Source of the DNA: a virus
Length of the DNA stretch: 64,000 nucleotides
Direction: 5' to 3' (one strand)
Virus record (IMG/VR): IMGVR_UViG_3300042474_001185
Coordinates: 15,838 to 79,837 of that record
The notes under the pieces are model-generated. The model searched no databases and was not told where the DNA came from. It saw only the letters and a program-made list of their open reading frames with translations. The position numbers were made by a program, and so were the translations under genes. Shown piece by piece: positions 1 to 64,000 of the stretch (positions are counted from its first letter, which is position 1; every line of letters starts with the position of its first letter).

Positions 1-1
1 C

Positions 2-1093
2 TTTACTGACCCTCGTTATTGGACATGGTTGTATGATATTGAACATGAAATCAGACAGAATGTTCCACTTTTATTTTACGCAATTTGGGATGATTTACCA
101 GACCCATTATATAATCGTAACTTCTATGAAAGTTGTGATTGGATTGGTTGTATCTCTAGACAAACATATGGTATCATTAAAAGATTATCAGCTTTAGATA
201 CAAAACCAACTTGGAAAACAAAGGCAGATTGGCAAGTAGATTATGTACCACATGGTATTAATACTGATATCTATAAACCAGCTGATGTTTCAACTGAATT
301 CCGTAAACAAATTTTAGGAGATAAAGAATATGATTTCGTATTATATTGGAGTAATAGAAACATTAGAAGGAAACAACCAGCTGATGTTATCGTAGCATTT
401 AAAAAGTTTTGTGATAAGATTGGTAAAGAAAAAGCAGATAAATGTGTATTACTAATGCACACACAACCTGTTGATGAAAATGGTACTGATTTACCGGCAG
501 TAATTGACGCAGTTGCTCCGGATGTTAATATTATATTCTCAGATGTAAGAAGACCAGTTGAAGAATTAAATCTTATTTATAATATAGCAGATGTAACAAT
601 CAACATAGCAAACAATGAAGGATTTGGATTAGCAACGGCAGAATCAGTAATGACAGGAACTCCTATTATTGTAAACGTAACTGGTGGATTGCAAGACCAA
701 TGTGGATTTGAAGTTGATGGTAAGTTATTAACACACGAAGATTACATTAAGATTGGTTCTTTACATGAGTGGAGAAAATGGGAAGGAAAAGCTAAGCCTG
801 GTCCTTGGGTTAGACCTGTATGGAGTAGAGCATTAGCATTAGCAGGCTCAGTCCCGACACCTTATATTTGGGATGATAGAGTTGATGTAGAGGAAGTTGC
901 TGAAGCAATTGAAGAAATGTACAACACACCAAAAGAAGTCCGTAAAGCAAATGGATTGATAGGTAGAGAGGCATTTATAGGAGATATGGGATTAACACAT
1001 ACAAATATGTGTCAGCAATTAATAAATGGAATTGAATCAACATTTGAAAATTGGAAACCAAGAGAAAGATTCGAAGTATTTAAAATTAAATAA
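2..1093 (+). CDS. GT-B fold glycosyltransferase (GT4-like), 5' end outside window
   Basis: NRNIRRKQ and NEGFGLATAESVMTGTPIIVN motifs; frame is open upstream of the ORF-track start (FTDPRYWTWL) to the window edge. Confidence 0.85.
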   Translation, partial: FTDPRYWTWLYDIEHEIRQNVPLLFYAIWDDLPDPLYNRNFYESCDWIGCISRQTYGIIKRLSALDTKPTWKTKADWQVDYVPHGINTDIYKPADVSTEFRKQILGDKEYDFVLYWSNRNIRRKQPADVIVAFKKFCDKIGKEKADKCVLLMHTQPVDENGTDLPAVIDAVAPDVNIIFSDVRRPVEELNLIYNIADVTINIANNEGFGLATAESVMTGTPIIVNVTGGLQDQCGFEVDGKLLTHEDYIKIGSLHEWRKWEGKAKPGPWVRPVWSRALALAGSVPTPYIWDDRVDVEEVAEAIEEMYNTPKEVRKANGLIGREAFIGDMGLTHTNMCQQLINGIESTFENWKPRERFEVFKIK

Positions 1094-1101
1094 GTTATAA
1101 A

Positions 1102-2391
1102 ATGAAACCAACATTAGTATTTCAAGGACCTATATTTACACGTAGTGGTTATGGAGACCATTGTAGAGATTTAATGAAATCTTTACGCAAGATGGATAAA
1201 TACGATATTAAGATTATCCCACTTCGTTGGGGAAACACTCCACAAAATCAAGTTGATGGTGAGAGCGATTTTGGTAGATGGATGTTAGAAAGAGTTATAC
1301 CTCAATTAAACTTTAAACCTGATGTATTTATGCAGGTTTCTGTAGCAAATGAATTTGAACCAAAAGGTGAATACAATATAGGAGTAACTGCTGGTGTTGA
1401 AACTACAATTGCACCTAAAGATTTTATAGATGGTTGTAATAAAATGGATTTAATTATTGTTCCATCTAATTTTACAAAACAAAATATTGGTGGCACTGTG
1501 TATCAACAACAAGACCAAGCATCAGGACAAATAGTTGGAGAACTTAGAGTTACAAAACCTATTCAGGTTCTTTTTGAAGGAGTTGATACTGAAATATTTT
1601 CTAAGGGAACTGATAAAGATGTGTTAGCAAATGTAAAAGAAGATTTCAACTTCTTAATTGTAGGACATTGGTTGAAAGGAGATTTAGGACAAGATAGGAA
1701 GGATATTGGTATGGCAATCAAAACATTGGCAACTGTATTTCAATATCTACCAGCTGATAAAAAACCTGGTATAATTGTTAAAACATCTCACGCTGGATTT
1801 AGTGTAATTGATAGAGAGGGAACTAGAGAAAAAATAGATGCAGTATTAAAACCATTTGGTGATAAATGCCCATCTGTATATTTGATACATGGTGATATGG
1901 AAGAAACTGATATGAGCAATTTATACCACCATCCTAAAGTAAAAGCAATGGTTTCATTTGCTAAAGGTGAAGGATATGGTAGACCTATGGCTGAGTTTAC
2001 TTTGACAGGTAAACCAATTATAGCTAGTGGTTGGAGTGGACAAATGGATTTTTTACCTGCAGAACATGCAGTATTATTAGAAGGTTCTTTAACAGCTGTA
2101 CACGAATCAGCAGCTGACCAATTTTGCATGAAAGAAGCTCAATGGTTTACTGTAAACTACTCAAATGCAGCTAATAAATTATATGATGTTTATAAAAACT
2201 ATGATATTTATTTAAAACAATCCGAAGGATTAAAAGAAAATACAAAATCTAAATTTACATTAGATAAAATGCATGATACATTTTCGGAAATATTAGATGC
2301 AAATATCAAATCTAAGCCTAAGCTTGTTCCGTTTAATATTCCTAAATTAAATAGTTCTAAAATGCAAATACCAAAACTTAACAAAATATAA
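1102..2391 (+). CDS. GT-B fold glycosyltransferase (GT4-like)
   Basis: N-terminal TRSGYG, DRKDIG, and GEGYGRPMAEFTLTGKPIIASGWSG (EGFG-x-P-x-x-E motif). Confidence 0.85.
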   Translation: MKPTLVFQGPIFTRSGYGDHCRDLMKSLRKMDKYDIKIIPLRWGNTPQNQVDGESDFGRWMLERVIPQLNFKPDVFMQVSVANEFEPKGEYNIGVTAGVETTIAPKDFIDGCNKMDLIIVPSNFTKQNIGGTVYQQQDQASGQIVGELRVTKPIQVLFEGVDTEIFSKGTDKDVLANVKEDFNFLIVGHWLKGDLGQDRKDIGMAIKTLATVFQYLPADKKPGIIVKTSHAGFSVIDREGTREKIDAVLKPFGDKCPSVYLIHGDMEETDMSNLYHHPKVKAMVSFAKGEGYGRPMAEFTLTGKPIIASGWSGQMDFLPAEHAVLLEGSLTAVHESAADQFCMKEAQWFTVNYSNAANKLYDVYKNYDIYLKQSEGLKENTKSKFTLDKMHDTFSEILDANIKSKPKLVPFNIPKLNSSKMQIPKLNKI

Positions 2392-2858
2392 TGTCATTTG
2401 CTTTACAATATAAATCTCTTATTGAAAGTGAGAAGAAGTTGGGTAAGGCTTTAATAAAGCCCGGAAATATTTATAGAATTATGGTATATAAATATGCCGA
2501 TGGAATTACAAAATCATTATCAGGACCAACTTCATCTTTGATATTCGCAATTGGTATATACGATAAACAATTATTTTGTTTAAAAATTAGTGAAATTAAA
2601 CCTGAAAAGTTTTTTAAATGGCTAAAGGTAGTTTTTTTAAAAAATTTAAATGATGAGAGTTTTGATACATCTGAACATCTTATGGAATTGCTTGTAAAAG
2701 CAGATAAGTCTGGTAAAAAATTGTATTCTTCCTATGTTAAGCCATCTACAATAGCTAAAGGACCACTAAATCCATATAGAACATATAATCTTAGTGGTAT
2801 AACACTTGTTCAGGAGGTTAAGATAAAAAAGGAAATACTTAAGAAGTATTACAAATAG
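2391..2858 (+). CDS. hypothetical basic protein
   Basis: 155 aa ORF translationally coupled to the upstream gene (TAATG). Confidence 0.7.
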   Translation: MSFALQYKSLIESEKKLGKALIKPGNIYRIMVYKYADGITKSLSGPTSSLIFAIGIYDKQLFCLKISEIKPEKFFKWLKVVFLKNLNDESFDTSEHLMELLVKADKSGKKLYSSYVKPSTIAKGPLNPYRTYNLSGITLVQEVKIKKEILKKYYK

Positions 2859-2922
2859 TTTATTTTCCCAATCGGTTATATTTACTGTTACAACATTACA
2901 ATTATAATAGTAAATAAAGGAT

Positions 2923-4989
2923 ATGGCATTAACTAAAAGATTAAGTAAAGGTTCTCCACTTACTGCAGCTGAGATGGATGGTAACTTAGATTTTTTACAA
3001 TCTCAAATTACAGCTGGTTCATCTGGAACTAGTGGAACATCTGGGGTAAATGGTTCACAAGGAATATCGGGAACGGGAGGTACATCTGGTACATCAGGTA
3101 CTTCTGGAACATCTGGTGTAAAGGGTGATTTGTTTACATCCACATCAAATAATAATCATGATATTTCATTAGGTTCAAAGACATTTACAATAGCAGGGGG
3201 TCTGTCTTGGACACCTGGTCAACAAACTATTATATCTCAAAATGGTAGTAACTACATGACCGCTACAGTAACATCTTACAATAGTGGTACAGGTCAATTT
3301 ATTGTAAATGTGGTGTCTGTTGTTGGTAGTGGTACTGGTATAACATCTTGGTTTATAAATACCGCAGGTGCAACTGGACAGGCTGGTTCTTCAGGCTCAT
3401 CCGGAACTTCTGGAACTTCTGGAACATCGGGAACTTCTGGAACATCAGGAACTTCTGGAACTAGCGGAACATCGGGAACTTCTGGGATTAATGGTACATC
3501 CGGAACATCAGGAACGTCTGGAACTAGCGGAACATCGGGTACATCTGGTACATCTGGTACATCAGGAACTTCTGGAACATCTGGAACATCTGGTATAAAT
3601 GGTAATGATGGAACATTTTTTGGTTCATCTGGAACTTCTGGAGAAAGTGGAACATCTGGAGTGAATGGTACATCCGGAGTTAATGGAACTTCTGGTGTAA
3701 ACGGAACATCTGGAACAAGTGGAACAAGCGGTACATCCGGAACATCTGGTATAAATGGTGTGGCTGGTAGTAGTGGTACATCGGGTACATCTGGAACATC
3801 TGGTACATCTGGGACAACTTTTAATTTAAGTGGAACAACCGATAATGGTGTTATTACATCAAATAATGGTACAGCCGGTACTGTAGAATCTAATTTATTA
3901 TTTGATGGAACTCTATTAACAATTAGAGGAAATCTTTCAGCATCTGGAGCATTTACATCATCATTAAGACAAGGATATGTTTTAGTTGGTGGTGCTGGTA
4001 ATGTAACTACGTTAGTAGCAACATCATCATTTGGTGGCGCAGGTACTACAACAACCGATGGGATATTCAGAGCAACTGGTTCAATCGTAGCAACAACAAA
4101 CAATTTACAAATTACAGGTTCTTTGGATATATTAGGACCTATTACGGCATCATTAAGAACGGGATATGTTTGGGTTGGTGATAATAGTAGAAGTACAAGA
4201 CAAGTAGCAACATCATCATTTGGAGCAACTTTGACTGTAGAAGATGGTACTCCTACAATAGTACCTAATGTAACTAAAATAATATTTAGTGGAGCATCTG
4301 TTACTAATAATGGTAGTGGTCAAATTACTGTAACTGTTACCGGTGGAGGTGGTGGTGGTACATCTGGTACATCGGGAACATCTGGCGCCTCTGGTGTAGC
4401 TGGTACATCTGGTTCATCTGGTACATCTGGTGCTAATGGTAAAGATGGTACGATGGGTACATCCGGTACATCTGGTATTAGTGGTGGTGTTAGTTCGGCC
4501 GGCTCATCGGGAACTTCTGGAACATCTGGTACATCTGGTTCTAACGGATTTGGTACAAGTGGTACAAGTGGTACAAGTGGTATAAATGGTACTTCTGGTG
4601 CTAGTGGATTGAATGGAGATGCTGGTACGTCTGGTTCATCTGGAACTAGCGGTACATCTGGTGTAACTGGTGGAGCATCTACTGGAGGTACGTCTGGAAC
4701 TTCTGGTACATCTGGTAATTTAACTTTAAGTGGTACAACAAATGATGGTATTTTAACATTTGATGGAGGTCTTGTTCAGGGTATAGTTGAATCCGACTTT
4801 ACATTTAACGCAAGTAGTAAAATTTTAACTGTAAGTGGATCTGTATTAGCATATACATCAGTTACATTAAGACCGGTTGATACCCTACCGGCAGGCGCAG
4901 TTGGTAAATTAGCATCATATGCTCCGGTATCACCAGCATCGGCATCTTTATATTTCCATAATGGTTCAGATTGGGTTAAGGTAGTTTAA
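2923..4989 (+). CDS. putative virion/fibre protein with collagen-like (Gly-Thr-Ser)n repeats
   Basis: N-terminal RxxKGSPLTxxExDxN motif typical of phage structural proteins; long GTS triplet runs; beta-rich spacers; C-terminal LYFHNGSDW. Confidence 0.75.
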   Translation: MALTKRLSKGSPLTAAEMDGNLDFLQSQITAGSSGTSGTSGVNGSQGISGTGGTSGTSGTSGTSGVKGDLFTSTSNNNHDISLGSKTFTIAGGLSWTPGQQTIISQNGSNYMTATVTSYNSGTGQFIVNVVSVVGSGTGITSWFINTAGATGQAGSSGSSGTSGTSGTSGTSGTSGTSGTSGTSGTSGINGTSGTSGTSGTSGTSGTSGTSGTSGTSGTSGTSGINGNDGTFFGSSGTSGESGTSGVNGTSGVNGTSGVNGTSGTSGTSGTSGTSGINGVAGSSGTSGTSGTSGTSGTTFNLSGTTDNGVITSNNGTAGTVESNLLFDGTLLTIRGNLSASGAFTSSLRQGYVLVGGAGNVTTLVATSSFGGAGTTTTDGIFRATGSIVATTNNLQITGSLDILGPITASLRTGYVWVGDNSRSTRQVATSSFGATLTVEDGTPTIVPNVTKIIFSGASVTNNGSGQITVTVTGGGGGGTSGTSGTSGASGVAGTSGSSGTSGANGKDGTMGTSGTSGISGGVSSAGSSGTSGTSGTSGSNGFGTSGTSGTSGINGTSGASGLNGDAGTSGSSGTSGTSGVTGGASTGGTSGTSGTSGNLTLSGTTNDGILTFDGGLVQGIVESDFTFNASSKILTVSGSVLAYTSVTLRPVDTLPAGAVGKLASYAPVSPASASLYFHNGSDWVKVV
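3385..3819 (+). repeat. 9-bp coding tandem repeat encoding (SGT)n
   Basis: ggaacatct/ggtacatct/ggaacttct units with synonymous variation; boundaries approximate. Confidence 0.9.
4357..4716 (+). repeat. second block of Gly-X-Y (mostly GTS) coding repeats
   Basis: Gly at nearly every third residue through GTSGTSGASGVAGTSGSSGTS...; boundaries approximate. Confidence 0.85.
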
Positions 4990-5004
4990 AAATAAATTAA
5001 AAAT

Positions 5005-5041
5005 AAAAATGGGTAATTCTAAAAAAGTTACCCATTTTTTT
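5005..5041 (+). terminator. intrinsic terminator
   Basis: AAAAATGGGTAA...TTACCCATTTTTTT stem-loop with U-tract, just after the 2923..4989 stop. Confidence 0.75.
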
Positions 5042-5096
5042 ATGCTTTACTTGAAAATTGTATATTTATATCTATATATACATATACAAAGATATA

Positions 5097-5128
5097 TTTG
5101 GAAAATATAATAAATTGTTGTATATTTG
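5097..5128 (+). promoter_or_regulatory. Bacteroidota-type sigma-A promoter
   Basis: TTTG-N20-TATATTTG upstream of the ATG at 5146. Confidence 0.75.
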
Positions 5129-5145
5129 TATTCAAATAAAATATT

Positions 5146-5781
5146 ATGGCAATAAATGTAACATATGCAATTACCGTTTGTAATGAGCATGAAGAAATTA
5201 TGAAATTGATAAATTTCTTACACCCTAGAATTAAAAAAGATGATGAAATATTAATCCAATATGATGAGGATTCTGTAACACCACAGGTTAAAGATTATCT
5301 AAATGTTATACACCAATTACATTCATCTAATATAAAGGTTATAGGATTTCCCTTAAATAATGATTTTGCTTCGTATAAAAATAATTTAAAAAATCATGCA
5401 AAAGGTATTTTTATTTTTCAAATAGATGCTGATGAAATTCCATCGGAGTATATGGTAGAAAATCTTTCTGATTTTTTATTAGCAAATAAAGATGTGGATT
5501 TATTCTTTGTACCACGTATAAATACAGTAGAAGGACTTACCCAAGAGCACATTAAAAAATGGGGATGGCAAGTTAATGAAAATGGTTGGGTAAATTTCCC
5601 CGATTATCAAACAAGATTATATAGAAGGACATCCGATATTGAATGGGAAGGTAAAGTACATGAAAGAATAAAAGGATATAACACTCTATCGGTTTTACCA
5701 GCAGATGCAGATTATTGTTTAACTCATCATAAGCAAATTGAAAGACAAGAAAAACAAAACGCTTACTATGATACAATCTAA
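5146..5781 (+). CDS. GT2-family glycosyltransferase
   Basis: ITVCNE start, FQIDADE (DxD), PDYQTRLYR and GKVHE motifs. Confidence 0.85.
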   Translation: MAINVTYAITVCNEHEEIMKLINFLHPRIKKDDEILIQYDEDSVTPQVKDYLNVIHQLHSSNIKVIGFPLNNDFASYKNNLKNHAKGIFIFQIDADEIPSEYMVENLSDFLLANKDVDLFFVPRINTVEGLTQEHIKKWGWQVNENGWVNFPDYQTRLYRRTSDIEWEGKVHERIKGYNTLSVLPADADYCLTHHKQIERQEKQNAYYDTI

Positions 5782-6769
5782 GATAGCTTTCCTTACTGAA
5801 ATGGGATTTGTTGGCAAAGTTCCAGCAAATCATCCAAATATGAGAACGGAGTTTGCTTGGATGCATGCTTTAGATGCTGACCATTTTAATATTCATTTGT
5901 TTGGTGCAGATAAAAATTTGACAGGTTATGACCATGTCTTTATTATATTTCCAAAAGGTAAACCATTTTTAAATTCAACTGCGGTAGAATTGATAAAAGG
6001 TATTAATCCAATATCAGAATTACTTCAGCAAGATATTGTTGGTAGAATAAAAGAAAAAGGAAATACAAATGTACATTATGTGCAAGAAGGACCTCATTGG
6101 TTTCAAAATGATTATAGTGTAGAAGACCAAATTTACTTCTATAACTTTTTACAATCTTGCGATTCAATCTTTACTCACAATGATTCTGATGTATATTATT
6201 ACAAAGGATTATTTCCCAATAAAAAAGTGAGACCAATTGGTACACTAATGATTGATGAATTAGTTAAAGATATCGTACCTACAAAAGAAGATAAAGTAAT
6301 TATAGGTGGTAACTTTGCAAGATGGTATGGTGGATTTGAAAGTTATATGATAGCTGATAATTTTGGAGTTCCTGTTTGGGCACAAACATCACATGCTATG
6401 AGAGAAAACGAAGGTATGGGTGGTGTATTAAATCACTTACCAAGAATGATGTGGAGTGAATGGATGGCAGTATTATCAACATTCAAATATGCAGTACATA
6501 TGATGCCAACGGTAGCCGCTGGTACATTTGCTTTGAATTGTGCATACTTTGGGATACCATGTATTGGAAATCAAGATGTGGATACTCAATTACTATGTCA
6601 CCCATCGTTATCCGTAGCAGTAAATGATTTGGAAGGAGCAAGAGAATTAGCAATACAATTGAGAGATGATAAAGAGTTTTATAATCAATGTTCTGAAATA
6701 GCAAAGAATAATTATGAAGCTTGTTTTTCAAAAGAACTTTGGTTAAGAAATATAAAAAGAGAATTATAA
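5768..6769 (+). CDS. putative GT-B glycosyltransferase
   Basis: AAGTFALNCAYFGIPCIG C-terminal GT-B-like segment; ATG 5768 preferred over the TTG start at 5738. Confidence 0.55.
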   Translation: MIQSKIAFLTEMGFVGKVPANHPNMRTEFAWMHALDADHFNIHLFGADKNLTGYDHVFIIFPKGKPFLNSTAVELIKGINPISELLQQDIVGRIKEKGNTNVHYVQEGPHWFQNDYSVEDQIYFYNFLQSCDSIFTHNDSDVYYYKGLFPNKKVRPIGTLMIDELVKDIVPTKEDKVIIGGNFARWYGGFESYMIADNFGVPVWAQTSHAMRENEGMGGVLNHLPRMMWSEWMAVLSTFKYAVHMMPTVAAGTFALNCAYFGIPCIGNQDVDTQLLCHPSLSVAVNDLEGARELAIQLRDDKEFYNQCSEIAKNNYEACFSKELWLRNIKREL

Positions 6770-6770
6770 T

Positions 6771-7487
6771 ATGGATTTTGAAATTAAAGGAACTAAGTTG
6801 GTAGAGATACCTTATTTGGAAAGAGAATTATCAGAACAAAAAGAATCTGATAAAGTATTGATTGTTGGTGAACGAATTGCAACGGAAGGTATATTACAAG
6901 CCGTATTAAAAAGACCCTTCACATCATGCTTATGTACCGACATTATGCCAATGGGACCTGGCTCTACATTGGAAAGAATAATAGATGCTGATAAAAGAGT
7001 TACATTTGTTCAGCAAGATTTTATATTAGCTGAAGAAGAAACAAAATACGATTATATTATTTGTATTAATGTATTGGAACACTTTGGTATGAACTTCGCT
7101 GAATTCTCTGGATTTGCAGGGGAATATGCTGGGGATGATTATATTAGATGGAATCACGATTTGAGAGCAATTGAAAAAATGATTACATTATTAAATAAAG
7201 ATGGAAAAATAATTATCACAGTACCAGCTGGTCAACCTATATTGTCTGGAGATATTAATCCCGGAAATAAAATGCCATTCCTTCGTAGATATGATGAAAT
7301 GCGAATTAAGTTAATTGAAGATTTATCAGTTAAAAATGCAATGAAAATTGAAAATACATTTTTCTATTCAGAAAATTTTAATGATTGGTTTGAGAGTGAT
7401 ATAACAATAACATCTCCACAATATACTCAGGCAAATAATCCATATACTCCTAATATGATATGGGCATTTACATTGAAACAAAAATAA
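6771..7487 (+). CDS. class I SAM-dependent methyltransferase-like (DUF268-like)
   Basis: YDYIICINVLEHFG, DLRAIEKM...LLNKDGKIIITVPAG. Confidence 0.6.
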   Translation: MDFEIKGTKLVEIPYLERELSEQKESDKVLIVGERIATEGILQAVLKRPFTSCLCTDIMPMGPGSTLERIIDADKRVTFVQQDFILAEEETKYDYIICINVLEHFGMNFAEFSGFAGEYAGDDYIRWNHDLRAIEKMITLLNKDGKIIITVPAGQPILSGDINPGNKMPFLRRYDEMRIKLIEDLSVKNAMKIENTFFYSENFNDWFESDITITSPQYTQANNPYTPNMIWAFTLKQK

Positions 7488-7488
7488 A

Positions 7489-8256
7489 ATGATAACAGTT
7501 ATATTAAATGGTTATAAGAGACCTGAAAATCTTAATGAACAATTAGAGGCATTAAAAAATCAAACATTACCACCTGATGAAATACTTTTTTGGTATAATA
7601 ATCCGGGTGATAATGATTTAATTAATTACGATATTGGAACTGAAATAGCTGGTGCTTATTGTAATTACAATTTTGGTGTGTGGGCTAGATTTGCATTTGC
7701 ACTTAACGCAAAAAACGATTATGTATGTGTATTTGATGATGATACAATTCCTGGTAAGAAATGGTTAGAGAATTGTATGAACACTATGAATGAGAAAGAA
7801 GGTCTATTGGGTACGGTAGGATTATTATATCCAGCACCATTACCACCTCAACATTCATCTTACTACGAACATTATTTAAGATTTGGATGGCCTGAAAGTG
7901 GTAACAATGATAGGACTGTAGAAGTTGATTTAGTAGGACACAGCTGGTTCTTTAAAAAGGAATGGTTATCTCATATGTTTAGAGAATTACCAGACCCTAA
8001 ATATAATACCTGTGGTGAGGATATGCACTTCTCATATATGTTACAAAAGTATGCTGGTATTAAAACATATGTACCACCACATCCTCGTTCTGATATGGAA
8101 ATGTGGGGAAGTATTAAAGGTGCATACGGAGGAGATTCTGCTTCACTTTGGGAATCAAATCAAGCTGGTATAGATGGTACTCCATTTAAGCAATTGATGA
8201 ACGATTATTTTCACAAACAAAGAGTAAAAGGATGGAGGTTAGTAAATGAAAAATAA
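7489..8256 (+). CDS. GT-A glycosyltransferase (GT2/GT64-like)
   Basis: TVILNGYKR, RF...YVCVFDDD and CGEDMHFS motifs. Confidence 0.7.
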   Translation: MITVILNGYKRPENLNEQLEALKNQTLPPDEILFWYNNPGDNDLINYDIGTEIAGAYCNYNFGVWARFAFALNAKNDYVCVFDDDTIPGKKWLENCMNTMNEKEGLLGTVGLLYPAPLPPQHSSYYEHYLRFGWPESGNNDRTVEVDLVGHSWFFKKEWLSHMFRELPDPKYNTCGEDMHFSYMLQKYAGIKTYVPPHPRSDMEMWGSIKGAYGGDSASLWESNQAGIDGTPFKQLMNDYFHKQRVKGWRLVNEK

Positions 8257-9247
8257 ATTACCAATATTAATATGTTTCGGAACTAGACCGGAATGGTTAA
8301 AGATAAAGCCTTTAATTAAAATAATGGACCGTAGTGAGTATAAATTATTCTTTACAGGTCAGCATGAAGATTTACTTAAAGAAGTTGATGTTGATTATAA
8401 AGCAACTATCAAAGAAGGTTCTAATAGATTGGATGAAGTGGTAAAAGGATGTTTAGATTTGCCGGAAGGTGAGTTTAGAGGTGTATTGGTACAAGGTGAT
8501 ACCGCATCTGCTTTCGCTTGTGCCATTGGGGCATATCATAGAGGATTGAGAATCTATTATTTAGAAGCTGGACTTAGAAGTAAGAGTTTAAAACATCCAT
8601 ACCCTGAAGAAGGTTATAGACAAATGATATCTCGTATTGCTGATGTAAGTTTTTCACCAACACATTTATCACTTACTAACTTATTTAATGAAAATACATT
8701 AGGTGATGCTTGGTTAGTTGGTAACACTGTGTTAGATAACTTAGTTGATTTACCTAAACCAACATACGGAAACAAAATATTAGTTACATTACATCGTAGA
8801 GAGAATCATCCTATAATGCATGAATGGTTTAGAGAGGTGAATGATTTAGCAATACAATATCCAGAGTTAGAGTTTATACTTCCAATACATCCAAATCCAA
8901 ATGTACAAATTCATAGAAACTTACTAACAAACGTTAAAGTAGTAGAACCACTTTCACATGATGAATTGATAGCTATACTATTAGAATGTAAGTTAGTAAT
9001 AAGTGATAGTGGCGGAATACAGGAAGAAGCATCTTTCCTTAATAAGAAAGTAATTGTATGTAGAGAAAAAACGGAAAGACCTGAAGCGATTTATACGGGA
9101 CATTTGCATCTTTGTAAATCTACTGATAAATTAAAAGATTTATTTGTTACTTTGGAAAAAGATTCGTATATTTGTAAAGATTCACCATATGGGGATGGGT
9201 ACGCAGCGGAAAAAATTAAAAAGATATTAGATGCAGAAAAACTTTAG
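8246..9247 (+). CDS. wecB: UDP-N-acetylglucosamine 2-epimerase (non-hydrolysing)
   Basis: GTRPE, TGQH, QGDT, EAGLRS, TLHRREN, DSGGIQEE, TERPE. Confidence 0.93.
   Translation: MKNKLPILICFGTRPEWLKIKPLIKIMDRSEYKLFFTGQHEDLLKEVDVDYKATIKEGSNRLDEVVKGCLDLPEGEFRGVLVQGDTASAFACAIGAYHRGLRIYYLEAGLRSKSLKHPYPEEGYRQMISRIADVSFSPTHLSLTNLFNENTLGDAWLVGNTVLDNLVDLPKPTYGNKILVTLHRRENHPIMHEWFREVNDLAIQYPELEFILPIHPNPNVQIHRNLLTNVKVVEPLSHDELIAILLECKLVISDSGGIQEEASFLNKKVIVCREKTERPEAIYTGHLHLCKSTDKLKDLFVTLEKDSYICKDSPYGDGYAAEKIKKILDAEKL
9143..9174 (+). promoter_or_regulatory. internal Bacteroidota-type promoter inside the 3' end of wecB
   Basis: TTTG-N20-TATATTTG with the TCG preceding the -7 box, same spacing as the intergenic copies. 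Confidence 0.55.
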
Positions 9248-10010
9248 AGAACATTTTATTAAGTTTACGGAAATGATTCGTAATAATCACCATTTTGGAT
9301 TTGCAAGATATTCGGATGGTGAAATGTATATTCTTCAAAATAAAGAATCTAAATTAGATGAAGGTCTAATTCAAATTGGAGACCATAAGCAAGGTGGATT
9401 TTATCAACCACTTGATTTTAAACATTTTGACCCAAAACAACATCAATGGTTTTTAGAAAAATTAATAGAGGCTTATAAACATAAACAACCAAATTATTAC
9501 AAAGGTATTAGCTGTAGTTGTTGTGTTGGTAAGGAAAATTTTGATTGGCAAATAAATTTACACGGTGGTGATGATGAAAGTTTGACTTGGGCAAATTTAT
9601 GGGTTAATGGTAATTACCCACTATTCATTATGAATACACTTCCAATACTTTATAGTAAGGATTGTGTATTTGTTGGTCATGAAAAAGCTGATATATCAAA
9701 ATTACCATTTATAGTAAAAGATTTTAGAGTGGGATATAATGCATTTGTAAACGATTATGACAAGATTGAAACAATTAGACAATGGATTAAAGAGAATAAC
9801 ATTGAAAATCATGTATTCTTATTTTCAGCTTCAACGTTTTCTAATTTGGCAATATACGAACTATTCAAAGAGTTTCCAAATAATTCCTATATTGATATCG
9901 GAACGTGTCTTACTCCAATGATGAACATGCCAACTGAAAGAGATTACTTAAAAGGATTTTGGAGTTATAAAGGTTCGCAAAGTTTAAGTCAAATGTGTAT
10001 ATGGAATTAA
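9231..10010 (+). CDS. GT-D fold (DUF1792-like) putative glycosyltransferase
   Basis: FARYSDGE near the N-terminus and YIDIG near the C-terminus. Confidence 0.6.
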   Translation: MQKNFREHFIKFTEMIRNNHHFGFARYSDGEMYILQNKESKLDEGLIQIGDHKQGGFYQPLDFKHFDPKQHQWFLEKLIEAYKHKQPNYYKGISCSCCVGKENFDWQINLHGGDDESLTWANLWVNGNYPLFIMNTLPILYSKDCVFVGHEKADISKLPFIVKDFRVGYNAFVNDYDKIETIRQWIKENNIENHVFLFSASTFSNLAIYELFKEFPNNSYIDIGTCLTPMMNMPTERDYLKGFWSYKGSQSLSQMCIWN

Positions 10011-10022
10011 TAAAATAAAAAA

Positions 10023-10256
10023 ATGACAAACCCAAATTTAAAATCATCAATAACAAAAAAAGGAAGATATGTTTCTCAAATACTTCATTTTATCAATGGA
10101 GAGAAAAGAACGTTTGAGGGAGTTGATTCATATTCAATTAAGCAAGGTCAATTTACTAAGTTTGAAACCATAGATGGAAGATTAGTGATGGTAAATGATA
10201 AAAATATACTTTGTATTGAAATAATAGGACAAGAAAATTCAGAAATTAAAAAATAA
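10023..10256 (+). CDS. hypothetical protein
   Basis: 77 aa ORF within the operon. Confidence 0.65.
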   Translation: MTNPNLKSSITKKGRYVSQILHFINGEKRTFEGVDSYSIKQGQFTKFETIDGRLVMVNDKNILCIEIIGQENSEIKK

Positions 10257-10262
10257 TTAATT

Positions 10263-10895
10263 ATGCCAATGTTACACAATCCGTACAAAATCGTTAGAAT
10301 GTTTGAAGAAGAAATAGCAGCTTATACGGGAGCTCCTTACGCTATTTCGGTTGATAGTTGCACTAATGCACTATTCTTAATGTGTAAGTACTTAGAAGTT
10401 AAAGAGGTAACCATTCCATCTAAAACTTATTTATCAGTACCGCAATCAATTATACACGCTGGTGGTGAAGTTATCTTTGATAAAAGACCTGAAACAAATC
10501 ATTGGGTGGGTGCATATCAATTAAAACCATATCCAATTTGGGATGCGGCTAAAAGATTAACAAAAGGTATGTATCAACCTGGAACTTATATGGGATTATC
10601 ATTCCATATTAAAAAGCAATTACCAATTTGGAAAGGTGGTATGATTCTAACTGATGATGCTAAAGCAGCTGAATGGTTTAAGAAAGCTCGTTACGAAGGT
10701 AGAAGTGAGAAGTATTACAAAGATGATAATATTGAGTTTTGTGGTTGGAATATGTATATGACTCCACAGCAAGCGGCGCAAGGATTAGCAATGTTTCAAA
10801 ACTATCCTGAACATAATGCAGATTTGGGTGAATTGAATGGTTATAGAGATTTAACTGAGTTCACTGTTTTTAAAAATAATAAAGTAATCGAATAA
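10263..10895 (+). CDS. short DegT/DnrJ/EryC1/StrS-type PLP sugar aminotransferase
   Basis: FEEEIAAYTGAPYAISVDSCTNAL, WDAA, SFHIKK, GGMILTDD, GWNMYM. Confidence 0.8.
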   Translation: MPMLHNPYKIVRMFEEEIAAYTGAPYAISVDSCTNALFLMCKYLEVKEVTIPSKTYLSVPQSIIHAGGEVIFDKRPETNHWVGAYQLKPYPIWDAAKRLTKGMYQPGTYMGLSFHIKKQLPIWKGGMILTDDAKAAEWFKKARYEGRSEKYYKDDNIEFCGWNMYMTPQQAAQGLAMFQNYPEHNADLGELNGYRDLTEFTVFKNNKVIE

Positions 10896-10896
10896 T

Positions 10897-11115
10897 ATGG
10901 AATTGTTACAAATAATAAATAAAGTATTGGAAAACAATGGTTACCAAACAATATCAGACTTAAATGATGATATGAATTTAAAAAATGATATTGGATTTGA
11001 TAGCTTTATGTTAGCTGAATTGACAGTTGAAATTGAAGAAGCTTGTAATATTGATATTTTCAAAGATAGCTTGATTTTTACTATTGGTGATATTAAAAAG
11101 AAGCTAAATGGATAA
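10897..11115 (+). CDS. acyl carrier protein
   Basis: 72 aa, acidic, DIGFDSFMLAEL phosphopantetheine site and TIGDI. Confidence 0.85.
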   Translation: MELLQIINKVLENNGYQTISDLNDDMNLKNDIGFDSFMLAELTVEIEEACNIDIFKDSLIFTIGDIKKKLNG

Positions 11116-12208
11116 TATATTTTTTATAGATGAGAATGTGATAACCTACGCACAACTAATTTCAGAATTAAATGAGCCAAACACTATTTGCAATCTATCG
11201 GAAATAGAAAAATCAATTATTAATGTAATTAGAGCATTAATTTCAGATACTATAATTGATTATAATCATTTAATTGAAAATATAAAAACAACAAATAGTA
11301 TAATACAATTAAAAACATCTGGAACAACTGCAGAACCAAAGACTATTAATCATACCTTTGAAAGTATCACACGTAATATAAAAGTTTCTAATAATAGAAT
11401 TGATGATGTTTGGGGGTTTACATACAATCCAACAAAAATGGCAGGGTATCAAGTATTATTTCAATCAATATTAAATAAAAATACTTTAGTTAATTTGTTT
11501 AAATGCAGTTATACAAATACATCCAATAGAATAAAAAAATATAATATAACTCATATATCAGCAACTCCAACATTTTATAAAATTTTAACATCTGAAAAAA
11601 TAACATATCCAAATGTAAAACATATATCATTAGGAGGTGAGGGCTCTAATGGTGAATTTCAAAATAAATTAAAAGTAAGTTTTCCAAATGCAAGAATAAA
11701 AAATATATATGCATCAACTGAAGTTAGTTCTTTATTTGCAACAGAAGGTGATACTTTTAAAATACCTGCGAAATATAAAAATTTAATACGATTTAATTCT
11801 GGTAAATTAATTGTACATAAAAGTTTAGTTGGTAGTTCGGATAATATAGTTTTTGATGGTGATTGGTATGATACTGGTGATTTGATTGAATTAATTGATG
11901 CTAGTACTTTTAAAATAATTGGACGTGATGGATTTTTAGTAAATGTGGGCGGATACCAAATCAATCCAATATACATTGAACAAAAGATAACAGAATTGGA
12001 TTATGTTAAATTGTGTAAAGTATATTCAAAATCAAATTCACTTCTTGGCAACATTATAATTTGTGATTTGGTATTATTTAATGATGTTAGTATATTTGAA
12101 ATAAAAACTGATATGAAAACTATTTTAAATGAGTATGAGATACCAGCAAAGATAAACATAGTTGATGAAATAATAATAAATGAAAATGGAAAAATCTCAA
12201 GAAAATAA
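11108..12208 (+). CDS. AMP-binding (ANL family) acyl-CoA/acyl-ACP ligase
   Basis: TSGTTAEPK, YASTE, WYDTGD, GR and GKISR motifs. Confidence 0.85.
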   Translation: MDNIFFIDENVITYAQLISELNEPNTICNLSEIEKSIINVIRALISDTIIDYNHLIENIKTTNSIIQLKTSGTTAEPKTINHTFESITRNIKVSNNRIDDVWGFTYNPTKMAGYQVLFQSILNKNTLVNLFKCSYTNTSNRIKKYNITHISATPTFYKILTSEKITYPNVKHISLGGEGSNGEFQNKLKVSFPNARIKNIYASTEVSSLFATEGDTFKIPAKYKNLIRFNSGKLIVHKSLVGSSDNIVFDGDWYDTGDLIELIDASTFKIIGRDGFLVNVGGYQINPIYIEQKITELDYVKLCKVYSKSNSLLGNIIICDLVLFNDVSIFEIKTDMKTILNEYEIPAKINIVDEIIINENGKISRK

Positions 12209-12911
12209 AAATATTTTAATAACTGGAATTTCTAAAGGTCTTGGATTTGAAATTTCTAAATTGTTATTATCTAAATCATATAATGTATATGGTTTGGGTA
12301 GAAATTCCAATTCTGAATTAGAAAAATTTGATAACTTCAAATTTATTAATATCGATTTAGTAAATATTGACACATTGGAATCCGACCTAAAAAATTTAAT
12401 CGGAAATACTATAAAATTGCATGGATTTGTAAATAACGCAGCAGTTGCATATGATGATATTATTACTAATATGAATTTGGATAGGTTAGAAAGTATGTAC
12501 AAAGTAAATGTATTCTCACCATTATTAATAACTAAATTTGCTATTAGAAATATGATATACAATAAAGTTGCCGGTTGTATTATACACATATCAAGTATAA
12601 GTGTACATACTGGTTACAATGGATTGTCTATGTACGCATCAAGTAAAGGCGCATTAGAGGCATTTTCAAAAAATACTGCTAGGGAGTGGGGACGGAAAGG
12701 AATTCGTTCAAATTGTATTGTTGCTGGTTTTATGGAAACTGATATGAGTAGTACATTAACGGACGAGCAAAAAGATAGAATATATAATAGAACATCCTTA
12801 AAGAAACCAACTAACAAACAGTCGGTGGCCAGTACAGTAGAATTTTTATTATCAGATAATTCTTATTCAATAACAGGTCAACTAATAAATGTAGATAACG
12901 GAACTATATAA
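12180..12911 (+). CDS. short-chain dehydrogenase/reductase, FabG-like
   Basis: TGISKGLG, NNAA, YASSK, GFMETDM, ITGQLINVDNG. Confidence 0.9.
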   Translation: MKMEKSQENKNILITGISKGLGFEISKLLLSKSYNVYGLGRNSNSELEKFDNFKFINIDLVNIDTLESDLKNLIGNTIKLHGFVNNAAVAYDDIITNMNLDRLESMYKVNVFSPLLITKFAIRNMIYNKVAGCIIHISSISVHTGYNGLSMYASSKGALEAFSKNTAREWGRKGIRSNCIVAGFMETDMSSTLTDEQKDRIYNRTSLKKPTNKQSVASTVEFLLSDNSYSITGQLINVDNGTI

Positions 12912-12912
12912 T

Positions 12913-13686
12913 ATGCAAACTATAAAAATAAACGATTCAAATTATATTTCATTTGATAATACTGAATGGAATTCTAGAGCATTGGGCTATCTTACCAATG
13001 AAATATATGATATACAATTTGATTCAATAGAATTGGCAAATGAATTATTTAATCAATTTGAAACTAATTGCTTAAATAACAATATAGTATATACTTCACT
13101 AAGAATTAATCCAGACTCTAAAATTAAAAAAGAAATATTAGAAAGATTTGGATTTATCAATGTTGAAACTAGTATTCTAGTCAATGGTTCTTTAAAAAAT
13201 GTAAAAGAAAATAAAATACTGAGTAAGTTTAAATTTACATTACGAAAGTGTGAAGATACTGATGTTAATACTGTCAAACAAATAGCATCAAATGATTTTA
13301 ATCATGGTAGATTTTTTGAAGACCATATGATTGATGCCGATGTTGCCAAATTGAGAAATTCAAATTGGATAGATGATTTAAGAAAAAAATCAAAAGTATT
13401 AGTTGGTGAATATGATGGGATTGTTTTTGGATTTATGGCACTCAAAACTAATAATCTTATTGTTAATTTGGAATTGGGTGGTGTTGATTCCAAATATTCT
13501 CATCTAGCTTATTCATTTTGGTATAAAATTTTTGAGTATCTAAAGAATGAAAACAACTTAAGTGTGAACGCATTAATTAGTGCACATAATATTAGTGTAA
13601 TAAATTTGTATTCTTTTTTTGATTTTAAATTTAAAGAATCGTACATAGGATACAGAAAATTAAGAAAAACAAATTTTAAATTATAA
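12913..13686 (+). CDS. GNAT acyltransferase, WecD/RffC-like
   Basis: TEWNSRALG, HGRFFED and C-terminal ISAHNISVINLY GNAT motif. Confidence 0.6.
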   Translation: MQTIKINDSNYISFDNTEWNSRALGYLTNEIYDIQFDSIELANELFNQFETNCLNNNIVYTSLRINPDSKIKKEILERFGFINVETSILVNGSLKNVKENKILSKFKFTLRKCEDTDVNTVKQIASNDFNHGRFFEDHMIDADVAKLRNSNWIDDLRKKSKVLVGEYDGIVFGFMALKTNNLIVNLELGGVDSKYSHLAYSFWYKIFEYLKNENNLSVNALISAHNISVINLYSFFDFKFKESYIGYRKLRKTNFKL

Positions 13687-13689
13687 ATT

Positions 13690-14775
13690 ATGCAAAACGA
13701 AGAATGTGATATTTTGTATGTTAGTGGTATTTTTGATTATGGTGAATCTGTTAGCGGTAGTTATATATTGTACAAAATACTTAAAAAACTTAATTTTACT
13801 TTAAAAGTATTACCAATGTTTGATGGTACAAATCACCCCATTGATACCAAAGACTTTTTACCTTATATTCACCCATATACACAAAACGCTTTAGAAGTAC
13901 TTTTAAATACAATACCAAACCATAAAATATTAATAGCATCGGGTAACGATTTTAATGTTGAGTTAATTGAGTATATATGTAAAAAATTTGACAGCAAATT
14001 TGTACTTATAACAGGTACACATTGGATGTATGGTAATAATAGTGAGTATCCTGAATTAGATGGTGCATTTTATGGTGATGTGATTAGTAAGAGAGCTGAA
14101 ATATATAAATCCATACATTCTTATTTAATTCCCGGCTCAACTCATTCTGTAAATGTACATAATCAAAGTTTACTAAAAGATATACCATATGAATTGATAC
14201 CATTTCCATTTGATGAAATTGAAATTGACGATTCTCCAAAAAATCAGCAAACTAAAAAAGTAATACTATGGGGAACAACTCAACCAAATCAACCTAGAAA
14301 AGGAAAAGATTATTTTGAAAATATATTAGAATGGTTATATAAAAAAGTTGATAATCCAGAAGAAATTCTTATAAAAACGATAGGTCCTAAAGCAGAATTA
14401 AAAACTAAATTTAACGTTGAATATTTAGGAGTTATTCCGAATAGAACTGAATTATCAAAAATTTATAAAAATGTAAAAGTGTTTGCATTAACAACAATCG
14501 CTGATGCTGGTCCTATGATGGCTACGGAATGTGTTAAAAATAGTACACCCTTAGTATCCTTTTCAACTAACATAGCAGCTGATTTTGTAAAAGATGGTAA
14601 AAATGGTTATATAGTAAATGGTACTGAAGAATATGCGGACAGACTTATAGATATTTTATACAACGATAAATTTCACATAGATTTGGATTATGTAAAACAA
14701 TTTAATTCAGAAGAAATTGTTGTAAACAAATATAATAACTTTTTTAAAAAAATTATAAATGATAACATTTCATAA
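13690..14775 (+). CDS. GT4-like glycosyltransferase
   Basis: PRKG, DAGPMMATE, DFVKDGKNGYIV. Confidence 0.75.
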   Translation: MQNEECDILYVSGIFDYGESVSGSYILYKILKKLNFTLKVLPMFDGTNHPIDTKDFLPYIHPYTQNALEVLLNTIPNHKILIASGNDFNVELIEYICKKFDSKFVLITGTHWMYGNNSEYPELDGAFYGDVISKRAEIYKSIHSYLIPGSTHSVNVHNQSLLKDIPYELIPFPFDEIEIDDSPKNQQTKKVILWGTTQPNQPRKGKDYFENILEWLYKKVDNPEEILIKTIGPKAELKTKFNVEYLGVIPNRTELSKIYKNVKVFALTTIADAGPMMATECVKNSTPLVSFSTNIAADFVKDGKNGYIVNGTEEYADRLIDILYNDKFHIDLDYVKQFNSEEIVVNKYNNFFKKIINDNIS

Positions 14776-15616
14776 ATTGGGAGAGTTAGGAAGATTGGGA
14801 AATCAATTGTTCCAATATGCAGCGTTAAAGGGATTGGCATTAAAAAATGGATATGAAGTAAAAATACCAAATCCACAAACAATGAGCTGGCATGGACAAA
14901 CTTCTTTGTTAGATAAATTTAATATTGAGTGTGAATATGCTACTCAAGATGATATGAATACCTTACAAAATTTATATGAAGAGCCAACATGGCAAAAGTA
15001 TGATGATAAATTCTTTAATGTTCCAGACAATACAACATTACAAGGATTCTTTCAAAGTACATTTTATTTTGAGCACATTGAATCTCAAATTAAAAAAGAA
15101 CTTACTCCTAAAGATGAGTATTTAAACAAAGGTAAAGAATACATTCAATCTTTGAAAGATGAGCATAATTGTGAAATAGTAAGTGTGCATGTTAGACGTG
15201 GTGATAATATGACAAACGGACAAACTGAACTTATACAGGCATTTGAACCCGGTGGTTTATATGAACAATATTTTACAAATGCTAAAAAAGTGTTTGACGG
15301 TAAAAAAATGAAGTTTTTAATATTCACCGGTGGTCAAAGATTTAATGAAGATAATTCAACTGATGTGGAGTGGTGCAAGAACTTCTTTAAGGGAGATGAG
15401 TTTTTGTTTTCAGAAGGTCAAACACAAATAGATGATTTTTGCAGAATTATGTTATGTGACCATAATATACTTTCGCATGCTAGTAGTTTTGGATGGTGGG
15501 CAGCATATATAAACCCAAATCCAAATAAAATAGTAGTTGCACCGGAATATTACTCACCGGATTCTCCAACTTTAAAAAGAGAAAAATTTTATCCAAAAGA
15601 ATACATTTTAAAATAA
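14759..15616 (+). CDS. GT11 alpha-1,2-fucosyltransferase-like
   Basis: GRLGNQLFQYA, GFFQS, SVHVRRGD, SSFGWWAA. Confidence 0.9.
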   Translation: MITFHKLGELGRLGNQLFQYAALKGLALKNGYEVKIPNPQTMSWHGQTSLLDKFNIECEYATQDDMNTLQNLYEEPTWQKYDDKFFNVPDNTTLQGFFQSTFYFEHIESQIKKELTPKDEYLNKGKEYIQSLKDEHNCEIVSVHVRRGDNMTNGQTELIQAFEPGGLYEQYFTNAKKVFDGKKMKFLIFTGGQRFNEDNSTDVEWCKNFFKGDEFLFSEGQTQIDDFCRIMLCDHNILSHASSFGWWAAYINPNPNKIVVAPEYYSPDSPTLKREKFYPKEYILK

Positions 15617-15621
15617 ATAAT

Positions 15622-16323
15622 ATGAATTTAATATTTGACATCGGCTTTAATGTTGGGGAGTTTACACAAACTTGTTTCAACAAATACAAAAATTGTAATG
15701 TAATAGCTGTAGAGGCTAATCCAACACTGTGTAATTCAGTATCACAACACTTTTTTACAAATTACAATTTTACATTACATAATAATTTAGTTTCACATAC
15801 AGAAGGGGAAGAAATTGATTTTTATGTATCCCCATATGCAACCGGAGTGTCTACCGCTTCTACTGAATTTATGCAAAACTCTAGATTTACAAAAGGTAGT
15901 AAACATCTTCCTGAAAATTCTATTAAATGGAACGAACCAATTAAAATACAATCAATAACAATTGATAGTATGATTGAAAGATATGGTATGCCTGATTTAA
16001 TTAAAATAGATGTTGAGGGATACGAGTATAATGTATTAAGTGGATTAACTCAAAAAGCTAATGATATTTGCTTTGAATGGCATGAGGAAGAAAGTGAAAG
16101 TTTGTATAAAATATTACAACACTTACAAAATATAGGATATACTCAATTTGGAGTAATTGGTTGGTTTGATGAAGGTGATGTTTTTCCAAAAGCAACATTT
16201 TCAGATAAAGGTGACCCATACTTAGAATATCCTAAAAACTTTTATACTTTAGATGAATTAGAATTGGATAGACTATTAAATCCAACACGTAGGATAAATT
16301 ACGGAATGTTTTTTGCAAAATAA
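15622..16323 (+). CDS. FkbM-family methyltransferase
   Basis: FDIGFNVG, AVEANP, IKIDVEGYE. Confidence 0.9.
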   Translation: MNLIFDIGFNVGEFTQTCFNKYKNCNVIAVEANPTLCNSVSQHFFTNYNFTLHNNLVSHTEGEEIDFYVSPYATGVSTASTEFMQNSRFTKGSKHLPENSIKWNEPIKIQSITIDSMIERYGMPDLIKIDVEGYEYNVLSGLTQKANDICFEWHEEESESLYKILQHLQNIGYTQFGVIGWFDEGDVFPKATFSDKGDPYLEYPKNFYTLDELELDRLLNPTRRINYGMFFAK

Positions 16324-16329
16324 AAAATT

Positions 16330-17283
16330 ATGAATATAGAACAATTTAAAAACAAAAAGATTTTAATCACCGGAGCTAGTGGTTTCGTTGGTAAAAATTT
16401 AGTAGAAGAACTACAATCAAAAGGATTTACGAATCTTTTAACACCAACATCAACTGAAGCTGATTTGACTGTTGAGGCCGATGTAAAAAAGTACTTTGAG
16501 GAAAACAAACCTGAAGTTGTATTACACATAGCTGGTTTGGTTGGTGGAATTGCTGCTAATAAAGCAAGACCGGGTGATTTCTTTTATAAGAACGCAATGA
16601 TGAGTGTATTAATCAATCATTACTCTTATATCAATGGTGTTGAGAAATTAGTATCATTAGCAGCAGGATGTGGATATCCAAAAGATATTCCTGTACCATT
16701 TTCAGAAGATGACTTTTGGAACGGATTGCCTGATATGAATTCGTATGGTTATTCATTAGCTAAGAAAAACTTAGTAATTGGTGGATGGGCATATAGAGAG
16801 CAATATGGTTTCAATACAACGGTATTATTACCAGCTAATCTTTACGGACCTTATGATAACTTTCATTTAGAAAATTCGCATGTAATTCCTGCATTGATTA
16901 GAAAGTTCATCGCAGCTAAAGAATCAAATTCACCAACCGTTGAAGTTTGGGGAACTGGTGTAGCAACTAGAGAATTTTTATATGTTGGTGATACTGTTAA
17001 AGCAATCATAGATGCTATGGCTTGTAATGAAACAGGTCCTTTCAATTTAGGAACTGGTGTGGAAACATCCATTAAAGAATTGAATGAAGCTATTGCTAAA
17101 TTGGTAGGATATGAAGGTGAGATTGTTTGGGATACAACTAGACCAGATGGACAACCTAAGAGATTCTACGATATGAGTAAGTTCAAAGAAACATTTGGTT
17201 ATGTACCAAACACAACTTTAGAAGATGGATTGAGAGAAACAATTGAGTGGTATTCAAACAACAAAGAAACAGCAAGATTATAA
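16330..17283 (+). CDS. fcl: GDP-L-fucose synthase-like (WcaG/Fcl)
   Basis: GASGFVG, VGGIAAN, YSLAK, PANLYGPYDNF, SHVIPALIRK, WGTGVATREFLYV, RPDGQP. Confidence 0.88.
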   Translation: MNIEQFKNKKILITGASGFVGKNLVEELQSKGFTNLLTPTSTEADLTVEADVKKYFEENKPEVVLHIAGLVGGIAANKARPGDFFYKNAMMSVLINHYSYINGVEKLVSLAAGCGYPKDIPVPFSEDDFWNGLPDMNSYGYSLAKKNLVIGGWAYREQYGFNTTVLLPANLYGPYDNFHLENSHVIPALIRKFIAAKESNSPTVEVWGTGVATREFLYVGDTVKAIIDAMACNETGPFNLGTGVETSIKELNEAIAKLVGYEGEIVWDTTRPDGQPKRFYDMSKFKETFGYVPNTTLEDGLRETIEWYSNNKETARL

Positions 17284-18257
17284 TGAAAAAAATATTAGTT
17301 ACAGGCGGTGCCGGATTCATAGGTTCTCATTTAGTTAAGAGATTAGTTAAGCAAGGACATGACATTACGGTAATTGATAATTTGGAAAGAGGTAAGATAG
17401 AATTTTTATCAGATATTATTACTGATATTAAAATGGTTCATACTGATTTAACTGATTATGATGAATGTAGTAGATATTTTATTGGTAAAGATATGGTAAT
17501 TCACTTAGCATCTAAAGTGGGTGGTATTGGTACTTACCTATCCAAACCATATGATGTGATGAACTCAAATATGAAAATGGATAGTAATGTATTGAGGGGT
17601 ATCATTGAAAACAAAATAGATACATACTTCTACGCATCATCGGCACACATTTATCCAAAGGAATTACAAACACTAGCAGATTCTCCAATGATTAAAGAAT
17701 CAGATGCTTACCCAGCTAATCCTGAACTATCATATGGTTGGGCAAAGTTGATTGGTGAGAAAGCAATTGAATCAGCAGTAGTTGAGAATGACTGGATGAA
17801 AGTAGCAATAGCAAGATTCATTGGCATCTACGGACCAAATCAGGACTTTAAGTTAGAGAGTGGTTCGGTTATTCCTGTATTCTCACATAGAGCAATCAAA
17901 TATCCTGAAGTAGCATTTAGTGTATGGGGAACTGGAAAGGAAACTCGTTCTTATTGTTTCATTGATGATGCATTAGATTGTATTGAGAAGATGATTAAAG
18001 CAATGGATACTAAACAAATCGTTGGACCATATAATGTTGGTAAGGGTGAAAGATGTACCATTGAAGATATAGCAAACACTGTTGTTGAGATTAGTGGTAA
18101 GGATATTAACATTGAATGGGATACAACAAAGAACACAGTCATTTGGGGACAATGGTGTGATTGTAGTTTAGCAAAAAAAGAATTAGGTTGGGAAGCACAA
18201 ACATCTTTAAGAGATGGATTAACAATAGTATATAACGATATAAAACAAAGAGTATGA
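17283..18257 (+). CDS. NAD-dependent epimerase, GDP-mannose 3',5'-epimerase-like
   Basis: GGAGFIG, HLASKVGGIG, FYASSA, DAYPANP, YGWAK, VWGTGKETRSYCFIDD; ATG 17283 coupled to the upstream stop. Confidence 0.75.
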   Translation: MKKILVTGGAGFIGSHLVKRLVKQGHDITVIDNLERGKIEFLSDIITDIKMVHTDLTDYDECSRYFIGKDMVIHLASKVGGIGTYLSKPYDVMNSNMKMDSNVLRGIIENKIDTYFYASSAHIYPKELQTLADSPMIKESDAYPANPELSYGWAKLIGEKAIESAVVENDWMKVAIARFIGIYGPNQDFKLESGSVIPVFSHRAIKYPEVAFSVWGTGKETRSYCFIDDALDCIEKMIKAMDTKQIVGPYNVGKGERCTIEDIANTVVEISGKDINIEWDTTKNTVIWGQWCDCSLAKKELGWEAQTSLRDGLTIVYNDIKQRV

Positions 18258-19189
18258 AAGTATTAATTACGGGAGGAGCTGGTTATTTAGGTTCAAATTT
18301 AACTAGACATTTATTAGAGGTAGGTTACTCTGTTACGGTATTGGACAATTTAATGTATGACCAAGTAACTTTATTACATTTATTTGGCAATCCTAAATTT
18401 CAATTTGAATTAGGTGATGTAATAGATAAAAAACTTTTACAAGAGTTAGTAGGATTAAATGATGTGATTATTCCATTAGCAGCAATTGTGGGTATGCCTG
18501 CATGTAAAGCTAATCCGGAATTAACGGTAGCTGTAAATTATCAGCAAGTAGCTGATATTGTTGAGGTATTAAGAGATGACCAAAAATTAATCCTACCTAA
18601 TACTAACTCACAATATGGTTCATCTGATTCAATTATTACGGAAGAATCACCATTCAATCCATTATCACTTTACGCTAAAACTAAATGTGATGCGGAGAAC
18701 ATTATGTTAGAAAATGGAAATGGAGTATCATTAAGATTAGCAACTGTATTTGGTGTATCGCCACGTATGAGAACTGATTTATTAGTAAACGATTTCGTAT
18801 ATAAGAGTGTAGTGGATGGATACTTAGTATTATTTGAAGCACACTTTAAAAGAAACTACATTCATGTTCAGGATATAGCTCGTACATTCCAATTTATTAT
18901 TGAGAATTATGATAAGTGCAAAGGACACGCATTCAATGTAGGTTTATCAACTGCTAACTTAAGCAAATTAGAATTAGCAGAAAAAATTAAATCACACATT
19001 CCATCATTGGTGATTAAGCAAGATGATTTTAAAGAAGATTTTGATAAGAGAAACTATATTGTATCAAATGAGAAGTTAGAATCTTTAGGATGGAAACCAA
19101 TTTATGATTTAGATTACGGAATCAAACAGTTGATATCAGCTTACAAAATAGTAATAAATAAAAACAATCAAAATTTTACAAACCTTTAA
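18254..19189 (+). CDS. NAD-dependent epimerase/dehydratase
   Basis: GGAGYLG, LAAIVG, YAKTK, LRLATVFGVSPRMR. Confidence 0.88.
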   Translation: MKVLITGGAGYLGSNLTRHLLEVGYSVTVLDNLMYDQVTLLHLFGNPKFQFELGDVIDKKLLQELVGLNDVIIPLAAIVGMPACKANPELTVAVNYQQVADIVEVLRDDQKLILPNTNSQYGSSDSIITEESPFNPLSLYAKTKCDAENIMLENGNGVSLRLATVFGVSPRMRTDLLVNDFVYKSVVDGYLVLFEAHFKRNYIHVQDIARTFQFIIENYDKCKGHAFNVGLSTANLSKLELAEKIKSHIPSLVIKQDDFKEDFDKRNYIVSNEKLESLGWKPIYDLDYGIKQLISAYKIVINKNNQNFTNL

Positions 19190-19191
19190 TT

Positions 19192-19596
19192 ATGGCAGAT
19201 AGAAAGTACTTACCAACATTGAGTGAATTAGTAGATAGATTATCTATCGTACAATTGAAAGAAGTGTTTATTGCTGAACACAAAGCAGAATATGCAGAAG
19301 AGATTAACGCAATTGTACATGATATTCAATTATATTTGGATGAGAGTAAAGAACCAATTACAGCAGAAACAATCAGAGCAATTGTAGTGTTATCACAAAT
19401 GAACTTACATATTTGGCATAATGAATCAAACTATCGTAAGGGAATCAAAGATGGTAACAATTTAGAATTAACACACGGATTGAATGGTATCCGTAACGTA
19501 GCTAAGAATAAGATTCAAGAAGTTATGGGTGGTAGAAAGGATTATAAAATTGATTGCTTAGCAGCCGATTTTAAAGATTGGGAAATAAGTTGGTAA
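19192..19596 (+). CDS. helical hypothetical protein
   Basis: ELVDRLSI...NLHIWHNE...NGIRN pattern seen in small helical proteins of glycan clusters. Confidence 0.65.
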   Translation: MADRKYLPTLSELVDRLSIVQLKEVFIAEHKAEYAEEINAIVHDIQLYLDESKEPITAETIRAIVVLSQMNLHIWHNESNYRKGIKDGNNLELTHGLNGIRNVAKNKIQEVMGGRKDYKIDCLAADFKDWEISW

Positions 19597-19607
19597 AATA
19601 AAAATTT

Positions 19608-20363
19608 ATGAAAATATTAGTTATAGGAGATAGTTGTAAAGATGTATTCATCTATGGTACAGCCAATAGGTTGTGTCCTGAAGCTCCTGTGCCTGTATTC
19701 ATTCCTAAAAGAAAAACGGAAACAGGTGGTATGGCAGCTAATGTATATGAGAATATAGAATCACTAAATGTTGAAGTTGATTTGATAACAAATTCAGAAC
19801 CTATCACAAAGACAAGATATGTTGAGGAAAAAACAAATCACCAAATTATTAGAGTTGATTCAGATGCAACAAAATCACAAAGAGTTGAAGGATTGGAACA
19901 TATACCATATTCAAACTATTGTGCCGTAATTATATCAGATTACAACAAAGGGTTTTTGGAGTATGATGATATTGAATACATTTGTTCAAAGCATGATACG
20001 GTATTCATTGATACTAAAAAGATTGTGAATGAAAAAATGTTGGGAGCTAAGTTCATTAAAATAAATGAACATGAGTATGAAAACAATATCGCAGCTGGGC
20101 AATACTTCAAAGAATTCTACGATAAGTTAATTGTAACTATGAGTGGTAAGGGATGCAAGTATATGGAGAAAGAGTTCAATGTTGACGAAGTGGAAGTGAG
20201 AGATAATAGTGGAGCAGGTGATTCATTCATATCAGCATTAACAATTGAATATTGTAGAAGTAAGAATATTGATAAAGCTATTGTGTATGCTAATGAATGT
20301 GCTACAATCGCAGTTCAACACAAAGGAGTAACGAAGGTTGGTAATCATATTAAAATTTACTAA
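19608..20363 (+). CDS. PfkB-family sugar kinase, HldE/RfaE kinase domain (HldA-like)
   Basis: VIGD, RLCPEAPVPV, GMAANV, SDYNKG, DNSGAGDSF. Confidence 0.85.
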   Translation: MKILVIGDSCKDVFIYGTANRLCPEAPVPVFIPKRKTETGGMAANVYENIESLNVEVDLITNSEPITKTRYVEEKTNHQIIRVDSDATKSQRVEGLEHIPYSNYCAVIISDYNKGFLEYDDIEYICSKHDTVFIDTKKIVNEKMLGAKFIKINEHEYENNIAAGQYFKEFYDKLIVTMSGKGCKYMEKEFNVDEVEVRDNSGAGDSFISALTIEYCRSKNIDKAIVYANECATIAVQHKGVTKVGNHIKIY

Positions 20364-21727
20364 TGACAAAATTAATTATCTTTGACTTGGATGGTGTGCT
20401 GGTTGAAGCAAAGCAAATACACTATGATACATTAAATCAAGCTCTAAGAGAAATAGATGAAAAATATATAATATCTGAAGCTGAGCATCTATCCACATAT
20501 GATGGATTAAAGACAACACAAAAGTTAGAGTTACTTACTAAAAACAAAGGATTACATCCTGAATTTTATGATGATATTTGGTATAGAAAGCAACATCTAA
20601 CTATTGAAGCTATTTCACAATTACAACCAGATTCACAAAAAATTGAATTGTTTAAAGAGTTGAGAGATGGGGGATATAAGTTAGCATGTGCTTCAAACTC
20701 AATTAGAAGGTCTGTGTTAGTTATGTTAGCAAAGATAGGTATAATTGAGTATATGGACTTAATCATCTCCAATGAGGACGTAAAGAACTCTAAACCGCAT
20801 CCTGAGATGTATTGGAAGGCAATGAGTATGATGAGTGTGTTGCCGGAAGAAACCCTAATTGTAGAAGATTCACCACATGGTTTATTGGCGGCAAGTAGAA
20901 GTAGAGCAAATGTATTGAGAGTAGATAATCCAAAAGATTTGGTAATTTCAAAAATTATTCGTAAATTAGAACAAACTAAAAAAGTTATGAGCATACCAAA
21001 ATGGCAAGGTGGTAAGATGAATGTACTTATCCCAATGGCCGGAGCTGGAAGTAGATTCCAACAAGCAGGTTATACATTTCCAAAACCACTAATTGATGTG
21101 GAAGGTAAACCAATGATTCAGGTTGTAGTAGATAACCTAAACATAGAAGCTACATACATTTATGTAGTTCAAAAAGAACATAGAGAGAAGTACAACTTAG
21201 ATACTCTATTAAACTTAATAACTCCTAATTGTAAGATTGTGGAAGTTGATGGTTTGACAGAGGGAGCTGCTTGTACAACTCTATTAGCTAAGGAACATAT
21301 TGATAATGATGCTCCTTTAGTTATGGCAAACTCTGACCAATTCGTAGAATGGGATAGTAATGAGTTTATGTATAAGATGATTGAACAAAAAGTAGATGGT
21401 GGTATCTTAACATTTACAGCAACACATCCTAAATGGTCATTTGCTAAAGTAGATGAGTATGGATATGTAACGGAAGTAGCAGAGAAGAATCCAATTTCAG
21501 ATATTGCAACTGTTGGAGTTTACTATTGGGCTAAAGGTTCTGATTATGTAAAGTATGCAGAACAAATGATTGAAAAGAATATCAGAACTAACAATGAGTT
21601 TTATACTTGCCCAACTTTTAACGAAGCAATTGCGGATGGTAAAAAAATAAAAACATTTAACATTGATAAGATGTGGGGATTGGGAACGCCAGAAGATTTA
21701 AAATATTACTTAGAAAACAAAAAATAA
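20363..21727 (+). CDS. HAD phosphatase fused to a sugar-phosphate nucleotidyltransferase
   Basis: N-terminal FDLDGVL, KPHPE, VEDS; C-terminal IPMAGAGSRF...PKPLI, EK, GLGTPEDL. Confidence 0.88.
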   Translation: MTKLIIFDLDGVLVEAKQIHYDTLNQALREIDEKYIISEAEHLSTYDGLKTTQKLELLTKNKGLHPEFYDDIWYRKQHLTIEAISQLQPDSQKIELFKELRDGGYKLACASNSIRRSVLVMLAKIGIIEYMDLIISNEDVKNSKPHPEMYWKAMSMMSVLPEETLIVEDSPHGLLAASRSRANVLRVDNPKDLVISKIIRKLEQTKKVMSIPKWQGGKMNVLIPMAGAGSRFQQAGYTFPKPLIDVEGKPMIQVVVDNLNIEATYIYVVQKEHREKYNLDTLLNLITPNCKIVEVDGLTEGAACTTLLAKEHIDNDAPLVMANSDQFVEWDSNEFMYKMIEQKVDGGILTFTATHPKWSFAKVDEYGYVTEVAEKNPISDIATVGVYYWAKGSDYVKYAEQMIEKNIRTNNEFYTCPTFNEAIADGKKIKTFNIDKMWGLGTPEDLKYYLENKK

Positions 21728-22953
21728 TGACACAAAATCAACCGGTTACATTTATAATTCCTTGTAGAAATAATCTAAAGTATTTGCAGCAAGCAGTTCA
21801 AAGTATAGAAACTCATTATGGAGAATATCATCATATTGTTATATTAGATGATGCTTCAACCGATGGTACTAATGATTGGGTAAGTTCAATAAATAAACCA
21901 AATATTATATCATATAGAAATGGTGGACCTGATAGAGTGGGACATACTGTGTTATATGATATTGGTATTAAATTAGCAACAACTCCCATAGTTACAATTC
22001 TACATTCAGATATGATTGTAACACAAAACTATGTTGGTAATATGTTAAAGCATTTAAAACCATTGACTGTAGTTTCTGCTACTCGTATTGAACCACCATT
22101 ACATCCACCGGGTCCTGAAAAGTATGTTAAGGATTTTGGTATGGAGCCTGAAACATTTGATAATTCGTCTTTTCAAAAGTTTGTATATGAAACGGAATAT
22201 ACAACGGAGGGAAAAACCACAAAAGGTATCTTTGCACCTTGGATGTTATATAAAGAAGATTTTGCACAAATAGGTGGACATGATTTATTATTTGCACCAA
22301 TGGAGTTAGAAGATTCGGATATATTCAATAGATTCCATTTACAGCAATATGAATTAATACAAAGTAGAGATGCTTTTGTATATCATATGACTTGTAGAGG
22401 TAGTAGATTTAAAGATGGTATTGAAATTGAAAGAGAGATACCATTACCAGACGGAACTATTTGGTATAAACCTAAAGATTCGGAAGAATATACAAAATTA
22501 AGAAATAATAAATTTAGAGAATGGTGGAGAAAATGGCATACTGATGTATTGCATGATGACCTTATGATGCCAATAGTTCCAAATAGATATACTACTTCAT
22601 TTGTAGTTCATAATTGTAATCCACATCTTTTGGGAGTATTGGAACCTTGGTGCGATGACATATATATTGATTGTGATTTTGGAAGTTATGTAGCTAGTGA
22701 GGAAAATGAATCAATGTTTAAGATAACGGATAAAGTACATAATATTGGGGATGTTATGAAAAATGATGTGCAAATATTATTTGATGGTAGTAAACTAACA
22801 AATGAACATTATACACAATTCATAAAAAACATACCATTTATAGTTCAGCAAACTGATTCAATTGGAAGTTTTGAATGGGATATATTCCAACTTCACATAC
22901 TTAATTTAAGAACAAAAGATATGGTACAGCCATTCTTCAAAAATATATTTTAA
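21727..22953 (+). CDS. GT2-family glycosyltransferase
   Basis: FIIPCRN, LDDASTDGT, LHSD, EDSD; ATG 21727 coupled to the upstream stop. Confidence 0.85.
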   Translation: MTQNQPVTFIIPCRNNLKYLQQAVQSIETHYGEYHHIVILDDASTDGTNDWVSSINKPNIISYRNGGPDRVGHTVLYDIGIKLATTPIVTILHSDMIVTQNYVGNMLKHLKPLTVVSATRIEPPLHPPGPEKYVKDFGMEPETFDNSSFQKFVYETEYTTEGKTTKGIFAPWMLYKEDFAQIGGHDLLFAPMELEDSDIFNRFHLQQYELIQSRDAFVYHMTCRGSRFKDGIEIEREIPLPDGTIWYKPKDSEEYTKLRNNKFREWWRKWHTDVLHDDLMMPIVPNRYTTSFVVHNCNPHLLGVLEPWCDDIYIDCDFGSYVASEENESMFKITDKVHNIGDVMKNDVQILFDGSKLTNEHYTQFIKNIPFIVQQTDSIGSFEWDIFQLHILNLRTKDMVQPFFKNIF

Positions 22954-23843
22954 TGAAAAAAAGAACACTAATTTGCATACATGTTATGCCATCCGAAATT
23001 GAAATGTTTGAAAGACAAATAGTTCAAATGAAAAAAGCATTCATGTATTTGGATGAAAGAGATGATGTTACATTAAAAGTAACATTAAACCTAAACCCAG
23101 AATTAACTGATTGGGAAAATAGTGAATTAAAAAATGGCCACTTCATATCTCGTTTTGCAATATTATTTAATGGAATGAAAAATATAAATGAAATTATATT
23201 GGATACTCAATGTTGGGGAACTACTCAACAAAAGAGAGAAGCTATTAAATTAGATTATGACCAATTTATATTTTGTGATACCGATATAATTTTCCACGAG
23301 CATATGTTAAGATATCAATTAGATGTATCTTACCAAATGGAAGGTATGTATATTGTTTCACCATCATTAGCAAAGTTTTGGGACACTAGTTGGGATGTAT
23401 TATGTCATTCTGATTATATGGATAAGCATATAGGATATTCAACGGAAAGAGAAGCCATAGAAAATACAACTGTACAAAAAGTAGAATCTATTACAGTAAA
23501 AAGAGTACCTGTTATTAAGTTTGGATGTGGGATGCATACTTTATATTCTAAATCATTTTGGGAGTTTGTTGGTATACCTGAATCATTTGGTGGGTATGGT
23601 CCTGAAGATACATACGCAATGTCAGCCGCTGAAATAGCAATTAAATTAGGACATGATATAGTTCAAGTATATATGGATGGTATTTACATTACGGAAGATT
23701 ATATAAACAGACAGCCATCATTTGATGGAAAGATTAAACCAATTGATAAAAAAACAGAATTTTGGCAAAAAGCATTTAATCTTGGCCAAGAGGAAATTAC
23801 AAAGTTTGCAACAAAATTAATCAAAAATAAATCAAATCCATAA
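22953..23843 (+). CDS. putative GT-A glycosyltransferase
   Basis: FIFCDTD (DxD) and FGGYGPED motif. Confidence 0.6.
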   Translation: MKKRTLICIHVMPSEIEMFERQIVQMKKAFMYLDERDDVTLKVTLNLNPELTDWENSELKNGHFISRFAILFNGMKNINEIILDTQCWGTTQQKREAIKLDYDQFIFCDTDIIFHEHMLRYQLDVSYQMEGMYIVSPSLAKFWDTSWDVLCHSDYMDKHIGYSTEREAIENTTVQKVESITVKRVPVIKFGCGMHTLYSKSFWEFVGIPESFGGYGPEDTYAMSAAEIAIKLGHDIVQVYMDGIYITEDYINRQPSFDGKIKPIDKKTEFWQKAFNLGQEEITKFATKLIKNKSNP

Positions 23844-23876
23844 ATCTTTATATTTATATTGGTAAATACGAATATA

Positions 23877-24479
23877 ATGAAGCTTAGTCAATTAAAAGAG
23901 CAAATACGTTCTGTAATTAGAGAACAATTTATAGATGAGATGTCACAAAACGATATCCATTTTAAAGCAATAATGAAATTCTACGATAAGGGAACTTCAA
24001 ATGCTAAGAAAGCAATATCTTTATATTGTTGCGCTAAACCAAATGCAAATAGACAACAAATTGTTAAAGAATTGATGGATATGGATTATAATGATATCCA
24101 AGACTTACAAAAGCATTTCAAAATTAAAGAATACGTTGACAAGAAAGGTGTTGAGCATGTTGCAGCAGCGTTACCTCAAACGGAAGAAGAACCTGTAAAC
24201 GAAGCAAAAGTAATTGATATTGTAGATAGATTCCATGATTTGAAATTACCAAATATAGTTTATTTAAACAAAAAGCCATATACTGGAAATGCTTTTGTTA
24301 TGAATGGATATAATGGTTATACATCATCTAGTACTGATGGTTGGGTATATGATTCCAAAACAAGAAAACCATTAACTGATAAGCAAGGGAGTACATTGAG
24401 GGCAACTACACATAGGGGAGCTAAATGGAATTTTAAAAATGGTATAAAAGAATCGGTAAACGAATGTAAAACTTGTTAA
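23877..24479 (+). CDS. hypothetical protein, possibly virion-internal
   Basis: MKLSQLKEQIRSVIRE N-terminus; preceded by the ATATTTATA motif at 23850. Confidence 0.6.
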   Translation: MKLSQLKEQIRSVIREQFIDEMSQNDIHFKAIMKFYDKGTSNAKKAISLYCCAKPNANRQQIVKELMDMDYNDIQDLQKHFKIKEYVDKKGVEHVAAALPQTEEEPVNEAKVIDIVDRFHDLKLPNIVYLNKKPYTGNAFVMNGYNGYTSSSTDGWVYDSKTRKPLTDKQGSTLRATTHRGAKWNFKNGIKESVNECKTC

Positions 24480-24481
24480 GT

Positions 24482-24796
24482 ATGGAAAATATGTATTCAG
24501 TAATAATCACAGCTATCACCGTATTGGGTGGAACAGGAGCTTGGAGATATTACGAAAAGAGAGCACTAAATAAAGAAAGAGATGATGAGTTTATCAGACA
24601 CGATTGTAAAGATAGAATCTCTAAATTAGAAGCCTTATTAGAAAATAGTTCAAAAGAGAAAGATGAACTTCGTAGTATGGTATTAGAACTTACAAAAGAA
24701 GTAGCAGCATTGGGTGTTAAAGTTGAGTTCCTTACAAAAGAAAACGATAAGTTAGAAAAAGCACTCCCAAAGACTAAGAGACAAATAAACGGATAA
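24482..24796 (+). CDS. membrane-anchored coiled-coil protein
   Basis: N-terminal hydrophobic helix (VIITAITVLGGTGAW) followed by a heptad-rich region. Confidence 0.6.
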   Translation: MENMYSVIITAITVLGGTGAWRYYEKRALNKERDDEFIRHDCKDRISKLEALLENSSKEKDELRSMVLELTKEVAALGVKVEFLTKENDKLEKALPKTKRQING

Positions 24797-24797
24797 G

Positions 24798-25325
24798 ATG
24801 CCATTAGCAAGAGCTCTATTTACAGAAGATAGGAAATTAAGAATATTTGATTTTGATGATACACTTGTCAAAACAAATTCATTCATATATGTAACGCATA
24901 AGGATGGCAAGAAATCAAAACTAACTCCTGGTCAATATGCGGTTTACAAAGAAAGACCGGGTGATGAATTTGATTATAAAGATTTTCAACAAGTAACAAA
25001 TCCTCAAATTATAAAGGGGTATGTTGAATTATTAAGAAGAATGGTTAATAGTGGTGGAAGCAGAGAAGTATTCATCTTAACAGCTCGTTCCGCAGAAAGA
25101 CCAGTATCCCAATTCATAAAAGACTTAGGTATAAAGGGAGTAACAGTAGTAGCATTGGGTGATAATAACCCTGAAAAGAAAGCTGACTGGATTGAAGATA
25201 AAGTAAAGGATGGATTTGATGATGTTTACTTTGTAGATGATTCCCCTAAAAACGTAGATGCGGTCCGCAAAAGACTAAGTAATTACAATATAAAGAAAAA
25301 AATCCAACAAGTTAAACACTTCTAA
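24798..25325 (+). CDS. HAD-superfamily phosphatase (capless, PNKP-like)
   Basis: FDFDDTL, ILTAR, K, FVDDS. Confidence 0.8.
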   Translation: MPLARALFTEDRKLRIFDFDDTLVKTNSFIYVTHKDGKKSKLTPGQYAVYKERPGDEFDYKDFQQVTNPQIIKGYVELLRRMVNSGGSREVFILTARSAERPVSQFIKDLGIKGVTVVALGDNNPEKKADWIEDKVKDGFDDVYFVDDSPKNVDAVRKRLSNYNIKKKIQQVKHF

Positions 25326-25401
25326 CTTGTAGTAGTAGTTTATTTAAATTTTTCAATATTTATAAGAGTTAAATACTAACTTTACGAAACAATATTGAGA
25401 A

Positions 25402-27519
25402 ATGGCAAATAAAAAGATAACCGAATTACCTTATATTACAGGAATATCGGGCTCTACGATAGCGGATAATCCACTAATTAACACTGTGGTTCCTGTGGTT
25501 TTATATGGTACTACGAATCAAATAAATATTGAGAATTTCTCAAGGTTTATGAATTTGTACACTGCTACAACTGGTTCTGCTGGTAATATATTTGTAGGTC
25601 CTCAAACTATTAATAATAATGTAACTATTAATGGAAATCAAGCGGTAAATGGAAATGTTAGTATTAGTGGTAGATTAACAGTTAATGAAGTTGTTGCTCA
25701 ATATGAAACGGCATCGATATTATTTTCAACGGGTTCTACAAAATTAGGTGACCAAATAACCGATAAGCACGAATTTACTGGTTCAACAAATATAACTGGT
25801 TCACTTATTATAAATGGTGTAAACTTTACCGATTTTAGCGCATCTAATTCAACTGTATTTACAAACTTCAGTAGTTCAAACTCAACTGTATTTACAAACT
25901 TTAGTAGTTCTAATTCAACATTATTTACAAATACCAGTAGTTCTATAAACACTACTCTATTTGCAGTAAGTAGTTCTATAAACACTACTTTATTTGCATT
26001 GAGTAGTTCAAACTCAACTGTATTTACAAACTTTAGTAGTTCAAACTCAACTGTATTTACAAATTATAGTTCATCGAATTCAATTGTATTTACAAACTTT
26101 AGTAGTTCAAACTCAACTGTATTTACAAATTATAGTTCATCGAATTCAACTTTAATAACAAATTATAGTAGCTCAATTAATACTACTATATACACAATAA
26201 GTGCTTCGATAGATACCACAATATACACAATAAGTGCTTCAATAGATGATACTTTATTTGCGGTAAGTGCTTCAATAGATTCTACTATTAAGGCTAATTT
26301 GGGAGCAACTAATGATGTAGTATTTAGAATTCAACAAGCAACAGCATCAATACAAGAATATACTGCATCTTTAAAAACAGCAATATTACCTAATGGTACT
26401 AATTTAGATGTTATTGGTAATTTAAGAGTTAGTGGTTCTACTACTTTGGGTGATACTAATACTGATAAGGTTGAAGTAACTGGTTCGGTTAATGTAACTG
26501 GATATGTATCAGCATCTGGTATTAATATCTATTCAACTGGTACTCCTGAAATTCTATCTACAAACAATTTAAGATTAACGGCAGATAGCTCGGTTGTAAT
26601 TACTACTGATAATTCTGGAACAGCAAAGGTATGGGATTTTGATAATGGTGGTACAATAAATTTACCGGGCGGAGCTACAATATCAACACCAAATACTGTG
26701 GATGTGATTGTTGCAGCTGGTTCGGCTGGGGCAGCTCAATTAGCAAACTTTAATAAGGGTAACTACTTTGCAATAAATGATACTCTTGCAACAATTAATG
26801 TGGATGCTGGGGCTACAAATAAGGTATGGCAATTTACAAATGTTGGTAGTATTAATTTACCGGGTTCAATTATTAAACCTGATGGGGGAGAGTATTCAGC
26901 ATCATTAACATTGACATCTTCATTCCATGCATTTACCGCATCAATAGGTTCTACATCAAATGATTATAGAATTGAATTAAATAGTATTGAAGCTTACACT
27001 GCATCTTTAAAAACTGCAGCAATTGTATCATCTTCAACGCAAGTTCAAAACTATGACCTATTCGCATTAAACTCTAACTTATATATTGGTACTGGTTCAT
27101 TACAAGCACAACTTAATGGTTTAATGGGATTCACTGCATCATTGGATAATACATACGCAACTGATGCACAATTACTTCCAATATTACAGGCAACTCGTTC
27201 ATTGGAATTACATAGTGGTTCAATGATTGGTATTACAAATGAATTGATGAGTTACACCGCATCACTTAAAGCAGCAGCAATTGTATCTTCTTCACAACAG
27301 GTACAAAACTACTTCGCATTTGCATTAACTTCATCTAATAATAGTTTCTTTGGTGAAAGTACATTTACAAATAAAGTTACGCATACAAATGGTTATGTAG
27401 TATTATCGCAAGTTTCAGCAAGTTTAAATTTTGTGGATGATGCCGCAGCAGCAATTGGTGGTGTACCTTTGGGTGGATTATATAGAAACGGAAACTTTAT
27501 AGTAATTAGAATAGCATAA
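25402..27519 (+). CDS. putative tail fibre/virion protein
   Basis: MANKKITELP start, GSTKLGD...HEFTGS motif, repeated TASL segments, C-terminal DDAAAAIGGVPLGGLYR. Confidence 0.7.
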   Translation: MANKKITELPYITGISGSTIADNPLINTVVPVVLYGTTNQINIENFSRFMNLYTATTGSAGNIFVGPQTINNNVTINGNQAVNGNVSISGRLTVNEVVAQYETASILFSTGSTKLGDQITDKHEFTGSTNITGSLIINGVNFTDFSASNSTVFTNFSSSNSTVFTNFSSSNSTLFTNTSSSINTTLFAVSSSINTTLFALSSSNSTVFTNFSSSNSTVFTNYSSSNSIVFTNFSSSNSTVFTNYSSSNSTLITNYSSSINTTIYTISASIDTTIYTISASIDDTLFAVSASIDSTIKANLGATNDVVFRIQQATASIQEYTASLKTAILPNGTNLDVIGNLRVSGSTTLGDTNTDKVEVTGSVNVTGYVSASGINIYSTGTPEILSTNNLRLTADSSVVITTDNSGTAKVWDFDNGGTINLPGGATISTPNTVDVIVAAGSAGAAQLANFNKGNYFAINDTLATINVDAGATNKVWQFTNVGSINLPGSIIKPDGGEYSASLTLTSSFHAFTASIGSTSNDYRIELNSIEAYTASLKTAAIVSSSTQVQNYDLFALNSNLYIGTGSLQAQLNGLMGFTASLDNTYATDAQLLPILQATRSLELHSGSMIGITNELMSYTASLKAAAIVSSSQQVQNYFAFALTSSNNSFFGESTFTNKVTHTNGYVVLSQVSASLNFVDDAAAAIGGVPLGGLYRNGNFIVIRIA
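25825..26290 (+). repeat. 33-bp coding repeat (11-aa unit, FTNFSSSNSTV drifting to YTISASIDTTI)
   Basis: repeated tttacaaactttagtagttcaaactcaactgta units; boundaries approximate. Confidence 0.85.
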
Positions 27520-27531
27520 AACAATAAACAA

Positions 27532-28647
27532 ATGGCATTAGAATTATCGGGTTCAATAAATATAAGTGGTTCAATGACCGCAACAACAATAATAGTATCT
27601 GCGCCAGGAGCACCTGGTATGGTATCATCTTCAAATCAATTAGTAGAATTAAATACTGCTACGGGTTCTTTAATAGGAATCACAAATGATTTGACGGCAT
27701 ATACGGCATCATTAAAAGGAGCAATTGAAGTAAGTGGACAAAATGTAAATGTATTAGGTACTCTAACCGCACAAGAAATATATACAACTTATGTAACATC
27801 TTCAATACTGTTTAAAAGTGGGTCAACTAAATTTGGCGATGATACCGGTGATATACATCAATTTACAGGTTCATTAAGAACACGTTTTGGTACTAATGAA
27901 AACTTACATATTTTCAGTCTTGGTTCTGGTGATATGAGATTATCAGCATTAAATGACACTGCAAATTCTAATGTTCAATTATCTGTTCAAGCTTATCCAT
28001 TAATATTTAAAACCGCTGGTGGTCTTGATGTAATACGAATAACAACTGGCAGTATATCTAGTGGTAGAACTGAAATTACTGGTTCATTTAATGTTAATGG
28101 TGAAATTAGAATGGATGGCTCTACATTATTTAGAGGGATGAGTAGTAATACTTTACAATTATGTGGTGGTACTTCAAGTTCTAATATTAAAATTAATGGT
28201 GCAACAGAAGTTATAACACTGGATACCAATGGCGCAACAAGAGTTACCGTCGCCTCATCCGGAACAACAACATTTGGTGGTGCAATTGATACTTCCGAAA
28301 ATTTAATATATTCCAAAAGAACTTCACCTTCTAATGTAACTACTGGTGCAACAACTGTATTTACTATAACACAAAAGAGTGGTGAGTTTCAATCAACTTA
28401 TATGATATCTATTATAGGTCTATATGATTCGGGTGGAGCTAATCAAAATGGATACTATACCGGAATTGCATCATTCTTTAATGATGGAGCTGTTGCACAG
28501 GCAGCTATATCAGGATTACATTCCAACGGATGGTCGGCATCTGCGGCCGCAACATTGGGAGGGTCTTTTACGGTAACCTTTACAAATGCTGCAGCAACAA
28601 CAATGACTAATATTAGAATTACTGCGTTAAAAATAAACGCAACTTAA
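27532..28647 (+). CDS. putative tail fibre/virion protein
   Basis: shares GSTKFGD...HQFTGS and IGITNxLxxYTASLK segments with the upstream protein; Gly/Ser/Thr-rich beta repeats. Confidence 0.65.
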   Translation: MALELSGSINISGSMTATTIIVSAPGAPGMVSSSNQLVELNTATGSLIGITNDLTAYTASLKGAIEVSGQNVNVLGTLTAQEIYTTYVTSSILFKSGSTKFGDDTGDIHQFTGSLRTRFGTNENLHIFSLGSGDMRLSALNDTANSNVQLSVQAYPLIFKTAGGLDVIRITTGSISSGRTEITGSFNVNGEIRMDGSTLFRGMSSNTLQLCGGTSSSNIKINGATEVITLDTNGATRVTVASSGTTTFGGAIDTSENLIYSKRTSPSNVTTGATTVFTITQKSGEFQSTYMISIIGLYDSGGANQNGYYTGIASFFNDGAVAQAAISGLHSNGWSASAAATLGGSFTVTFTNAAATTMTNIRITALKINAT

Positions 28648-28662
28648 TTCAAATAATAACTA

Positions 28663-30246
28663 ATGAAACAATACAACGTTATTTTAAAAAAGGATGTAGA
28701 CTATGATTCTTTTTGGAATGATATTGAAAGTGATACCGATGGTGGTAAACTTTATATTCCAAATAGAGCAGTAGAATTTACAAACGAAAGATTAGCTTCA
28801 CTTCGTCAATGTTGGTATTTGCTGACAGATGAAGAAGCAGAATTACTTAGACAGGATGATAGAGTTTTGGGAGTAGAGATACCGCCAGAGTATAGAGATG
28901 ATATTGTGATGTTACCTAGAGCAACTCAAACTGGAAATTTTACAAAGACAACATCTGATAGTGGTACATTTCTTAATTGGGGATTGATTCGTTCATCAAA
29001 CCCAACTAACGTTTATGGTACTGGTACAACTACCGCATTAAATTATGAATATACCTTAGATGGAACTGGTGTTGATGTGGTAATTCAAGATAGTGGATTA
29101 CAGGTAGACCATCCTGAATTTCAAGATGGAAGCGGTAATACAAGAGTTCAACAAATAGATTGGAGTGATTATAGTGCTGGTTTTGTACAAAGTGCAAATC
29201 ATTATAGAGATTTTGATGGACATGGTACACATGTAGCTGGTATTGCTTGTGGTAAAACATATGGTTGGGCAAAAGAAGCAAGAGTATATTCTCAAAAATT
29301 AAGTGGTTTGGAAGGTAGTGGGGATAGTGGTACTGGTATTAGTATTACTTACGCATTTGATGCTATTAAAACTTGGCATACATCTAAAGCAGGTAGTAGA
29401 CCGACAGTAGTCAATATGAGTTGGGGATATGGAACTTATTATAATACTGTAACATCATTAACTTATAGAGGAGTAACATATTCCGATGGTAGTACTACTG
29501 GAAACGCATCATATAGATTTTCAAACTATGGATTAAATTCATCTTCTGGTTCTCCTGTTGCAACTTATATTGCTAATGTAAGAATTGCTTCGGTGGATAC
29601 TGATATAGAAGAAATGATTGATGCTGGCGTTGTAGTTTGCATAGCAGCCGGTAATAGAGGAACTAAAATAGATGTGTTCGGAGGATTAGATTATAATAAT
29701 TTTGTGACAACTAACTCTGGAATTAAATATTATCATAGAGGAAGTTCTCCATATTCAGATAGAGCATTAATGGTAGGTTCAATTGATAGTACGGTATATG
29801 ATGTGAACAATGACCAAAAAGCTACATATTCCGAAACAGGACCTGGAGTTAGTATTTGGGCGCCTGGCACAAACATTATGAGTGCATGTTCTAATACAAA
29901 CGCATTTGGTGCACAATCATATTATTTGAATGCATCATTTAAGCAAGTTAATATTAGTGGTACTTCAATGGCTGCACCGCAAGTTGCAGGAGTTGCTGCA
30001 TTAGCATTACAATTAAATCCAACATATACACCAACGCAAGTTAAATCATCTTTAGTAGAAAATGCTTCGGATGATATATATACTACTGGAAATACTACGG
30101 ATTATTCTAACACAAGAAGTTTATTAGGGTCTGGTATAAAAATGTTATATAGCAGTTTTACACAGGCACCGATATCTGGTGGTCCTACAGCGTTAGTAGT
30201 AAAAGGTGGGGGATTGAGAATAACTGCGGATATAAGAATGGTATAA
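28663..30246 (+). CDS. S8 subtilisin-like serine peptidase
   Basis: catalytic triad VIQDSG / HGTHVAG / GTSMAAP, oxyanion AAGN, N-terminal prodomain-like region. Confidence 0.92.
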   Translation: MKQYNVILKKDVDYDSFWNDIESDTDGGKLYIPNRAVEFTNERLASLRQCWYLLTDEEAELLRQDDRVLGVEIPPEYRDDIVMLPRATQTGNFTKTTSDSGTFLNWGLIRSSNPTNVYGTGTTTALNYEYTLDGTGVDVVIQDSGLQVDHPEFQDGSGNTRVQQIDWSDYSAGFVQSANHYRDFDGHGTHVAGIACGKTYGWAKEARVYSQKLSGLEGSGDSGTGISITYAFDAIKTWHTSKAGSRPTVVNMSWGYGTYYNTVTSLTYRGVTYSDGSTTGNASYRFSNYGLNSSSGSPVATYIANVRIASVDTDIEEMIDAGVVVCIAAGNRGTKIDVFGGLDYNNFVTTNSGIKYYHRGSSPYSDRALMVGSIDSTVYDVNNDQKATYSETGPGVSIWAPGTNIMSACSNTNAFGAQSYYLNASFKQVNISGTSMAAPQVAGVAALALQLNPTYTPTQVKSSLVENASDDIYTTGNTTDYSNTRSLLGSGIKMLYSSFTQAPISGGPTALVVKGGGLRITADIRMV

Positions 30247-30259
30247 AAATAAAAAAGTT

Positions 30260-31705
30260 ATGGCTAGTGGATATGTTAGTTGGACAACACCTGATGGTAA
30301 TTCACCTAACCCAGTTTATATAGATGATACAAATAAAAGTGTAGAATTTTCTGCAAGAGAAGATGTAGCACCTTATACAATCACTAGGCCAGTCGGTTCA
30401 GTAATTTACACATTATCAAATTTAGGAATTATTAATGGTTTTCAATGTTATAGATATGCGGTATATGTAACAGCAACTACAACAACTACAACAACTACAA
30501 CTGAACCACCTGAAATAACTTTAACTACTGTTGGTAGTTGTACTGGTATTGGAATAGAGGGTACTGGTAGAGTAGTAGCAAGTGGATTTAGTGGCGGTAG
30601 TGGTACATACTCTACTATAAGAATTGGTACATCTATGGAAAACGCATTTGATGCAACTCCAATTAATTTAAGTGGAGCTACGTCATACCAATTTGATAAT
30701 TTAAATAGTGCGGTATGGTTTGTATTAGTAACAGATAGTGCTGGTTATCAGGGATATGCTAGACAGATTATAAATTGTACAAACACAACAACAACAGCTG
30801 GGCCAACATCAACTACTACTGAAGCATCAACAACAACTACAACATCTACATCAACAACATCTACATCAACTACAACAACTACGGGAGCACCGCTATCATT
30901 TAATCTTGCATTTGATGCTAGTTCAGGTACAACCGCATGTAGTAATTATCCTGCAACTAATACGGCTCTTAGATACGCATATTATACTGCAACTTTAGGA
31001 AATGGAATACAATTATTTACATCTACTGCACTAAGTACTGCTGTTGCAAACGGATACTATTCAAATGGTACGAACTATTGGTTAGCTACATCTGGTATAT
31101 TGAATTCTCAAGTATCTTGTACTAACCCTTGTGGATTTAATGGAGGAACTGCTGTATATACGGCACCAACAACTACAACTACTACAACCGCAGCACCAAC
31201 AACAACAACTGCAGCACCAACAACAACTACTGCAGCACCAACAACAACTACTGCAGCACCAACAACTACAACCGCAGCACCAACAACAACTACTGCGGCT
31301 CCAACTACAACTACTGCGGCTCCAACTACAACTACTGCAGCACCAACAACAACTACTGCAGCACCAACAACAACTACGGCAGCACCAACTACAACTACTG
31401 CAGCACCAACAACTACAACCGCAGCACCATCGTTTACAACATACAATATAGGACCAGATTACGCAAATGCTACATCAGCTTGTACTTCGTTTTCTATGGA
31501 TTTCCATACAGAAGTATATGCAGCGGAAGCTGCTCCAGCTTTAGTTACACGATTCTACACAGATACTGCATTGACAGTAGGATTTGTGGGTTCATCAGAC
31601 TTTTATGCATGGGCTTTAGCGCCAGAAAGTACAACACCATTTGTTAATGGACAAGTTAGCTCATTAGGAAATGTAAGTAATATCACAGGATGTGCTGGTA
31701 TCTAA
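30260..31705 (+). CDS. mucin-like Thr-rich putative virion protein
   Basis: poly-Thr tracts and 11 x AAPTTTT separating small Cys-flanked beta domains. Confidence 0.75.
   Translation: MASGYVSWTTPDGNSPNPVYIDDTNKSVEFSAREDVAPYTITRPVGSVIYTLSNLGIINGFQCYRYAVYVTATTTTTTTTTEPPEITLTTVGSCTGIGIEGTGRVVASGFSGGSGTYSTIRIGTSMENAFDATPINLSGATSYQFDNLNSAVWFVLVTDSAGYQGYARQIINCTNTTTTAGPTSTTTEASTTTTTSTSTTSTSTTTTTGAPLSFNLAFDASSGTTACSNYPATNTALRYAYYTATLGNGIQLFTSTALSTAVANGYYSNGTNYWLATSGILNSQVSCTNPCGFNGGTAVYTAPTTTTTTTAAPTTTTAAPTTTTAAPTTTTAAPTTTTAAPTTTTAAPTTTTAAPTTTTAAPTTTTAAPTTTTAAPTTTTAAPTTTTAAPSFTTYNIGPDYANATSACTSFSMDFHTEVYAAEAAPALVTRFYTDTALTVGFVGSSDFYAWALAPESTTPFVNGQVSSLGNVSNITGCAGI
31190..31429 (+). repeat. 21-bp coding tandem repeat, (AAPTTTT)x11 plus AAP
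   Basis: gcagcaccaacaacaactact-type units, 231 bp from first to last AAP start, synonymous variation only. Confidence 0.95.
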
Positions 31706-31765
31706 TAATGATTGTTATTACACATGTAGTATATAAAATAAAAAATGAAATAATTATAAAATAGA

Positions 31766-32635
31766 ATGAATGTAACGATAACATATACTTCACTTGGTGT
31801 GGATTCTGGATTTAATTATAATCTAACAGCAAATGTAGGTTCAGTAACACCATCAACTGCAACAAAAACGGAATTGTTAGCTGGTAAACTTGTGACTGTT
31901 GATGATACTGCTACTAATGTTACTATTACATCTACGGGAACTTGTACTAACGCAAGTACGTTAAGTATAACAGGTATCCCAACAACTACTACAACCACAA
32001 CTACAACAACGACAACAACTACAACAACTACAACAACTACGGCAGCACCAACTACAACAACCGCCGCACCAACAACTACAACCGCAGCACCAACAACAAC
32101 TACTGCAGCACCAACTACTACAACGGCAGCTCCATTAAATCAAGTAAACTATGGATATGATGCTTCCGATCCTGATGTGGCTTGTACAAATTTTGAAACC
32201 TTTACTTTTTTCGCATTGTTTAATAATAATAATGACCCTTCTGCAAATGGTGTAATTGTGTGGACAAATAACAACGGAACTGGAACTCCTGCTAATGGAT
32301 ATTATGCTAGAGGTGGTAATGTATGGTATATGACTGGTGGAGTATTAGGAAGTCAAGCAGTATGTTATAGTGGAACACCTACAACTACTACAACCGCAGC
32401 TCCAACTACAACCGCAGCACCACCACAAGATTATTATGATTATGAAAGATGTGTTAATCCAAATGCATATGAGGGTGGAATTTATAGTATTGGCTTAAAT
32501 TCGGGAGATTCGCCACCATCAACAATTTTAGTGAGTGGAGATTGTCATAGTATAGTATCATACACACCATCGGCATTTGCTAGTTATACAACCCCTGTAT
32601 ATAGCATACCATCACCTGCGTGTGCTTGTATATAA
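31766..32635 (+). CDS. second mucin-like Thr-rich putative virion protein
   Basis: T20 run, 4 x AAPTTTT and a Cys-flanked NGYY domain shared with the upstream protein. Confidence 0.75.
   Translation: MNVTITYTSLGVDSGFNYNLTANVGSVTPSTATKTELLAGKLVTVDDTATNVTITSTGTCTNASTLSITGIPTTTTTTTTTTTTTTTTTTTTAAPTTTTAAPTTTTAAPTTTTAAPTTTTAAPLNQVNYGYDASDPDVACTNFETFTFFALFNNNNDPSANGVIVWTNNNGTGTPANGYYARGGNVWYMTGGVLGSQAVCYSGTPTTTTTAAPTTTAAPPQDYYDYERCVNPNAYEGGIYSIGLNSGDSPPSTILVSGDCHSIVSYTPSAFASYTTPVYSIPSPACACI
31982..32134 (+). repeat. poly-Thr (20 codons) plus (AAPTTTT)x4
   Basis: ACN codon run followed by 21-bp units. Confidence 0.9.
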
Positions 32636-32681
32636 AATTAAAAATATTAATATAAGATAATTATATATACAAATAAAGGTT

Positions 32682-33626
32682 ATGAAGAATTTACGTTTCG
32701 TATGTGCTCAACCCGCAATTCCATATTACACTTGGCAGGTTGAAGTAATGATACACAATTTTATTGAAATGGGAGTTAATCCAAACAATATGGATATAGT
32801 TTGTTATGCGGCAAATGGAATAGTACCTCCTGATTGGAGAAAGTTAGCAGACAAATACAACTATGTTAGATTTTTCTTTTATGATGATACAAGACGAAAT
32901 AGAGGATATACATCATCCATAAGACCTAATATATTAAAACAACATTGGAAAGCTAGACCTGAAATACATGATGATGTAATTTTTTATCATGATTGTGATA
33001 TTGCCTTCACAAAACCAATTGGAGAATGGATAACGGACGAAATGATTAATGATAATAATTGGTATGGTTCGGATTGTAGATGGTACATATCTTATTCTTA
33101 TATAAAATCAAAAGGAAATGATGTATTAAGTGCTATGTGTTCACTAATGGAAATTGATGAAAAGGTTGTTGAAGATAATGAACTAAATGGAATTGGTGCA
33201 CAATATATAATGAAAGGTATATCCGAAAAATATTGGGAAACAATAGAAATGGATTGTGAAAAGTTATTTGTTAATATTACAGAGTTAAATAGAATTAAAG
33301 TAGAACAAGACCCAACACACCATTCATTACAAATATGGTGTGCTGATATGTGGGCTGTTTTATGGAACGCTTGGAAGATGGGATATAAAACAATATGTCA
33401 TCCTAATTTAGAATTCAGCTGGGCAACATCTCCTGAAAATTTATGGGATAAATGTAATATATTTCATAACGCAGGTGCTACAACTTCAAAGGATGGATTG
33501 TTTTACAAAGCAGAATATATGAACAAATTACCATATAATGAAAATTTAAATATTAAAGAAGGAACTACTTCATATGAGTATTGGAAACTAATACAAAAAA
33601 CAGCAAAAAAATCAGTATTGATATGA
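32682..33626 (+). CDS. GT-A glycosyltransferase resembling plant peptide O-glycosyltransferases (GT95 HPAT / GT96 SERGT)
   Basis: ordered motifs YYTWQ, YxSSIRP, YHDCD, GAQYIM, WCADMWA..NAWKMG, IFHN. Confidence 0.6.
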   Translation: MKNLRFVCAQPAIPYYTWQVEVMIHNFIEMGVNPNNMDIVCYAANGIVPPDWRKLADKYNYVRFFFYDDTRRNRGYTSSIRPNILKQHWKARPEIHDDVIFYHDCDIAFTKPIGEWITDEMINDNNWYGSDCRWYISYSYIKSKGNDVLSAMCSLMEIDEKVVEDNELNGIGAQYIMKGISEKYWETIEMDCEKLFVNITELNRIKVEQDPTHHSLQIWCADMWAVLWNAWKMGYKTICHPNLEFSWATSPENLWDKCNIFHNAGATTSKDGLFYKAEYMNKLPYNENLNIKEGTTSYEYWKLIQKTAKKSVLI

Positions 33627-34588
33627 GTAAATCTTATAGTGTATTTGTTGATGATAAATATTATTATGACTTTGTAGCATTATATAATAGTTGGAAATAT
33701 TATGAAAGTAAAATCCCAATTAAAGTTTATATTGCTGGCGATTTGAGTGAAGAAAGAAGAATCGCTTTGGAAAAAATAGTAAAAGTTATTAACGTAAGTA
33801 GTGATGGTTATGGATATCCGCACTTTAAAGGAAAGTACTTATTTAAATGGATTGGCTTATCAAAGTATATGGATGATTATGAAATACTATTAGATGCCGA
33901 TACATTATTTTTATCTAATATTGATTTTCTATTTGATGAATTGGAAAAAGGAAAATTTATAGGAGCTAGAGAGCATGTAGATGTTATACACAATTCATAT
34001 GTAACCAATGATGAATGGCCAGATGAATGTATGAGAATAAGAAATCAATTGAAAAAATATATAGGCGATGTGGCTGATAATTATGTAGAAGATTTAATAA
34101 CACCAACATATAATGCAGGACTTATTGGATTTAGTAAAGTTCATCATAAATTTTTATTAGATAAATCCATAGAAATATTAACAAGTGATTTTCACACTGA
34201 TAAAAATCCAATATCACACTTAGAGCAATATATGATGAATTTATTATTACAATTATATTCAATAGATATTCATATTTTACCTCAATTAGAATGGATGAAT
34301 ACATGGCATTGGCATCTTAATCCAAAAAAGATACTAAAAATAGAAGATAGTAAATTTGCATTGTATAATGATGGAGGTAATAAAATAAATTTTTATCATT
34401 TTACAGGAGGTATTGGTTTAGTTGACCCGATTGATAAGATAATGAAACCATGCAGAATGCATCAGATATACGAATCTCAAGTCTACGAATCTCAATTTAA
34501 ACGAGACGATGTTGAGAAACTTTGGTATAGTAGATATCAAAATCCAGTAATTTTATTATACGAACACTTTGCAAATAAAGGGTTATAA
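33623..34588 (+). CDS. GT8-like glycosyltransferase
   Basis: ILLDADTLFL, YNAGL, EQYMMN, FYHFTG; ATG 33623 overlaps the upstream stop. Confidence 0.72.
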   Translation: MSKSYSVFVDDKYYYDFVALYNSWKYYESKIPIKVYIAGDLSEERRIALEKIVKVINVSSDGYGYPHFKGKYLFKWIGLSKYMDDYEILLDADTLFLSNIDFLFDELEKGKFIGAREHVDVIHNSYVTNDEWPDECMRIRNQLKKYIGDVADNYVEDLITPTYNAGLIGFSKVHHKFLLDKSIEILTSDFHTDKNPISHLEQYMMNLLLQLYSIDIHILPQLEWMNTWHWHLNPKKILKIEDSKFALYNDGGNKINFYHFTGGIGLVDPIDKIMKPCRMHQIYESQVYESQFKRDDVEKLWYSRYQNPVILLYEHFANKGL

Positions 34589-34599
34589 AACAAAAACAT

Positions 34600-35628
34600 A
34601 TGACAATAAAAGAACAATTTCAAACTTACAAAATTCATCAATTACAATTAGACCCATATGGTGTATGTAATGCTAGATGCTGGTTCTGTCCAGTAAAATA
34701 TAAAGGAAACCCAGCGGAAGGGAAAGAAGTGATGAGTGTTGAATTATTAGAAAAAATAATTAAAAATCTTATTGATGAAAGAGATAGAGAAGATGGTTTA
34801 GTACATAAACATTTTGGAGGATTTTATACAGCACATTATAACGAAATTCTTTTATATCCACACTTTGAACAATTATTACAAATCTGCCAAAAATATAGAT
34901 TATGTTTTATGGTATTATCCAATGGAGTTCCTTTGACTCCTGACAAGGTTGATTTAATTGTAAAATACAAAGGTGTTGTAAATGGTATATGTCTAAATAT
35001 TCCAGCATTTGAACCTGAAGTTTGGAGTTTAAGAAGTGGTATAAACATAAAGCAATTTGATAAACTAATATCTAATGTAAAATATGCTATGGAACAACTA
35101 CCTGATATGGTACAAAACAAATCATTCTCAATTCAAATAAATGGTTCTAGTGAACATTCTTTTAGTGATAAGGGTGGTTGGTTAGATAAGGGTATTGAAT
35201 TTCCAACTGATATAGATTTGGACCCAGTTACTGGTGAGTTAGCTAAGCAAACCCAAATAGCTAAAAATTTATTTGAAGGTTTACAAATATATCCATGTGC
35301 ATCTTTAATTGATAGAGCTGGTTTGTTGGACCATATAATGACTAATAAAGAAGCAATAAAAAGAAACTTACAGCATGGAGATGAAACTAAAAAAGTTATT
35401 GGATGTGGTAATGGTAGAGAAGTAGGTGGTAGACCTGTTGGTTGGATTCATGTAAACGCAGCGGGTAAAGTATTCCTTTGTTGTAATGACTATGATATGG
35501 AAGTTCAGTTTGGAGATTTTAAAACGCAAGAATTAAGTGAATTCTGGGGAAGTACAGAGCACCAAAGAAAAGTGCAAAAATCATACGATACGATTTGTAG
35601 AGGATGTGCTTCGGCTATTTTTGAATAA
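34600..35628 (+). CDS. radical SAM protein with SPASM/twitch-type C-terminus
   Basis: CNARCWFC (CxxxCxxC), SNG, C-terminal C...CCND...CRGC. Confidence 0.9.
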   Translation: MTIKEQFQTYKIHQLQLDPYGVCNARCWFCPVKYKGNPAEGKEVMSVELLEKIIKNLIDERDREDGLVHKHFGGFYTAHYNEILLYPHFEQLLQICQKYRLCFMVLSNGVPLTPDKVDLIVKYKGVVNGICLNIPAFEPEVWSLRSGINIKQFDKLISNVKYAMEQLPDMVQNKSFSIQINGSSEHSFSDKGGWLDKGIEFPTDIDLDPVTGELAKQTQIAKNLFEGLQIYPCASLIDRAGLLDHIMTNKEAIKRNLQHGDETKKVIGCGNGREVGGRPVGWIHVNAAGKVFLCCNDYDMEVQFGDFKTQELSEFWGSTEHQRKVQKSYDTICRGCASAIFE

Positions 35629-35660
35629 TTAAAAAAATAATACTTATAAAAAACTAAGTT

Positions 35661-36131
35661 ATGATATATTGGTTTACGGGTCAACCCGGTGCAGGTAAGA
35701 CGGTATTAGGTACTAAGTTAAAAGACTTTTTACAAACCGAAAAGAGAAATTGGAGAAAGGATGTATTCCATATTGACGGAGATGATTTAAGAGAATTGAC
35801 TCTTAATAAAGATTACACAGAACAAGGTAGAATTCAAAACATTAAGAATGCACAATTATTAGCATATTTCCTACAAGCTAATGAGTGTGATGTTGTTGTT
35901 TCTTTAGTCGCACCATATAAAGAATTAAGAGAGGAATTTAAAAAAATATGTGCGGATAATATAATTGAAATTTATGTTCATACTAATCGTAAAAGACAAA
36001 GAGAACAATTTAAAGTAGAGGGATACGAAGCACCTGAAACGAACTTCTTTGATATGGATACAACATCTGATAATCCAACACAATCTTTTACAAAATTAAT
36101 ACATCACTTAAGAGAAATAGATAAATTATAA
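35661..36131 (+). CDS. cysC: adenylyl-sulfate (APS) kinase
   Basis: WFTGQPGAGKT, IDGDDLR, VSLVAPY, YEAP. Confidence 0.85.
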   Translation: MIYWFTGQPGAGKTVLGTKLKDFLQTEKRNWRKDVFHIDGDDLRELTLNKDYTEQGRIQNIKNAQLLAYFLQANECDVVVSLVAPYKELREEFKKICADNIIEIYVHTNRKRQREQFKVEGYEAPETNFFDMDTTSDNPTQSFTKLIHHLREIDKL

Positions 36132-36135
36132 AGTT

Positions 36136-36495
36136 ATGAAAAAATACGCAATGTACATTGGAAGATGGCAAAATTGGCACAAAGGACATGAGTGGTTAAT
36201 AAACCAACAATTAGAAAAAGGTAAAAACGTTTGGGTAGCAATTAGAGATGTTCAGCAAGATGAGAACAATCCAAAGACGGCTCAACAAATCCTAAAAGAA
36301 TTATCAGCAGAACCATTTTTTACAAACAATTTTGATAAGATTTTGTTATCTATTATTCCTGATATTGAATCGGTGAACTATGGCAGAGGTGTAGGATATG
36401 ATGTAATTTATCACGAACCACCTGCAGATGTAGCTGTAATTAGTGGTACTGCTATCCGTAATGGAGAAATGAAATCAGATGGTAGTTCAACGTAA
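36136..36495 (+). CDS. small HxGH nucleotidyltransferase (cytidylyltransferase-like)
   Basis: GRWQNWHKGH and ISGTAIR motifs. Confidence 0.75.
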   Translation: MKKYAMYIGRWQNWHKGHEWLINQQLEKGKNVWVAIRDVQQDENNPKTAQQILKELSAEPFFTNNFDKILLSIIPDIESVNYGRGVGYDVIYHEPPADVAVISGTAIRNGEMKSDGSST

Positions 36496-36688
36496 GAGAC
36501 ATATAGCTAAGACCATCTCATATCGTATTTTAAGTACGCTTATAGGGTTTTGTATAATGTGGTGGGTAAGTGGTTCAATCAAAGTTGGAGCGGCATTTGG
36601 GGTAGCAGAATTGATTTATAAACCCATCCAATACTACATTCACGAAAGAATTTGGTATAAGTGGATAAAATATGGATTGAAAAAATAA
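36479..36688 (+). CDS. DUF2061-like small membrane protein
   Basis: RHIAKTISYR...YYIHERIW. Confidence 0.8.
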   Translation: MVVQRKRHIAKTISYRILSTLIGFCIMWWVSGSIKVGAAFGVAELIYKPIQYYIHERIWYKWIKYGLKK

Positions 36689-36733
36689 AATTGATATACT
36701 TATATGTAGAAATACAAAATAGTATATCAATTT
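36688..36733 (+). promoter_or_regulatory. 13-bp perfect inverted repeat overlapping a putative late promoter and the start region of the HNH-like gene
   Basis: AAATTGATATACT (36688-36700) / AGTATATCAATTT (36721-36733); ATACTTATA at 36696-36704. Confidence 0.65.
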
Positions 36734-36739
36734 AGTTAT

Positions 36740-37300
36740 ATGGAAGATGAAGAAGTAAAAGGGTTTCCTAATTTTGACCCAACGAAAGATTTATCATTAG
36801 CACCTCAAAAGAGAACAAAGAGAGGATTGGGTGCTAGACCTTTATTAGAAAGTGAAATAAAGGCTATACAAAAGAAAGCCCGTTCAGCGGCTGAAGCAGC
36901 AAGATTATTAGGTGTATCGTACAACACATACAAAAAGTACGCAAGAGAATATAAAGTATTTGATGATTTAAAGAATCCATCTGGTATTGGTATTCGTAAA
37001 GGTACTCAAACTAGTGGTGGATTCCATGCATTGGATGATGTATTAAATGGAAAATATCCGAATTACCCAGTTTGGAAATTAAAAAAGAGATTATTACTTA
37101 ATTCATATATGGAAGAAAAGTGTAATAATTGTGGATTTTGTGAAAGGAGGGTAACAGACCATAGAGTTCCATTGATTTTGGACTTTTTGGATGGAAATCG
37201 TAAGAATTTCGCATATGAAAACCTTAGAATGTTATGTTTTAACTGTTCGTTCCTAATAAATGGAAATCTTACAGGTCCTAGAAAAGAATATGAGTATTAA
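36740..37300 (+). CDS. HTH plus degenerate HNH zinc-finger protein
   Basis: SAAEAARLLGVSYNTY helix-turn-helix; CNNC...LDFLDGNRKNFAYENLRMLCFNC. Confidence 0.75.
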   Translation: MEDEEVKGFPNFDPTKDLSLAPQKRTKRGLGARPLLESEIKAIQKKARSAAEAARLLGVSYNTYKKYAREYKVFDDLKNPSGIGIRKGTQTSGGFHALDDVLNGKYPNYPVWKLKKRLLLNSYMEEKCNNCGFCERRVTDHRVPLILDFLDGNRKNFAYENLRMLCFNCSFLINGNLTGPRKEYEY

Positions 37301-37332
37301 TTTGGTAGATTCAGAAAATTATCGTATATTTA
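37301..37332 (+). promoter_or_regulatory. Bacteroidota-type promoter
   Basis: TTTG-N20-TATATTTA. Confidence 0.8.
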
Positions 37333-37359
37333 CATAAATCAAATTTAAAACAATAAATT

Positions 37360-37581
37360 ATGGCAAAGTATTTTGAAGTTACAGTGACCGTTCAACACGA
37401 AGTAGATGGCGGCAAAGGTGGTACAAAAATTAAGAAAGTAAAAGAAAGTTATTTAGTAGATGCTATGACCGTTACGGAAGCAGAAGCTAGAGTAGTTAAA
37501 GAATTCGAATCAGCAGGTGTAAGCTTAGAGTATGAAGTATCAGCTGCAAGAGAATCTAAAATCTTACAAGTAATTCAATAA
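37360..37581 (+). CDS. DUF4494-like protein (Bacteroidota family)
   Basis: KKVKESYLVDAMTVTEAEARV. Confidence 0.75.
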   Translation: MAKYFEVTVTVQHEVDGGKGGTKIKKVKESYLVDAMTVTEAEARVVKEFESAGVSLEYEVSAARESKILQVIQ

Positions 37582-37838
37582 TGGGAATCGAAACAAAAAT
37601 CGAAGAAGTTAAAGAAGTAATAATGAAAAGAGTTCCACCGGGTGATAGATGGTCACCTGTGGATTCTCCTTCTGTTACTTTGGATAGTTTGACTGATGCA
37701 TTGGAATATCATTTCCAAAACACAGGCCAAACTGAATTTTTCTTGTCTGCTAGAAAGGGTACTGTAGAGGTTATCCACAAACAAGAAGTTAAATTTGAGA
37801 AACCTGTTAAAAGGTATTCTCTATATGATGAGGATTAA
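37581..37838 (+). CDS. hypothetical protein
   Basis: 85 aa coupled ORF. Confidence 0.65.
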   Translation: MGIETKIEEVKEVIMKRVPPGDRWSPVDSPSVTLDSLTDALEYHFQNTGQTEFFLSARKGTVEVIHKQEVKFEKPVKRYSLYDED

Positions 37839-37899
37839 AAATCGTTATGTTTACTAAAAAACATAATACTTATATAAATAACATAAAAAACAAACAATT

Positions 37900-38151
37900 A
37901 TGAGTACATTCGCTATCGTAGTATTGGTTATCGCAATCGGTGCCGTTGCTACATTTATCGCTATGAAAAAGGGTACAATCGCAGACGCAAACAACAACAA
38001 CATTCCAGATGCAATTGAAGAAAAAGTTGCTGAAGTAAAAGAAGTTGCTAAGAAAGTAAAAGCAGTTGCTGAAAAAGCTACTAAAGTTGCAAAGACCGTT
38101 GTAGTAGAAAAGAAAGCTACAAAGAAGCCAGCAGCTAAGAAAACAAAATAG
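37900..38151 (+). CDS. membrane-anchored Lys/Ala-rich protein
   Basis: N-terminal TM helix, DANNNNIPD, KKATKKPAAKKTK tail. Confidence 0.75.
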   Translation: MSTFAIVVLVIAIGAVATFIAMKKGTIADANNNNIPDAIEEKVAEVKEVAKKVKAVAEKATKVAKTVVVEKKATKKPAAKKTK

Positions 38152-38208
38152 TATAGAAATATACGTCAATATGTTACGTTACACTTTACAACAAAAATGT
38201 AACAACAA

Positions 38209-38337
38209 ATGGCAAAGTCAGTAGGTTCAGCAAACAAAGTATCTTTCGGTAAAAGAAAGACTGGAAAGATTAATGGTAGAAAATCATACGGCCCTAAATC
38301 ACAAGCACCTAAGAGGTACAAAGGACAGGGGAAGTAA
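38209..38337 (+). CDS. 42-aa very basic protein (not in ORF track)
   Basis: MAKSVGSANKVSFGKRKTGKINGRKSYGPKSQAPKRYKGQGK, translated by hand; A-rich leader. Confidence 0.7.
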   Translation: MAKSVGSANKVSFGKRKTGKINGRKSYGPKSQAPKRYKGQGK

Positions 38338-38353
38338 TTAAAATAAAGAAGTT

Positions 38354-38764
38354 ATGAAAATTTGGTTATGGAGATTACTCGGACTATTGTTCGTAGGTTG
38401 CGCATACATCGGAGCTATTGTTCCTGGCGTACCTATGACAACATTTGTAATCTTAGCAGCATGGGCATTCGCTAAGAGTTCACCAAAGTTAAATCATTGG
38501 TTGCATACTCACCCAACATTCTCACCATATCTTATTAGATGGGAGGAAAAAAGCATTTATCCAACGAAAGTTAAATGGATAATGGCTATTACTATGGTTG
38601 TAAGTTATTCCATTTTACTATTCACATTACATAAACCAGCAGCACTTATTGGTATTGGTTGCTTTATGTTATTTTGGGTAGTATGGGCTTGGAGATATCC
38701 GGGTTCAGAAGAAGAATATGAGCGTAGAAAGAAAGCTGGAGAGAAAATTGGTTGGACAAAATAG
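38354..38764 (+). CDS. ybaN: YbaN/DUF454 family membrane protein
   Basis: GAIVPGVPMTTFVILAAWAFAKSSPKLNHWLHTHPTF. Confidence 0.85.
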   Translation: MKIWLWRLLGLLFVGCAYIGAIVPGVPMTTFVILAAWAFAKSSPKLNHWLHTHPTFSPYLIRWEEKSIYPTKVKWIMAITMVVSYSILLFTLHKPAALIGIGCFMLFWVVWAWRYPGSEEEYERRKKAGEKIGWTK

Positions 38765-38775
38765 TTTAATCTAAT

Positions 38776-39543
38776 ATGGAAGATGTTACACTTATCATTC
38801 AAGGAAGATTGACACAAGAAACATATGATTTTTATCTAAAGACTTGTACCAATTTTCCTGTTCTTATTTCCACATGGGTGGATTGTAAAATAGATTTCTC
38901 TAGTTTACCACCTAATTTTTTAGTAATATTATCACAAATTCCTGAAGAGCCTGGTGCTCAAAATTTTCATTATCAAACTGTTTCTACTTTAACTGCATTA
39001 GAAAGAATAAAAACAAAGTATGCAATTAAAGTGAGAGGTGATGAATTTTATTCAAATTTGCAATATATTCATAATGTATTAAGAGTAGATCCCGATAAAA
39101 TACATTCTGCTCCGGTATTTTTTAGAGCGTGGCAGTACTCGGAATATCATATATCAGACCATGTTATAGCTGGTACAACTGAAAATCTATTGATTATGTT
39201 TAGAGCATGTAAGCACAACTTTGATACTGGTAAGATGAATGTTTCAAAATGGAAAATTGATGGAAACTTTCATAAATACGTTACAACTCATGCACCCGAA
39301 GAACGAATAACTAAATCTTATTTAGATGCTAAAGCTCCTGATAAGTTTGAAAGAGTTGATGGTAGAATATTAATGAAAGAATATTTTGATATATTAGATT
39401 TAAATTTATTAAAACCATACAAAGTAAAAGCAAATTTATTTAGAGTAGAATGGTATGATAACTTCCTTCCAGAAGCAAATTATAGTATATCAACCATAGA
39501 CCAATTATTTAGTGATGACCCATATAAAATACCAAACCAATGA
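38776..39543 (+). CDS. WavE-like glycan synthesis protein
   Basis: IIQG, LISTW, KYAIKVRGD, ISDH..AGT. Confidence 0.65.
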   Translation: MEDVTLIIQGRLTQETYDFYLKTCTNFPVLISTWVDCKIDFSSLPPNFLVILSQIPEEPGAQNFHYQTVSTLTALERIKTKYAIKVRGDEFYSNLQYIHNVLRVDPDKIHSAPVFFRAWQYSEYHISDHVIAGTTENLLIMFRACKHNFDTGKMNVSKWKIDGNFHKYVTTHAPEERITKSYLDAKAPDKFERVDGRILMKEYFDILDLNLLKPYKVKANLFRVEWYDNFLPEANYSISTIDQLFSDDPYKIPNQ

Positions 39544-39965
39544 TACTAATATCGCATAGAGGAAACATAGATGGTAAAATACCTGAATACGAAAACAATC
39601 CAAATTATATACAAGCTGCATTAGAGTTAGGTTACGATGTAGAAGTTGATGTATGGTTTGTTGATGGTAAGTTTATGTTAGGACATGATGAACCGCAATA
39701 CGAAACTGATTATAAGTTTTTGATGAACGAAAAGTTATGGTGTCATGCTAAACACTTGGATGCATTGTTTGAAATGAAAAAATATGCAATTCATTACTTT
39801 TGGCATGAAACTGATACCGTAGCACTTACATCTAAAAATTATGTTTGGGCATATCCTGGTAAGCAACCAATCAAAGGAAGTATAGCTTGTATGCCTGAAT
39901 TGGAAAATGATAATGTACTACTTTGTAAAGGTATTTGTTCTGATTATATAAAAAGGTATAGGTAA
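39540..39965 (+). CDS. small PLC/GDPD-like phosphodiesterase
   Basis: ISHRGN, EN, DVEVDVW, LGHD, WCHAK. Confidence 0.7.
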   Translation: MILISHRGNIDGKIPEYENNPNYIQAALELGYDVEVDVWFVDGKFMLGHDEPQYETDYKFLMNEKLWCHAKHLDALFEMKKYAIHYFWHETDTVALTSKNYVWAYPGKQPIKGSIACMPELENDNVLLCKGICSDYIKRYR

Positions 39966-40367
39966 ATGAATATATATCCTCCAGCTAAAGTTTATATAGC
40001 AAAAAGTAGTGTTCATGGCTGGGGTGTTTTTGCCAAAGAAATAATCTATGAAGGGGAGGTAATAGAAGAAACCCCGTTATTAGACCTAAAGATTGAGAAA
40101 GGGTCACCATCATCGGTTTTATTAGATTATAGATTCAATTGGCCGCAAGGAAGTGGTAACAATTGGGAAAAACAAGTTATACCTTGGGGATATGGTTGTT
40201 TATATAATCATTCCAACGAAGCTAATGCATATTGGCGCTCAAATTTGGAAAATGAAACTTTTGAATTTGTAGCAAATAGAGATATAGAAATTGATGACGA
40301 AATATTTACCTATTATGGTGGTGTTGAGTATTGGGAAGATGGTAGAACTAAAACAAATGTAGTATAA
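39966..40367 (+). CDS. SET-domain protein (putative lysine methyltransferase)
   Basis: HGWGVFA, YNHS..AN, RDIEIDDEIFTYYG. Confidence 0.88.
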   Translation: MNIYPPAKVYIAKSSVHGWGVFAKEIIYEGEVIEETPLLDLKIEKGSPSSVLLDYRFNWPQGSGNNWEKQVIPWGYGCLYNHSNEANAYWRSNLENETFEFVANRDIEIDDEIFTYYGGVEYWEDGRTKTNVV

Positions 40368-41179
40368 TGAAAATAGCACTTTGTTTTTCTGGATTTATTA
40401 GAGATTTAGATGAAACTAAAAACTTTTGGACAGAACTTATAGAAAAACATAAGATAGATGTGTATGCCTCTTTTTGGGATACTGAAAAACCTGAATTGAA
40501 TGATACTATAAACAATTTCTTAACAATATATACTCCTAAAAAATATGAAGTTGAGAATTATAAAATATTCAAAGAAACAACGCAAGATTTTGCTTCAATG
40601 AATATAGCATCTCCACAAAACTTACTTCCACATTTACAAGATACCTCAAAAGCATTTGGGCAACTATCAATGTATTATAAAGTTTGGAAATGTAATATGC
40701 TTACTAAGCAATTGGGTATAGAGTATGATTTAGTTATAAGAGCTAGAACCGATGTTATTTTAGATGAGCATTTTGAAATAGTTGAAAATGATATGTTAAA
40801 TATACCAATGGGATGGATGAGTTGTTTTTCATATCCGCACTCCGATGGTATAAATGATTGCTTTGCATACGGAAGACCAAAGATAATGGATTATTATAGT
40901 TTTATATATCTTAGAATGATGGAATATCTAAATGTAGGACATTATGTATTCCCACCAGAACATTTCTTAGCTGTACATTTTAGTAAGATTCATATTCAAA
41001 TGAGATACTTTCCAAACTATATGATAATAACAAGAATATCAAAAGGTACACCACATGATGTTTACAATTCTTTTATAACAAAACCATACGAAGATATAAG
41101 ATGGAGTGATTGGAATGATTTTATTCCGGATGAAAGGTGGACATTTAAGAAATCAATAAAAGATGATTTTATCGTTTAA
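40367..41179 (+). CDS. glycan-cluster-associated protein, putative glycosyltransferase
   Basis: MKIALCFSG.IR, YDLVIRARTD, NDCFAYG. Confidence 0.55.
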   Translation: MKIALCFSGFIRDLDETKNFWTELIEKHKIDVYASFWDTEKPELNDTINNFLTIYTPKKYEVENYKIFKETTQDFASMNIASPQNLLPHLQDTSKAFGQLSMYYKVWKCNMLTKQLGIEYDLVIRARTDVILDEHFEIVENDMLNIPMGWMSCFSYPHSDGINDCFAYGRPKIMDYYSFIYLRMMEYLNVGHYVFPPEHFLAVHFSKIHIQMRYFPNYMIITRISKGTPHDVYNSFITKPYEDIRWSDWNDFIPDERWTFKKSIKDDFIV

Positions 41180-41215
41180 ATGTATAATGTTATATTTAAT
41201 AAAAAATAAAGCATT

Positions 41216-41383
41216 ATGAATGTAGAAAACAAAATCAAAGACATTATAGATATGTTAGAAGATGCTATCTCATTTGAAGATTGGAATAGAGTTGAGGAAG
41301 CACAAAAAGAACTAACATTTATATATGAAGAAATGCAATCATCATTTCCTCTAGATGAGTGGGATGAGAATGATATAGATTAA
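41216..41383 (+). CDS. 55-aa acidic protein (not in ORF track)
   Basis: MNVENKIKDIIDMLEDAISFEDWNRVEEAQKEL...; fills the intergenic gap. Confidence 0.6.
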   Translation: MNVENKIKDIIDMLEDAISFEDWNRVEEAQKELTFIYEEMQSSFPLDEWDENDID

Positions 41384-41390
41384 TAAAAAT

Positions 41391-42110
41391 ATGGTAAAAA
41401 AAATACTGGTTACGGGATTCCCCCATAGTGGGACTACTATACTTCGTGCTAAAATTGGAGAATGTAAAAACATATATGAGGCTCAATATGAATGTGTAGA
41501 CCCACCAAACTTCTACCCAGCTATGCCATATGATTTTTATGTATGGAAGCATCCTTTTTTGGATACGCCATTTAGAAATCATACGTTTGCAATAAAGCCT
41601 GACAGTAAATACGTTGATACAATTGTTATTCCAATTATTAGAAATCCTTGGAATATATTTTCATCCTTACATAAGAGAGGTACACAAAGTGGAGAATTTT
41701 CAATATATGATAGTAGACAGGGACATTCTTTACCTTGGTATGAAAATACATGCGAAGTTATATTTGATGCATTTCAAAAAAATTATAAAGATGTATATCC
41801 AATAAAATACGAAGAAATGTTTGATAATAATTTTGAAAAGCTTAGAAATATTTTTGATAGTATTGGATTGGAATATGATGATGATATATTTGAAAAAAGA
41901 ACCAAAGAATTTAGTCATGGTGATGCTATGTATGTAGAAGATTATGATAAAAACGGAAAGTATGATGGTGGTTTGAGAGCTTGGCAAATAAACCAACCTT
42001 TTAAAAATATGAATGGAGATATTAATTTACCCGATGATTTTTCTCAAATGTTAGCAAATTCACCAAGCATTCAAAAATTAGGGTATTCGGACCCTCGTAT
42101 AACTGATTGA
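41391..42110 (+). CDS. PAPS-dependent sulfotransferase-like
   Basis: 5'-PSB loop TGFPHSGTTIL, 3'-PB IRNPW...SS, IKYEE. Confidence 0.75.
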   Translation: MVKKILVTGFPHSGTTILRAKIGECKNIYEAQYECVDPPNFYPAMPYDFYVWKHPFLDTPFRNHTFAIKPDSKYVDTIVIPIIRNPWNIFSSLHKRGTQSGEFSIYDSRQGHSLPWYENTCEVIFDAFQKNYKDVYPIKYEEMFDNNFEKLRNIFDSIGLEYDDDIFEKRTKEFSHGDAMYVEDYDKNGKYDGGLRAWQINQPFKNMNGDINLPDDFSQMLANSPSIQKLGYSDPRITD

Positions 42111-42174
42111 TTTTCAATAGGTTAGACATATAATAAAAAAATATATCTGTAAAGCGTTGATTCTCAAGAAACAA
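42100..42174. promoter_or_regulatory. two copies of a 25-bp palindromic operator-like element
   Basis: TAACTGATTGATTTTCAATAGGTTA (42100-42124) and a degenerate copy at 42150-42174. Confidence 0.6.
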
Positions 42175-42188
42175 TTTTTGGGATAAAA

Positions 42189-42220
42189 TTTGGTAGTCTC
42201 AAATAATTGTTGTATATTTA
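42189..42220 (+). promoter_or_regulatory. Bacteroidota-type promoter
   Basis: TTTG-N20-TATATTTA. Confidence 0.8.
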
Positions 42221-42250
42221 CATATAATTAATTCACAAAAACCCCTTTAT

Positions 42251-44476
42251 ATGAGTTGGTACAACGATTTCAAAACAGGTACAAAGGATTATCTAACAAA
42301 AGGTAATTCAAAACAATCAAAGACTTATAGTAAGTATGGTAGCTCCTCTTGGTGGATGAGTGATTGGGATGACACAGGTTATTCTAATTCGTTCACTACT
42401 ACACAAGTTAAATCAAAGAACTTGTATAAGATGGCAGCTCATCGTAGAGCAATCGCTAACTTCGTAAGTATTGTAACAGGTAAAGCTATACCTGTAAAAT
42501 TTAACACCAAAGGTAATTCATACACCGATGGTACTACAGTAGTAATTTCATCCAAAGTAGCAGAACCAAATGAGTTTGACCCGGCAGTAGGGTTGGCATT
42601 GCATGAAGGTTCACACATTAAGTTATCCAATTTTAAGTTATTGGCTGATATGTACCAATCTATTCAAAAAGTAGTTGGACCGGCTAAATTAAAAGAATGG
42701 CAGGAAACCGCTAAAAAGAAAAACATTGATGATATTATCTATACCATTAAGGATATTCTTAACTGGGTAGAGGATAGACGTATTGACCAATTCATATTTG
42801 ATGGTGCACCGGGTTATAGAGATTACTATCGTTCAATGTATGATAAGTACTTTAATGACCCTGCTATTGATAAGGGTATGCAATCCGATGAATTCAAAAC
42901 GGAAACAATGGATGCTTATATGTTCCGTTTGATTAACTTACATTCTAAGTTCAGTAAAGCAAACGCACTTAAAGGTTTGAGTGAGATTACAAAGATAGCT
43001 AAGTTATCAGATATCAATCGTTTAAAAACTACGGATGATGCCTTAGTAGTTGCTTGTGATATCTTTGAGGTTATTCTTAACAACATAGATGCCGAAGAAC
43101 AAAAAGCTGAGAACAAAGCTAATGGTAAGAAACAAAAAGGTAATGGTAACGGACAAGGACAAGCTCAGCAAGCAGGTGAGGGCGAAGAAGAAGCTGGTGA
43201 AGATGATATTGAAGTAGAGATGGGTGATGGTGGTAGTGAAGGTATGGGTGATGATGGTGAAGATTTTGATGAGGCTGGTGATAATGGACCTGCTGAACCC
43301 GGTAAAGGTGTGGTAGGTAAGATTAAAGCAGTATTAGGTGGTAAGGGTAAAGGTAAACCTGCCGATGGTAAGTTATCCCAAAGGCAAATGGATATCCTTA
43401 AAAAGAAAATTGAAAAGCAAAAAGAATTCCTAAGAGGTGAAGTTAAGAAAGGTAGTGTAAGTAGTAGTGAAAATAAATCATTAGATACCATTGACCAATC
43501 TGGTACTGAATTAAAGAAGGTAGGTGAGGAATTGGCAAATGGTAAGGTAGTAACGAAAGGTATTGATTGTATTGTTGTTAAGAAGATGACACAAACCTTA
43601 TTAGAATCGCATGATTTCCCATTATCATCTTTACGATACAACGCCAAAGAAGGTGAGCATCAGTGTCAATCACAATGTGCTAGTGAGGTAGCTGAAGGCA
43701 TTCGTATTGGTACGGTATTGGGTAAGAAGTTGCAAGTTCGTAGTGAGAGTAGAGAAACAATCTTCAATCGCCAATTGGTTGGTAGAATGGATAAGAGAAT
43801 GATTTCATCTTTGGGTTTTGGAAATGAGCATGTGTTCTATACAAAAGAGATTGATGCATATAAGAAAGCTAACTTACATATTTCAGTAGATGCCTCTGGT
43901 TCTATGAGTGGTACGAAATGGAGAAAGACTATGACTAACGTTGTAGCATTGGCTAAGGCAGTTAGTATGATTCCTAATTTAGAAATTCAAATTAGTTTCC
44001 GTACTACGTCTGGTGAGTTACCTTATATCGTAGTTGCTTATGATAGTAGAGTTGATAAGTTTATCAAAGTAAAAACTTTGTTCCAATACTTACAGCCGGG
44101 TGGTACAACGCCGGAAGGATTGGCATTTGAAGGTGTGATGAAACAAATGGTGGGTAGTACTACTGATGTTGATAGTTACTTCTTAAATATATCCGATGGT
44201 GAACCTTACTTTCACGGTAAAGGTTACAACTATCACGGTTATTACGCTAGTAAGCATACCCGTAAGATGGTAGATAAGATTGAGGCTATGGGTATCAAAG
44301 TAATGAGTTACTTTGTTAGTGATTATAGTGGTGATATGGATTCTACATCTGGTAGTGGTAAAGTATTCAAAGATTGTTATGGTAAAGCAGCTCATTATAT
44401 CAATGTAACAAATGTAAACGAAGTAGTTCGCACAATGAATAAATTGTTTATGAATAAGCCCGCTGGTATTGAATAA
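42251..44476 (+). CDS. VWA-domain protein (CobT-like architecture) with N-terminal HExxH domain
   Basis: ALHEGSHI, NWVEDRRI, acidic Gly-rich linker, MIDAS VDASGSM...GGTTPE...ISDGEP. Confidence 0.85.
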   Translation: MSWYNDFKTGTKDYLTKGNSKQSKTYSKYGSSSWWMSDWDDTGYSNSFTTTQVKSKNLYKMAAHRRAIANFVSIVTGKAIPVKFNTKGNSYTDGTTVVISSKVAEPNEFDPAVGLALHEGSHIKLSNFKLLADMYQSIQKVVGPAKLKEWQETAKKKNIDDIIYTIKDILNWVEDRRIDQFIFDGAPGYRDYYRSMYDKYFNDPAIDKGMQSDEFKTETMDAYMFRLINLHSKFSKANALKGLSEITKIAKLSDINRLKTTDDALVVACDIFEVILNNIDAEEQKAENKANGKKQKGNGNGQGQAQQAGEGEEEAGEDDIEVEMGDGGSEGMGDDGEDFDEAGDNGPAEPGKGVVGKIKAVLGGKGKGKPADGKLSQRQMDILKKKIEKQKEFLRGEVKKGSVSSSENKSLDTIDQSGTELKKVGEELANGKVVTKGIDCIVVKKMTQTLLESHDFPLSSLRYNAKEGEHQCQSQCASEVAEGIRIGTVLGKKLQVRSESRETIFNRQLVGRMDKRMISSLGFGNEHVFYTKEIDAYKKANLHISVDASGSMSGTKWRKTMTNVVALAKAVSMIPNLEIQISFRTTSGELPYIVVAYDSRVDKFIKVKTLFQYLQPGGTTPEGLAFEGVMKQMVGSTTDVDSYFLNISDGEPYFHGKGYNYHGYYASKHTRKMVDKIEAMGIKVMSYFVSDYSGDMDSTSGSGKVFKDCYGKAAHYINVTNVNEVVRTMNKLFMNKPAGIE

Positions 44477-44480
44477 TTCA

Positions 44481-44557
44481 TAACTTGTTGAGAATCAATG
44501 GATTATAACTGGTTGAAAATCAATCACTTATGTAACTCATTGATTCTCAATAAACAA
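44481..44557. repeat. three tandem 25-bp palindromic operator-like elements
   Basis: TAAC-nn-(A/G)TTGA-nnn-TCAAT units at 44481, 44506 and 44533. Confidence 0.75.
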
Positions 44558-44580
44558 TCTTTTTAAGTAAGCAAAATAAA

Positions 44581-44612
44581 TTAGGTAATCTCAGGAAAGT
44601 TTCGTATCTTTA
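44581..44612 (+). promoter_or_regulatory. Bacteroidota-type promoter
   Basis: TTAG-N20-TATCTTTA (one mismatch in the -33 box). Confidence 0.7.
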
Positions 44613-44656
44613 CGAAGTAAAGTTGATAAATTATATAAACATTAAATAACCCCGTT

Positions 44657-45862
44657 ATGGTAAAGTCTAAAAAAGACAAAGTAAGTAACCAAATTTACAA
44701 AGTTGTAAAAGTTGGTACACATTTTAAGTTGGCAAATACAGCCGGTACAATTGTAGGTACGAATGGTATAAACACAGGTACTCGTAAGAAAGCTTATGAG
44801 ACTAAGAAAGCTCTTAGAGAGGTAGTAGGTAAAGGTGGAAAAATTTCATATCGTTTAGTTGATATGAAAGAATATTCGGATTTAGTTGCTCCATTAAAGA
44901 GTAACGCTGAAGTGAATAACGAAGTGAGTAGTGCGCATGAAGATATCAAAAACTTCATACACAATGATTCAGTAGCATTAAAGCCTGAATCAATCGTAAT
45001 GACTGACCTTAAGTGGAAGTACTTAATTCGTTCAGCAGTTAGAGCAAAAAATATTATGATGACTGGACCTGCTGGTTGTGGTAAAACAATGGCAGCTAAA
45101 GCATTAACTAAAGGTTTAAATCGTCCTGATTTCTACTTTAACTTAGGTGCTACGCAGGATGCTAGAGCAACCTTAATTGGTAACACACACTTTGATAGTA
45201 AGAAGGGTACATTCTTTAGTGAATCTGCTTTCGTAAAAGCTATCAGTACTAAAAACGCTGTTATCTTATTGGATGAGTTGAGTAGAGCACATCCGGACGC
45301 TTGGAATATCTTAATGACAGTATTGGACCAGGGCCAAAGGTACTTAAGATTGGATGAGGCTGTTAATTCTCCAATTGTGAATGTGGCTGAAGGTGTAACC
45401 TTTATCGCTACCGCTAATATCGGGGGTGAATACACGTCAACACGTGTTATTGATAGAGCAATTATGGACCGTTTCACTACAATTGAAATGGATGTGTTGA
45501 ATGATGAGCAAGAATTTGGATTATTGAAATATATGTACCCAGCGGTGAATGAAGAAGATTTGAAAGCAGTAGCTGAAATCGCTCATCACACTCGTGAGGT
45601 AAGTAAGGGTGGTGATGGTAAGTTGAGTACAATGGTATCAACTCGTGCTAGTGTTGAAGTAGCTGGGTTGTTGTATGATGGATTCAATTTGTTTGAAGCA
45701 GCTGAGATTGGTATTTTCCCATTCTTTAGTAACGATGGTGGAGCAGATAGTGAAAGAACTTATGTGAAGCAATTAGTTCAGAAGTATGTGAAGGACGAGA
45801 AGGCTGATGAGAAATTATTCACCGAACCAACCGAAGAAGATAGTGAAACTATTGTTTGGTAG
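44657..45862 (+). CDS. MoxR/CbbQ/CobS-type AAA+ ATPase
   Basis: GPAGCGKT, ILLDELSR, FIATAN, DRAIMDRF, STR. Confidence 0.9.
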   Translation: MVKSKKDKVSNQIYKVVKVGTHFKLANTAGTIVGTNGINTGTRKKAYETKKALREVVGKGGKISYRLVDMKEYSDLVAPLKSNAEVNNEVSSAHEDIKNFIHNDSVALKPESIVMTDLKWKYLIRSAVRAKNIMMTGPAGCGKTMAAKALTKGLNRPDFYFNLGATQDARATLIGNTHFDSKKGTFFSESAFVKAISTKNAVILLDELSRAHPDAWNILMTVLDQGQRYLRLDEAVNSPIVNVAEGVTFIATANIGGEYTSTRVIDRAIMDRFTTIEMDVLNDEQEFGLLKYMYPAVNEEDLKAVAEIAHHTREVSKGGDGKLSTMVSTRASVEVAGLLYDGFNLFEAAEIGIFPFFSNDGGADSERTYVKQLVQKYVKDEKADEKLFTEPTEEDSETIVW

Positions 45863-45890
45863 TGTTAAGGGGTTAGCCTCCAAACATAAC

Positions 45891-45918
45891 GGGAGGGCTT
45901 CGGTCCTCCCATTTTTTT
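45891..45918 (+). terminator. intrinsic terminator
   Basis: GGGAGGGC-TTCG-GTCCTCCC followed by ATTTTTTT. Confidence 0.92.
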
Positions 45919-45938
45919 AACCCTATAAAATTTAAATT

Positions 45939-46115
45939 ATGAAAGAAAATTATTTTAATTATTGGTATAAAAAATTCATCAAAGATGGATTGAAGGCATG
46001 TAAAACAATTGTTGGATTAGGTATCGCAGTAGGATTATGGTATTCGGTTAATTTACCAATTGGTATTATGTTCTTTGGTTGGGTATTGATAGAAGCATTA
46101 ATAGATAGAAATTAA
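45939..46115 (+). CDS. 58-aa membrane protein (not in ORF track)
   Basis: MKENYFNYWYKKFIKDGLKACKTIVGLGIAVGLWYSVNLPIGIMFFGWVLIEALIDRN. Confidence 0.6.
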   Translation: MKENYFNYWYKKFIKDGLKACKTIVGLGIAVGLWYSVNLPIGIMFFGWVLIEALIDRN

Positions 46116-46126
46116 AAAAAACAAAA

Positions 46127-46300
46127 ATGAAAAAATTTAGTGTAAGCGAAATGCTTATTTTGGTGGTATGTGTAGTGTGTATATTCGTAAGTGAATACAT
46201 CTACTTAGTTCAAGACAATATATTAAAAGCAATCTTTATAGGTTTATGGCCACCAACCATATTGGGATTGTTAAACTTTATTAATATCAAAAGAAAGTAA
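46127..46300 (+). CDS. 57-aa membrane protein (not in ORF track)
   Basis: MKKFSVSEMLILVVCVVCIFVSEY...AIFIGLWPPTILGLLNFINIKRK, two hydrophobic helices. Confidence 0.65.
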   Translation: MKKFSVSEMLILVVCVVCIFVSEYIYLVQDNILKAIFIGLWPPTILGLLNFINIKRK

Positions 46301-46301
46301 A

Positions 46302-46679
46302 ATGGAAAATTTAGATATAATAATTCTTACATCTATTGTTTCAACATTATTCATTGTATTTGGTATTGTTATGTATAAGGAATTCAAAAATGCATCTGAC
46401 CAAAGTGATGATTTGTATGATAACGGCCCTAGAGCAAATATGATTAGGTTCATTGGTTCTATGTTTGATAGTGAATCAACACGTAAGATGACAAAGAAAG
46501 AAAAGGTAGCGGTATATAACGCAGTTAAACGAACTATATCGGATATGGAAAGTGATGGTGTATATTTTCCTGAAGATGTTAAACAGGAGCTTGAAAAGAA
46601 AAGAGAAGAATTACATTGTGAATATAGTGGGCTACCATCAGTAAAAGCATATGAATCAGTTAATAATATTATTAAATAA
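46302..46679 (+). CDS. hypothetical protein with N-terminal TM helix
   Basis: IIILTSIVSTLFIVFGIVMY. Confidence 0.7.
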   Translation: MENLDIIILTSIVSTLFIVFGIVMYKEFKNASDQSDDLYDNGPRANMIRFIGSMFDSESTRKMTKKEKVAVYNAVKRTISDMESDGVYFPEDVKQELEKKREELHCEYSGLPSVKAYESVNNIIK

Positions 46680-46684
46680 ATTAT

Positions 46685-47311
46685 ATGTTAAGTAAAGCAA
46701 ACGGAAACGAAGTAATAGATAAGTTTGAAAAGAGTAAACGATTGGATTCGGCAGCTAAATACTATGGCCTGTTTTTAGAATCATTGGGATTTGATTACGA
46801 ATCTGACCCTCAAACAATAGATACCCCTAAGAGAGTAGCTAAGGCTTGGTTGGATGATTTGATTAAAGGTAGTATAACAAAGGAACCTGATATCACTGTG
46901 TTCCCAAATGAGGAGCATTACAATGGTGTGGTTATTCAGACGGGTATCAAAGTTAATTCAATGTGTGCTCATCATAACTTACCTTTCTATGGATATGCAG
47001 CTGTTGCTTACATACCTAAAGAAAATGTAATTGGATTGAGTAAGTTGAATAGAATTGTAGAATGGTTTAGTAGGAGACCTCAAATGCAGGAATCCCTAAC
47101 GGCTCAAATACATAAATTCGTTAGTGATAAATTGCAGTGTGATGATGTGGCTGTATCAATTAGTGGACATCACCTTTGTTGTGGTATGAGGGGAGTACAA
47201 CATCCCGATAGTGTAATGACCACCAACAAATTTAGTGGGGCATTTGTGGAGAAAGATAACTTAGTAAGACAGGAATTTCTACATGCAATTAAAATGAATA
47301 ATTTAAAATAA
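46685..47311 (+). CDS. folE: GTP cyclohydrolase I
   Basis: DTPKRVAK, SMCAHHNLPF, GLSKLNR, RRPQMQE, HLCCGMRGV. Confidence 0.95.
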   Translation: MLSKANGNEVIDKFEKSKRLDSAAKYYGLFLESLGFDYESDPQTIDTPKRVAKAWLDDLIKGSITKEPDITVFPNEEHYNGVVIQTGIKVNSMCAHHNLPFYGYAAVAYIPKENVIGLSKLNRIVEWFSRRPQMQESLTAQIHKFVSDKLQCDDVAVSISGHHLCCGMRGVQHPDSVMTTNKFSGAFVEKDNLVRQEFLHAIKMNNLK

Positions 47312-47316
47312 ACGTT

Positions 47317-47478
47317 ATGAGTAATCAAACAAACAATTGGATGGAGAAATTAGCAAAGAGCTATAAGTTACCAACCGAACAACCGATAGTAAATAAAGAG
47401 AAAGTATCACTCCTAAAAGAATCTCAATTGAAGATTATAATGGGGAGGGATAAAAAAGATTTGGTAAATAAGAAATAA
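47317..47478 (+). CDS. 53-aa hypothetical protein (not in ORF track)
   Basis: open frame MSNQTNNWMEKLAKSY... filling the gap. Confidence 0.45.
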   Translation: MSNQTNNWMEKLAKSYKLPTEQPIVNKEKVSLLKESQLKIIMGRDKKDLVNKK

Positions 47479-47491
47479 TTTCGTATATTTG
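47460..47491 (+). promoter_or_regulatory. Bacteroidota-type promoter
   Basis: TTTG-N20-TATATTTG. Confidence 0.82.
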
Positions 47492-47508
47492 TATAAATAA
47501 AATTAGTT

Positions 47509-47772
47509 ATGAAAACATTTAAAGACTTAGAATTCATTGAACATCCTAGTCATATGGGAGGTGTTCAATCTCGTATCCAATTTGATAATGGATATGGTGC
47601 TAGTGTAGTTAAAACTCCTTATACCTATGGAGGTGATAAAGGTTTGTATGAATTAGCAGTATTAGATAGTGAAGGGCATTTAACATACGCTACTTCGGTT
47701 ACGAATGATGTGATTGGATATTTAAGACCGGAAGATGTAACTGATGTATTGGCTAAAATTCAACAACTATAA
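47509..47772 (+). CDS. phage-type hypothetical protein
   Basis: FDNGYGASVV...YGG..GLYELAVL motif. Confidence 0.75.
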   Translation: MKTFKDLEFIEHPSHMGGVQSRIQFDNGYGASVVKTPYTYGGDKGLYELAVLDSEGHLTYATSVTNDVIGYLRPEDVTDVLAKIQQL

Positions 47773-47773
47773 T

Positions 47774-48163
47774 ATGATAGCTAATATACTAAGAGGTACA
47801 AAGAGAAATCCATATTCAGCATCCAAAGTAAGAAAGATGCGTAGTGATAGATTACTTACTAAGGCTAAGAAGGATGGAGTTAGTAATGACCAAGTCCAAT
47901 TTTATTTAGGTAAGTTACAGGCTGCGGGACATATGAGACTAAATAATATGAGTAATTTTGATGTTCAGATTGAAGCCGGAGTAAACCCTGGCCAAGCACT
48001 AAAAGAAACTAGAATAACATTCGCTACTTTTATAGAGAAGGGAATGGGTGAAAAACCGCATATGACTGGTTATTTGACATCGGCTAGTGATAATGATAAA
48101 CAATATAAATTAAAGGGTTGGTTTAATGAGGATGGAACATTCCGAATTGAACTTGTAAACTAA
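47774..48163 (+). CDS. hypothetical protein
   Basis: ORF; ATG 47774 preferred over 47744. Confidence 0.6.
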   Translation: MIANILRGTKRNPYSASKVRKMRSDRLLTKAKKDGVSNDQVQFYLGKLQAAGHMRLNNMSNFDVQIEAGVNPGQALKETRITFATFIEKGMGEKPHMTGYLTSASDNDKQYKLKGWFNEDGTFRIELVN

Positions 48164-48168
48164 TAGCA

Positions 48169-48660
48169 ATGGGATATAATAAATTCAGATGGTGGACTAA
48201 GGGTAGACCTAATAACCCACTTAAAGCTGACGCTCCGTTATTATTGAAAATCCGAAATGGTGACTTTGATTATTCGTATATGTTTAATGAGGCTATTGGT
48301 ATGAGAGAAACGGCTAAACAGGCATACGAACAAACATACAAAAACTATGGTGGCACGGATGAAAAGAATCGGCAAGAAGCGGCATTAGAAGCTGGTAGGA
48401 TGAAAAGGGTTAAGGCTATTAAATTGGAGTTAGAAGCAAACAGGGAAGAGCAAATGACCCTATGGAAACTACAAATGGAACTAAAGAAAGAGTTTGGTAA
48501 GGACTTGTGGGAGAAAGCTATGGAGAGACAAAGAGGTAAGGGTACATTGGAGGACTTGTATATGTGGTATAAGAAACAAGTTAAGCAAGGTACTACCAAA
48601 TCGGAAACTGATATTCAATTAAAAAGAACGAATACTTTAGGACTGGAATATTTATTCTAA
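48169..48660 (+). CDS. hypothetical protein
   Basis: 163 aa helical ORF. Confidence 0.7.
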   Translation: MGYNKFRWWTKGRPNNPLKADAPLLLKIRNGDFDYSYMFNEAIGMRETAKQAYEQTYKNYGGTDEKNRQEAALEAGRMKRVKAIKLELEANREEQMTLWKLQMELKKEFGKDLWEKAMERQRGKGTLEDLYMWYKKQVKQGTTKSETDIQLKRTNTLGLEYLF

Positions 48661-48669
48661 ACATAGAAC

Positions 48670-48864
48670 ATGGAAAATTTAATAAAATTAGAATCTATTA
48701 ATGTATGGGCGGGTCCTTTGGGTGTAATGCCTTCGGATGAAAACAACCTACCAATAATGGAGGAAAGTAGAAGCTGGGGAAGTTTAGAAGCTGAATGGTT
48801 TCAAAACTTATCCGTAGAAGATAAAGAATTAGTAAACGAAATTATAAACAAAAAAAATAACTAA
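48670..48864 (+). CDS. hypothetical protein
   Basis: 64 aa ORF in tight gene packing. Confidence 0.6.
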   Translation: MENLIKLESINVWAGPLGVMPSDENNLPIMEESRSWGSLEAEWFQNLSVEDKELVNEIINKKNN

Positions 48865-48869
48865 TAGTT

Positions 48870-49148
48870 ATGGAAATCGTAAAGAGCAGATTTGGAGTAG
48901 ACCGTTCAATTGAAAGAATCAATTTGAACAAAGTAAGAGTATTAGGTGAATCACAATTCATCCGTAAATCAACTAACAAACAAGGTGATATCACTATGTT
49001 TGATTTTGAAGGAGGTCCTTGTTATTCATTGGGCGGTAAATTCTTCTTTGAGAAAATGAATTGGAGAATCAACTACATTGAGCCAATGGAAAGTAGTTAC
49101 AAAGACCTTTATGAGGTGAACCTACACATTGAACCAATTTGGAGATAA
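48870..49148 (+). CDS. hypothetical protein
   Basis: 92 aa ORF, FDFEGGP motif. Confidence 0.65.
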   Translation: MEIVKSRFGVDRSIERINLNKVRVLGESQFIRKSTNKQGDITMFDFEGGPCYSLGGKFFFEKMNWRINYIEPMESSYKDLYEVNLHIEPIWR

Positions 49149-49339
49149 TGACATTTGAAGAATTACAAAGGCAAGAGGTTGGGAGATTAAACAACGCTTT
49201 GATTTCTCAATCACTTCAGCCGCAAGATAGAAAACTACTTAACCAAAAGATGTTCAATCCTAAAACAGGTGAACTACAACTATTTGTTGATAATGGTAAA
49301 GGTGGTGTAAAGATGGCGGCGGTGAATATCTTTGAATAG
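49148..49339 (+). CDS. hypothetical protein
   Basis: coupled TAATG start. Confidence 0.6.
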   Translation: MTFEELQRQEVGRLNNALISQSLQPQDRKLLNQKMFNPKTGELQLFVDNGKGGVKMAAVNIFE

Positions 49340-49365
49340 AACGAACCCCTTTGGGGAGAGTCGTT
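49340..49365 (+). other. GC-rich stem-loop ahead of the Fe-S cluster
   Basis: AACGA-A-CCCC-TTT-GGGG-AGAG-TCGTT; no adjacent U-tract. Confidence 0.35.
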
Positions 49366-49399
49366 AGGTAAAAATTTTTGATAGTGAATATTTATTGGT

Positions 49400-49492
49400 A
49401 TGAAAATACTAATAATCAAAATACAAGCTATCATCCTAGCTATCGGAGTTGGGATATACGAATATTACAAAGGTGGAAGCAAACCATTTTAA
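49400..49492 (+). CDS. 30-aa hydrophobic peptide (not in ORF track)
   Basis: MKILIIKIQAIILAIGVGIYEYYKGGSKPF directly after the ATATTTAT motif. Confidence 0.4.
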   Translation: MKILIIKIQAIILAIGVGIYEYYKGGSKPF

Positions 49493-49505
49493 AAATAAAT
49501 AAATT

Positions 49506-49916
49506 ATGGCATATAGTGATAAGGTTTTAGACCATTATGAGAACCCAAAGAATGTAGGTACGTTGGATAAAAGTAAATCTAATGTAGGTACGGGATTGGT
49601 AGGGGCACCTGAATGTGGTGATGTTATGAGATTACAAATTGAAGTAGTGGATAACATTATAGTTGATGCTAAGTTCAAAACTTTTGGATGTGGTTCGGCA
49701 ATCGCAGCATCTTCTTTAGCAACTGAATGGTTGAAAGGAAAGAGTGTTGAGGAAGCGCTTACCATTGATAATATGGATTTGGTGGAGGAACTAAATCTAC
49801 CTCCTGTAAAAATCCATTGTTCGGTTTTAGCAGAAGATGCAATCAAATCAGCTATCAATGATTACCGTGTAAAGAATGGTGAAGAACCAATTGTGTTTGA
49901 AGATTCACATATATAA
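49506..49916 (+). CDS. iscU: Fe-S cluster scaffold IscU
   Basis: YSDKVLDHYENPKNVG, GAPECGD, FKTFGCGSAIASS-like, LPPVKIHCS. Confidence 0.97.
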   Translation: MAYSDKVLDHYENPKNVGTLDKSKSNVGTGLVGAPECGDVMRLQIEVVDNIIVDAKFKTFGCGSAIAASSLATEWLKGKSVEEALTIDNMDLVEELNLPPVKIHCSVLAEDAIKSAINDYRVKNGEEPIVFEDSHI

Positions 49917-49926
49917 AAAATAAATT

Positions 49927-50235
49927 ATGAGCTATATTATTGGTAAGAGTTGTGTTGATTGTATGGATACTGCGTGTGCTAGTGTATGCCCGGTAGATTG
50001 TATTCACGGACCTATTAATGTTGATGGTTCAGGTTCGGAAATAGAGAAAGATGGTAGAGAAGCATTTCCCGGTGGGCAAATGTATATCAATCCTGATGTA
50101 TGTATTAATTGTGGTGCATGTGAGCCTGAATGTCCTGTTTCTGCAATTTATGAAGATGAGGATTTGGCTATCAAAGCTGGTGATGAAATATCGGTACATA
50201 AGAACTACGAATTCTTTGGATTAAAATACGCATAA
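49927..50235 (+). CDS. dicluster (FdxA/7Fe-type) ferredoxin
   Basis: CVDCMDTACASVCPVDC and CINCGACEPECP. Confidence 0.92.
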   Translation: MSYIIGKSCVDCMDTACASVCPVDCIHGPINVDGSGSEIEKDGREAFPGGQMYINPDVCINCGACEPECPVSAIYEDEDLAIKAGDEISVHKNYEFFGLKYA

Positions 50236-50423
50236 TGATAATAATAGATGTAACAAAATTCAGCTCTATTGAACAGGCCCTTAAGGTGTATAAAAACAAA
50301 CACAATAAGATAGGAACTGTTAGAGAGTTAAGAGATAGACAAGTATTTGTTAAACCATCTATAAAACGTAGAGCGGAAGTAAAGAAGGCAGTGTACATGG
50401 AAAAAAAGTTTAACAATAATTAA
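50235..50423 (+). CDS. rpsU: ribosomal protein bS21
   Basis: IEQALKVYKNK...GTVRELRDRQVFVKPSIKRR...KAVY. Confidence 0.9.
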   Translation: MIIIDVTKFSSIEQALKVYKNKHNKIGTVRELRDRQVFVKPSIKRRAEVKKAVYMEKKFNNN

Positions 50424-50429
50424 TAAGTT

Positions 50430-50729
50430 ATGAAAGAGTGGATAGCAAAATATCAAAAAGCAATCGTAGGAACGGGCGCTGTATCGGTGTTAATAGTATG
50501 TTACTTTCAACAAAAAGAATTAAGTAAATTACGAAGTGAGCAGATTAAAGTATATAATATTCCTCATAATGTAGATTCGTTAATGAATATAGCGGATAGT
50601 TTACATGATGAGTTATTCATGTCTAAAGTACAAAACGGAAAATACGAATTAAGTTTAGAACATTTATACGAAATTAATCCTAAAGCTGGAAAGGAGTTTA
50701 CGGAGTTTATGGAAAATGAAACCGAATAA
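50430..50729 (+). CDS. hypothetical protein with N-terminal TM helix
   Basis: [16 protein letters not shown]. Confidence 0.65.
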
Positions 50730-50731
50730 CT

Positions 50732-51061
50732 ATGGTAACCTTAGAACCTAAAGCATTAGAGCATGTGATTGAGTTAATGAAGGAAGGTGGTTTAACGCCC
50801 GATACTCATAACTTAAGAGTTGGTATCAAAGGTGGTGGATGTAGTGGGTTATCTTATACAATGGATTTTGATGATAAGATAGAAGCTACGGATGAAGTGG
50901 TACAAGCAGATGGACTGAAAGTAGTAATAGATAGAAAGAGTTTACTATACCTGTATGGTACTCAATTAACATATTCAGATGGATTAAATGGTAAAGGATT
51001 TCAATGGGAGAATCCAAACGCATCCCGAACTTGTGGATGCGGTGAAAGTTTTTCTTTATGA
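50732..51061 (+). CDS. iscA: A-type Fe-S carrier (IscA/HesB)
   Basis: [15 protein letters not shown] and [14 protein letters not shown]. Confidence 0.95.
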
Positions 51062-51234
51062 TAAAATGGATTCCTAAAATATTAGCTTATATAGTTATGA
51101 TGCCTATTTTAATTATTGGTATTATAGTAGGTATTATATGGAATATAGTTTTGATTGGAGATTATATATTCGGAGATATTCGTAGAAAGGGTAAAAAAGA
51201 GATACAACAAATCAATAGAGAACAACATAAATAA
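51058..51234 (+). CDS. 58-aa membrane protein (not in ORF track)
   Basis: ATGA overlap with the iscA stop; long hydrophobic stretch then basic tail. Confidence 0.55.
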
Positions 51235-51253
51235 AAATCTTGCATGCCATGCG

Positions 51254-51290
51254 AAACTCCTTAATAATATCCAAAAATTAAGGAGTTTTT
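51254..51290 (+). terminator. intrinsic terminator
   Basis: AAACTCCTTAAT...ATTAAGGAGTTTTT. Confidence 0.75.
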
Positions 51291-51292
51291 AA

Positions 51293-51324
51293 TTTGGTAA
51301 AGTGAAGAAAAAATCGTATATTTG
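51293..51324 (+). promoter_or_regulatory. Bacteroidota-type promoter
   Basis: TTTG-N20-TATATTTG. Confidence 0.82.
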
Positions 51325-51339
51325 TATAAATTAAGTTAT

Positions 51340-51513
51340 ATGCCGCTTAAAAAAGTAATGAAAGGTTTGGAAATATCCTTACAAGCCGAAAAAGAAATCC
51401 ATCCAAAAACTAAATTAGGAATGTGGTTTCACATTTGGAAAATGTATTCTATACAATCACGTATAGATGATATAAAAAAAGAATTATCTTATAGAAAAAC
51501 AAAAACAAAATGA
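51340..51513 (+). CDS. hypothetical protein
   Basis: ATG 51340 lies downstream of the promoter, whereas the ORF-track start lies inside it. Confidence 0.55.
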   Translation: MPLKKVMKGLEISLQAEKEIHPKTKLGMWFHIWKMYSIQSRIDDIKKELSYRKTKTK

Positions 51514-52163
51514 CAGAAGTATTAATTTTCCTAAACATTATGATACTAGAAATAGTATTGAGTATTGATAACGCAGCAGTATTAGCAGCGATGGTAAAAG
51601 AACTACCAAAAGAACAACAAAAGAAAGCACTAACTTATGGTATAGCAGGTGCGTATGTATTTAGAGGATTGGCATTGGCGTTCGCATCTATTCTTATCAA
51701 ATTAGTATGGTTGAAAGTAGCAGGTGGGTTGTATCTTATGTATTTAGCATATAACGCCTTATCTACAAATGTTGAGCAGGGCGGTGAAAGTAAGATGAGT
51801 ATTAAGATACCATTTCTATCAGCATTATGGTCTACCATCGTAGCAATTGAGATGATGGATTTAGTATTCAGTATTGATAATGTATTTGCCGCTGTAGCAT
51901 TCACACCTAACTTATGGTTGATATGTGGTGGTGTATTCATTGGTATCTTAGCTATGAGATTCGCAACAACAAAGTTTGTGAAAGTATTAGAGAAGAATCC
52001 TATATTGGAGAGAGTAGCATATTGGGTAATTGGTGCATTGGGATTGAAGTTAGTATCATCGTATTGGTTACATGATTTGAATACGGAAGCAATTGATGCA
52101 GTATTCTCAATCCTAACTTTATTAGCATTTATAATTCCTTTAATAATAAAAACAAAAAAATAA
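51510..52163 (+). CDS. TerC-family membrane protein
   Basis: LEIVLSIDNAAV and MDLVFSIDNVFAA repeats. Confidence 0.92.
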   Translation: MTEVLIFLNIMILEIVLSIDNAAVLAAMVKELPKEQQKKALTYGIAGAYVFRGLALAFASILIKLVWLKVAGGLYLMYLAYNALSTNVEQGGESKMSIKIPFLSALWSTIVAIEMMDLVFSIDNVFAAVAFTPNLWLICGGVFIGILAMRFATTKFVKVLEKNPILERVAYWVIGALGLKLVSSYWLHDLNTEAIDAVFSILTLLAFIIPLIIKTKK

Positions 52164-53419
52164 TGGCAGTACCAAAGACAATTAGAAGATTGACAGAAAT
52201 GGAATTGGAAGATATATTATCGGTGGAGGAATTGGATATGATTCCTACCGAAGTCCGAATGGCTATTAGTGAATCAATAAAATCATCAGAAGGATATGGT
52301 GATGGTAGTAGTACAACAACTGGACAATCTTACAAACCAATTGATTATGATGATTTTCCGATTGGTATGTATATGATTAATAAGACCGGTAGAAGTTCAT
52401 CGGCATACTTTAGAATATCGGATGAGTTTCAAGTTAAGCAAGATGATGCATTAGCATTAGTAGAGAGGTTAGGATTCGTTGAGATATTTAACAAATCACT
52501 ATTCATGCAATCGGGTCACTTTGAAAATAAAATCTATGAGAAAGTATTTGATGATGGTATCGTACTTATAATGGTAGACAGTATAGCTAAGAAATGGGCT
52601 ACATCGGTTTCTAAATCATATAGACAGGATAGAGGTATTAACATTTCATTATGTTCAAACTCATCACCTAAAAATTTTAGTGAGATAACAAATCAGTTTA
52701 CTCCATTAGCTAAAAGACGTAGAGAGAAAGAGAATAACATTGCCTTAGTAATACAAACAAATAGAGGTTATGATACAACTTCATTTGAGTTACCAAAGCA
52801 GAAATTAGATATTGAGTTGGGATATGGTAAATCGTTTAAACCAATTCACGAAAAGATTATACATAAGTTGAATGAACGAAAGAGTAAAGGGTTAGTACTA
52901 TTACATGGTACGCCTGGTACGGGAAAGACTCACTACTTAAAATACTTAGCATCAAAGATTAAGAATAAGAGAGTCCTATTCATTCCACCATTCTTAGCAG
53001 ATTTCATCACATCGCCTGAGATGACTCCGTTCCTAATTCAAAACGCAGGTTCGGTACTATTCATTGAAGATGCAGAGAAAGTAATTACGGATAGAAACAC
53101 TGGTGGTGGCAATGGTGTATCAAACATACTTAACATTACGGATGGTATCTTAAGTGATATCTTAAACATTCAGATTGTAGCAACATTCAATATGGATAAG
53201 AAGAAGATTGATGAGGCACTACTTCGTAAAGGTAGATTGATTGCAGAACATAAGTTTGATGCACTACCAACAGAAGATTCACAAGCTCTAATAGACCATT
53301 TAGGGTTTGATTATAAAACGGATAAACCAATGACACTAACTGAAATATATAATTTAAGTGAGATTGAGTATAAGAGTGAAGATAAAGGTAGAGCAACAAT
53401 AGGATTTAATAGATATTAA
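52163..53419 (+). CDS. AAA+ ATPase
   Basis: GTPGTGKT, FIEDAE, LNITDG, ATFN, IDEALLRKGR. Confidence 0.88.
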   Translation: MAVPKTIRRLTEMELEDILSVEELDMIPTEVRMAISESIKSSEGYGDGSSTTTGQSYKPIDYDDFPIGMYMINKTGRSSSAYFRISDEFQVKQDDALALVERLGFVEIFNKSLFMQSGHFENKIYEKVFDDGIVLIMVDSIAKKWATSVSKSYRQDRGINISLCSNSSPKNFSEITNQFTPLAKRRREKENNIALVIQTNRGYDTTSFELPKQKLDIELGYGKSFKPIHEKIIHKLNERKSKGLVLLHGTPGTGKTHYLKYLASKIKNKRVLFIPPFLADFITSPEMTPFLIQNAGSVLFIEDAEKVITDRNTGGGNGVSNILNITDGILSDILNIQIVATFNMDKKKIDEALLRKGRLIAEHKFDALPTEDSQALIDHLGFDYKTDKPMTLTEIYNLSEIEYKSEDKGRATIGFNRY

Positions 53420-53420
53420 T

Positions 53421-54179
53421 ATGGCATACTTAGATAAATCAAAATTAATAATTTTAGTTACAGGAACTACAATAGAGCCTTGGGACCAAAATTGGAAAGA
53501 ATGTGAAAGTACTTGGATTCCTGAATTGAGGAAACTTGGATATAATGTTATGGTTGCAATAGGTAATCCTGATTTAGATACCGATTATTCAATTAGTGGT
53601 AATATAATTACTTTTAAAGCAGATGATACCAAAACAGGATTATTTGATAAATCAATTAGGTTACCTATAAAATGGATATTACAACAAACCAATTACGAAT
53701 ACTATTTTAGAATTGATTCGGATTCTTTTGTTGCACCAATACGATTTGATAGAATGATGATAGAAAATTTTTATGAAATACCAAATCTTCATTATATGGG
53801 ATGCTCACATCCTGCTAATTTTATAAATCCACATTTACATAAAAGATTTTTTGTTTGTAAAGAAGGTACAATTGCAAGTGGGTGTGGTTATATGATATCA
53901 AAAGAAGCTATGATAATAGCGGATGCTAAAATGAGAATAGATGCGGAAGTTGATTATGAAATTGATGATTGGGTTTTGGGTAGAGCAATGTGGGAAAATG
54001 GAGTACAACTTTTACATGATTCTAGAATGCTATTTGAATCAAAGTATAATAAATTAGCAGCTGATCCTGATAACATAGGTTTGCCTGATATAGATAATCC
54101 ACAATCACATTTAGCACTTCAACATTATATGAATGGACATATGGAAGAAGCTATGATAAGTTTAGGATATAGAAAATAA
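53421..54179 (+). CDS. GT31-like (beta-1,3-galactosyltransferase/Fringe fold) glycosyltransferase
   Basis: YEYYFRIDSDSFV, YMG, ASGCGYMISK, DDWVLG. Confidence 0.7.
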   Translation: MAYLDKSKLIILVTGTTIEPWDQNWKECESTWIPELRKLGYNVMVAIGNPDLDTDYSISGNIITFKADDTKTGLFDKSIRLPIKWILQQTNYEYYFRIDSDSFVAPIRFDRMMIENFYEIPNLHYMGCSHPANFINPHLHKRFFVCKEGTIASGCGYMISKEAMIIADAKMRIDAEVDYEIDDWVLGRAMWENGVQLLHDSRMLFESKYNKLAADPDNIGLPDIDNPQSHLALQHYMNGHMEEAMISLGYRK

Positions 54180-54184
54180 AAGTT

Positions 54185-54544
54185 ATGAAGTTTAGAACAA
54201 GAAAATTAATTAAGCCCGAAGATTTAAATGCTAGGGGTACATTATTCGGCGGACAGATGTTAAAGTGGATAGATGAAGAAGCATCTATATTTACAATCTG
54301 CCAATTAAAAGAACGTAGTATTGTTACAAAGGCAATGAGTGAAATCAACTTTGTGGCATCTGCAAAAACAGGCGATATCATTGAGATAGGATGTGAGTTA
54401 GTACAATTCGGTACAACATCAGTAACTATAAGTTGTGAAGTCAGAAATAAAGATACGAAACAAACAATTATTAAAATTGATAAAATTGTATTTGTTTCAG
54501 TAGATGAAAATGGAAGACCAAAACCACATGGAATCATAAAATAA
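54185..54544 (+). CDS. hotdog-fold acyl-CoA thioesterase (YciA-like)
   Basis: PEDLNARGTLFGGQMLKWIDE, FVSVDENGRP. Confidence 0.9.
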   Translation: MKFRTRKLIKPEDLNARGTLFGGQMLKWIDEEASIFTICQLKERSIVTKAMSEINFVASAKTGDIIEIGCELVQFGTTSVTISCEVRNKDTKQTIIKIDKIVFVSVDENGRPKPHGIIK

Positions 54545-55128
54545 TGAAAGAGTTTATTTGCGCATATTGTGGTAAAAATACATATGATATAGATATAGAG
54601 TATTTAGTTGGATTCAATCACTTATCATGCGTACTTATGGATGAGCTTTCAGATGCCCTTGATAAAGAAAAAAAGATGAATAAGAAAAAACCAATGGAGA
54701 TAAAAAATTGGACAAAACTTAATTCACAAAAGTTTGATGTGATGGGAGCTAGTTTTGTTATAATGGATACTCGTATAGATAATAATGATACTGGAAACAT
54801 ATATTCAGCTTGGGTATATCCTTATAATGATAGTGAGGCGTTTCTTAGAATTACCTTATTTTCTAATGATATGCAATTACAAATTAAAGTACTCCCGCCG
54901 GGACAATTTACAATCCCACCTATGGATTTAACTACAACAATAACTAAAGTACACTTATCAAATCCATCTATCTTTATACAAACAATAGCTGAAGGATTAT
55001 TGGATGACCCTACTGTTAGAAATATGATAGAGTTTATAGGTAGAAAGCAAGATATTAGACCCAAAGTAAAACCAGCTAACCCTGCTGGTACATATGGGTT
55101 TCCAACATCTTCAACAAATCTTTGGTAA
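54544..55128 (+). CDS. hypothetical protein
   Basis: 194 aa; N-terminal CxxC...HxxC. Confidence 0.6.
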   Translation: MKEFICAYCGKNTYDIDIEYLVGFNHLSCVLMDELSDALDKEKKMNKKKPMEIKNWTKLNSQKFDVMGASFVIMDTRIDNNDTGNIYSAWVYPYNDSEAFLRITLFSNDMQLQIKVLPPGQFTIPPMDLTTTITKVHLSNPSIFIQTIAEGLLDDPTVRNMIEFIGRKQDIRPKVKPANPAGTYGFPTSSTNLW

Positions 55129-55152
55129 TATCAGGTATTTTTCGTATCTTTA
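55121..55152 (+). promoter_or_regulatory. Bacteroidota-type promoter
   Basis: TTTG-N20-TATCTTTA, only 4 nt before ATG 55157, so possibly a leaderless mRNA. Confidence 0.7.
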
Positions 55153-55156
55153 CAAT

Positions 55157-55495
55157 ATGAATATATTAATAGGATTTCTTTATGGCTTGGTAGCGCAAGT
55201 ATTAACCTTCTATCAATTACAGGGTAGTATCAAATATGGTTGGTATGAAAAATATCCAATCATAGTAATTTTGGCATCCATACCATCGGGTTGGTTATTC
55301 CTAAAATCAGTACAACATTTTGTTATTGCATTTGGTGGGGAAATATGGCCATCTCGTTTGATAGGATATGGAATTGGTGTAGTTATATTTACCTTAATGA
55401 GTTATTATTTATTCAAAGAACCACTTACTGCAAAAACATTAGTTTGTTTAGGATTGAGTGTAGCTATAATAATGATACAAATACTTTGGAAATGA
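55157..55495 (+). CDS. small 4-TM membrane protein (DMT-like)
   Basis: four hydrophobic helices, FKEPLTAKTLVCLGL. Confidence 0.7.
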   Translation: MNILIGFLYGLVAQVLTFYQLQGSIKYGWYEKYPIIVILASIPSGWLFLKSVQHFVIAFGGEIWPSRLIGYGIGVVIFTLMSYYLFKEPLTAKTLVCLGLSVAIIMIQILWK

Positions 55496-55731
55496 TAATT
55501 AATATTTTACCGGATGAGTTAGAGCCGGAATTTAGAGAAAGTTGGAAGATGGGATTTATAACTCAGCCATCTATTGATTATGCAGATAACGCAATTTGGG
55601 CAATCTTTGAAGGTAGACAGATAACCATTTTTAGATTCAAAGAATATGGTTTTATAAATGATAATAGACATAATAGTTATAGTATATCAGCTGGAAGTGC
55701 TGGGGTAACAATTAAAATAGATAAAAAATGA
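55492..55731 (+). CDS. hypothetical protein
   Basis: ATGA-coupled start MIINILPDELEPEF; upstream extension in the ORF track is unlikely. Confidence 0.6.
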   Translation: MIINILPDELEPEFRESWKMGFITQPSIDYADNAIWAIFEGRQITIFRFKEYGFINDNRHNSYSISAGSAGVTIKIDKK

Positions 55732-56582
55732 ATGTAGTAATTACAGGTGGTGCTGGTTTTGTTGGAACTAACTTAGCAAAGAAATTGGTAGAAGATGGGC
55801 ATAAGGTAATCGTATTGGATGATTATTCAGTAGGTACAGTAGAAAATCAAATAGAAGGTGTTAAGTATATACCAATGAATATAGAGCAGATAAACTATAT
55901 GAGTGGTGCGGAAGTTGATATATGTTTTCATCTTGCAGCACTTAGTAGAATCCAGCCATCATTTGAAAACCCATCGGAGTTTTTTAGAGTTAATACATCT
56001 GGAACTGAAGCTGTATGTGAGTGGGCTAGAAAGGGTAATGTAAAAGTTGTATATGCTGGTTCATCTTCACAATGGCATGACCCATTTCAATCACCCTACG
56101 CAATGTATAAGAAGTTGGGTGAGGATGTGTGTAAGATGTATAAAAAAGTATTTGGTACTAACATTGAAATTGCCAGATTTTATAATGTATATGGTCCACA
56201 TGAAATTACCGAAGGTAAGTGGGCGGCTGTGATTGGTAAGTGGAGAGGGCAAGTTGAAAAGAACCACCCTATTACAATTGTGGGTGATGGTGAACAAAGG
56301 AGAGATTTTACGCATGTTGATGATATTGTAGATGGTTTGATTAAGATTGCATTTGGGGATGAAAAGCACGAAGATGCTTGGGAGTTGGGTACTGGATTTA
56401 ATTATTCTCTAAATGAAGTGGCTGATATGTTCATCAAAAAGTTCAGTTGTGTGAAGGTGTATATGACTGATGAGAGGGGTAATTATAGAGAAACAAAAAG
56501 AGAAAATAATGATGCTCTTAATAGACTTAATTGGAGACCAAAAGATGTATTAAGAGAGTATATTGAAAATTTAGAAAAATAA
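55728..56582 (+). CDS. NAD-dependent epimerase/dehydratase
   Basis: GGAGFVG, HLAA, YAMYK, RFYNVYGP, GDGEQRRDFTHV. Confidence 0.9.
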   Translation: MNVVITGGAGFVGTNLAKKLVEDGHKVIVLDDYSVGTVENQIEGVKYIPMNIEQINYMSGAEVDICFHLAALSRIQPSFENPSEFFRVNTSGTEAVCEWARKGNVKVVYAGSSSQWHDPFQSPYAMYKKLGEDVCKMYKKVFGTNIEIARFYNVYGPHEITEGKWAAVIGKWRGQVEKNHPITIVGDGEQRRDFTHVDDIVDGLIKIAFGDEKHEDAWELGTGFNYSLNEVADMFIKKFSCVKVYMTDERGNYRETKRENNDALNRLNWRPKDVLREYIENLEK

Positions 56583-56587
56583 TAATT

Positions 56588-56746
56588 ATGAGTGGCTTAA
56601 CAATTATTGGAATCGTTTTTGTGTTAGTATGGGTTTGGATTATATATTGTGGGTGGAGTGCACCTATGATGGAAGAACAACCCGATGGTAGCTGGAAAAC
56701 GATAAAACCGGAAAAGAAATTATCAGACCTCTTTAAGAAAAAATAA
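56588..56746 (+). CDS. 52-aa membrane peptide (not in ORF track)
   Basis: MSGLTIIGIVFVLVWVWIIYCGWSAPMMEEQ... Confidence 0.6.
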   Translation: MSGLTIIGIVFVLVWVWIIYCGWSAPMMEEQPDGSWKTIKPEKKLSDLFKKK

Positions 56747-56749
56747 GTT

Positions 56750-57322
56750 ATGAAAGTAGAATTTAAAGATTCATTCTTTGAGAGTGTAGAGAAATTGGTT
56801 TGGTATGATAGCAACCTATGGAAAGTATGGGCAGCTATAAGATATGATATTCCCCTATTCTTTAAGAATGTGTGGAGGTTCAGAAAGGAGTTATATAATC
56901 ACCAATGGTGGGATTATCGTTTCCATTTAGAAATGATGTATCGCTCTTTGAGTATTATGGAGAAGGGAATGAGTGATAAAGGAATGGAAGTTGCTGAGAC
57001 CCGAAATGTAAAGATAATAATGATGCGTAGAGCATTGGAGTTACTTAAGCATAAGTTGGATGATGATTATATTCAAAGAGCTGAATTAGAACTTGGGGCT
57101 ATTAATCATAGTGAGTTTGAGTTTGAGAAAACGGAAGATGGAAATTATAGATTGATAGATAACGATACACCAGCTGACAAAAAGCATGCTAGGAAAGTAT
57201 ATAAGAGAGCAAGAGTTATAGAAGATAAGGAGTGGGTGGAATTATGGAGCATCTTCAGGGGAAACAAATTTACTACTTGGGAAAAATACGATGGTAGTGA
57301 TTTGAGAGGATGGTGGGACTAG
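56750..57322 (+). CDS. phage-type hypothetical protein
   Basis: WWDY near the N-terminus and terminal LRGWWD. Confidence 0.75.
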   Translation: MKVEFKDSFFESVEKLVWYDSNLWKVWAAIRYDIPLFFKNVWRFRKELYNHQWWDYRFHLEMMYRSLSIMEKGMSDKGMEVAETRNVKIIMMRRALELLKHKLDDDYIQRAELELGAINHSEFEFEKTEDGNYRLIDNDTPADKKHARKVYKRARVIEDKEWVELWSIFRGNKFTTWEKYDGSDLRGWWD

Positions 57323-57358
57323 AAGTCCAACAAAGGGGTAAACAAACAAAAACAATAT

Positions 57359-57556
57359 ATGGTGGGAATTATTATTTTTGTTGTTGCTTCAACAGCGTTA
57401 CTAAGCTGGGCATGGGTTAGAGGAATTGACTACATGAACAAAAAACATCCTGAATACAAAGGAGAAGATTTGTTCGGAGAAGATGAATGTGTAACTAAAA
57501 CCGCAGGTAGAGATGGTTGGGATGACAACATTATTCATGGAGAAGGAGATTTTTAG
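57359..57556 (+). CDS. small membrane protein
   Basis: N-terminal TM helix followed by GIDYMNKKHPEYKGEDLF. Confidence 0.65.
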   Translation: MVGIIIFVVASTALLSWAWVRGIDYMNKKHPEYKGEDLFGEDECVTKTAGRDGWDDNIIHGEGDF

Positions 57557-57623
57557 TACTAACTAAATCAATCTATTCAAAGTTATGATTATACATGACC
57601 AGGCGGAGTATTAACTTTATTTT

Positions 57624-58007
57624 ATGAAGATTTGGATTAACGGATGTTTTGATGTTTTACACTACGGTCACTTTAAGTTGATTAACTATGCTCGTTCATT
57701 TGGAGGTGAGTTGATTGTAGGTATTGATTCGGACAGAAGAATTAAAGAAAGTAAAGGAGAGAATAGACCTATTCATACAGCCGAACAAAGAAAATACAAC
57801 TTACTACAATTGGTAGGTGTTAGGGATGTTTGGGTATTTGATACTGATGCAGAATTGGATGAACTTATAAAAAACTATCAGCCTGATATTTTTGTCATAG
57901 GTGATGATTATAAATACAAACCAATTATAGGATATAACTATGCAAAAGAAGTTAAGTTTTTTGATAGGATATCTGAATTGAGTACAACTAAAATTATAAA
58001 TAAATAA
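57624..58007 (+). CDS. HldE/RfaE nucleotidyltransferase domain (HldC-like)
   Basis: NGCFDVLHYGH, VGIDSD, KGENRPI, GDDY, STTKII. Confidence 0.88.
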   Translation: MKIWINGCFDVLHYGHFKLINYARSFGGELIVGIDSDRRIKESKGENRPIHTAEQRKYNLLQLVGVRDVWVFDTDAELDELIKNYQPDIFVIGDDYKYKPIIGYNYAKEVKFFDRISELSTTKIINK

Positions 58008-58010
58008 AAT

Positions 58011-58583
58011 ATGTTACCATTAAAAGAAGCCATAGCTGAGAAGCACTCTTTGGCAGAGAAGATGACATTCAATCAAAGAATGTTCAACGGAGAATTATCT
58101 AAAGAAGAATACATTTTGTATCTATGTCAGCAATTGGCAATATTCCAAGCTATTGAAAGACTTCCATTACCACATACTGCATTAGATAGATGCCCAAAAG
58201 TATTTGAAGATATAAAAGAATTAATGGAATTGGAAGATGGGAAAGGTTTGCAAATAAAACCATTGGTATCAACAAATGAATACCAAAAGTATTTACACAC
58301 ACTTACTCAAGAAGAATTACTTCCGCACGTATATTTGAACTACTTAGCTATTATGTTTGGTGGACAAATGATGAAAGCTAAAACACCTGGTAGTGGTAGA
58401 ATGTATGAATTTGATGGTGATATGAGAGAGATAGCTGGAAGTATTAGAGCTATCCAAAAAGATGAGTGGGCGGATGAAGCAAACAAAGCATTAGATTATA
58501 ACATAAACGTATTAGATGAATTACAAAGAGTATCTGAATCAGCTAGCAACGAAGTTGAAGTTGATGGTGGAGAAGGCGCCTAA
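58011..58583 (+). CDS. heme oxygenase-like protein
   Basis: LKE....H..AE proximal helix; HVYLNYLAIMFGGQ distal helix; YEF; EANKA. Confidence 0.82.
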   Translation: MLPLKEAIAEKHSLAEKMTFNQRMFNGELSKEEYILYLCQQLAIFQAIERLPLPHTALDRCPKVFEDIKELMELEDGKGLQIKPLVSTNEYQKYLHTLTQEELLPHVYLNYLAIMFGGQMMKAKTPGSGRMYEFDGDMREIAGSIRAIQKDEWADEANKALDYNINVLDELQRVSESASNEVEVDGGEGA

Positions 58584-59154
58584 TTGCCAACCACTACATA
58601 CTGACGATTACGGATGGGTGAATCACCGATACGAATCTAAACATTTCCGTTTAGCACACGTTGAAAGATATGCAGATGGTAAGATTGAGGTATTACACTT
58701 CACTACGTTTCCGCATAAGTGGTCTCCCGAACCGATATTTGGGTTTGATGTAATATGTACTGGTAAGATTGTTACCGGCGCCTATATGGATTTAAGCCCC
58801 ATTATGGACACCTATCCTTTTGATGAGGGAATGGATATTGGAGGGAGAAAACCGATTCCTGAGTGGGCTACTGTGTTCTCTGACCGATTCATAATGATTA
58901 AACCCGAATCTGATGAGGAATTTATCCGATTTTGTGACTGGGTGGTTGACAAATACGATTGGTATCTTAATTCACTACTTTGTAGAGAAACAAAATCGGA
59001 GAATATTGAAGGTGTAATAGAAAAACAAAATACTTATTGTCAGGTACAAGCATCCAACCCAAGAACCTATTCAGCACTAAAAGCTTTGATAGGTGAAAAA
59101 GAAGCTAAGTACTTTATGGAAAACATTTTATTCCCAAAGATAGATGAAGCCTAG
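58516..59154 (+). CDS. ferredoxin-dependent bilin reductase (PcyA/PcyX-like)
   Basis: FRLAHVE, VLH...FP, PIFGFD, DLSP, PEWA.VFS, QNTYCQVQASNPRT. Confidence 0.88.
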   Translation: MNYKEYLNQLATKLKLMVEKAPNCQPLHTDDYGWVNHRYESKHFRLAHVERYADGKIEVLHFTTFPHKWSPEPIFGFDVICTGKIVTGAYMDLSPIMDTYPFDEGMDIGGRKPIPEWATVFSDRFIMIKPESDEEFIRFCDWVVDKYDWYLNSLLCRETKSENIEGVIEKQNTYCQVQASNPRTYSALKALIGEKEAKYFMENILFPKIDEA

Positions 59155-59512
59155 AGAAATACATATGGAAACCAGAGTACCCATACATGAATGGGCTGAA
59201 GAAAATAAGAATACTATAATGGATGCAATCTATGAGAATGTATCCGAATTTATGGCATCTAAAGAAGAAGATAGAATTGTACTCCGAATCATAGCAGGAC
59301 CTAAGAGGATAAAAAGACCTCAAAGTATTAATGATATTCCGGTAAATGTTGATTTTATAATATCAAAGCAAGACATTTATGAAACTTTGGAAAAATTATT
59401 AGAACATTGTATTGAGGTTGAAGAATACGAAAAATGTGCAGAAATTGTAAAGTTACAAAACACACCACCAAAGAAAAAAAGAGGTAGACCGAAGAAAACT
59501 ATCACAAAGTAA
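59144..59512 (+). CDS. hypothetical protein with UVR-like helix and AT-hook tail
   Basis: EEYEKCAEI; KKRGRPKK. Confidence 0.65.
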   Translation: MKPREIHMETRVPIHEWAEENKNTIMDAIYENVSEFMASKEEDRIVLRIIAGPKRIKRPQSINDIPVNVDFIISKQDIYETLEKLLEHCIEVEEYEKCAEIVKLQNTPPKKKRGRPKKTITK

Positions 59513-59525
59513 TACTTATATATGT

Positions 59526-60170
59526 ATGAATTTAGATGATATCAAATATGGTAACCCTGCCAAAGAGCACAAAGATTCGGTAGAAGCTGATACGGCTGGT
59601 ATCTTAAAGGCTTGTATGGATAACGGCATCATAAAAGATATTGTAGAAAATCATCCATTCCCAGCCAATTCATCCGATGAAACCCGAAACGAATTAGATT
59701 ACTTAGTAGAATTAACAAGTGATATAGATGATGAAGATTTTAAGTTTTGTTATCTATTAGAAATGTATCACTATGATTTTTTGGCAGTAGTTGGTAGGAA
59801 GTTAGGATTGGATGTGGATGGTAAAATGGTTAAGGAATTATGTAATAAAACCAATCCTGTTTTATTTTATTTAAAGGATGTATTTGATAGACCAAGGCCA
59901 TATCAATTGGCAAGGGAATTAAACCTACCAATATTCCCAATAATTAGAACCGATGCAAATTCAGCAGCATATCCATCGGGACATTCTTTGGATTTTTTAG
60001 TTACATTATACCACTTTGGAAAAATGAAGCCGGAAGCAGCAGAAGAAATAGATGAATTTTATCACGAAATAAAGAGAGTAAGAGAATTAAGTGGTGTTCA
60101 CTATCCATCGGATAGAAAGGTATCTGAATACTTATTTAAGCAATTGGTTAAACATAACCTAATAAAATAG
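59526..60170 (+). CDS. PAP2/haloperoxidase-superfamily phosphatase
   Basis: KxxxxRPRP, YPSGH, RxxxGVHYPSD. Confidence 0.88.
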   Translation: MNLDDIKYGNPAKEHKDSVEADTAGILKACMDNGIIKDIVENHPFPANSSDETRNELDYLVELTSDIDDEDFKFCYLLEMYHYDFLAVVGRKLGLDVDGKMVKELCNKTNPVLFYLKDVFDRPRPYQLARELNLPIFPIIRTDANSAAYPSGHSLDFLVTLYHFGKMKPEAAEEIDEFYHEIKRVRELSGVHYPSDRKVSEYLFKQLVKHNLIK

Positions 60171-60207
60171 TTACAACTTTCACTAAATAAATCATAGATG
60201 GACGACG

Positions 60208-60453
60208 GTGATAGTAAAAACAATCAACAAGCTGAAAAGCAAGGAAAACAGAATAATGCTATACAAAGATATGGCATTGATGCTGGCACTATTCTTCAAT
60301 CCATTTGGGTTCGATGCCGTACAATATTCCCTAATATTACTGACAGGAAGTTTATGGAAGGCGAACTTCGTTTTGTATTGTATAGCGGGGTTATTTTTTG
60401 GGGTTTATATGTGGTTTACGAAATCGTTAAATAAATTTGGTAAAACGGAATAA
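60208..60453 (+). CDS. small membrane protein
   Basis: LALFFNPFGFDA and a second hydrophobic helix; start uncertain. Confidence 0.6.
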   Translation: MIVKTINKLKSKENRIMLYKDMALMLALFFNPFGFDAVQYSLILLTGSLWKANFVLYCIAGLFFGVYMWFTKSLNKFGKTE

Positions 60454-60467
60454 TTTTCGTATCTTTG
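60436..60467 (+). promoter_or_regulatory. Bacteroidota-type promoter
   Basis: TTTG-N20-TATCTTTG. Confidence 0.82.
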
Positions 60468-60486
60468 TATAACAAAAGGAGGTCAT

Positions 60487-60729
60487 ATGGAAGTAAATGA
60501 GAAAGTATTAAAATTAAAGGTTAGGGAACAAAAGCTAAAAGAAGAATTAGCTTATTGGGAAAGTGAGTTTCAACCATCCGGAAATATGGGTAAATGGGGT
60601 AGACAAGTTAAGGTAGATAAGATAAAAAAGGAATTGGACGAAATTCAAAGTGATATTGGATTCCACGATTCTTTATATTTATCTAATGAAATATATAAAC
60701 AATGGAAAGACGAAAATCTTACAAATTAG
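60487..60729 (+). CDS. small coiled-coil protein with a strong SD-like leader
   Basis: 80 aa; AAAGGAGGT at 60475-60483. Confidence 0.7.
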   Translation: MEVNEKVLKLKVREQKLKEELAYWESEFQPSGNMGKWGRQVKVDKIKKELDEIQSDIGFHDSLYLSNEIYKQWKDENLTN

Positions 60730-61394
60730 ATGAAGCCTCTTTAGGTAGAGTGTATCAGCATGTAAATTCCGATAAGAATGTTAAGTCTTGGGGTATGGTT
60801 ACTGCGTTTAGAAGTTTGAATACGCCTAAAAAAAATAGACAACTTAATAAAGAATTAGAAGCTCAAATTAGAGGTAAGAAATTGGGATTCTTTAAAGTTG
60901 AAGGATATTGGAGAGAATGTCAAGATTCTGATTTAGCTTACGCAGATTGTCCAAAGGATAAATTAAAGGATAGTATTGAAACTACATTTTTCATTCCTAA
61001 TATTTCAATGAAAGATATTCACAAATTTGGAAAACAATATAATCAAGACTCTGTATTGTATGGTGGTCCTGAAACTAAAGGTAACGCTCATTTGATATGG
61101 AGAGATGGTTCGCAAGATAATGTTGGTAAGTTTCATCCAAATATTATTCAACAAGCTTATTCTAAAATGAAAGGTGGTAAAACTTTTGGATTTAATGATA
61201 CTCCTACAAAAAAGGCAGAACCATCAACTACTAAATTAACAGGAAACTTACCAAAAGATATTGCTGATAAGACTGTTAAGAATCCACAAACTGGTAGAGA
61301 TATCAAAGTAACATCAGCATTGAAATATGATGATAAAAGTCCTGTGTATAAGGCGGCTACATCTTTGGTAGCAATGATGACGAAAAATAAATAA
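60702..61394 (+). CDS. large-phage-type hypothetical protein
   Basis: EASLGRVYQH...TAFR...YNQDSVL; C-terminal KNPQTGRDIKV motif. Confidence 0.7.
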   Translation: MERRKSYKLDEASLGRVYQHVNSDKNVKSWGMVTAFRSLNTPKKNRQLNKELEAQIRGKKLGFFKVEGYWRECQDSDLAYADCPKDKLKDSIETTFFIPNISMKDIHKFGKQYNQDSVLYGGPETKGNAHLIWRDGSQDNVGKFHPNIIQQAYSKMKGGKTFGFNDTPTKKAEPSTTKLTGNLPKDIADKTVKNPQTGRDIKVTSALKYDDKSPVYKAATSLVAMMTKNK

Positions 61395-61403
61395 GTTTTT
61401 AAT

Positions 61404-61991
61404 ATGTCAGTTCAGTTTGGAAGTGGTGGTTCGGTTGATTGGAATACCATTAGATATGCTATGGGTCGTGTAGATAACTATACCTATGGCCCTAATAGAT
61501 ACGAAGATGCTAATATGGGTAGATTTCGTGATTTGACTGGAGTAGGAACTGCGGCAAGTAATTGGTGGAATGTGAACTTCTACGCATTTATGATAATGTA
61601 TCAGGGAGAAGGTTATGTCTACGATGGTTGTCAAGGCAGAGACCATTGGTGTTATTATCAGGGAACTACCGAAGATGGTGGATATGTAGGCCCATTTGGA
61701 GGACCTTCTACATACAACACCGAAAGAGGATATAATAATGGTACATTCTTAACATTCGGATATGGATATTCTTGGACATATTTTAGACCATTTTCATATA
61801 AGAACGTTGACTCTATTTCAAGTAATGATTACAATTGTAGAGCATTTTATGTAGATATACTTAGAAATGGGGGAGTTGTTGCTGGTAATTATTTTGCATA
61901 TGCGGGTGGTTACCAAGCAACTTCATACTTCTTTGAGCAGGGATGGCAAGCATCCGAATCTGTTACATGTCGTTTGATACTTTGGTATTAA
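61404..61991 (+). CDS. Tyr/Gly-rich hypothetical protein, possibly structural
   Basis: 195 aa aromatic-rich ORF. Confidence 0.6.
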   Translation: MSVQFGSGGSVDWNTIRYAMGRVDNYTYGPNRYEDANMGRFRDLTGVGTAASNWWNVNFYAFMIMYQGEGYVYDGCQGRDHWCYYQGTTEDGGYVGPFGGPSTYNTERGYNNGTFLTFGYGYSWTYFRPFSYKNVDSISSNDYNCRAFYVDILRNGGVVAGNYFAYAGGYQATSYFFEQGWQASESVTCRLILWY

Positions 61992-62000
61992 TAAAATAAA

Positions 62001-62032
62001 TTTGGTAGATTAAAAAATTATTCGTATATTTA
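62001..62032 (+). promoter_or_regulatory. Bacteroidota-type promoter
   Basis: TTTG-N20-TATATTTA. Confidence 0.8.
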
Positions 62033-62061
62033 CATTAATAAAATAATTAAAAACAAAAACT

Positions 62062-62382
62062 ATGGCAAAAGAATATTATAAAGTATCCAATCAATGTATC
62101 GAATTTGATACGGAAGCATTTACTATGACTGTAACAATGCATGATGATAAATTTACAGTTGTGTCTGTTCAAAAAATGGATGAACATATGTTCAATGGAC
62201 AATATCTTACTTTTAAAGGTAGTATGTACAAATCAATGGCTAACGCAGCTAACCCAGCGGTAGTTGCAGCTATGCCTGAAAATGAAAGAAGACAATTGGA
62301 CCACATCCCATCTATAACAGATGTAGAAACTTTCAATGAACTTAAGCAATCTGCTTTAGATTATCTTCAAACTATTGCGTAA
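62062..62382 (+). CDS. hypothetical protein
   Basis: 106 aa ORF downstream of a promoter. Confidence 0.7.
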   Translation: MAKEYYKVSNQCIEFDTEAFTMTVTMHDDKFTVVSVQKMDEHMFNGQYLTFKGSMYKSMANAANPAVVAAMPENERRQLDHIPSITDVETFNELKQSALDYLQTIA

Positions 62383-62404
62383 CTCATTGATTATCAATGA
62401 CTTA
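62380..62404. promoter_or_regulatory. 25-bp palindromic operator-like element
   Basis: TAACTCATTGATTATCAATGACTTA. Confidence 0.7.
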
Positions 62405-62412
62405 TAAAAAGA

Positions 62413-62444
62413 TTTGGTAGATTAGAATATTTTTCGTATCTTTG
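62413..62444 (+). promoter_or_regulatory. Bacteroidota-type promoter for the tRNA
   Basis: TTTG-N20-TATCTTTG. Confidence 0.82.
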
Positions 62445-62479
62445 ATATAATCAAAAAGAAATAAAAGTTTTTTATATAT

Positions 62480-62551
62480 CGTGGTGTAGAGCAGTGGTAG
62501 CTCGCTAGGCTCATAACCTAGAGGTCAGTGGTTCGAATCCGCTCACCGCAA
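62480..62551 (+). tRNA. tRNA-Met(CAT), initiator type; CCA not encoded
   Basis: cloverleaf: acceptor CGTGGTG/CACCGCA with C1xA72, D-arm GAGC/GCTC, anticodon arm CTAGG-CTCATAA-CCTAG, T-arm AGTGG-TTCGAAT-CCGCT. Confidence 0.95.
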
Positions 62552-62561
62552 CAAAAAAAGA

Positions 62562-62593
62562 TTTGGTAGTTTGAAAAAATTATCGTATCTTTA
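62562..62593 (+). promoter_or_regulatory. Bacteroidota-type promoter
   Basis: TTTG-N20-TATCTTTA. Confidence 0.8.
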
Positions 62594-62598
62594 ACAAA

Positions 62599-62674
62599 GT
62601 TAAGGTTGAAGCCATCAACTAATAAAACCGATTGAGTGACCTACGCAGTAGGGAAGAAAGCCGGACACCTTAAC
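62599..62674 (+). ncRNA. candidate 76-nt structured small RNA
   Basis: begins at the expected TSS; closed by the 8-bp stem GTTAAGGT/ACCTTAAC; internal CCTAC-GCA-GTAGG hairpin; GC-richer than flanks; no ORF. Confidence 0.55.
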
Positions 62675-62698
62675 AACTTATTGATTTTCAATGAGTTA
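62674..62698. promoter_or_regulatory. 25-bp palindromic operator-like element
   Basis: CAACTTATTGATTTTCAATGAGTTA. Confidence 0.7.
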
Positions 62699-62705
62699 AA
62701 AAAGA

Positions 62706-62737
62706 TTTGGTAGTTTGAAAAAATTATCGTATCTTTG
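62706..62737 (+). promoter_or_regulatory. Bacteroidota-type promoter
   Basis: TTTG-N20-TATCTTTG. Confidence 0.82.
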
Positions 62738-62810
62738 AAAAAGAAACCAACAACCAAACGTGAGAAGCAACAACAAATTAGTATTTTTCACAATTTAAAT
62801 TTATAAAAAA

Positions 62811-62999
62811 ATGGTTAAGTTTCAAAAGGTTCTTTTAGTTATTGGGTTTTGTACAGCATTACTTAGTGTTATCATAGATTTATATGATACTAAGTTTAAT
62901 GATTGGGGAGTGATAGCAATGATAATGTTTTTCACATCCTACGTTCAGGTTGATACAATTTCTGATTTAGAAAAAAGATTAGAAGAAAAAAATAAATAA
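62811..62999 (+). CDS. small 2-TM membrane protein
   Basis: two hydrophobic helices and a charged tail. Confidence 0.65.
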   Translation: MVKFQKVLLVIGFCTALLSVIIDLYDTKFNDWGVIAMIMFFTSYVQVDTISDLEKRLEEKNK

Positions 63000-63006
63000 A
63001 AAAAGA

Positions 63007-63038
63007 TTTGGTAGTTTCAAAAAATTATCGTATCTTTA
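63007..63038 (+). promoter_or_regulatory. Bacteroidota-type promoter
   Basis: TTTG-N20-TATCTTTA. Confidence 0.8.
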
Positions 63039-63107
63039 TGAAGATTCAAAAATAAAGTAGTTGATTGGGTTGACCAGAAAACAAAATTGAGAATCTTTAA
63101 AAATAAA

Positions 63108-63139
63108 TTTGGTAGTTTAAAAAAGATTTCGTATCTTTA
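63108..63139 (+). promoter_or_regulatory. Bacteroidota-type promoter driving the large ncRNA
   Basis: TTTG-N20-TATCTTTA. Confidence 0.8.
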
Positions 63140-63223
63140 TAAAGTTAGCAAATAACAAAAAAAAAGTTCTTTACATTATTGAAATAATTTGCACATAATA
63201 ACTTCGTGTTATATAGTGTACAA

Positions 63224-64000
63224 AATGGCCGCCTATGGTCATTAAATAAACTACGAAAGTAGGATAAAGTGAAACATTTGGTTAAGTGTTTTGCGGTTTG
63301 TAACGAAAGTTATGAGCTTGAGTAGGCAAGTGAGATATCATTGGGGCTTTGTATGTGAGGGTAACACTGTAGCAGAAGAGTTTTGATGACTGAGCAATTG
63401 TAGATTGTTCAGTTGAGTTGGGAACAACGATAAGAATAACTCATAGGATTATTGTAAGATATATGAACTTAATCCCTTCATACTATTGCGTGATTCAATA
63501 TTAGAGTGGTCTTAACATCAAACTATCCGTAAGGACGTAAGATAAGACTGTGTACGCGTGGTGGCGTTACTATCCTTGTATAGAGTTTACCAAAACCTAT
63601 ACTTGAAGATGACTCAAAATATGGTGATAGGGATATCACATCTGGTAGTATAGTATTCTGTTCTTCAAAAGGGGACAGAGCTGGTGATGAACCACTACCG
63701 GAATCCATCTACGAACCAAACCCTTTATGCTAAATATACAGGATATATAAACATAAAAGCAAAAGTGTTCATCAGTTATGACTGAAAGATGTCTACACAG
63801 TATTGAGTGTTCAATGCCATTGTTACTCGCAAGGTAATGGTGATTCTTTCGAAAGGTTTCTAATTCCGCAAGAACTAATCAGGCCGATAGGTTTGAAGAA
63901 AATAAGTAAAGAGAGAGTAGGTTATGACTTTAAGATTGGTTGGCTATACTAACCGACATTGATTTGGTACTTCTCAAAAGGAAGTGGAAACGAAAGGAAC
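63224..64000 (+). ncRNA. large structured ncRNA, GOLLD-like (continues past the window end)
   Basis: about 780 nt without a credible ORF, GC-richer than flanks, many GNRA-capped hairpins (CTAC-GAAA-GTAG, TAAC-GAAA-GTTA, TCC-GTAA-GGA, C-GCAA-G twice), near a tRNA; 5' end approximate. Confidence 0.75.

Follow-up and report, generated by a model that had tools for sequence, protein, structure and literature searches.

The adjacency of a phage-encoded glycosyltransferase (GT) to Thr-tract proteins of 17 unrelated families, together with the co-variation of enzyme and tract among homologous tail proteins, argues that the enzyme most likely glycosylates these tracts. In the window analysed here, a 64,000-nt stretch of a viral record, we regard the enzyme (32682..33626) and p1 and p2, the Thr-rich products of the two genes immediately before its own, as a probable enzyme–substrate gene pair that serves virion glycosylation. 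As read from comparative genomics, fold and motifs, the enzyme would act late in infection in the host cytoplasm, using a nucleotide sugar as donor and attaching the first sugar to Thr hydroxyl groups in the two linker types of p1 and p2, poly-Thr and AAPTTTT; on the virion, both proteins would then be densely coated with O-glycans. Where a family member is encoded behind a major capsid or tail-tube gene, as in other phages, it would decorate poly-Thr tails on head and tail.

The 79.8-kb record is 37% complete, with the capsid genes outside it, and the source phage looks like a large T4-like aquatic myovirus. Every ORF that the initial annotation had placed in the region was recovered, all on the + strand; the genes are closely packed on this one strand, and no terminator-like site was found. 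Upstream, 25402..30246 (+) holds two repeat-rich fibre-like ORFs, neither with a family match, and a protein with an S8 subtilase domain. In close relatives, the gene preceding the poly-Thr protein matches PHROGs of the T4-type long tail fibre distal subunit.

The predicted acceptors p1 (30260..31705, +; 481 aa) and p2 (31766..32635, +; 289 aa) contain 26.4% and 25.6% Thr, as computed from their translations. Four globular domains of ~70–90 aa make up p1, with poly-Thr or (AAPTTTT)n linkers between them; p2 combines a 20-residue Thr run with AAPTTTT repeats. TRF detects a 21-nt unit in 11.1 copies (90% matches, score 363) at 31196..31429 (+), which encodes the (AAPTTTT)n tract of p1, and further ACN-rich arrays in both genes. 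Domain 85–175 of p1 is predicted to fold as an Ig-like β sandwich (pLDDT 95.1), with weak fold matches to Ig, FN3, PKD and GhpA; p1 also yields a SprB-repeat lead, and p2 domain 125–201 is 33% identical to p1 domain 212–299. Neither protein matches a PHROG. The Pro/Thr/Ser-rich tandem repeats (26% Thr, 11 AAPTTTT copies, runs of up to 20 Thr) are mucin-like; the secretory signal of a mucin is absent, as inspection of the translations revealed no hydrophobic signal-like N-terminal segment in p1 or p2. Composition, TRF and translations thus bear out the earlier description of poly-Thr/(AAPTTTT)n proteins lacking a signal peptide, and without such a segment any glycosylation would be cytoplasmic. 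The location of p1 and p2 in the tail-fibre region and their strings of Ig-like domains suggest that both are probably attached to the virion as fibre or decoration proteins. Across the whole 79.8-kb record, runs of at least 5 Thr or windows with at least 8 Thr per 12 residues occur only in p1 and p2, and both genes sit directly before the enzyme gene.

The enzyme gene (32682..33626, +) encodes a member of phrog_4417, a large phage family without annotated function: residues 5–307 align with positions 2–291 of the 293-position profile (E 3.2e-60), and the family profile recovers 986 cluster representatives at E ≤ 1e-3. The motifs YYTWQ, YTSSIRP, HDCD, GAQYIM and QIWCADMWAVLWNAWKMG, pointed out in the initial annotation, are all present in the translation and map to columns that the family keeps invariant or nearly so (W18, Y76, S79, P82, D104, D106, G172-A173-Q174, Q217, W219, M223 and W224). 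The predicted assignment to GT-A also stands, with a Rossmann-like nucleotide-sugar domain carrying a DxD metal site. The closest solved folds belong to GT8/GT24, and GT8 structures are the top fold matches. From the retaining GT-As of these groups (LgtC, glycogenin, Skp1 Gat1, UGGT, LARGE1 and pneumococcal GlyE) the enzyme is set apart by a sequence identity of 7–11% and by invariant motifs of its own (xxWQ, YxxSxxP, GAQ and QxWxxxMW). No Pfam family, Glyco_transf_8 included, matched the window enzyme or 21 relatives at E ≤ 10; a PDB sequence search with the family profile returned no match, and no characterised glycosyltransferase model in the Pfam, NCBIfam and PDB sequence searches matches the enzyme. 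Residues H262, G265 and K276 are invariant and recall the GT8 HxxGxxKPW motif with a different spacing, a likeness of sequence pattern rather than of superposed residues. The enzyme has no membrane segment. We conclude that the enzyme is a soluble GT-A that depends on metal (DxD) and belongs structurally with the GT8/GT24-like group, which makes retaining chemistry probable. Domain fusions within the family, to GT6, GT2 plus GT32, a methyltransferase or radical SAM/SPASM (P0258), fit the first step of a multi-step glycan pathway.

Linkage of the family to poly-Thr genes is strong and directional, the poly-Thr gene lying immediately upstream on the same strand. Among 80 close IMG/VR relatives, a poly-Thr ORF occupies position −1 in 48 of 77 loci and position −2 in 24 of 70, and none of 223 positions from +1 to +3. 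In 65 bacterial-genome (prophage) loci from Bacillota, Bacteroidota, Actinomycetota, Saccharimonadales and Geobacter, position −1 holds a poly-Thr ORF in 51 of 60, against a background of ~1% elsewhere (5/350 at −4 to −2 and +1 to +4). The −1 proteins are major tail (phrog_88, phrog_14018) or major head proteins (phrog_840, 10, 247, 422); in prophages the tract is placed at 95–98% of the protein length, and the partner capsid or tail gene, 5–6 genes off, usually ends in poly-Thr as well. Once the tracts are masked, the −1 proteins form 17 clusters, between which BLAST detects no similarity. Family-wide, acceptor tracts are mostly pure Thr/Ser and Pro-free, for example C-terminal runs of 6–10 Thr. 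The reverse test gave the same picture: 8 of 82 viral loci chosen solely by an in-frame (ACN)10 Thr run carry the enzyme family, all 8 immediately downstream on the same strand, compared with 0 of 36 control loci with the (ACN)10 repeat in another frame. Among viral poly-Thr genes picked at random, just 10% have a family member inside the fetched flank, indicating that Thr tracts occur without the enzyme nearby too.

Enzyme and tract also co-vary. Seven complete phages share homologous tail-tube proteins: in the two that bear the enzyme (phiFL1A and R3.3) these proteins have poly-Thr tails, whereas in the five enzyme-free phages (Javan47, Javan505, phiJL-1, ATCC8014 and SPP1) they lack them, and the set includes such a contrast within one genus, Coetzeevirus. 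The association with Thr-rich genes on which the initial annotation had staked its proposal thus holds over 17 unrelated acceptor families and is accompanied by co-variation. We consider it unlikely that the enzyme instead acts on polymers of the host envelope, on phage DNA or on a free glycan and merely shares late-operon placement with structural proteins whose Thr tracts serve, unmodified, as flexible linkers or tails. Such a non-tract acceptor would be in line with the GT8-like fold, which includes the LPS/polysaccharide enzymes LgtC and WbbM, with the wholly comparative nature of the support for protein glycosylation, and with the most viral poly-Thr genes that have no enzyme in the fetched flank. 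In about one third of close relatives, most of which belong to one sub-lineage, the enzyme gene adjoins no poly-Thr gene, and several actinobacterial homologues have no Thr-rich neighbour; a complete genome from that sub-lineage carries three poly-Thr ORFs elsewhere. A shared operon position, however, does not account for same-strand adjacency at −1 over so many unrelated families or for homologous tail-tube proteins that are Thr-tailed only where the enzyme is present. The lack of a membrane segment likewise favours Thr tracts as the acceptor, as does the setting of the family, which is found within head/tail morphogenesis modules rather than in modules for DNA modification or lysogenic conversion.

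A specific kinship to the plant families GT95 (HPAT) and GT96 (SGT1), proposed in the initial annotation, is not supported. The proposal drew on a putative resemblance in motif order between the enzyme and GT95/GT96. The HPAT model PF23452 (cut-off 23.9 bits) matches neither the window enzyme at E ≤ 10 nor homologues in 39 records, and the closest folds are those of GT8/GT24. The plant enzymes, type II membrane proteins of the Golgi, act on Hyp or Ser; they resemble the activity proposed here in placing the first sugar on a peptide hydroxyl of a repetitive, Pro/Ser/Thr-rich structural protein, but the phage enzyme is soluble and tied to Thr tracts. It is highly improbable that the enzyme acts, in the manner of HPAT and SGT1, on Hyp (or Ser) after a phage 2OG oxygenase has hydroxylated the Pro of AAPTTTT. 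This variant would draw on the Pro of the window repeats, on a 2OG-FeII_Oxy_3 (prolyl-hydroxylase-type) match at G000:C1:1020-1265 (22.5 bits, under the cut-off of 27), and on weak HPAT leads, namely sub-threshold hits to 2 of 70 diverse relatives (best E 0.05) and HPAT on 10% of the members of one Atlas neighbour cluster. GT95 has a predicted GT-A-like structure (PMC8476585), and a relationship between it and GT96 has been described (PMC8476585, PMC8012813). Thr is nevertheless the feature common to acceptors family-wide, and because most tracts are Pro-free, a Hyp variant is unlikely as a rule of the family.

Freeman et al. (2023) are said to have described virion O-glycosylation of mycobacteriophages in Cell Host Microbe. 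Passages of PMC12619734 and PMC12894461 describe that system as cytoplasmic, with phage-encoded GTs and with glycans on the C-termini of capsid and tail-tube proteins. Its combination of a GT with Ser/Thr-rich capsid and tail-tube tails recurs in our prophage relatives, where the major head protein and the major tail protein both bear poly-Thr tails; p1 and p2 would take the acceptor role in the window. The two systems differ in several respects: the enzyme family is distinct at the BLAST level (tblastn with two distant family members gave one and the same set of 77 phage records, with no Mycobacterium phage among them), the enzyme gene here is directly attached to the acceptor gene, and the window acceptors, instead of having C-terminal tails, carry tandem repeats in the interior of a multi-domain, mucin-like chain. 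Decoration of head and tail has been demonstrated by experiment in mycobacteriophages, with other enzymes, whereas here it is predicted from comparative genomics. Novelty relative to this precedent lies in the different enzyme family and the new, mucin-like type of acceptor, and our literature search found no description of a phage enzyme–Thr-tract pairing as a route to virion glycosylation. Gram-positive serine-rich-repeat adhesins are primed by GtfA/B and then extended by GT8 enzymes such as GlyE; there, a GT-B (GT4) pair primes a substrate exported by accessory Sec, whereas here a GT-A would prime a substrate that joins the virion. Capsid and fibril glycosylation in chloroviruses and giant viruses concerns eukaryotic viruses and other GT families, and chlorovirus glycans are atypical N-linked ones.

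If our model is correct, phrog_4417 is one readily spotted gene that flags glycosylated virions in many phages. Among them would be phages of Enterococcus, Staphylococcus, Lactococcus and Lactobacillus that matter to therapy and dairy fermentation, as well as prophages from no fewer than five bacterial phyla and myoviruses abundant in aquatic habitats. Virion glycans of mycobacteriophages are reported as an antibody shield in work cited in a passage of PMC12619734, and a widespread second system would matter for host range and adsorption as well as for phage pharmacology. Cytoplasmic glyco-engineering would also gain an enzyme that is compact and soluble and whose acceptor tag, a run of Thr, is very simple. 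The prediction is directly testable using phages already cultured; carriers of the family among these include Enterococcus phiFL1A and VPE25, Lactococcus 1706 and P1046, Lactobacillus Semele and Chryseobacterium MA9V-3.

The neighbouring putative GT and the radical SAM/SPASM enzyme may extend or tailor the glycan, as may other sugar and sulfation genes of the window, a role that we offer as conjecture. The function that the initial annotation proposed for such a coat, as bait for SusC/D receptors or as a shield, is equally speculative. The ATG of a putative second GT-A (33623..34588, +) overlaps the enzyme stop codon (ATGA). The GT8-like assignment given to it initially has sub-threshold matches only (Mannosyl_trans3, E 3e-4, 20.7 bits, cut-off 22; glycogenin-2, E 0.05, around the DxD). 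Pfam did confirm the other two downstream assignments: radical SAM and SPASM domains (E 7e-11 and 3e-8) in a candidate tailoring enzyme at 34600..35628 (+), and an APS-kinase-like P-loop kinase (PF01583, E 4e-16) at 35661..36131 (+), whose NCBIfam adenylyl-sulfate kinase matches all lie under their cut-offs. The second GT adjoins the enzyme in only 6 of 156 related loci and the radical SAM gene in 24 of 156. Sugar genes at ~1–23 kb and 38–42 kb encode GT4, GT11, GtrB-like GT2, FkbM, SDR epimerases, WavE and a sulfotransferase; GT11 (14759–15616) and the sulfotransferase (41391–42110) were thus confirmed among the glycan genes first proposed, and no GT31 was found among the ORFs scanned.

This large set of sugar-nucleotide and GT genes, together with the Ig-like and SprB-like domains of p1, which are frequent in adhesins, would suit a module that makes a free or lipid-linked polysaccharide bound or carried non-covalently by p1 and p2 as Thr-linker fibre proteins. 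We judge this very unlikely, as it leaves unexplained the small siphophages that have no other sugar genes and keep the enzyme right behind Thr-tailed capsid or tail genes. The most elaborate form of Thr-tract glycosylation is quite unlikely as a whole: a sulfated, radical-SAM-tailored mucin-type glycocalyx, built in the host cytoplasm on fibre-associated Ig-domain proteins of a T4-like aquatic phage, primed by a Thr-specific GT-A distantly related to plant GT95/96, and serving as decoy, adhesin or shield toward a Bacteroidota host. The region ends with a weakly supported small HxGH-type nucleotidyltransferase (36136..36495, +), which matches the C-terminal half of phrog_10255 (E 9e-8) and, weakly, NCBIfam cyt_tran_rel and NMNAT, and with a small DUF2061 membrane protein (36479..36688, +; PF09834, E 3e-15).

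All of the ORFs that the initial annotation had placed at 30260-36688 are present. Directly upstream of the gene for the GT-A glycosyltransferase (32682-33626; the enzyme) lie two genes for Thr-rich, mucin-like predicted acceptors, p1 (30260-31705) and p2 (31766-32635), each with a Thr share of ~26%. Both proteins are strings of 70-90-aa globular segments with poly-Thr or AAPTTTT linkers between them, and the p1 repeat comprises 11.1 copies of a 21-nt unit. No other poly-Thr ORFs (a Thr run of at least 5, or at least 8 Thr in 12 residues) are present in the whole 79.8-kb record.

The tie to Thr-rich genes on which the initial annotation had staked its proposal extends to the homologues of the enzyme, where it is strong in four independent ways. 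Among 80 IMG/VR loci whose enzymes share 57-85% identity (close set), a poly-Thr ORF occupies the position immediately upstream (-1) in 48/77, -2 in 24/70 and -3 in 8/61, and positions +1 to +3 in 0/223. A distant set comprised 65 loci from bacterial genomes, with 26-74% identity to an Enterococcus member and ~28% to the window enzyme; these are Bacillota prophages together with loci in Pedobacter, Propionibacteriales, Saccharimonadales and Geobacter. Here, poly-Thr ORFs are found at -1 in 51 of 60 loci versus 5 of 350 other nearby positions. The -1 proteins are major tail or major head proteins by PHROG, and their Thr tract is located at the extreme C-terminus. The cultured phages phiFL1A (Enterococcus), Semele (Lactobacillus), P1046 (Lactococcus) and MA9V-3 (Chryseobacterium) agree with this pattern; Enterococcus VPE25, Lactococcus 1706, Lactobacillus LP65 and Lacticaseibacillus R3.3 are further cultured carriers of the family. 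Masking of the tracts splits the -1 proteins into 17 clusters that share no BLAST similarity; the enzyme is linked to the Thr tract rather than to a single inherited neighbor.

Further proteins encoded in the distant-set loci carry such ends. Where the enzyme follows a tail-tube gene, a ~390-aa protein six genes upstream is likewise poly-Thr-ended, as is, in about one third of these loci, a ~105-aa protein five genes upstream; where it follows a capsid gene, a ~210-aa protein five genes downstream ends in poly-Thr. In Bacillaceae prophages (L179-L205), the ~105-aa protein, at -5 from the enzyme, is encoded between the capsid and tail genes and has 6-9 terminal Thr residues. It would add a third predicted acceptor to each virion, next to the capsid and the tail tube.

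The association also holds in reverse. We selected 82 viral loci solely because they contain ten consecutive ACN codons in frame, with 36 loci carrying the repeat in another frame as controls. The enzyme family is present in 8 of the 82, directly downstream and on the same strand in all eight, and in 0/36 controls. Finally, of seven complete phages whose tail-tube proteins are homologous, only phiFL1A and R3.3, the two that bear the enzyme, have Thr tails, and these are on capsid and tail alike; the tail-tube proteins of Javan47, Javan505, phiJL-1, ATCC8014 and SPP1, which do not carry it, stop at the conserved body. This contrast exists within a single genus, Coetzeevirus, between R3.3 and its enzyme-free relatives phiJL-1 and ATCC8014. 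One sub-lineage, represented by the L025 locus and ~25 similar loci, has the enzyme without an adjoining poly-Thr gene, in a conserved order of genes for proteins of 199, 332, 74 and 118 aa, the GT, and then 170-286 aa. The complete 65-kb phage of this type (G025) contains three poly-Thr ORFs, all distant from the enzyme gene, at 20466-20879, 38413-43269 and 55715-56074.

Read most simply, these genes encode an enzyme and its substrate, and the enzyme would act as a cytoplasmic protein O-glycosyltransferase recognizing Thr runs on virion proteins. That Thr residues in structural proteins of phages are O-glycosylated is a prediction well supported by the genomics, broad across phages and immediately testable. 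As cited in PMC12619734, capsid and tail-tube subunits of mycobacteriophages bear O-glycans at their C-termini, the one experimentally established case (Freeman et al. 2023). All functional assignments here come from comparative genomics, and the predicted system would parallel that case. In contrast to these C-terminal glycans, the predicted acceptors in the window lineage are multi-domain mucin-like proteins rather than C-terminal tails. By BLAST, the enzyme family also differs from the mycobacteriophage one, as the 77 phage records with homologues include 0 Mycobacterium phages. Open-access papers and preprints yielded no description of the family or of Thr-tailed phage capsid or tail proteins.

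The enzyme matches phrog_4417 (annotated as 'unknown function') at E 3e-60, and neither it nor the family profile matched Pfam, NCBIfam or PDB sequences. The family comprises 2626 proteins in a 90%-clustered collection, or 986 representatives at 50% clustering, and the names listed for its members are all hypothetical, uncharacterised or bare prophage labels. When a diverse family alignment was used to scan viral sequences a second time, close relatives were again the only matches. The enzyme motifs noted initially are real and coincide with invariant or nearly invariant family columns, including Y-x-D104-x-D106; their resemblance to motifs of plant GT95 and GT96 is putative. Of the original reading, Thr O-glycosylation of phage proteins is supported by synteny and co-variation, but the plant-type GT95/GT96 label is unsupported, since the Pfam HPAT model (PF23452) matches neither the window protein nor its homologues in 39 records. 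Sub-threshold HPAT matches in 2 of 70 diverse relatives, and HPAT on 10% of the members of an Atlas neighbor cluster, are leads and not evidence. GT95 and GT96 are described as related to each other (PMC8012813). The DUF7164 model (PF23741) likewise gave no match.

Since most tracts contain no Pro, the family is unlikely to be hydroxyproline-directed. The only candidate for the prolyl hydroxylase that had been suggested to lie elsewhere is an ORF that lies ~14.6 kb before the window begins (positions 1020-1265 of the whole record, G000:C1), whose match to 2OG-FeII_Oxy_3 (prolyl-4-hydroxylase-type) is below the cut-off (22.5 bits versus 27).

In close relatives, the gene before the poly-Thr protein matches T4-type long tail fiber distal subunits, which argues that p1/p2-type acceptors belong to the fiber module of a T4-like myovirus; their location would thus be on the virion. 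Residues 85-175 of p1 recur in neighboring genes of 16 related loci and are confidently predicted to fold into an Ig-like β sandwich. The SprB-repeat flavor of this domain is a lead only; together with the Chryseobacterium and Pedobacter homologues, the SprB-like domain is consistent with a Bacteroidota host.

Downstream partners of the enzyme differ among 156 related loci. A radical SAM/SPASM gene adjoins it in 24, an APS-kinase-like gene in eight and a putative second GT in six; further relatives have GT2, or GT4 and a methyltransferase. In an hhalign comparison, the family and the neighboring putative GT aligned around DxD only (probability 1%), and the two are thus no detectable paralogues. 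An ATGA at 33623-33626 holds both the stop codon of the enzyme gene and the ATG of the gene that follows, an overlap suggestive of translational coupling; in the mechanical ORF list, this following gene begins at an upstream TTG (33581). At least one protein joins radical SAM/SPASM and GT domains in a single chain, and fusions among five representatives (P0258, P0261, P0317, P0257 and P0284) involve radical SAM+SPASM, GT6, GT32+GT2 and methyltransferase domains. A C-terminal extension without a clear Pfam match is common to 51 of the best 150 representatives. A fused form exists inside the window's own lineage, where the enzyme ORF of locus L012 (6001-6972 region) encodes 668 aa. The variable partners fit a scheme in which a conserved priming step would be followed by lineage-specific extension. 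The sulfation genes of the window might act on this glycan too, and a bait role, as proposed initially, is a possibility.

The window is AT-rich, with all large gene-like ORFs on the + strand, and derives from a record that is 37% complete (CheckV). The phage collection contained zero near-identical DNA matches, and a promoter scan gave fewer matches than shuffled sequence did. Sugar genes are unusually abundant across the 64 kb: DegT aminotransferase, SDR epimerase, GT4, GT11 and FkbM genes at 10-19 kb, further GTs at 1102-2391 and 21673-22953, and WavE-like, SET and sulfotransferase genes at 38-42 kb. The GT31 named initially was absent from the window ORFs scanned, a part of all its ORFs. 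The SET-domain protein (39966-40367) has an E of 2e-12; a DUF454 membrane protein is encoded in the same sugar/sulfotransferase stretch, at 38354-38764. GT genes surround a collagen-like tail-fiber protein (2923-4989) that matches several tail-fiber PHROGs (E down to 1e-21). Between the fiber-like and mucin-like genes lies a gene for a subtilase (S8) domain protein (28663-30246; phrog_9158, E 2e-76), which could be a fiber-maturation protease or a virion-borne enzyme.

Follow-up and report, generated by a model that had tools for sequence, protein, structure and literature searches.

The window (the whole 64,000-nt stretch of viral DNA that was analysed) ends in the first 776 nt of a GOLLD RNA gene of about 822 nt, at 63225-64000. 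A probability of roughly 0.9 was assigned to this reading, in which the gene is of the common lake/env-38 type and belongs to a large uncultured freshwater phage. The RNA is an ordinary new member of the known GOLLD family, of a type already solved by cryo-EM. GOLLD RNA was abundant in lake metatranscriptomes and the flank upstream of it was not, and base pairing in its 5' domain is strongly selected. Ahead of the gene lie a promoter-like repeat and a leader resembling those of ribosomal RNA operons.

Family assignment and extent of the RNA

The whole window was scanned with Rfam release 15 at gathering thresholds, yielding two matches only, GOLLD and a tRNA-Met. Positions 63641-64000 (+) matched RF02032 (GOLLD) with 227.3 bits (E = 4.1e-63) over model positions 1-370 of 416, the gathering score of this family being 150 bits. 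A GOLLD search of the window's own record gave 173.2 bits, also above the 150-bit cut-off. The family call made in an earlier reading of the letters alone (the sequence-only reading) was thereby borne out. The ROOL model, which that reading had named beside GOLLD for a covariance-model search, gave no match at gathering thresholds anywhere in the window. ROOL is another large ornate phage-associated RNA found near tRNAs, and forms RNA-only octameric or hexameric cages; its sequence and fold are unrelated to those of the window RNA.

The match constitutes the GOLLD 3' domain (63641-64000, +), the last 47 nt of which are lost at the contig end. The order of 3' motifs given in the sequence-only reading is the order of the Rfam consensus: a UCAAAAG loop, AAAGCAAAAGU, GAAAG, CUCGCAAGG, GGUUGG..CCAACC and a second AAAA loop. 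One 3' hairpin (63802-63819) is shorter than in the consensus, and an A-rich variable linker, without a tRNA, occupies approximately 63703-63772. Viral contigs contained no exact match to a 32-mer of the 3' domain; degenerate 5' motifs did match. The region is poor in open reading frames, the longest in 63140-64000 having 61 aa on the minus strand, in agreement with the claim that it is non-coding. With 776 nt present, and 822 nt as estimated from the lake contig L228, the RNA is of GOLLD size.

The RNA had been described as truncated by the window. The truncation is real, and its cause is the end of the contig, not a cut made by the window: the window covers positions 15838-79837, up to the last base of a 79,837-base linear IMG/VR virus record that CheckV scored as 37% complete. 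The GOLLD match was flagged as cut at its 3' end by the Rfam scan; model positions 371-416 lie beyond the contig end, and the complete 3' domain was seen in relatives only. A 37-nt word taken from the end of the window had exact matches in 15 metagenome contigs, five of which were 96-98% identical over the RNA region. L228 was 98.6% identical over 775 nt. Its RNA has 822 nt, continuing 47 nt past the window's last base, and its 3' domain is complete (281.7 bits, model 1-416). Complete 3' domains scored 282-293 bits in L228, L234, L233, L239 and L231, and 282-286 bits in the relatives of 96-98% identity.

A decaying or truly 3'-truncated GOLLD remnant, and not a working gene, would also stop short of the family's 3' end, as the window and its contig do by 47 nt. 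This is very improbable. The break is an assembly end, at least five of the 96-98% identical contigs continuing into a complete 3' domain, and only six pairs are non-standard among the 370 model positions present (Rfam alignment). RNA contigs from the metatranscriptomes described below also continue beyond 63999, and their loose ends agree with the missing tail (AATAATCTTTCTAAAGCTG). The locus is thus read as a working gene interrupted by assembly.

Homology and base pairing of the 5' domain

The window holds 416 nt of the RNA before the start of the Rfam model. These were assigned to the GOLLD 5' domain (63225-63640, +; the cap domain, approximately env-38 residues 1-420) from collinearity with env-38, from 59 homologues and from 19 covarying helices. 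Env-38 is a GOLLD RNA of 833 nt, solved by cryo-EM as a 14-mer with D7 symmetry (PDB 9MEE; Kretsch et al. 2025, PMC12286853), with a 5' region of residues 1-420 and a 3' region of residues 421-833. After the T7 promoter and GG, the env-38 construct starts ATGGCCGC..TATGGTCGTCAAATAAA..TACGAAAGTAGGATAAAGTGG, and the window from 63225 is collinear with it for the approximately 190 nt that are printed in the supplement of PMC12286853. The construct's first bases (ATGGCC) correspond to 63225-63230, so that the start at 63224 in the sequence-only reading is one base early.

A BLAST search of 63100-64000 against GenBank phages found two uncultured phage genomes of approximately 640 kb with matches in the 5' half, and both carry a complete GOLLD 3' domain approximately 440 nt downstream of the match. 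The 28-nt 5' motif AAATAAAC-NN-CGAAAG-NN-GGATAAAGTG was present in more than 120 IMG/VR contigs at least, always 379-416 nt upstream of the 3' domain loop motif among the matches listed. Among 185,579 bacterial species representatives it had one match, on a contig of 2 kb assigned by binning to an uncultured Bacteroidetes MAG. The lake/env-38 5' domain is accordingly widespread and tightly conserved in viral contigs and almost absent from bacterial genomes. The nearest of 61 full-length homologues, L029, shares 85% identity with the window in the 5' domain and 73% in the 3' domain. The suggestion of a possibly divergent 5' half was therefore dropped, the half being of the standard lake/env-38 type.

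The same data bear on whether the RNA could be chimeric or a new large RNA, GOLLD in its 3' half only, with a divergent or unrelated 5' half (63224-63640). The Rfam model covers the 3' domain only, leaving the 5' half without an Rfam match, and the 5' region of GOLLD has been called less conserved (PMC12286853). Such an origin is nevertheless extremely unlikely: all 59 homologues aligned with the 5' half precede a GOLLD 3' domain, each lying approximately 380-416 nt upstream of its loop motif; the half is collinear with env-38; and against the nearest relatives it is better conserved than the 3' half. Both halves are taken here as one GOLLD RNA.

Every helix and motif listed in the sequence-only reading was found in its place. 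The helix AATGGCC/GGTCATT lies at 63224-63243, the hairpin CTAC-GAAA-GTAG at 63251-63262 and the hairpin TCC-GTAA-GGA at approximately 63531-63540. Further helices are AAACATTT/AAGTGTTT, TAAC-GAAA-GTTA, CCATTGTTAC-TCGCAAG-GTAATGG and GGTTGG..CTAACC. The first TCAAAAG loop is enclosed by TTCTGTTCT..GGGACAGAG, and the second lies near 63974.

Folding of the 5' half was better than in 100 of 100 shuffles (z = -3.97). Covariation was evaluated on an alignment of 60 5' domains, of which one was the window's, 57 came from IMG/VR loci and two from the huge phages. RNAalifold gave 94 pairs for this alignment, 71 with compensatory double changes. Pair counts were made on the RNAalifold pairs plus the first hairpin of the sequence-only reading (98 pairs, 5,865 cells). 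Standard pairs filled 96.6% of these cells, as against 36-43% with the partners slid by 1-3 columns, and both-sided changes occurred in 73 of the 98 pairs. The covariation score was 0.539, compared with 0.08-0.11 for slid and 0.207 for shuffled alignments, and none of 500 shuffles attained any of the observed pairing measures. Nineteen helices of the 5' domain were backed by covariation, which upholds the claim of an RNA gene. Several invariant G-U pairs, which become A-C on the opposite strand, identify + as the RNA strand.

In the first hairpin, the loop GCCTAT (63231-63236) also pairs long-range with 63323-63328, with strong covariation; the local GGCC/GGTC stem is nearly invariant and has one covarying pair only. 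An insertion hairpin of 17 nt at approximately 63520-63540, containing TCC-GTAA-GGA, is common to the window and its nearest relatives only, in place of the short CC-GAAA-GG hairpin of most homologues; the longer arm could alter cap contacts in this clade. A loop taken for the self-kissing L21a was out of register on the MAFFT alignment.

The window RNA resembles env-38 in its two domains (5' of approximately 416-420 nt, 3' of approximately 407-413 nt), in the ATGGCC start and the collinear stretch that follows, in the order of 3' motifs, in length class (an estimated 822 nt as against 833 nt) and in having a tRNA-Met upstream, as env-38 has (PMC12286853). The two differ in source (freshwater as against marine). 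The window clade has the 17-nt insertion hairpin, one 3' hairpin of the window RNA is shortened, and its last 47 nt are unassembled. The Streptococcus agalactiae GOLLD, a 700-nt RNA forming a dodecamer (PDB 9L0R; PMC12990946), is of the same family and shares the 3' domain core P14-P27; it comes from a Firmicute prophage and is without P9, P11a-c and P21b. Its homology with env-38 places the window RNA in the fuller lake type.

Putative promoter units, expression and the boxA-like leader

The 64-kb window contains five copies of the repeat TTTGGTAG-N15-GTATCTTT, with 0 expected in shuffles. All five are on the + strand between 62413 and 63138, within the last 1.6 kb, and span approximately 750 nt. 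A motif search placed copies 1-4 at 62413-62443, 62562-62592, 62706-62736 and 63007-63037, and the GOLLD-proximal copy 5 at 63108-63138. Each reads TTTG, 20 nt and TATCTTT(G/A), with G as the last base twice and A three times. This fits Bacteroidota sigma-A-type promoters, which consist of a -33 TTTG and a -7 TAnnTTTG spaced by approximately 19-21 nt. The rRNA promoters of relatives of the Bacteroidetes MAG carry TATCTTTG or TACCTTTG. The position of copy 5 is kept in L228, L234, L232, L235, L233, L239, L143 and L029, and transcription from it would be expected to start near 63145.

Other promoter patterns were scanned as well. A sigma-70-type scan gave no signal, with 7 sites as against 7.5 expected, and the site TTGCAC-N17-TATAGT before 63224 is therefore unsupported by itself. 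The pattern TTTG-N19-TAnnTTTR misses the five repeats, whose spacing is 20 nt, and its four matches are at chance level. GTTCTTTA was only mildly enriched in the window (9 matches with 4.5 expected), the other copies lying inside genes, and was rejected as a general promoter class of the phage.

Each repeat heads a unit of its own. Copy 1 heads a cassette with the tRNA-Met (CAT anticodon, 62480-62552, +; Rfam tRNA 63.4 bits at 62480-62551, and ARAGORN), copy 2 an element of approximately 105 nt closed by the hairpin GTTAAGGT/ACCTTAAC, copy 3 a hydrophobic ORF of 62 aa (62811-62999, +), copy 4 an element of approximately 60 nt closed by AAGATTC/GAATCTT, and copy 5 the GOLLD leader. L228 has three promoter copies and is without the ORF cassette. 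An Rfam E-value scan of 62300-63260 returned the tRNA only, the small cassettes having no known-family match. No intrinsic terminator was found between the promoter repeats, so that some read-through is possible. Of the stacked promoters described in the sequence-only reading, five putative promoters stand; since each copy has its own unit, and L228 lacks one, their arrangement is better described as promoter-bounded modules in tandem, the last alone being GOLLD-proximal, than as one stack.

Twenty public runs contained part of 62400-64000, and six of these were lake metatranscriptomes with about one third of its words. Lake metagenomes were also found that contain over 85% of its sampled words. 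Summed k-mer depths over 63210-64000 in four RNA studies were 15, approximately 430-4,800, approximately 1,100-8,250 and approximately 80-470, and depth in the same RNA contigs was 0-3 over 62400-63209 (tRNA, cassettes, promoters and leader), all of these being depths of assembled contigs, which are strandless, carry no true ends or levels and sum related variants. One RNA contig of 706 nt had 3 mismatches to the window and several shorter ones had none. The silence of the upstream flank argues against carry-over of DNA. The high expression that had been proposed is supported by these contigs, and RNA of the exact lineage at very high depth in lakes fits a major phage product in nature.

RNA contigs were all but absent over the leader (63146-63243), which means that it is cut off or that the RNA begins closer to 63220. 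In three studies RNA contigs had their left ends at 63244/63245. These were considered as the 5' end and rejected; they coincide with the start of an invariant block and are probably breaks of the assembly graph.

These depths also bear on a reading in which the five promoters do act as a stack, their summed read-through giving an rRNA-like GOLLD output and the cassettes being pieces of its leader. The co-orientation of the repeats within 750 nt, the lack of an intrinsic terminator found between them and the very high GOLLD depth are in its favour. It is nonetheless rather unlikely. Long precursors are not abundant, with depths of 0-3 upstream as against hundreds to thousands over GOLLD, although read-through precursors could be quickly processed. 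The cassettes hold distinct conserved contents (a tRNA, an ORF and small conserved elements), L228 is without one of them and yet keeps GOLLD, and a boxA follows the last promoter only. Separate promoter-plus-cassette units are therefore preferred.

The boxA-like element GTTCTTTACATT lies at 63166-63177 (+), and its extended form AGTTCTTTACATTATTGAAA (63165-63184) occurs once in the window. It is followed at 63190-63220 (+) by a predicted leader hairpin with two stems of 5 bp, separated by a 3x3 internal loop and closed by a TTCGT loop. Boxes of the GTTCTTTAA type were tested as rrn-type boxA against the upstream regions of relatives and against rRNA operons. In the right-aligned upstream regions of 25 relatives, AGTTCTTT(A/G)A was present in all, approximately 50-60 nt before the RNA body. 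Of 122 unique lake-type GOLLD loci, 114 have G[TC]TCTTT[AG]A in the 150 nt upstream (background 0.09 per kb) and 121 have the GTTCTTT core; seven of the eight loci without the full pattern keep the core, the window among them. The window box lacks one base of the family consensus (GTTCTTTACA versus GTTCTTTAACA), and its AGTTCTTTACATTATTGAAA is one base shorter than the GTTCTTTAACATATTG of L029 and L143.

The E. coli rrn boxA is TGCTCTTTAACAA, and lambda nut consists of boxA-boxB. NusB/NusE bind boxA in the rrn antitermination complex, and in rRNA operons boxA works downstream of the promoter, ahead of a long untranslated structured RNA. The comparison with rRNA operons was made on three 16S loci from relatives of the uncultured Bacteroidetes MAG. 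All three carry GTTCTTTGAAGTATTGG, GTTCTTTGAAGTATGAG or GTTCTTTGATTTATTGG 84-94 nt before 16S, and all three carry a second box after 16S, towards 23S (GTTCTTTGACATATTGAAAAG, GTTCTTTGACATATTGGGAAAA or GTTCTTTAATCTGCAG). The window's GTTCTTTACATTATTGAAA matches the rrn GTTCTTTGACATATTGAAAAG and GTTCTTTGAAGTATTGG in sequence, and likewise stands between a promoter and a structured RNA. By this comparison the phage box is a match to the rrn boxA of the likely host phylum, the ATTG extension included. In the literature that was searched, no paper was found linking GOLLD with boxA or antitermination.

Single-sequence folds gave the same two-tier hairpin in members of the clade. Its stem variants (ATAAC/GTTAT, GTAAC/GTTAC, GTGAG/CTCAC and GTAGA/TCTAC) are compensatory by inspection. 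The hairpin is clade-specific, and the length of leader from boxA to GOLLD ranges from 15 to 127 nt across the family. The arrangement resembles an rrn boxA leader in that a GTTCTTT(A/G)A box closely follows a strong host-type promoter, next to a hairpin and before a long untranslated structured RNA. It differs in lying in a phage, ahead of a non-ribosomal RNA, and in the order of its elements, which is boxA then hairpin in the window and hairpin then boxA in the sampled rrn leaders.

We would put at close to even the prospect that the boxA leader recruits the host Nus antitermination complex, protecting the GOLLD transcript from Rho and helping it to fold. A wider reading is held tentatively, a little short of even odds: lake-type GOLLD genes may be expressed like miniature rRNA operons, with a host sigma-A promoter, a host-type boxA and a leader hairpin, the phage borrowing the host's Nus/RNA-chaperone complex to produce the cage RNA, shield it from Rho and fold it co-transcriptionally. 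The GTTCTTT box might instead be a site of processing, a promoter element specific to the phage or the 3' end of a small RNA lying upstream. That the spacing from box to RNA body varies over 15-127 nt, and that the window copy is off by one base, would suit such roles, and they are a serious possibility, if somewhat less than an even one. They leave aside that box and extension match the element found before and after 16S in all three of the MAG-relative operons, and that the box stands between a host-type promoter and a long untranslated structured RNA, as in rRNA operons. An antitermination signal is accordingly the role carried into the model below.

Genomic context and implications for GOLLD

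The tRNA-Met lies 673 nt upstream of GOLLD in the same orientation. Upstream sequence of 1.5 kb or more was available for 112 unique lake-type GOLLD loci; 34 of these have a tRNA on the same strand within 1.5 kb upstream, which is tRNA-Met in 31 of the 34. Downstream, tRNAs were found within 2 kb in 24 of 68 lake-type loci. Adjacency to tRNAs is thus frequent and not obligatory (approximately 30% of loci upstream, 35% downstream). In near-identical relatives the tRNA-Met is followed by the promoter units, by GOLLD, by approximately 700 nt and then by 14-24 tRNAs. The 700 nt after GOLLD in L228 contain two weak tRNA-like elements (18 bits, below threshold), the first of them 8 nt after GOLLD. 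L228 also has a terminator just ahead of the tRNA array.

The genes of the window are all on the + strand; among them are those for a collagen-like tail fibre and glycosyltransferases, and many are unknowns. Tail-fibre and other phage families are present in the IMG/VR virus record that holds the GOLLD gene. No integrase was found in the record; as the record is 37% complete, this has no bearing on whether the phage is lytic, as the sequence-only reading had it, or temperate. A Bacteroidota host is plausible from the likeness of promoter and boxA and from the one binned 2-kb contig.

A model was assembled from these elements. Host RNA polymerase would transcribe GOLLD from the Bacteroidota sigma-A-type promoter at 63108-63138, as its sequence suggests, and would traverse an rRNA-operon-style leader with boxA at 63166-63177 and the hairpin at 63190-63220. 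The leader would recruit the host Nus antitermination complex, giving the long untranslated transcript protection from Rho and help in folding. By homology with env-38, the transcript would then self-assemble, protein-free, into a closed multimeric RNA-only cage (14 copies in env-38), with 5' domains as caps, 3' domains as rings and the A-rich linker facing inward (PMC12286853, PMC12990946). The cage might serve the tRNA and translation economy of the phage at a late stage of infection, for example by holding or shielding tRNA-sized cargo or ribosomal components in its interior or on its surface; this is speculative and on balance doubtful.

The single locus is one more GOLLD gene and adds little by itself. 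The small addition made here is that GOLLD is apparently produced behind a leader signal like those of ribosomal RNA. The boxA leader, near-universal at such loci, suggests a route by which GOLLD RNA is produced and gives a means of perturbing it. If true, the reading of the locus as a miniature rRNA operon would be the first handle on GOLLD production, and mutants of the box would provide a genetic switch for probing the role of the cage.

Promoter-headed cassettes upstream of GOLLD

Five near-identical promoters were found at window positions 62401-63145, upstream of the GOLLD RNA, with one short cassette behind each. One of these cassettes (62811-62999) contains an ORF for a hydrophobic product of 62 aa, and is absent from L228, a lake contig that is 97% identical; on this comparison of sequences, the promoter repeats therefore seem to delimit movable modules. 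An Rfam scan gave no family match for the two small non-coding cassettes, at 62593-62700 and 63038-63100. A small element, GTAGTTGATTGG..CCAGAAAACAAAATTGA (63055-63095), which several related phages also carry 5' of GOLLD (contigs L151, L029, L143 and L242), may be a conserved small RNA. Its cover by RNA-seq contigs was scant, with a depth of about 2 in one run, although small RNAs are captured poorly. Phage-encoded tmRNA genes were also observed 5' of the tRNA-Met/GOLLD unit in two related phage contigs (L143:787-1199 and L145:5794-6173), lying between a few hundred bases and roughly 2 kb away.

tRNA-like elements 3' of GOLLD

Two paralogous tRNA-like elements were located just past the position of the window's end in L228 (11563-11632 and 11848-11932), the GOLLD-bearing relative with 98.6% identity. 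Both have acceptor-like ends (GCGGT.../...ACCGC), and the first starts only 8 nt beyond the GOLLD 3' end. Against the models for tRNA and tRNA-Sec they scored 18 bits, under threshold, and ARAGORN called no tRNA at either element. These elements may mark the site of GOLLD 3' processing. A tRNA begins about 10 nt 3' of GOLLD in LR756502, an uncultured huge-phage genome.

Distribution and 5' domain of lake-type GOLLD

Full-length GOLLD with the same 5' type as that of the window was identified in LR756502 (642 kb) and in a second published huge-phage genome, LR745206 (635 kb). It is unannotated in both, and both copies have an insertion of 20-40 nt late in the 5' domain. A search of 185,579 species-representative genomes with the lake-type 5' motif yielded a single match, L242 (CAIJZG010000155.1). 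This short contig (2,092 bp) was assigned to the MAG of an uncultured Bacteroidetes; it is probably phage DNA that went into the same bin as its host.

The window copy carries a clade-specific insertion hairpin of 17 nt, TCC-GTAA-GGA (63520-63540), in place of the short CC-GAAA-GG hairpin that is kept by most lake-type GOLLDs. If the replaced loop corresponds to the conserved GAAA loop that faces the cap pore in env-38, the GOLLD solved by cryo-EM as a 14-mer cage, the arm of the window RNA would extend deeper into the pore.
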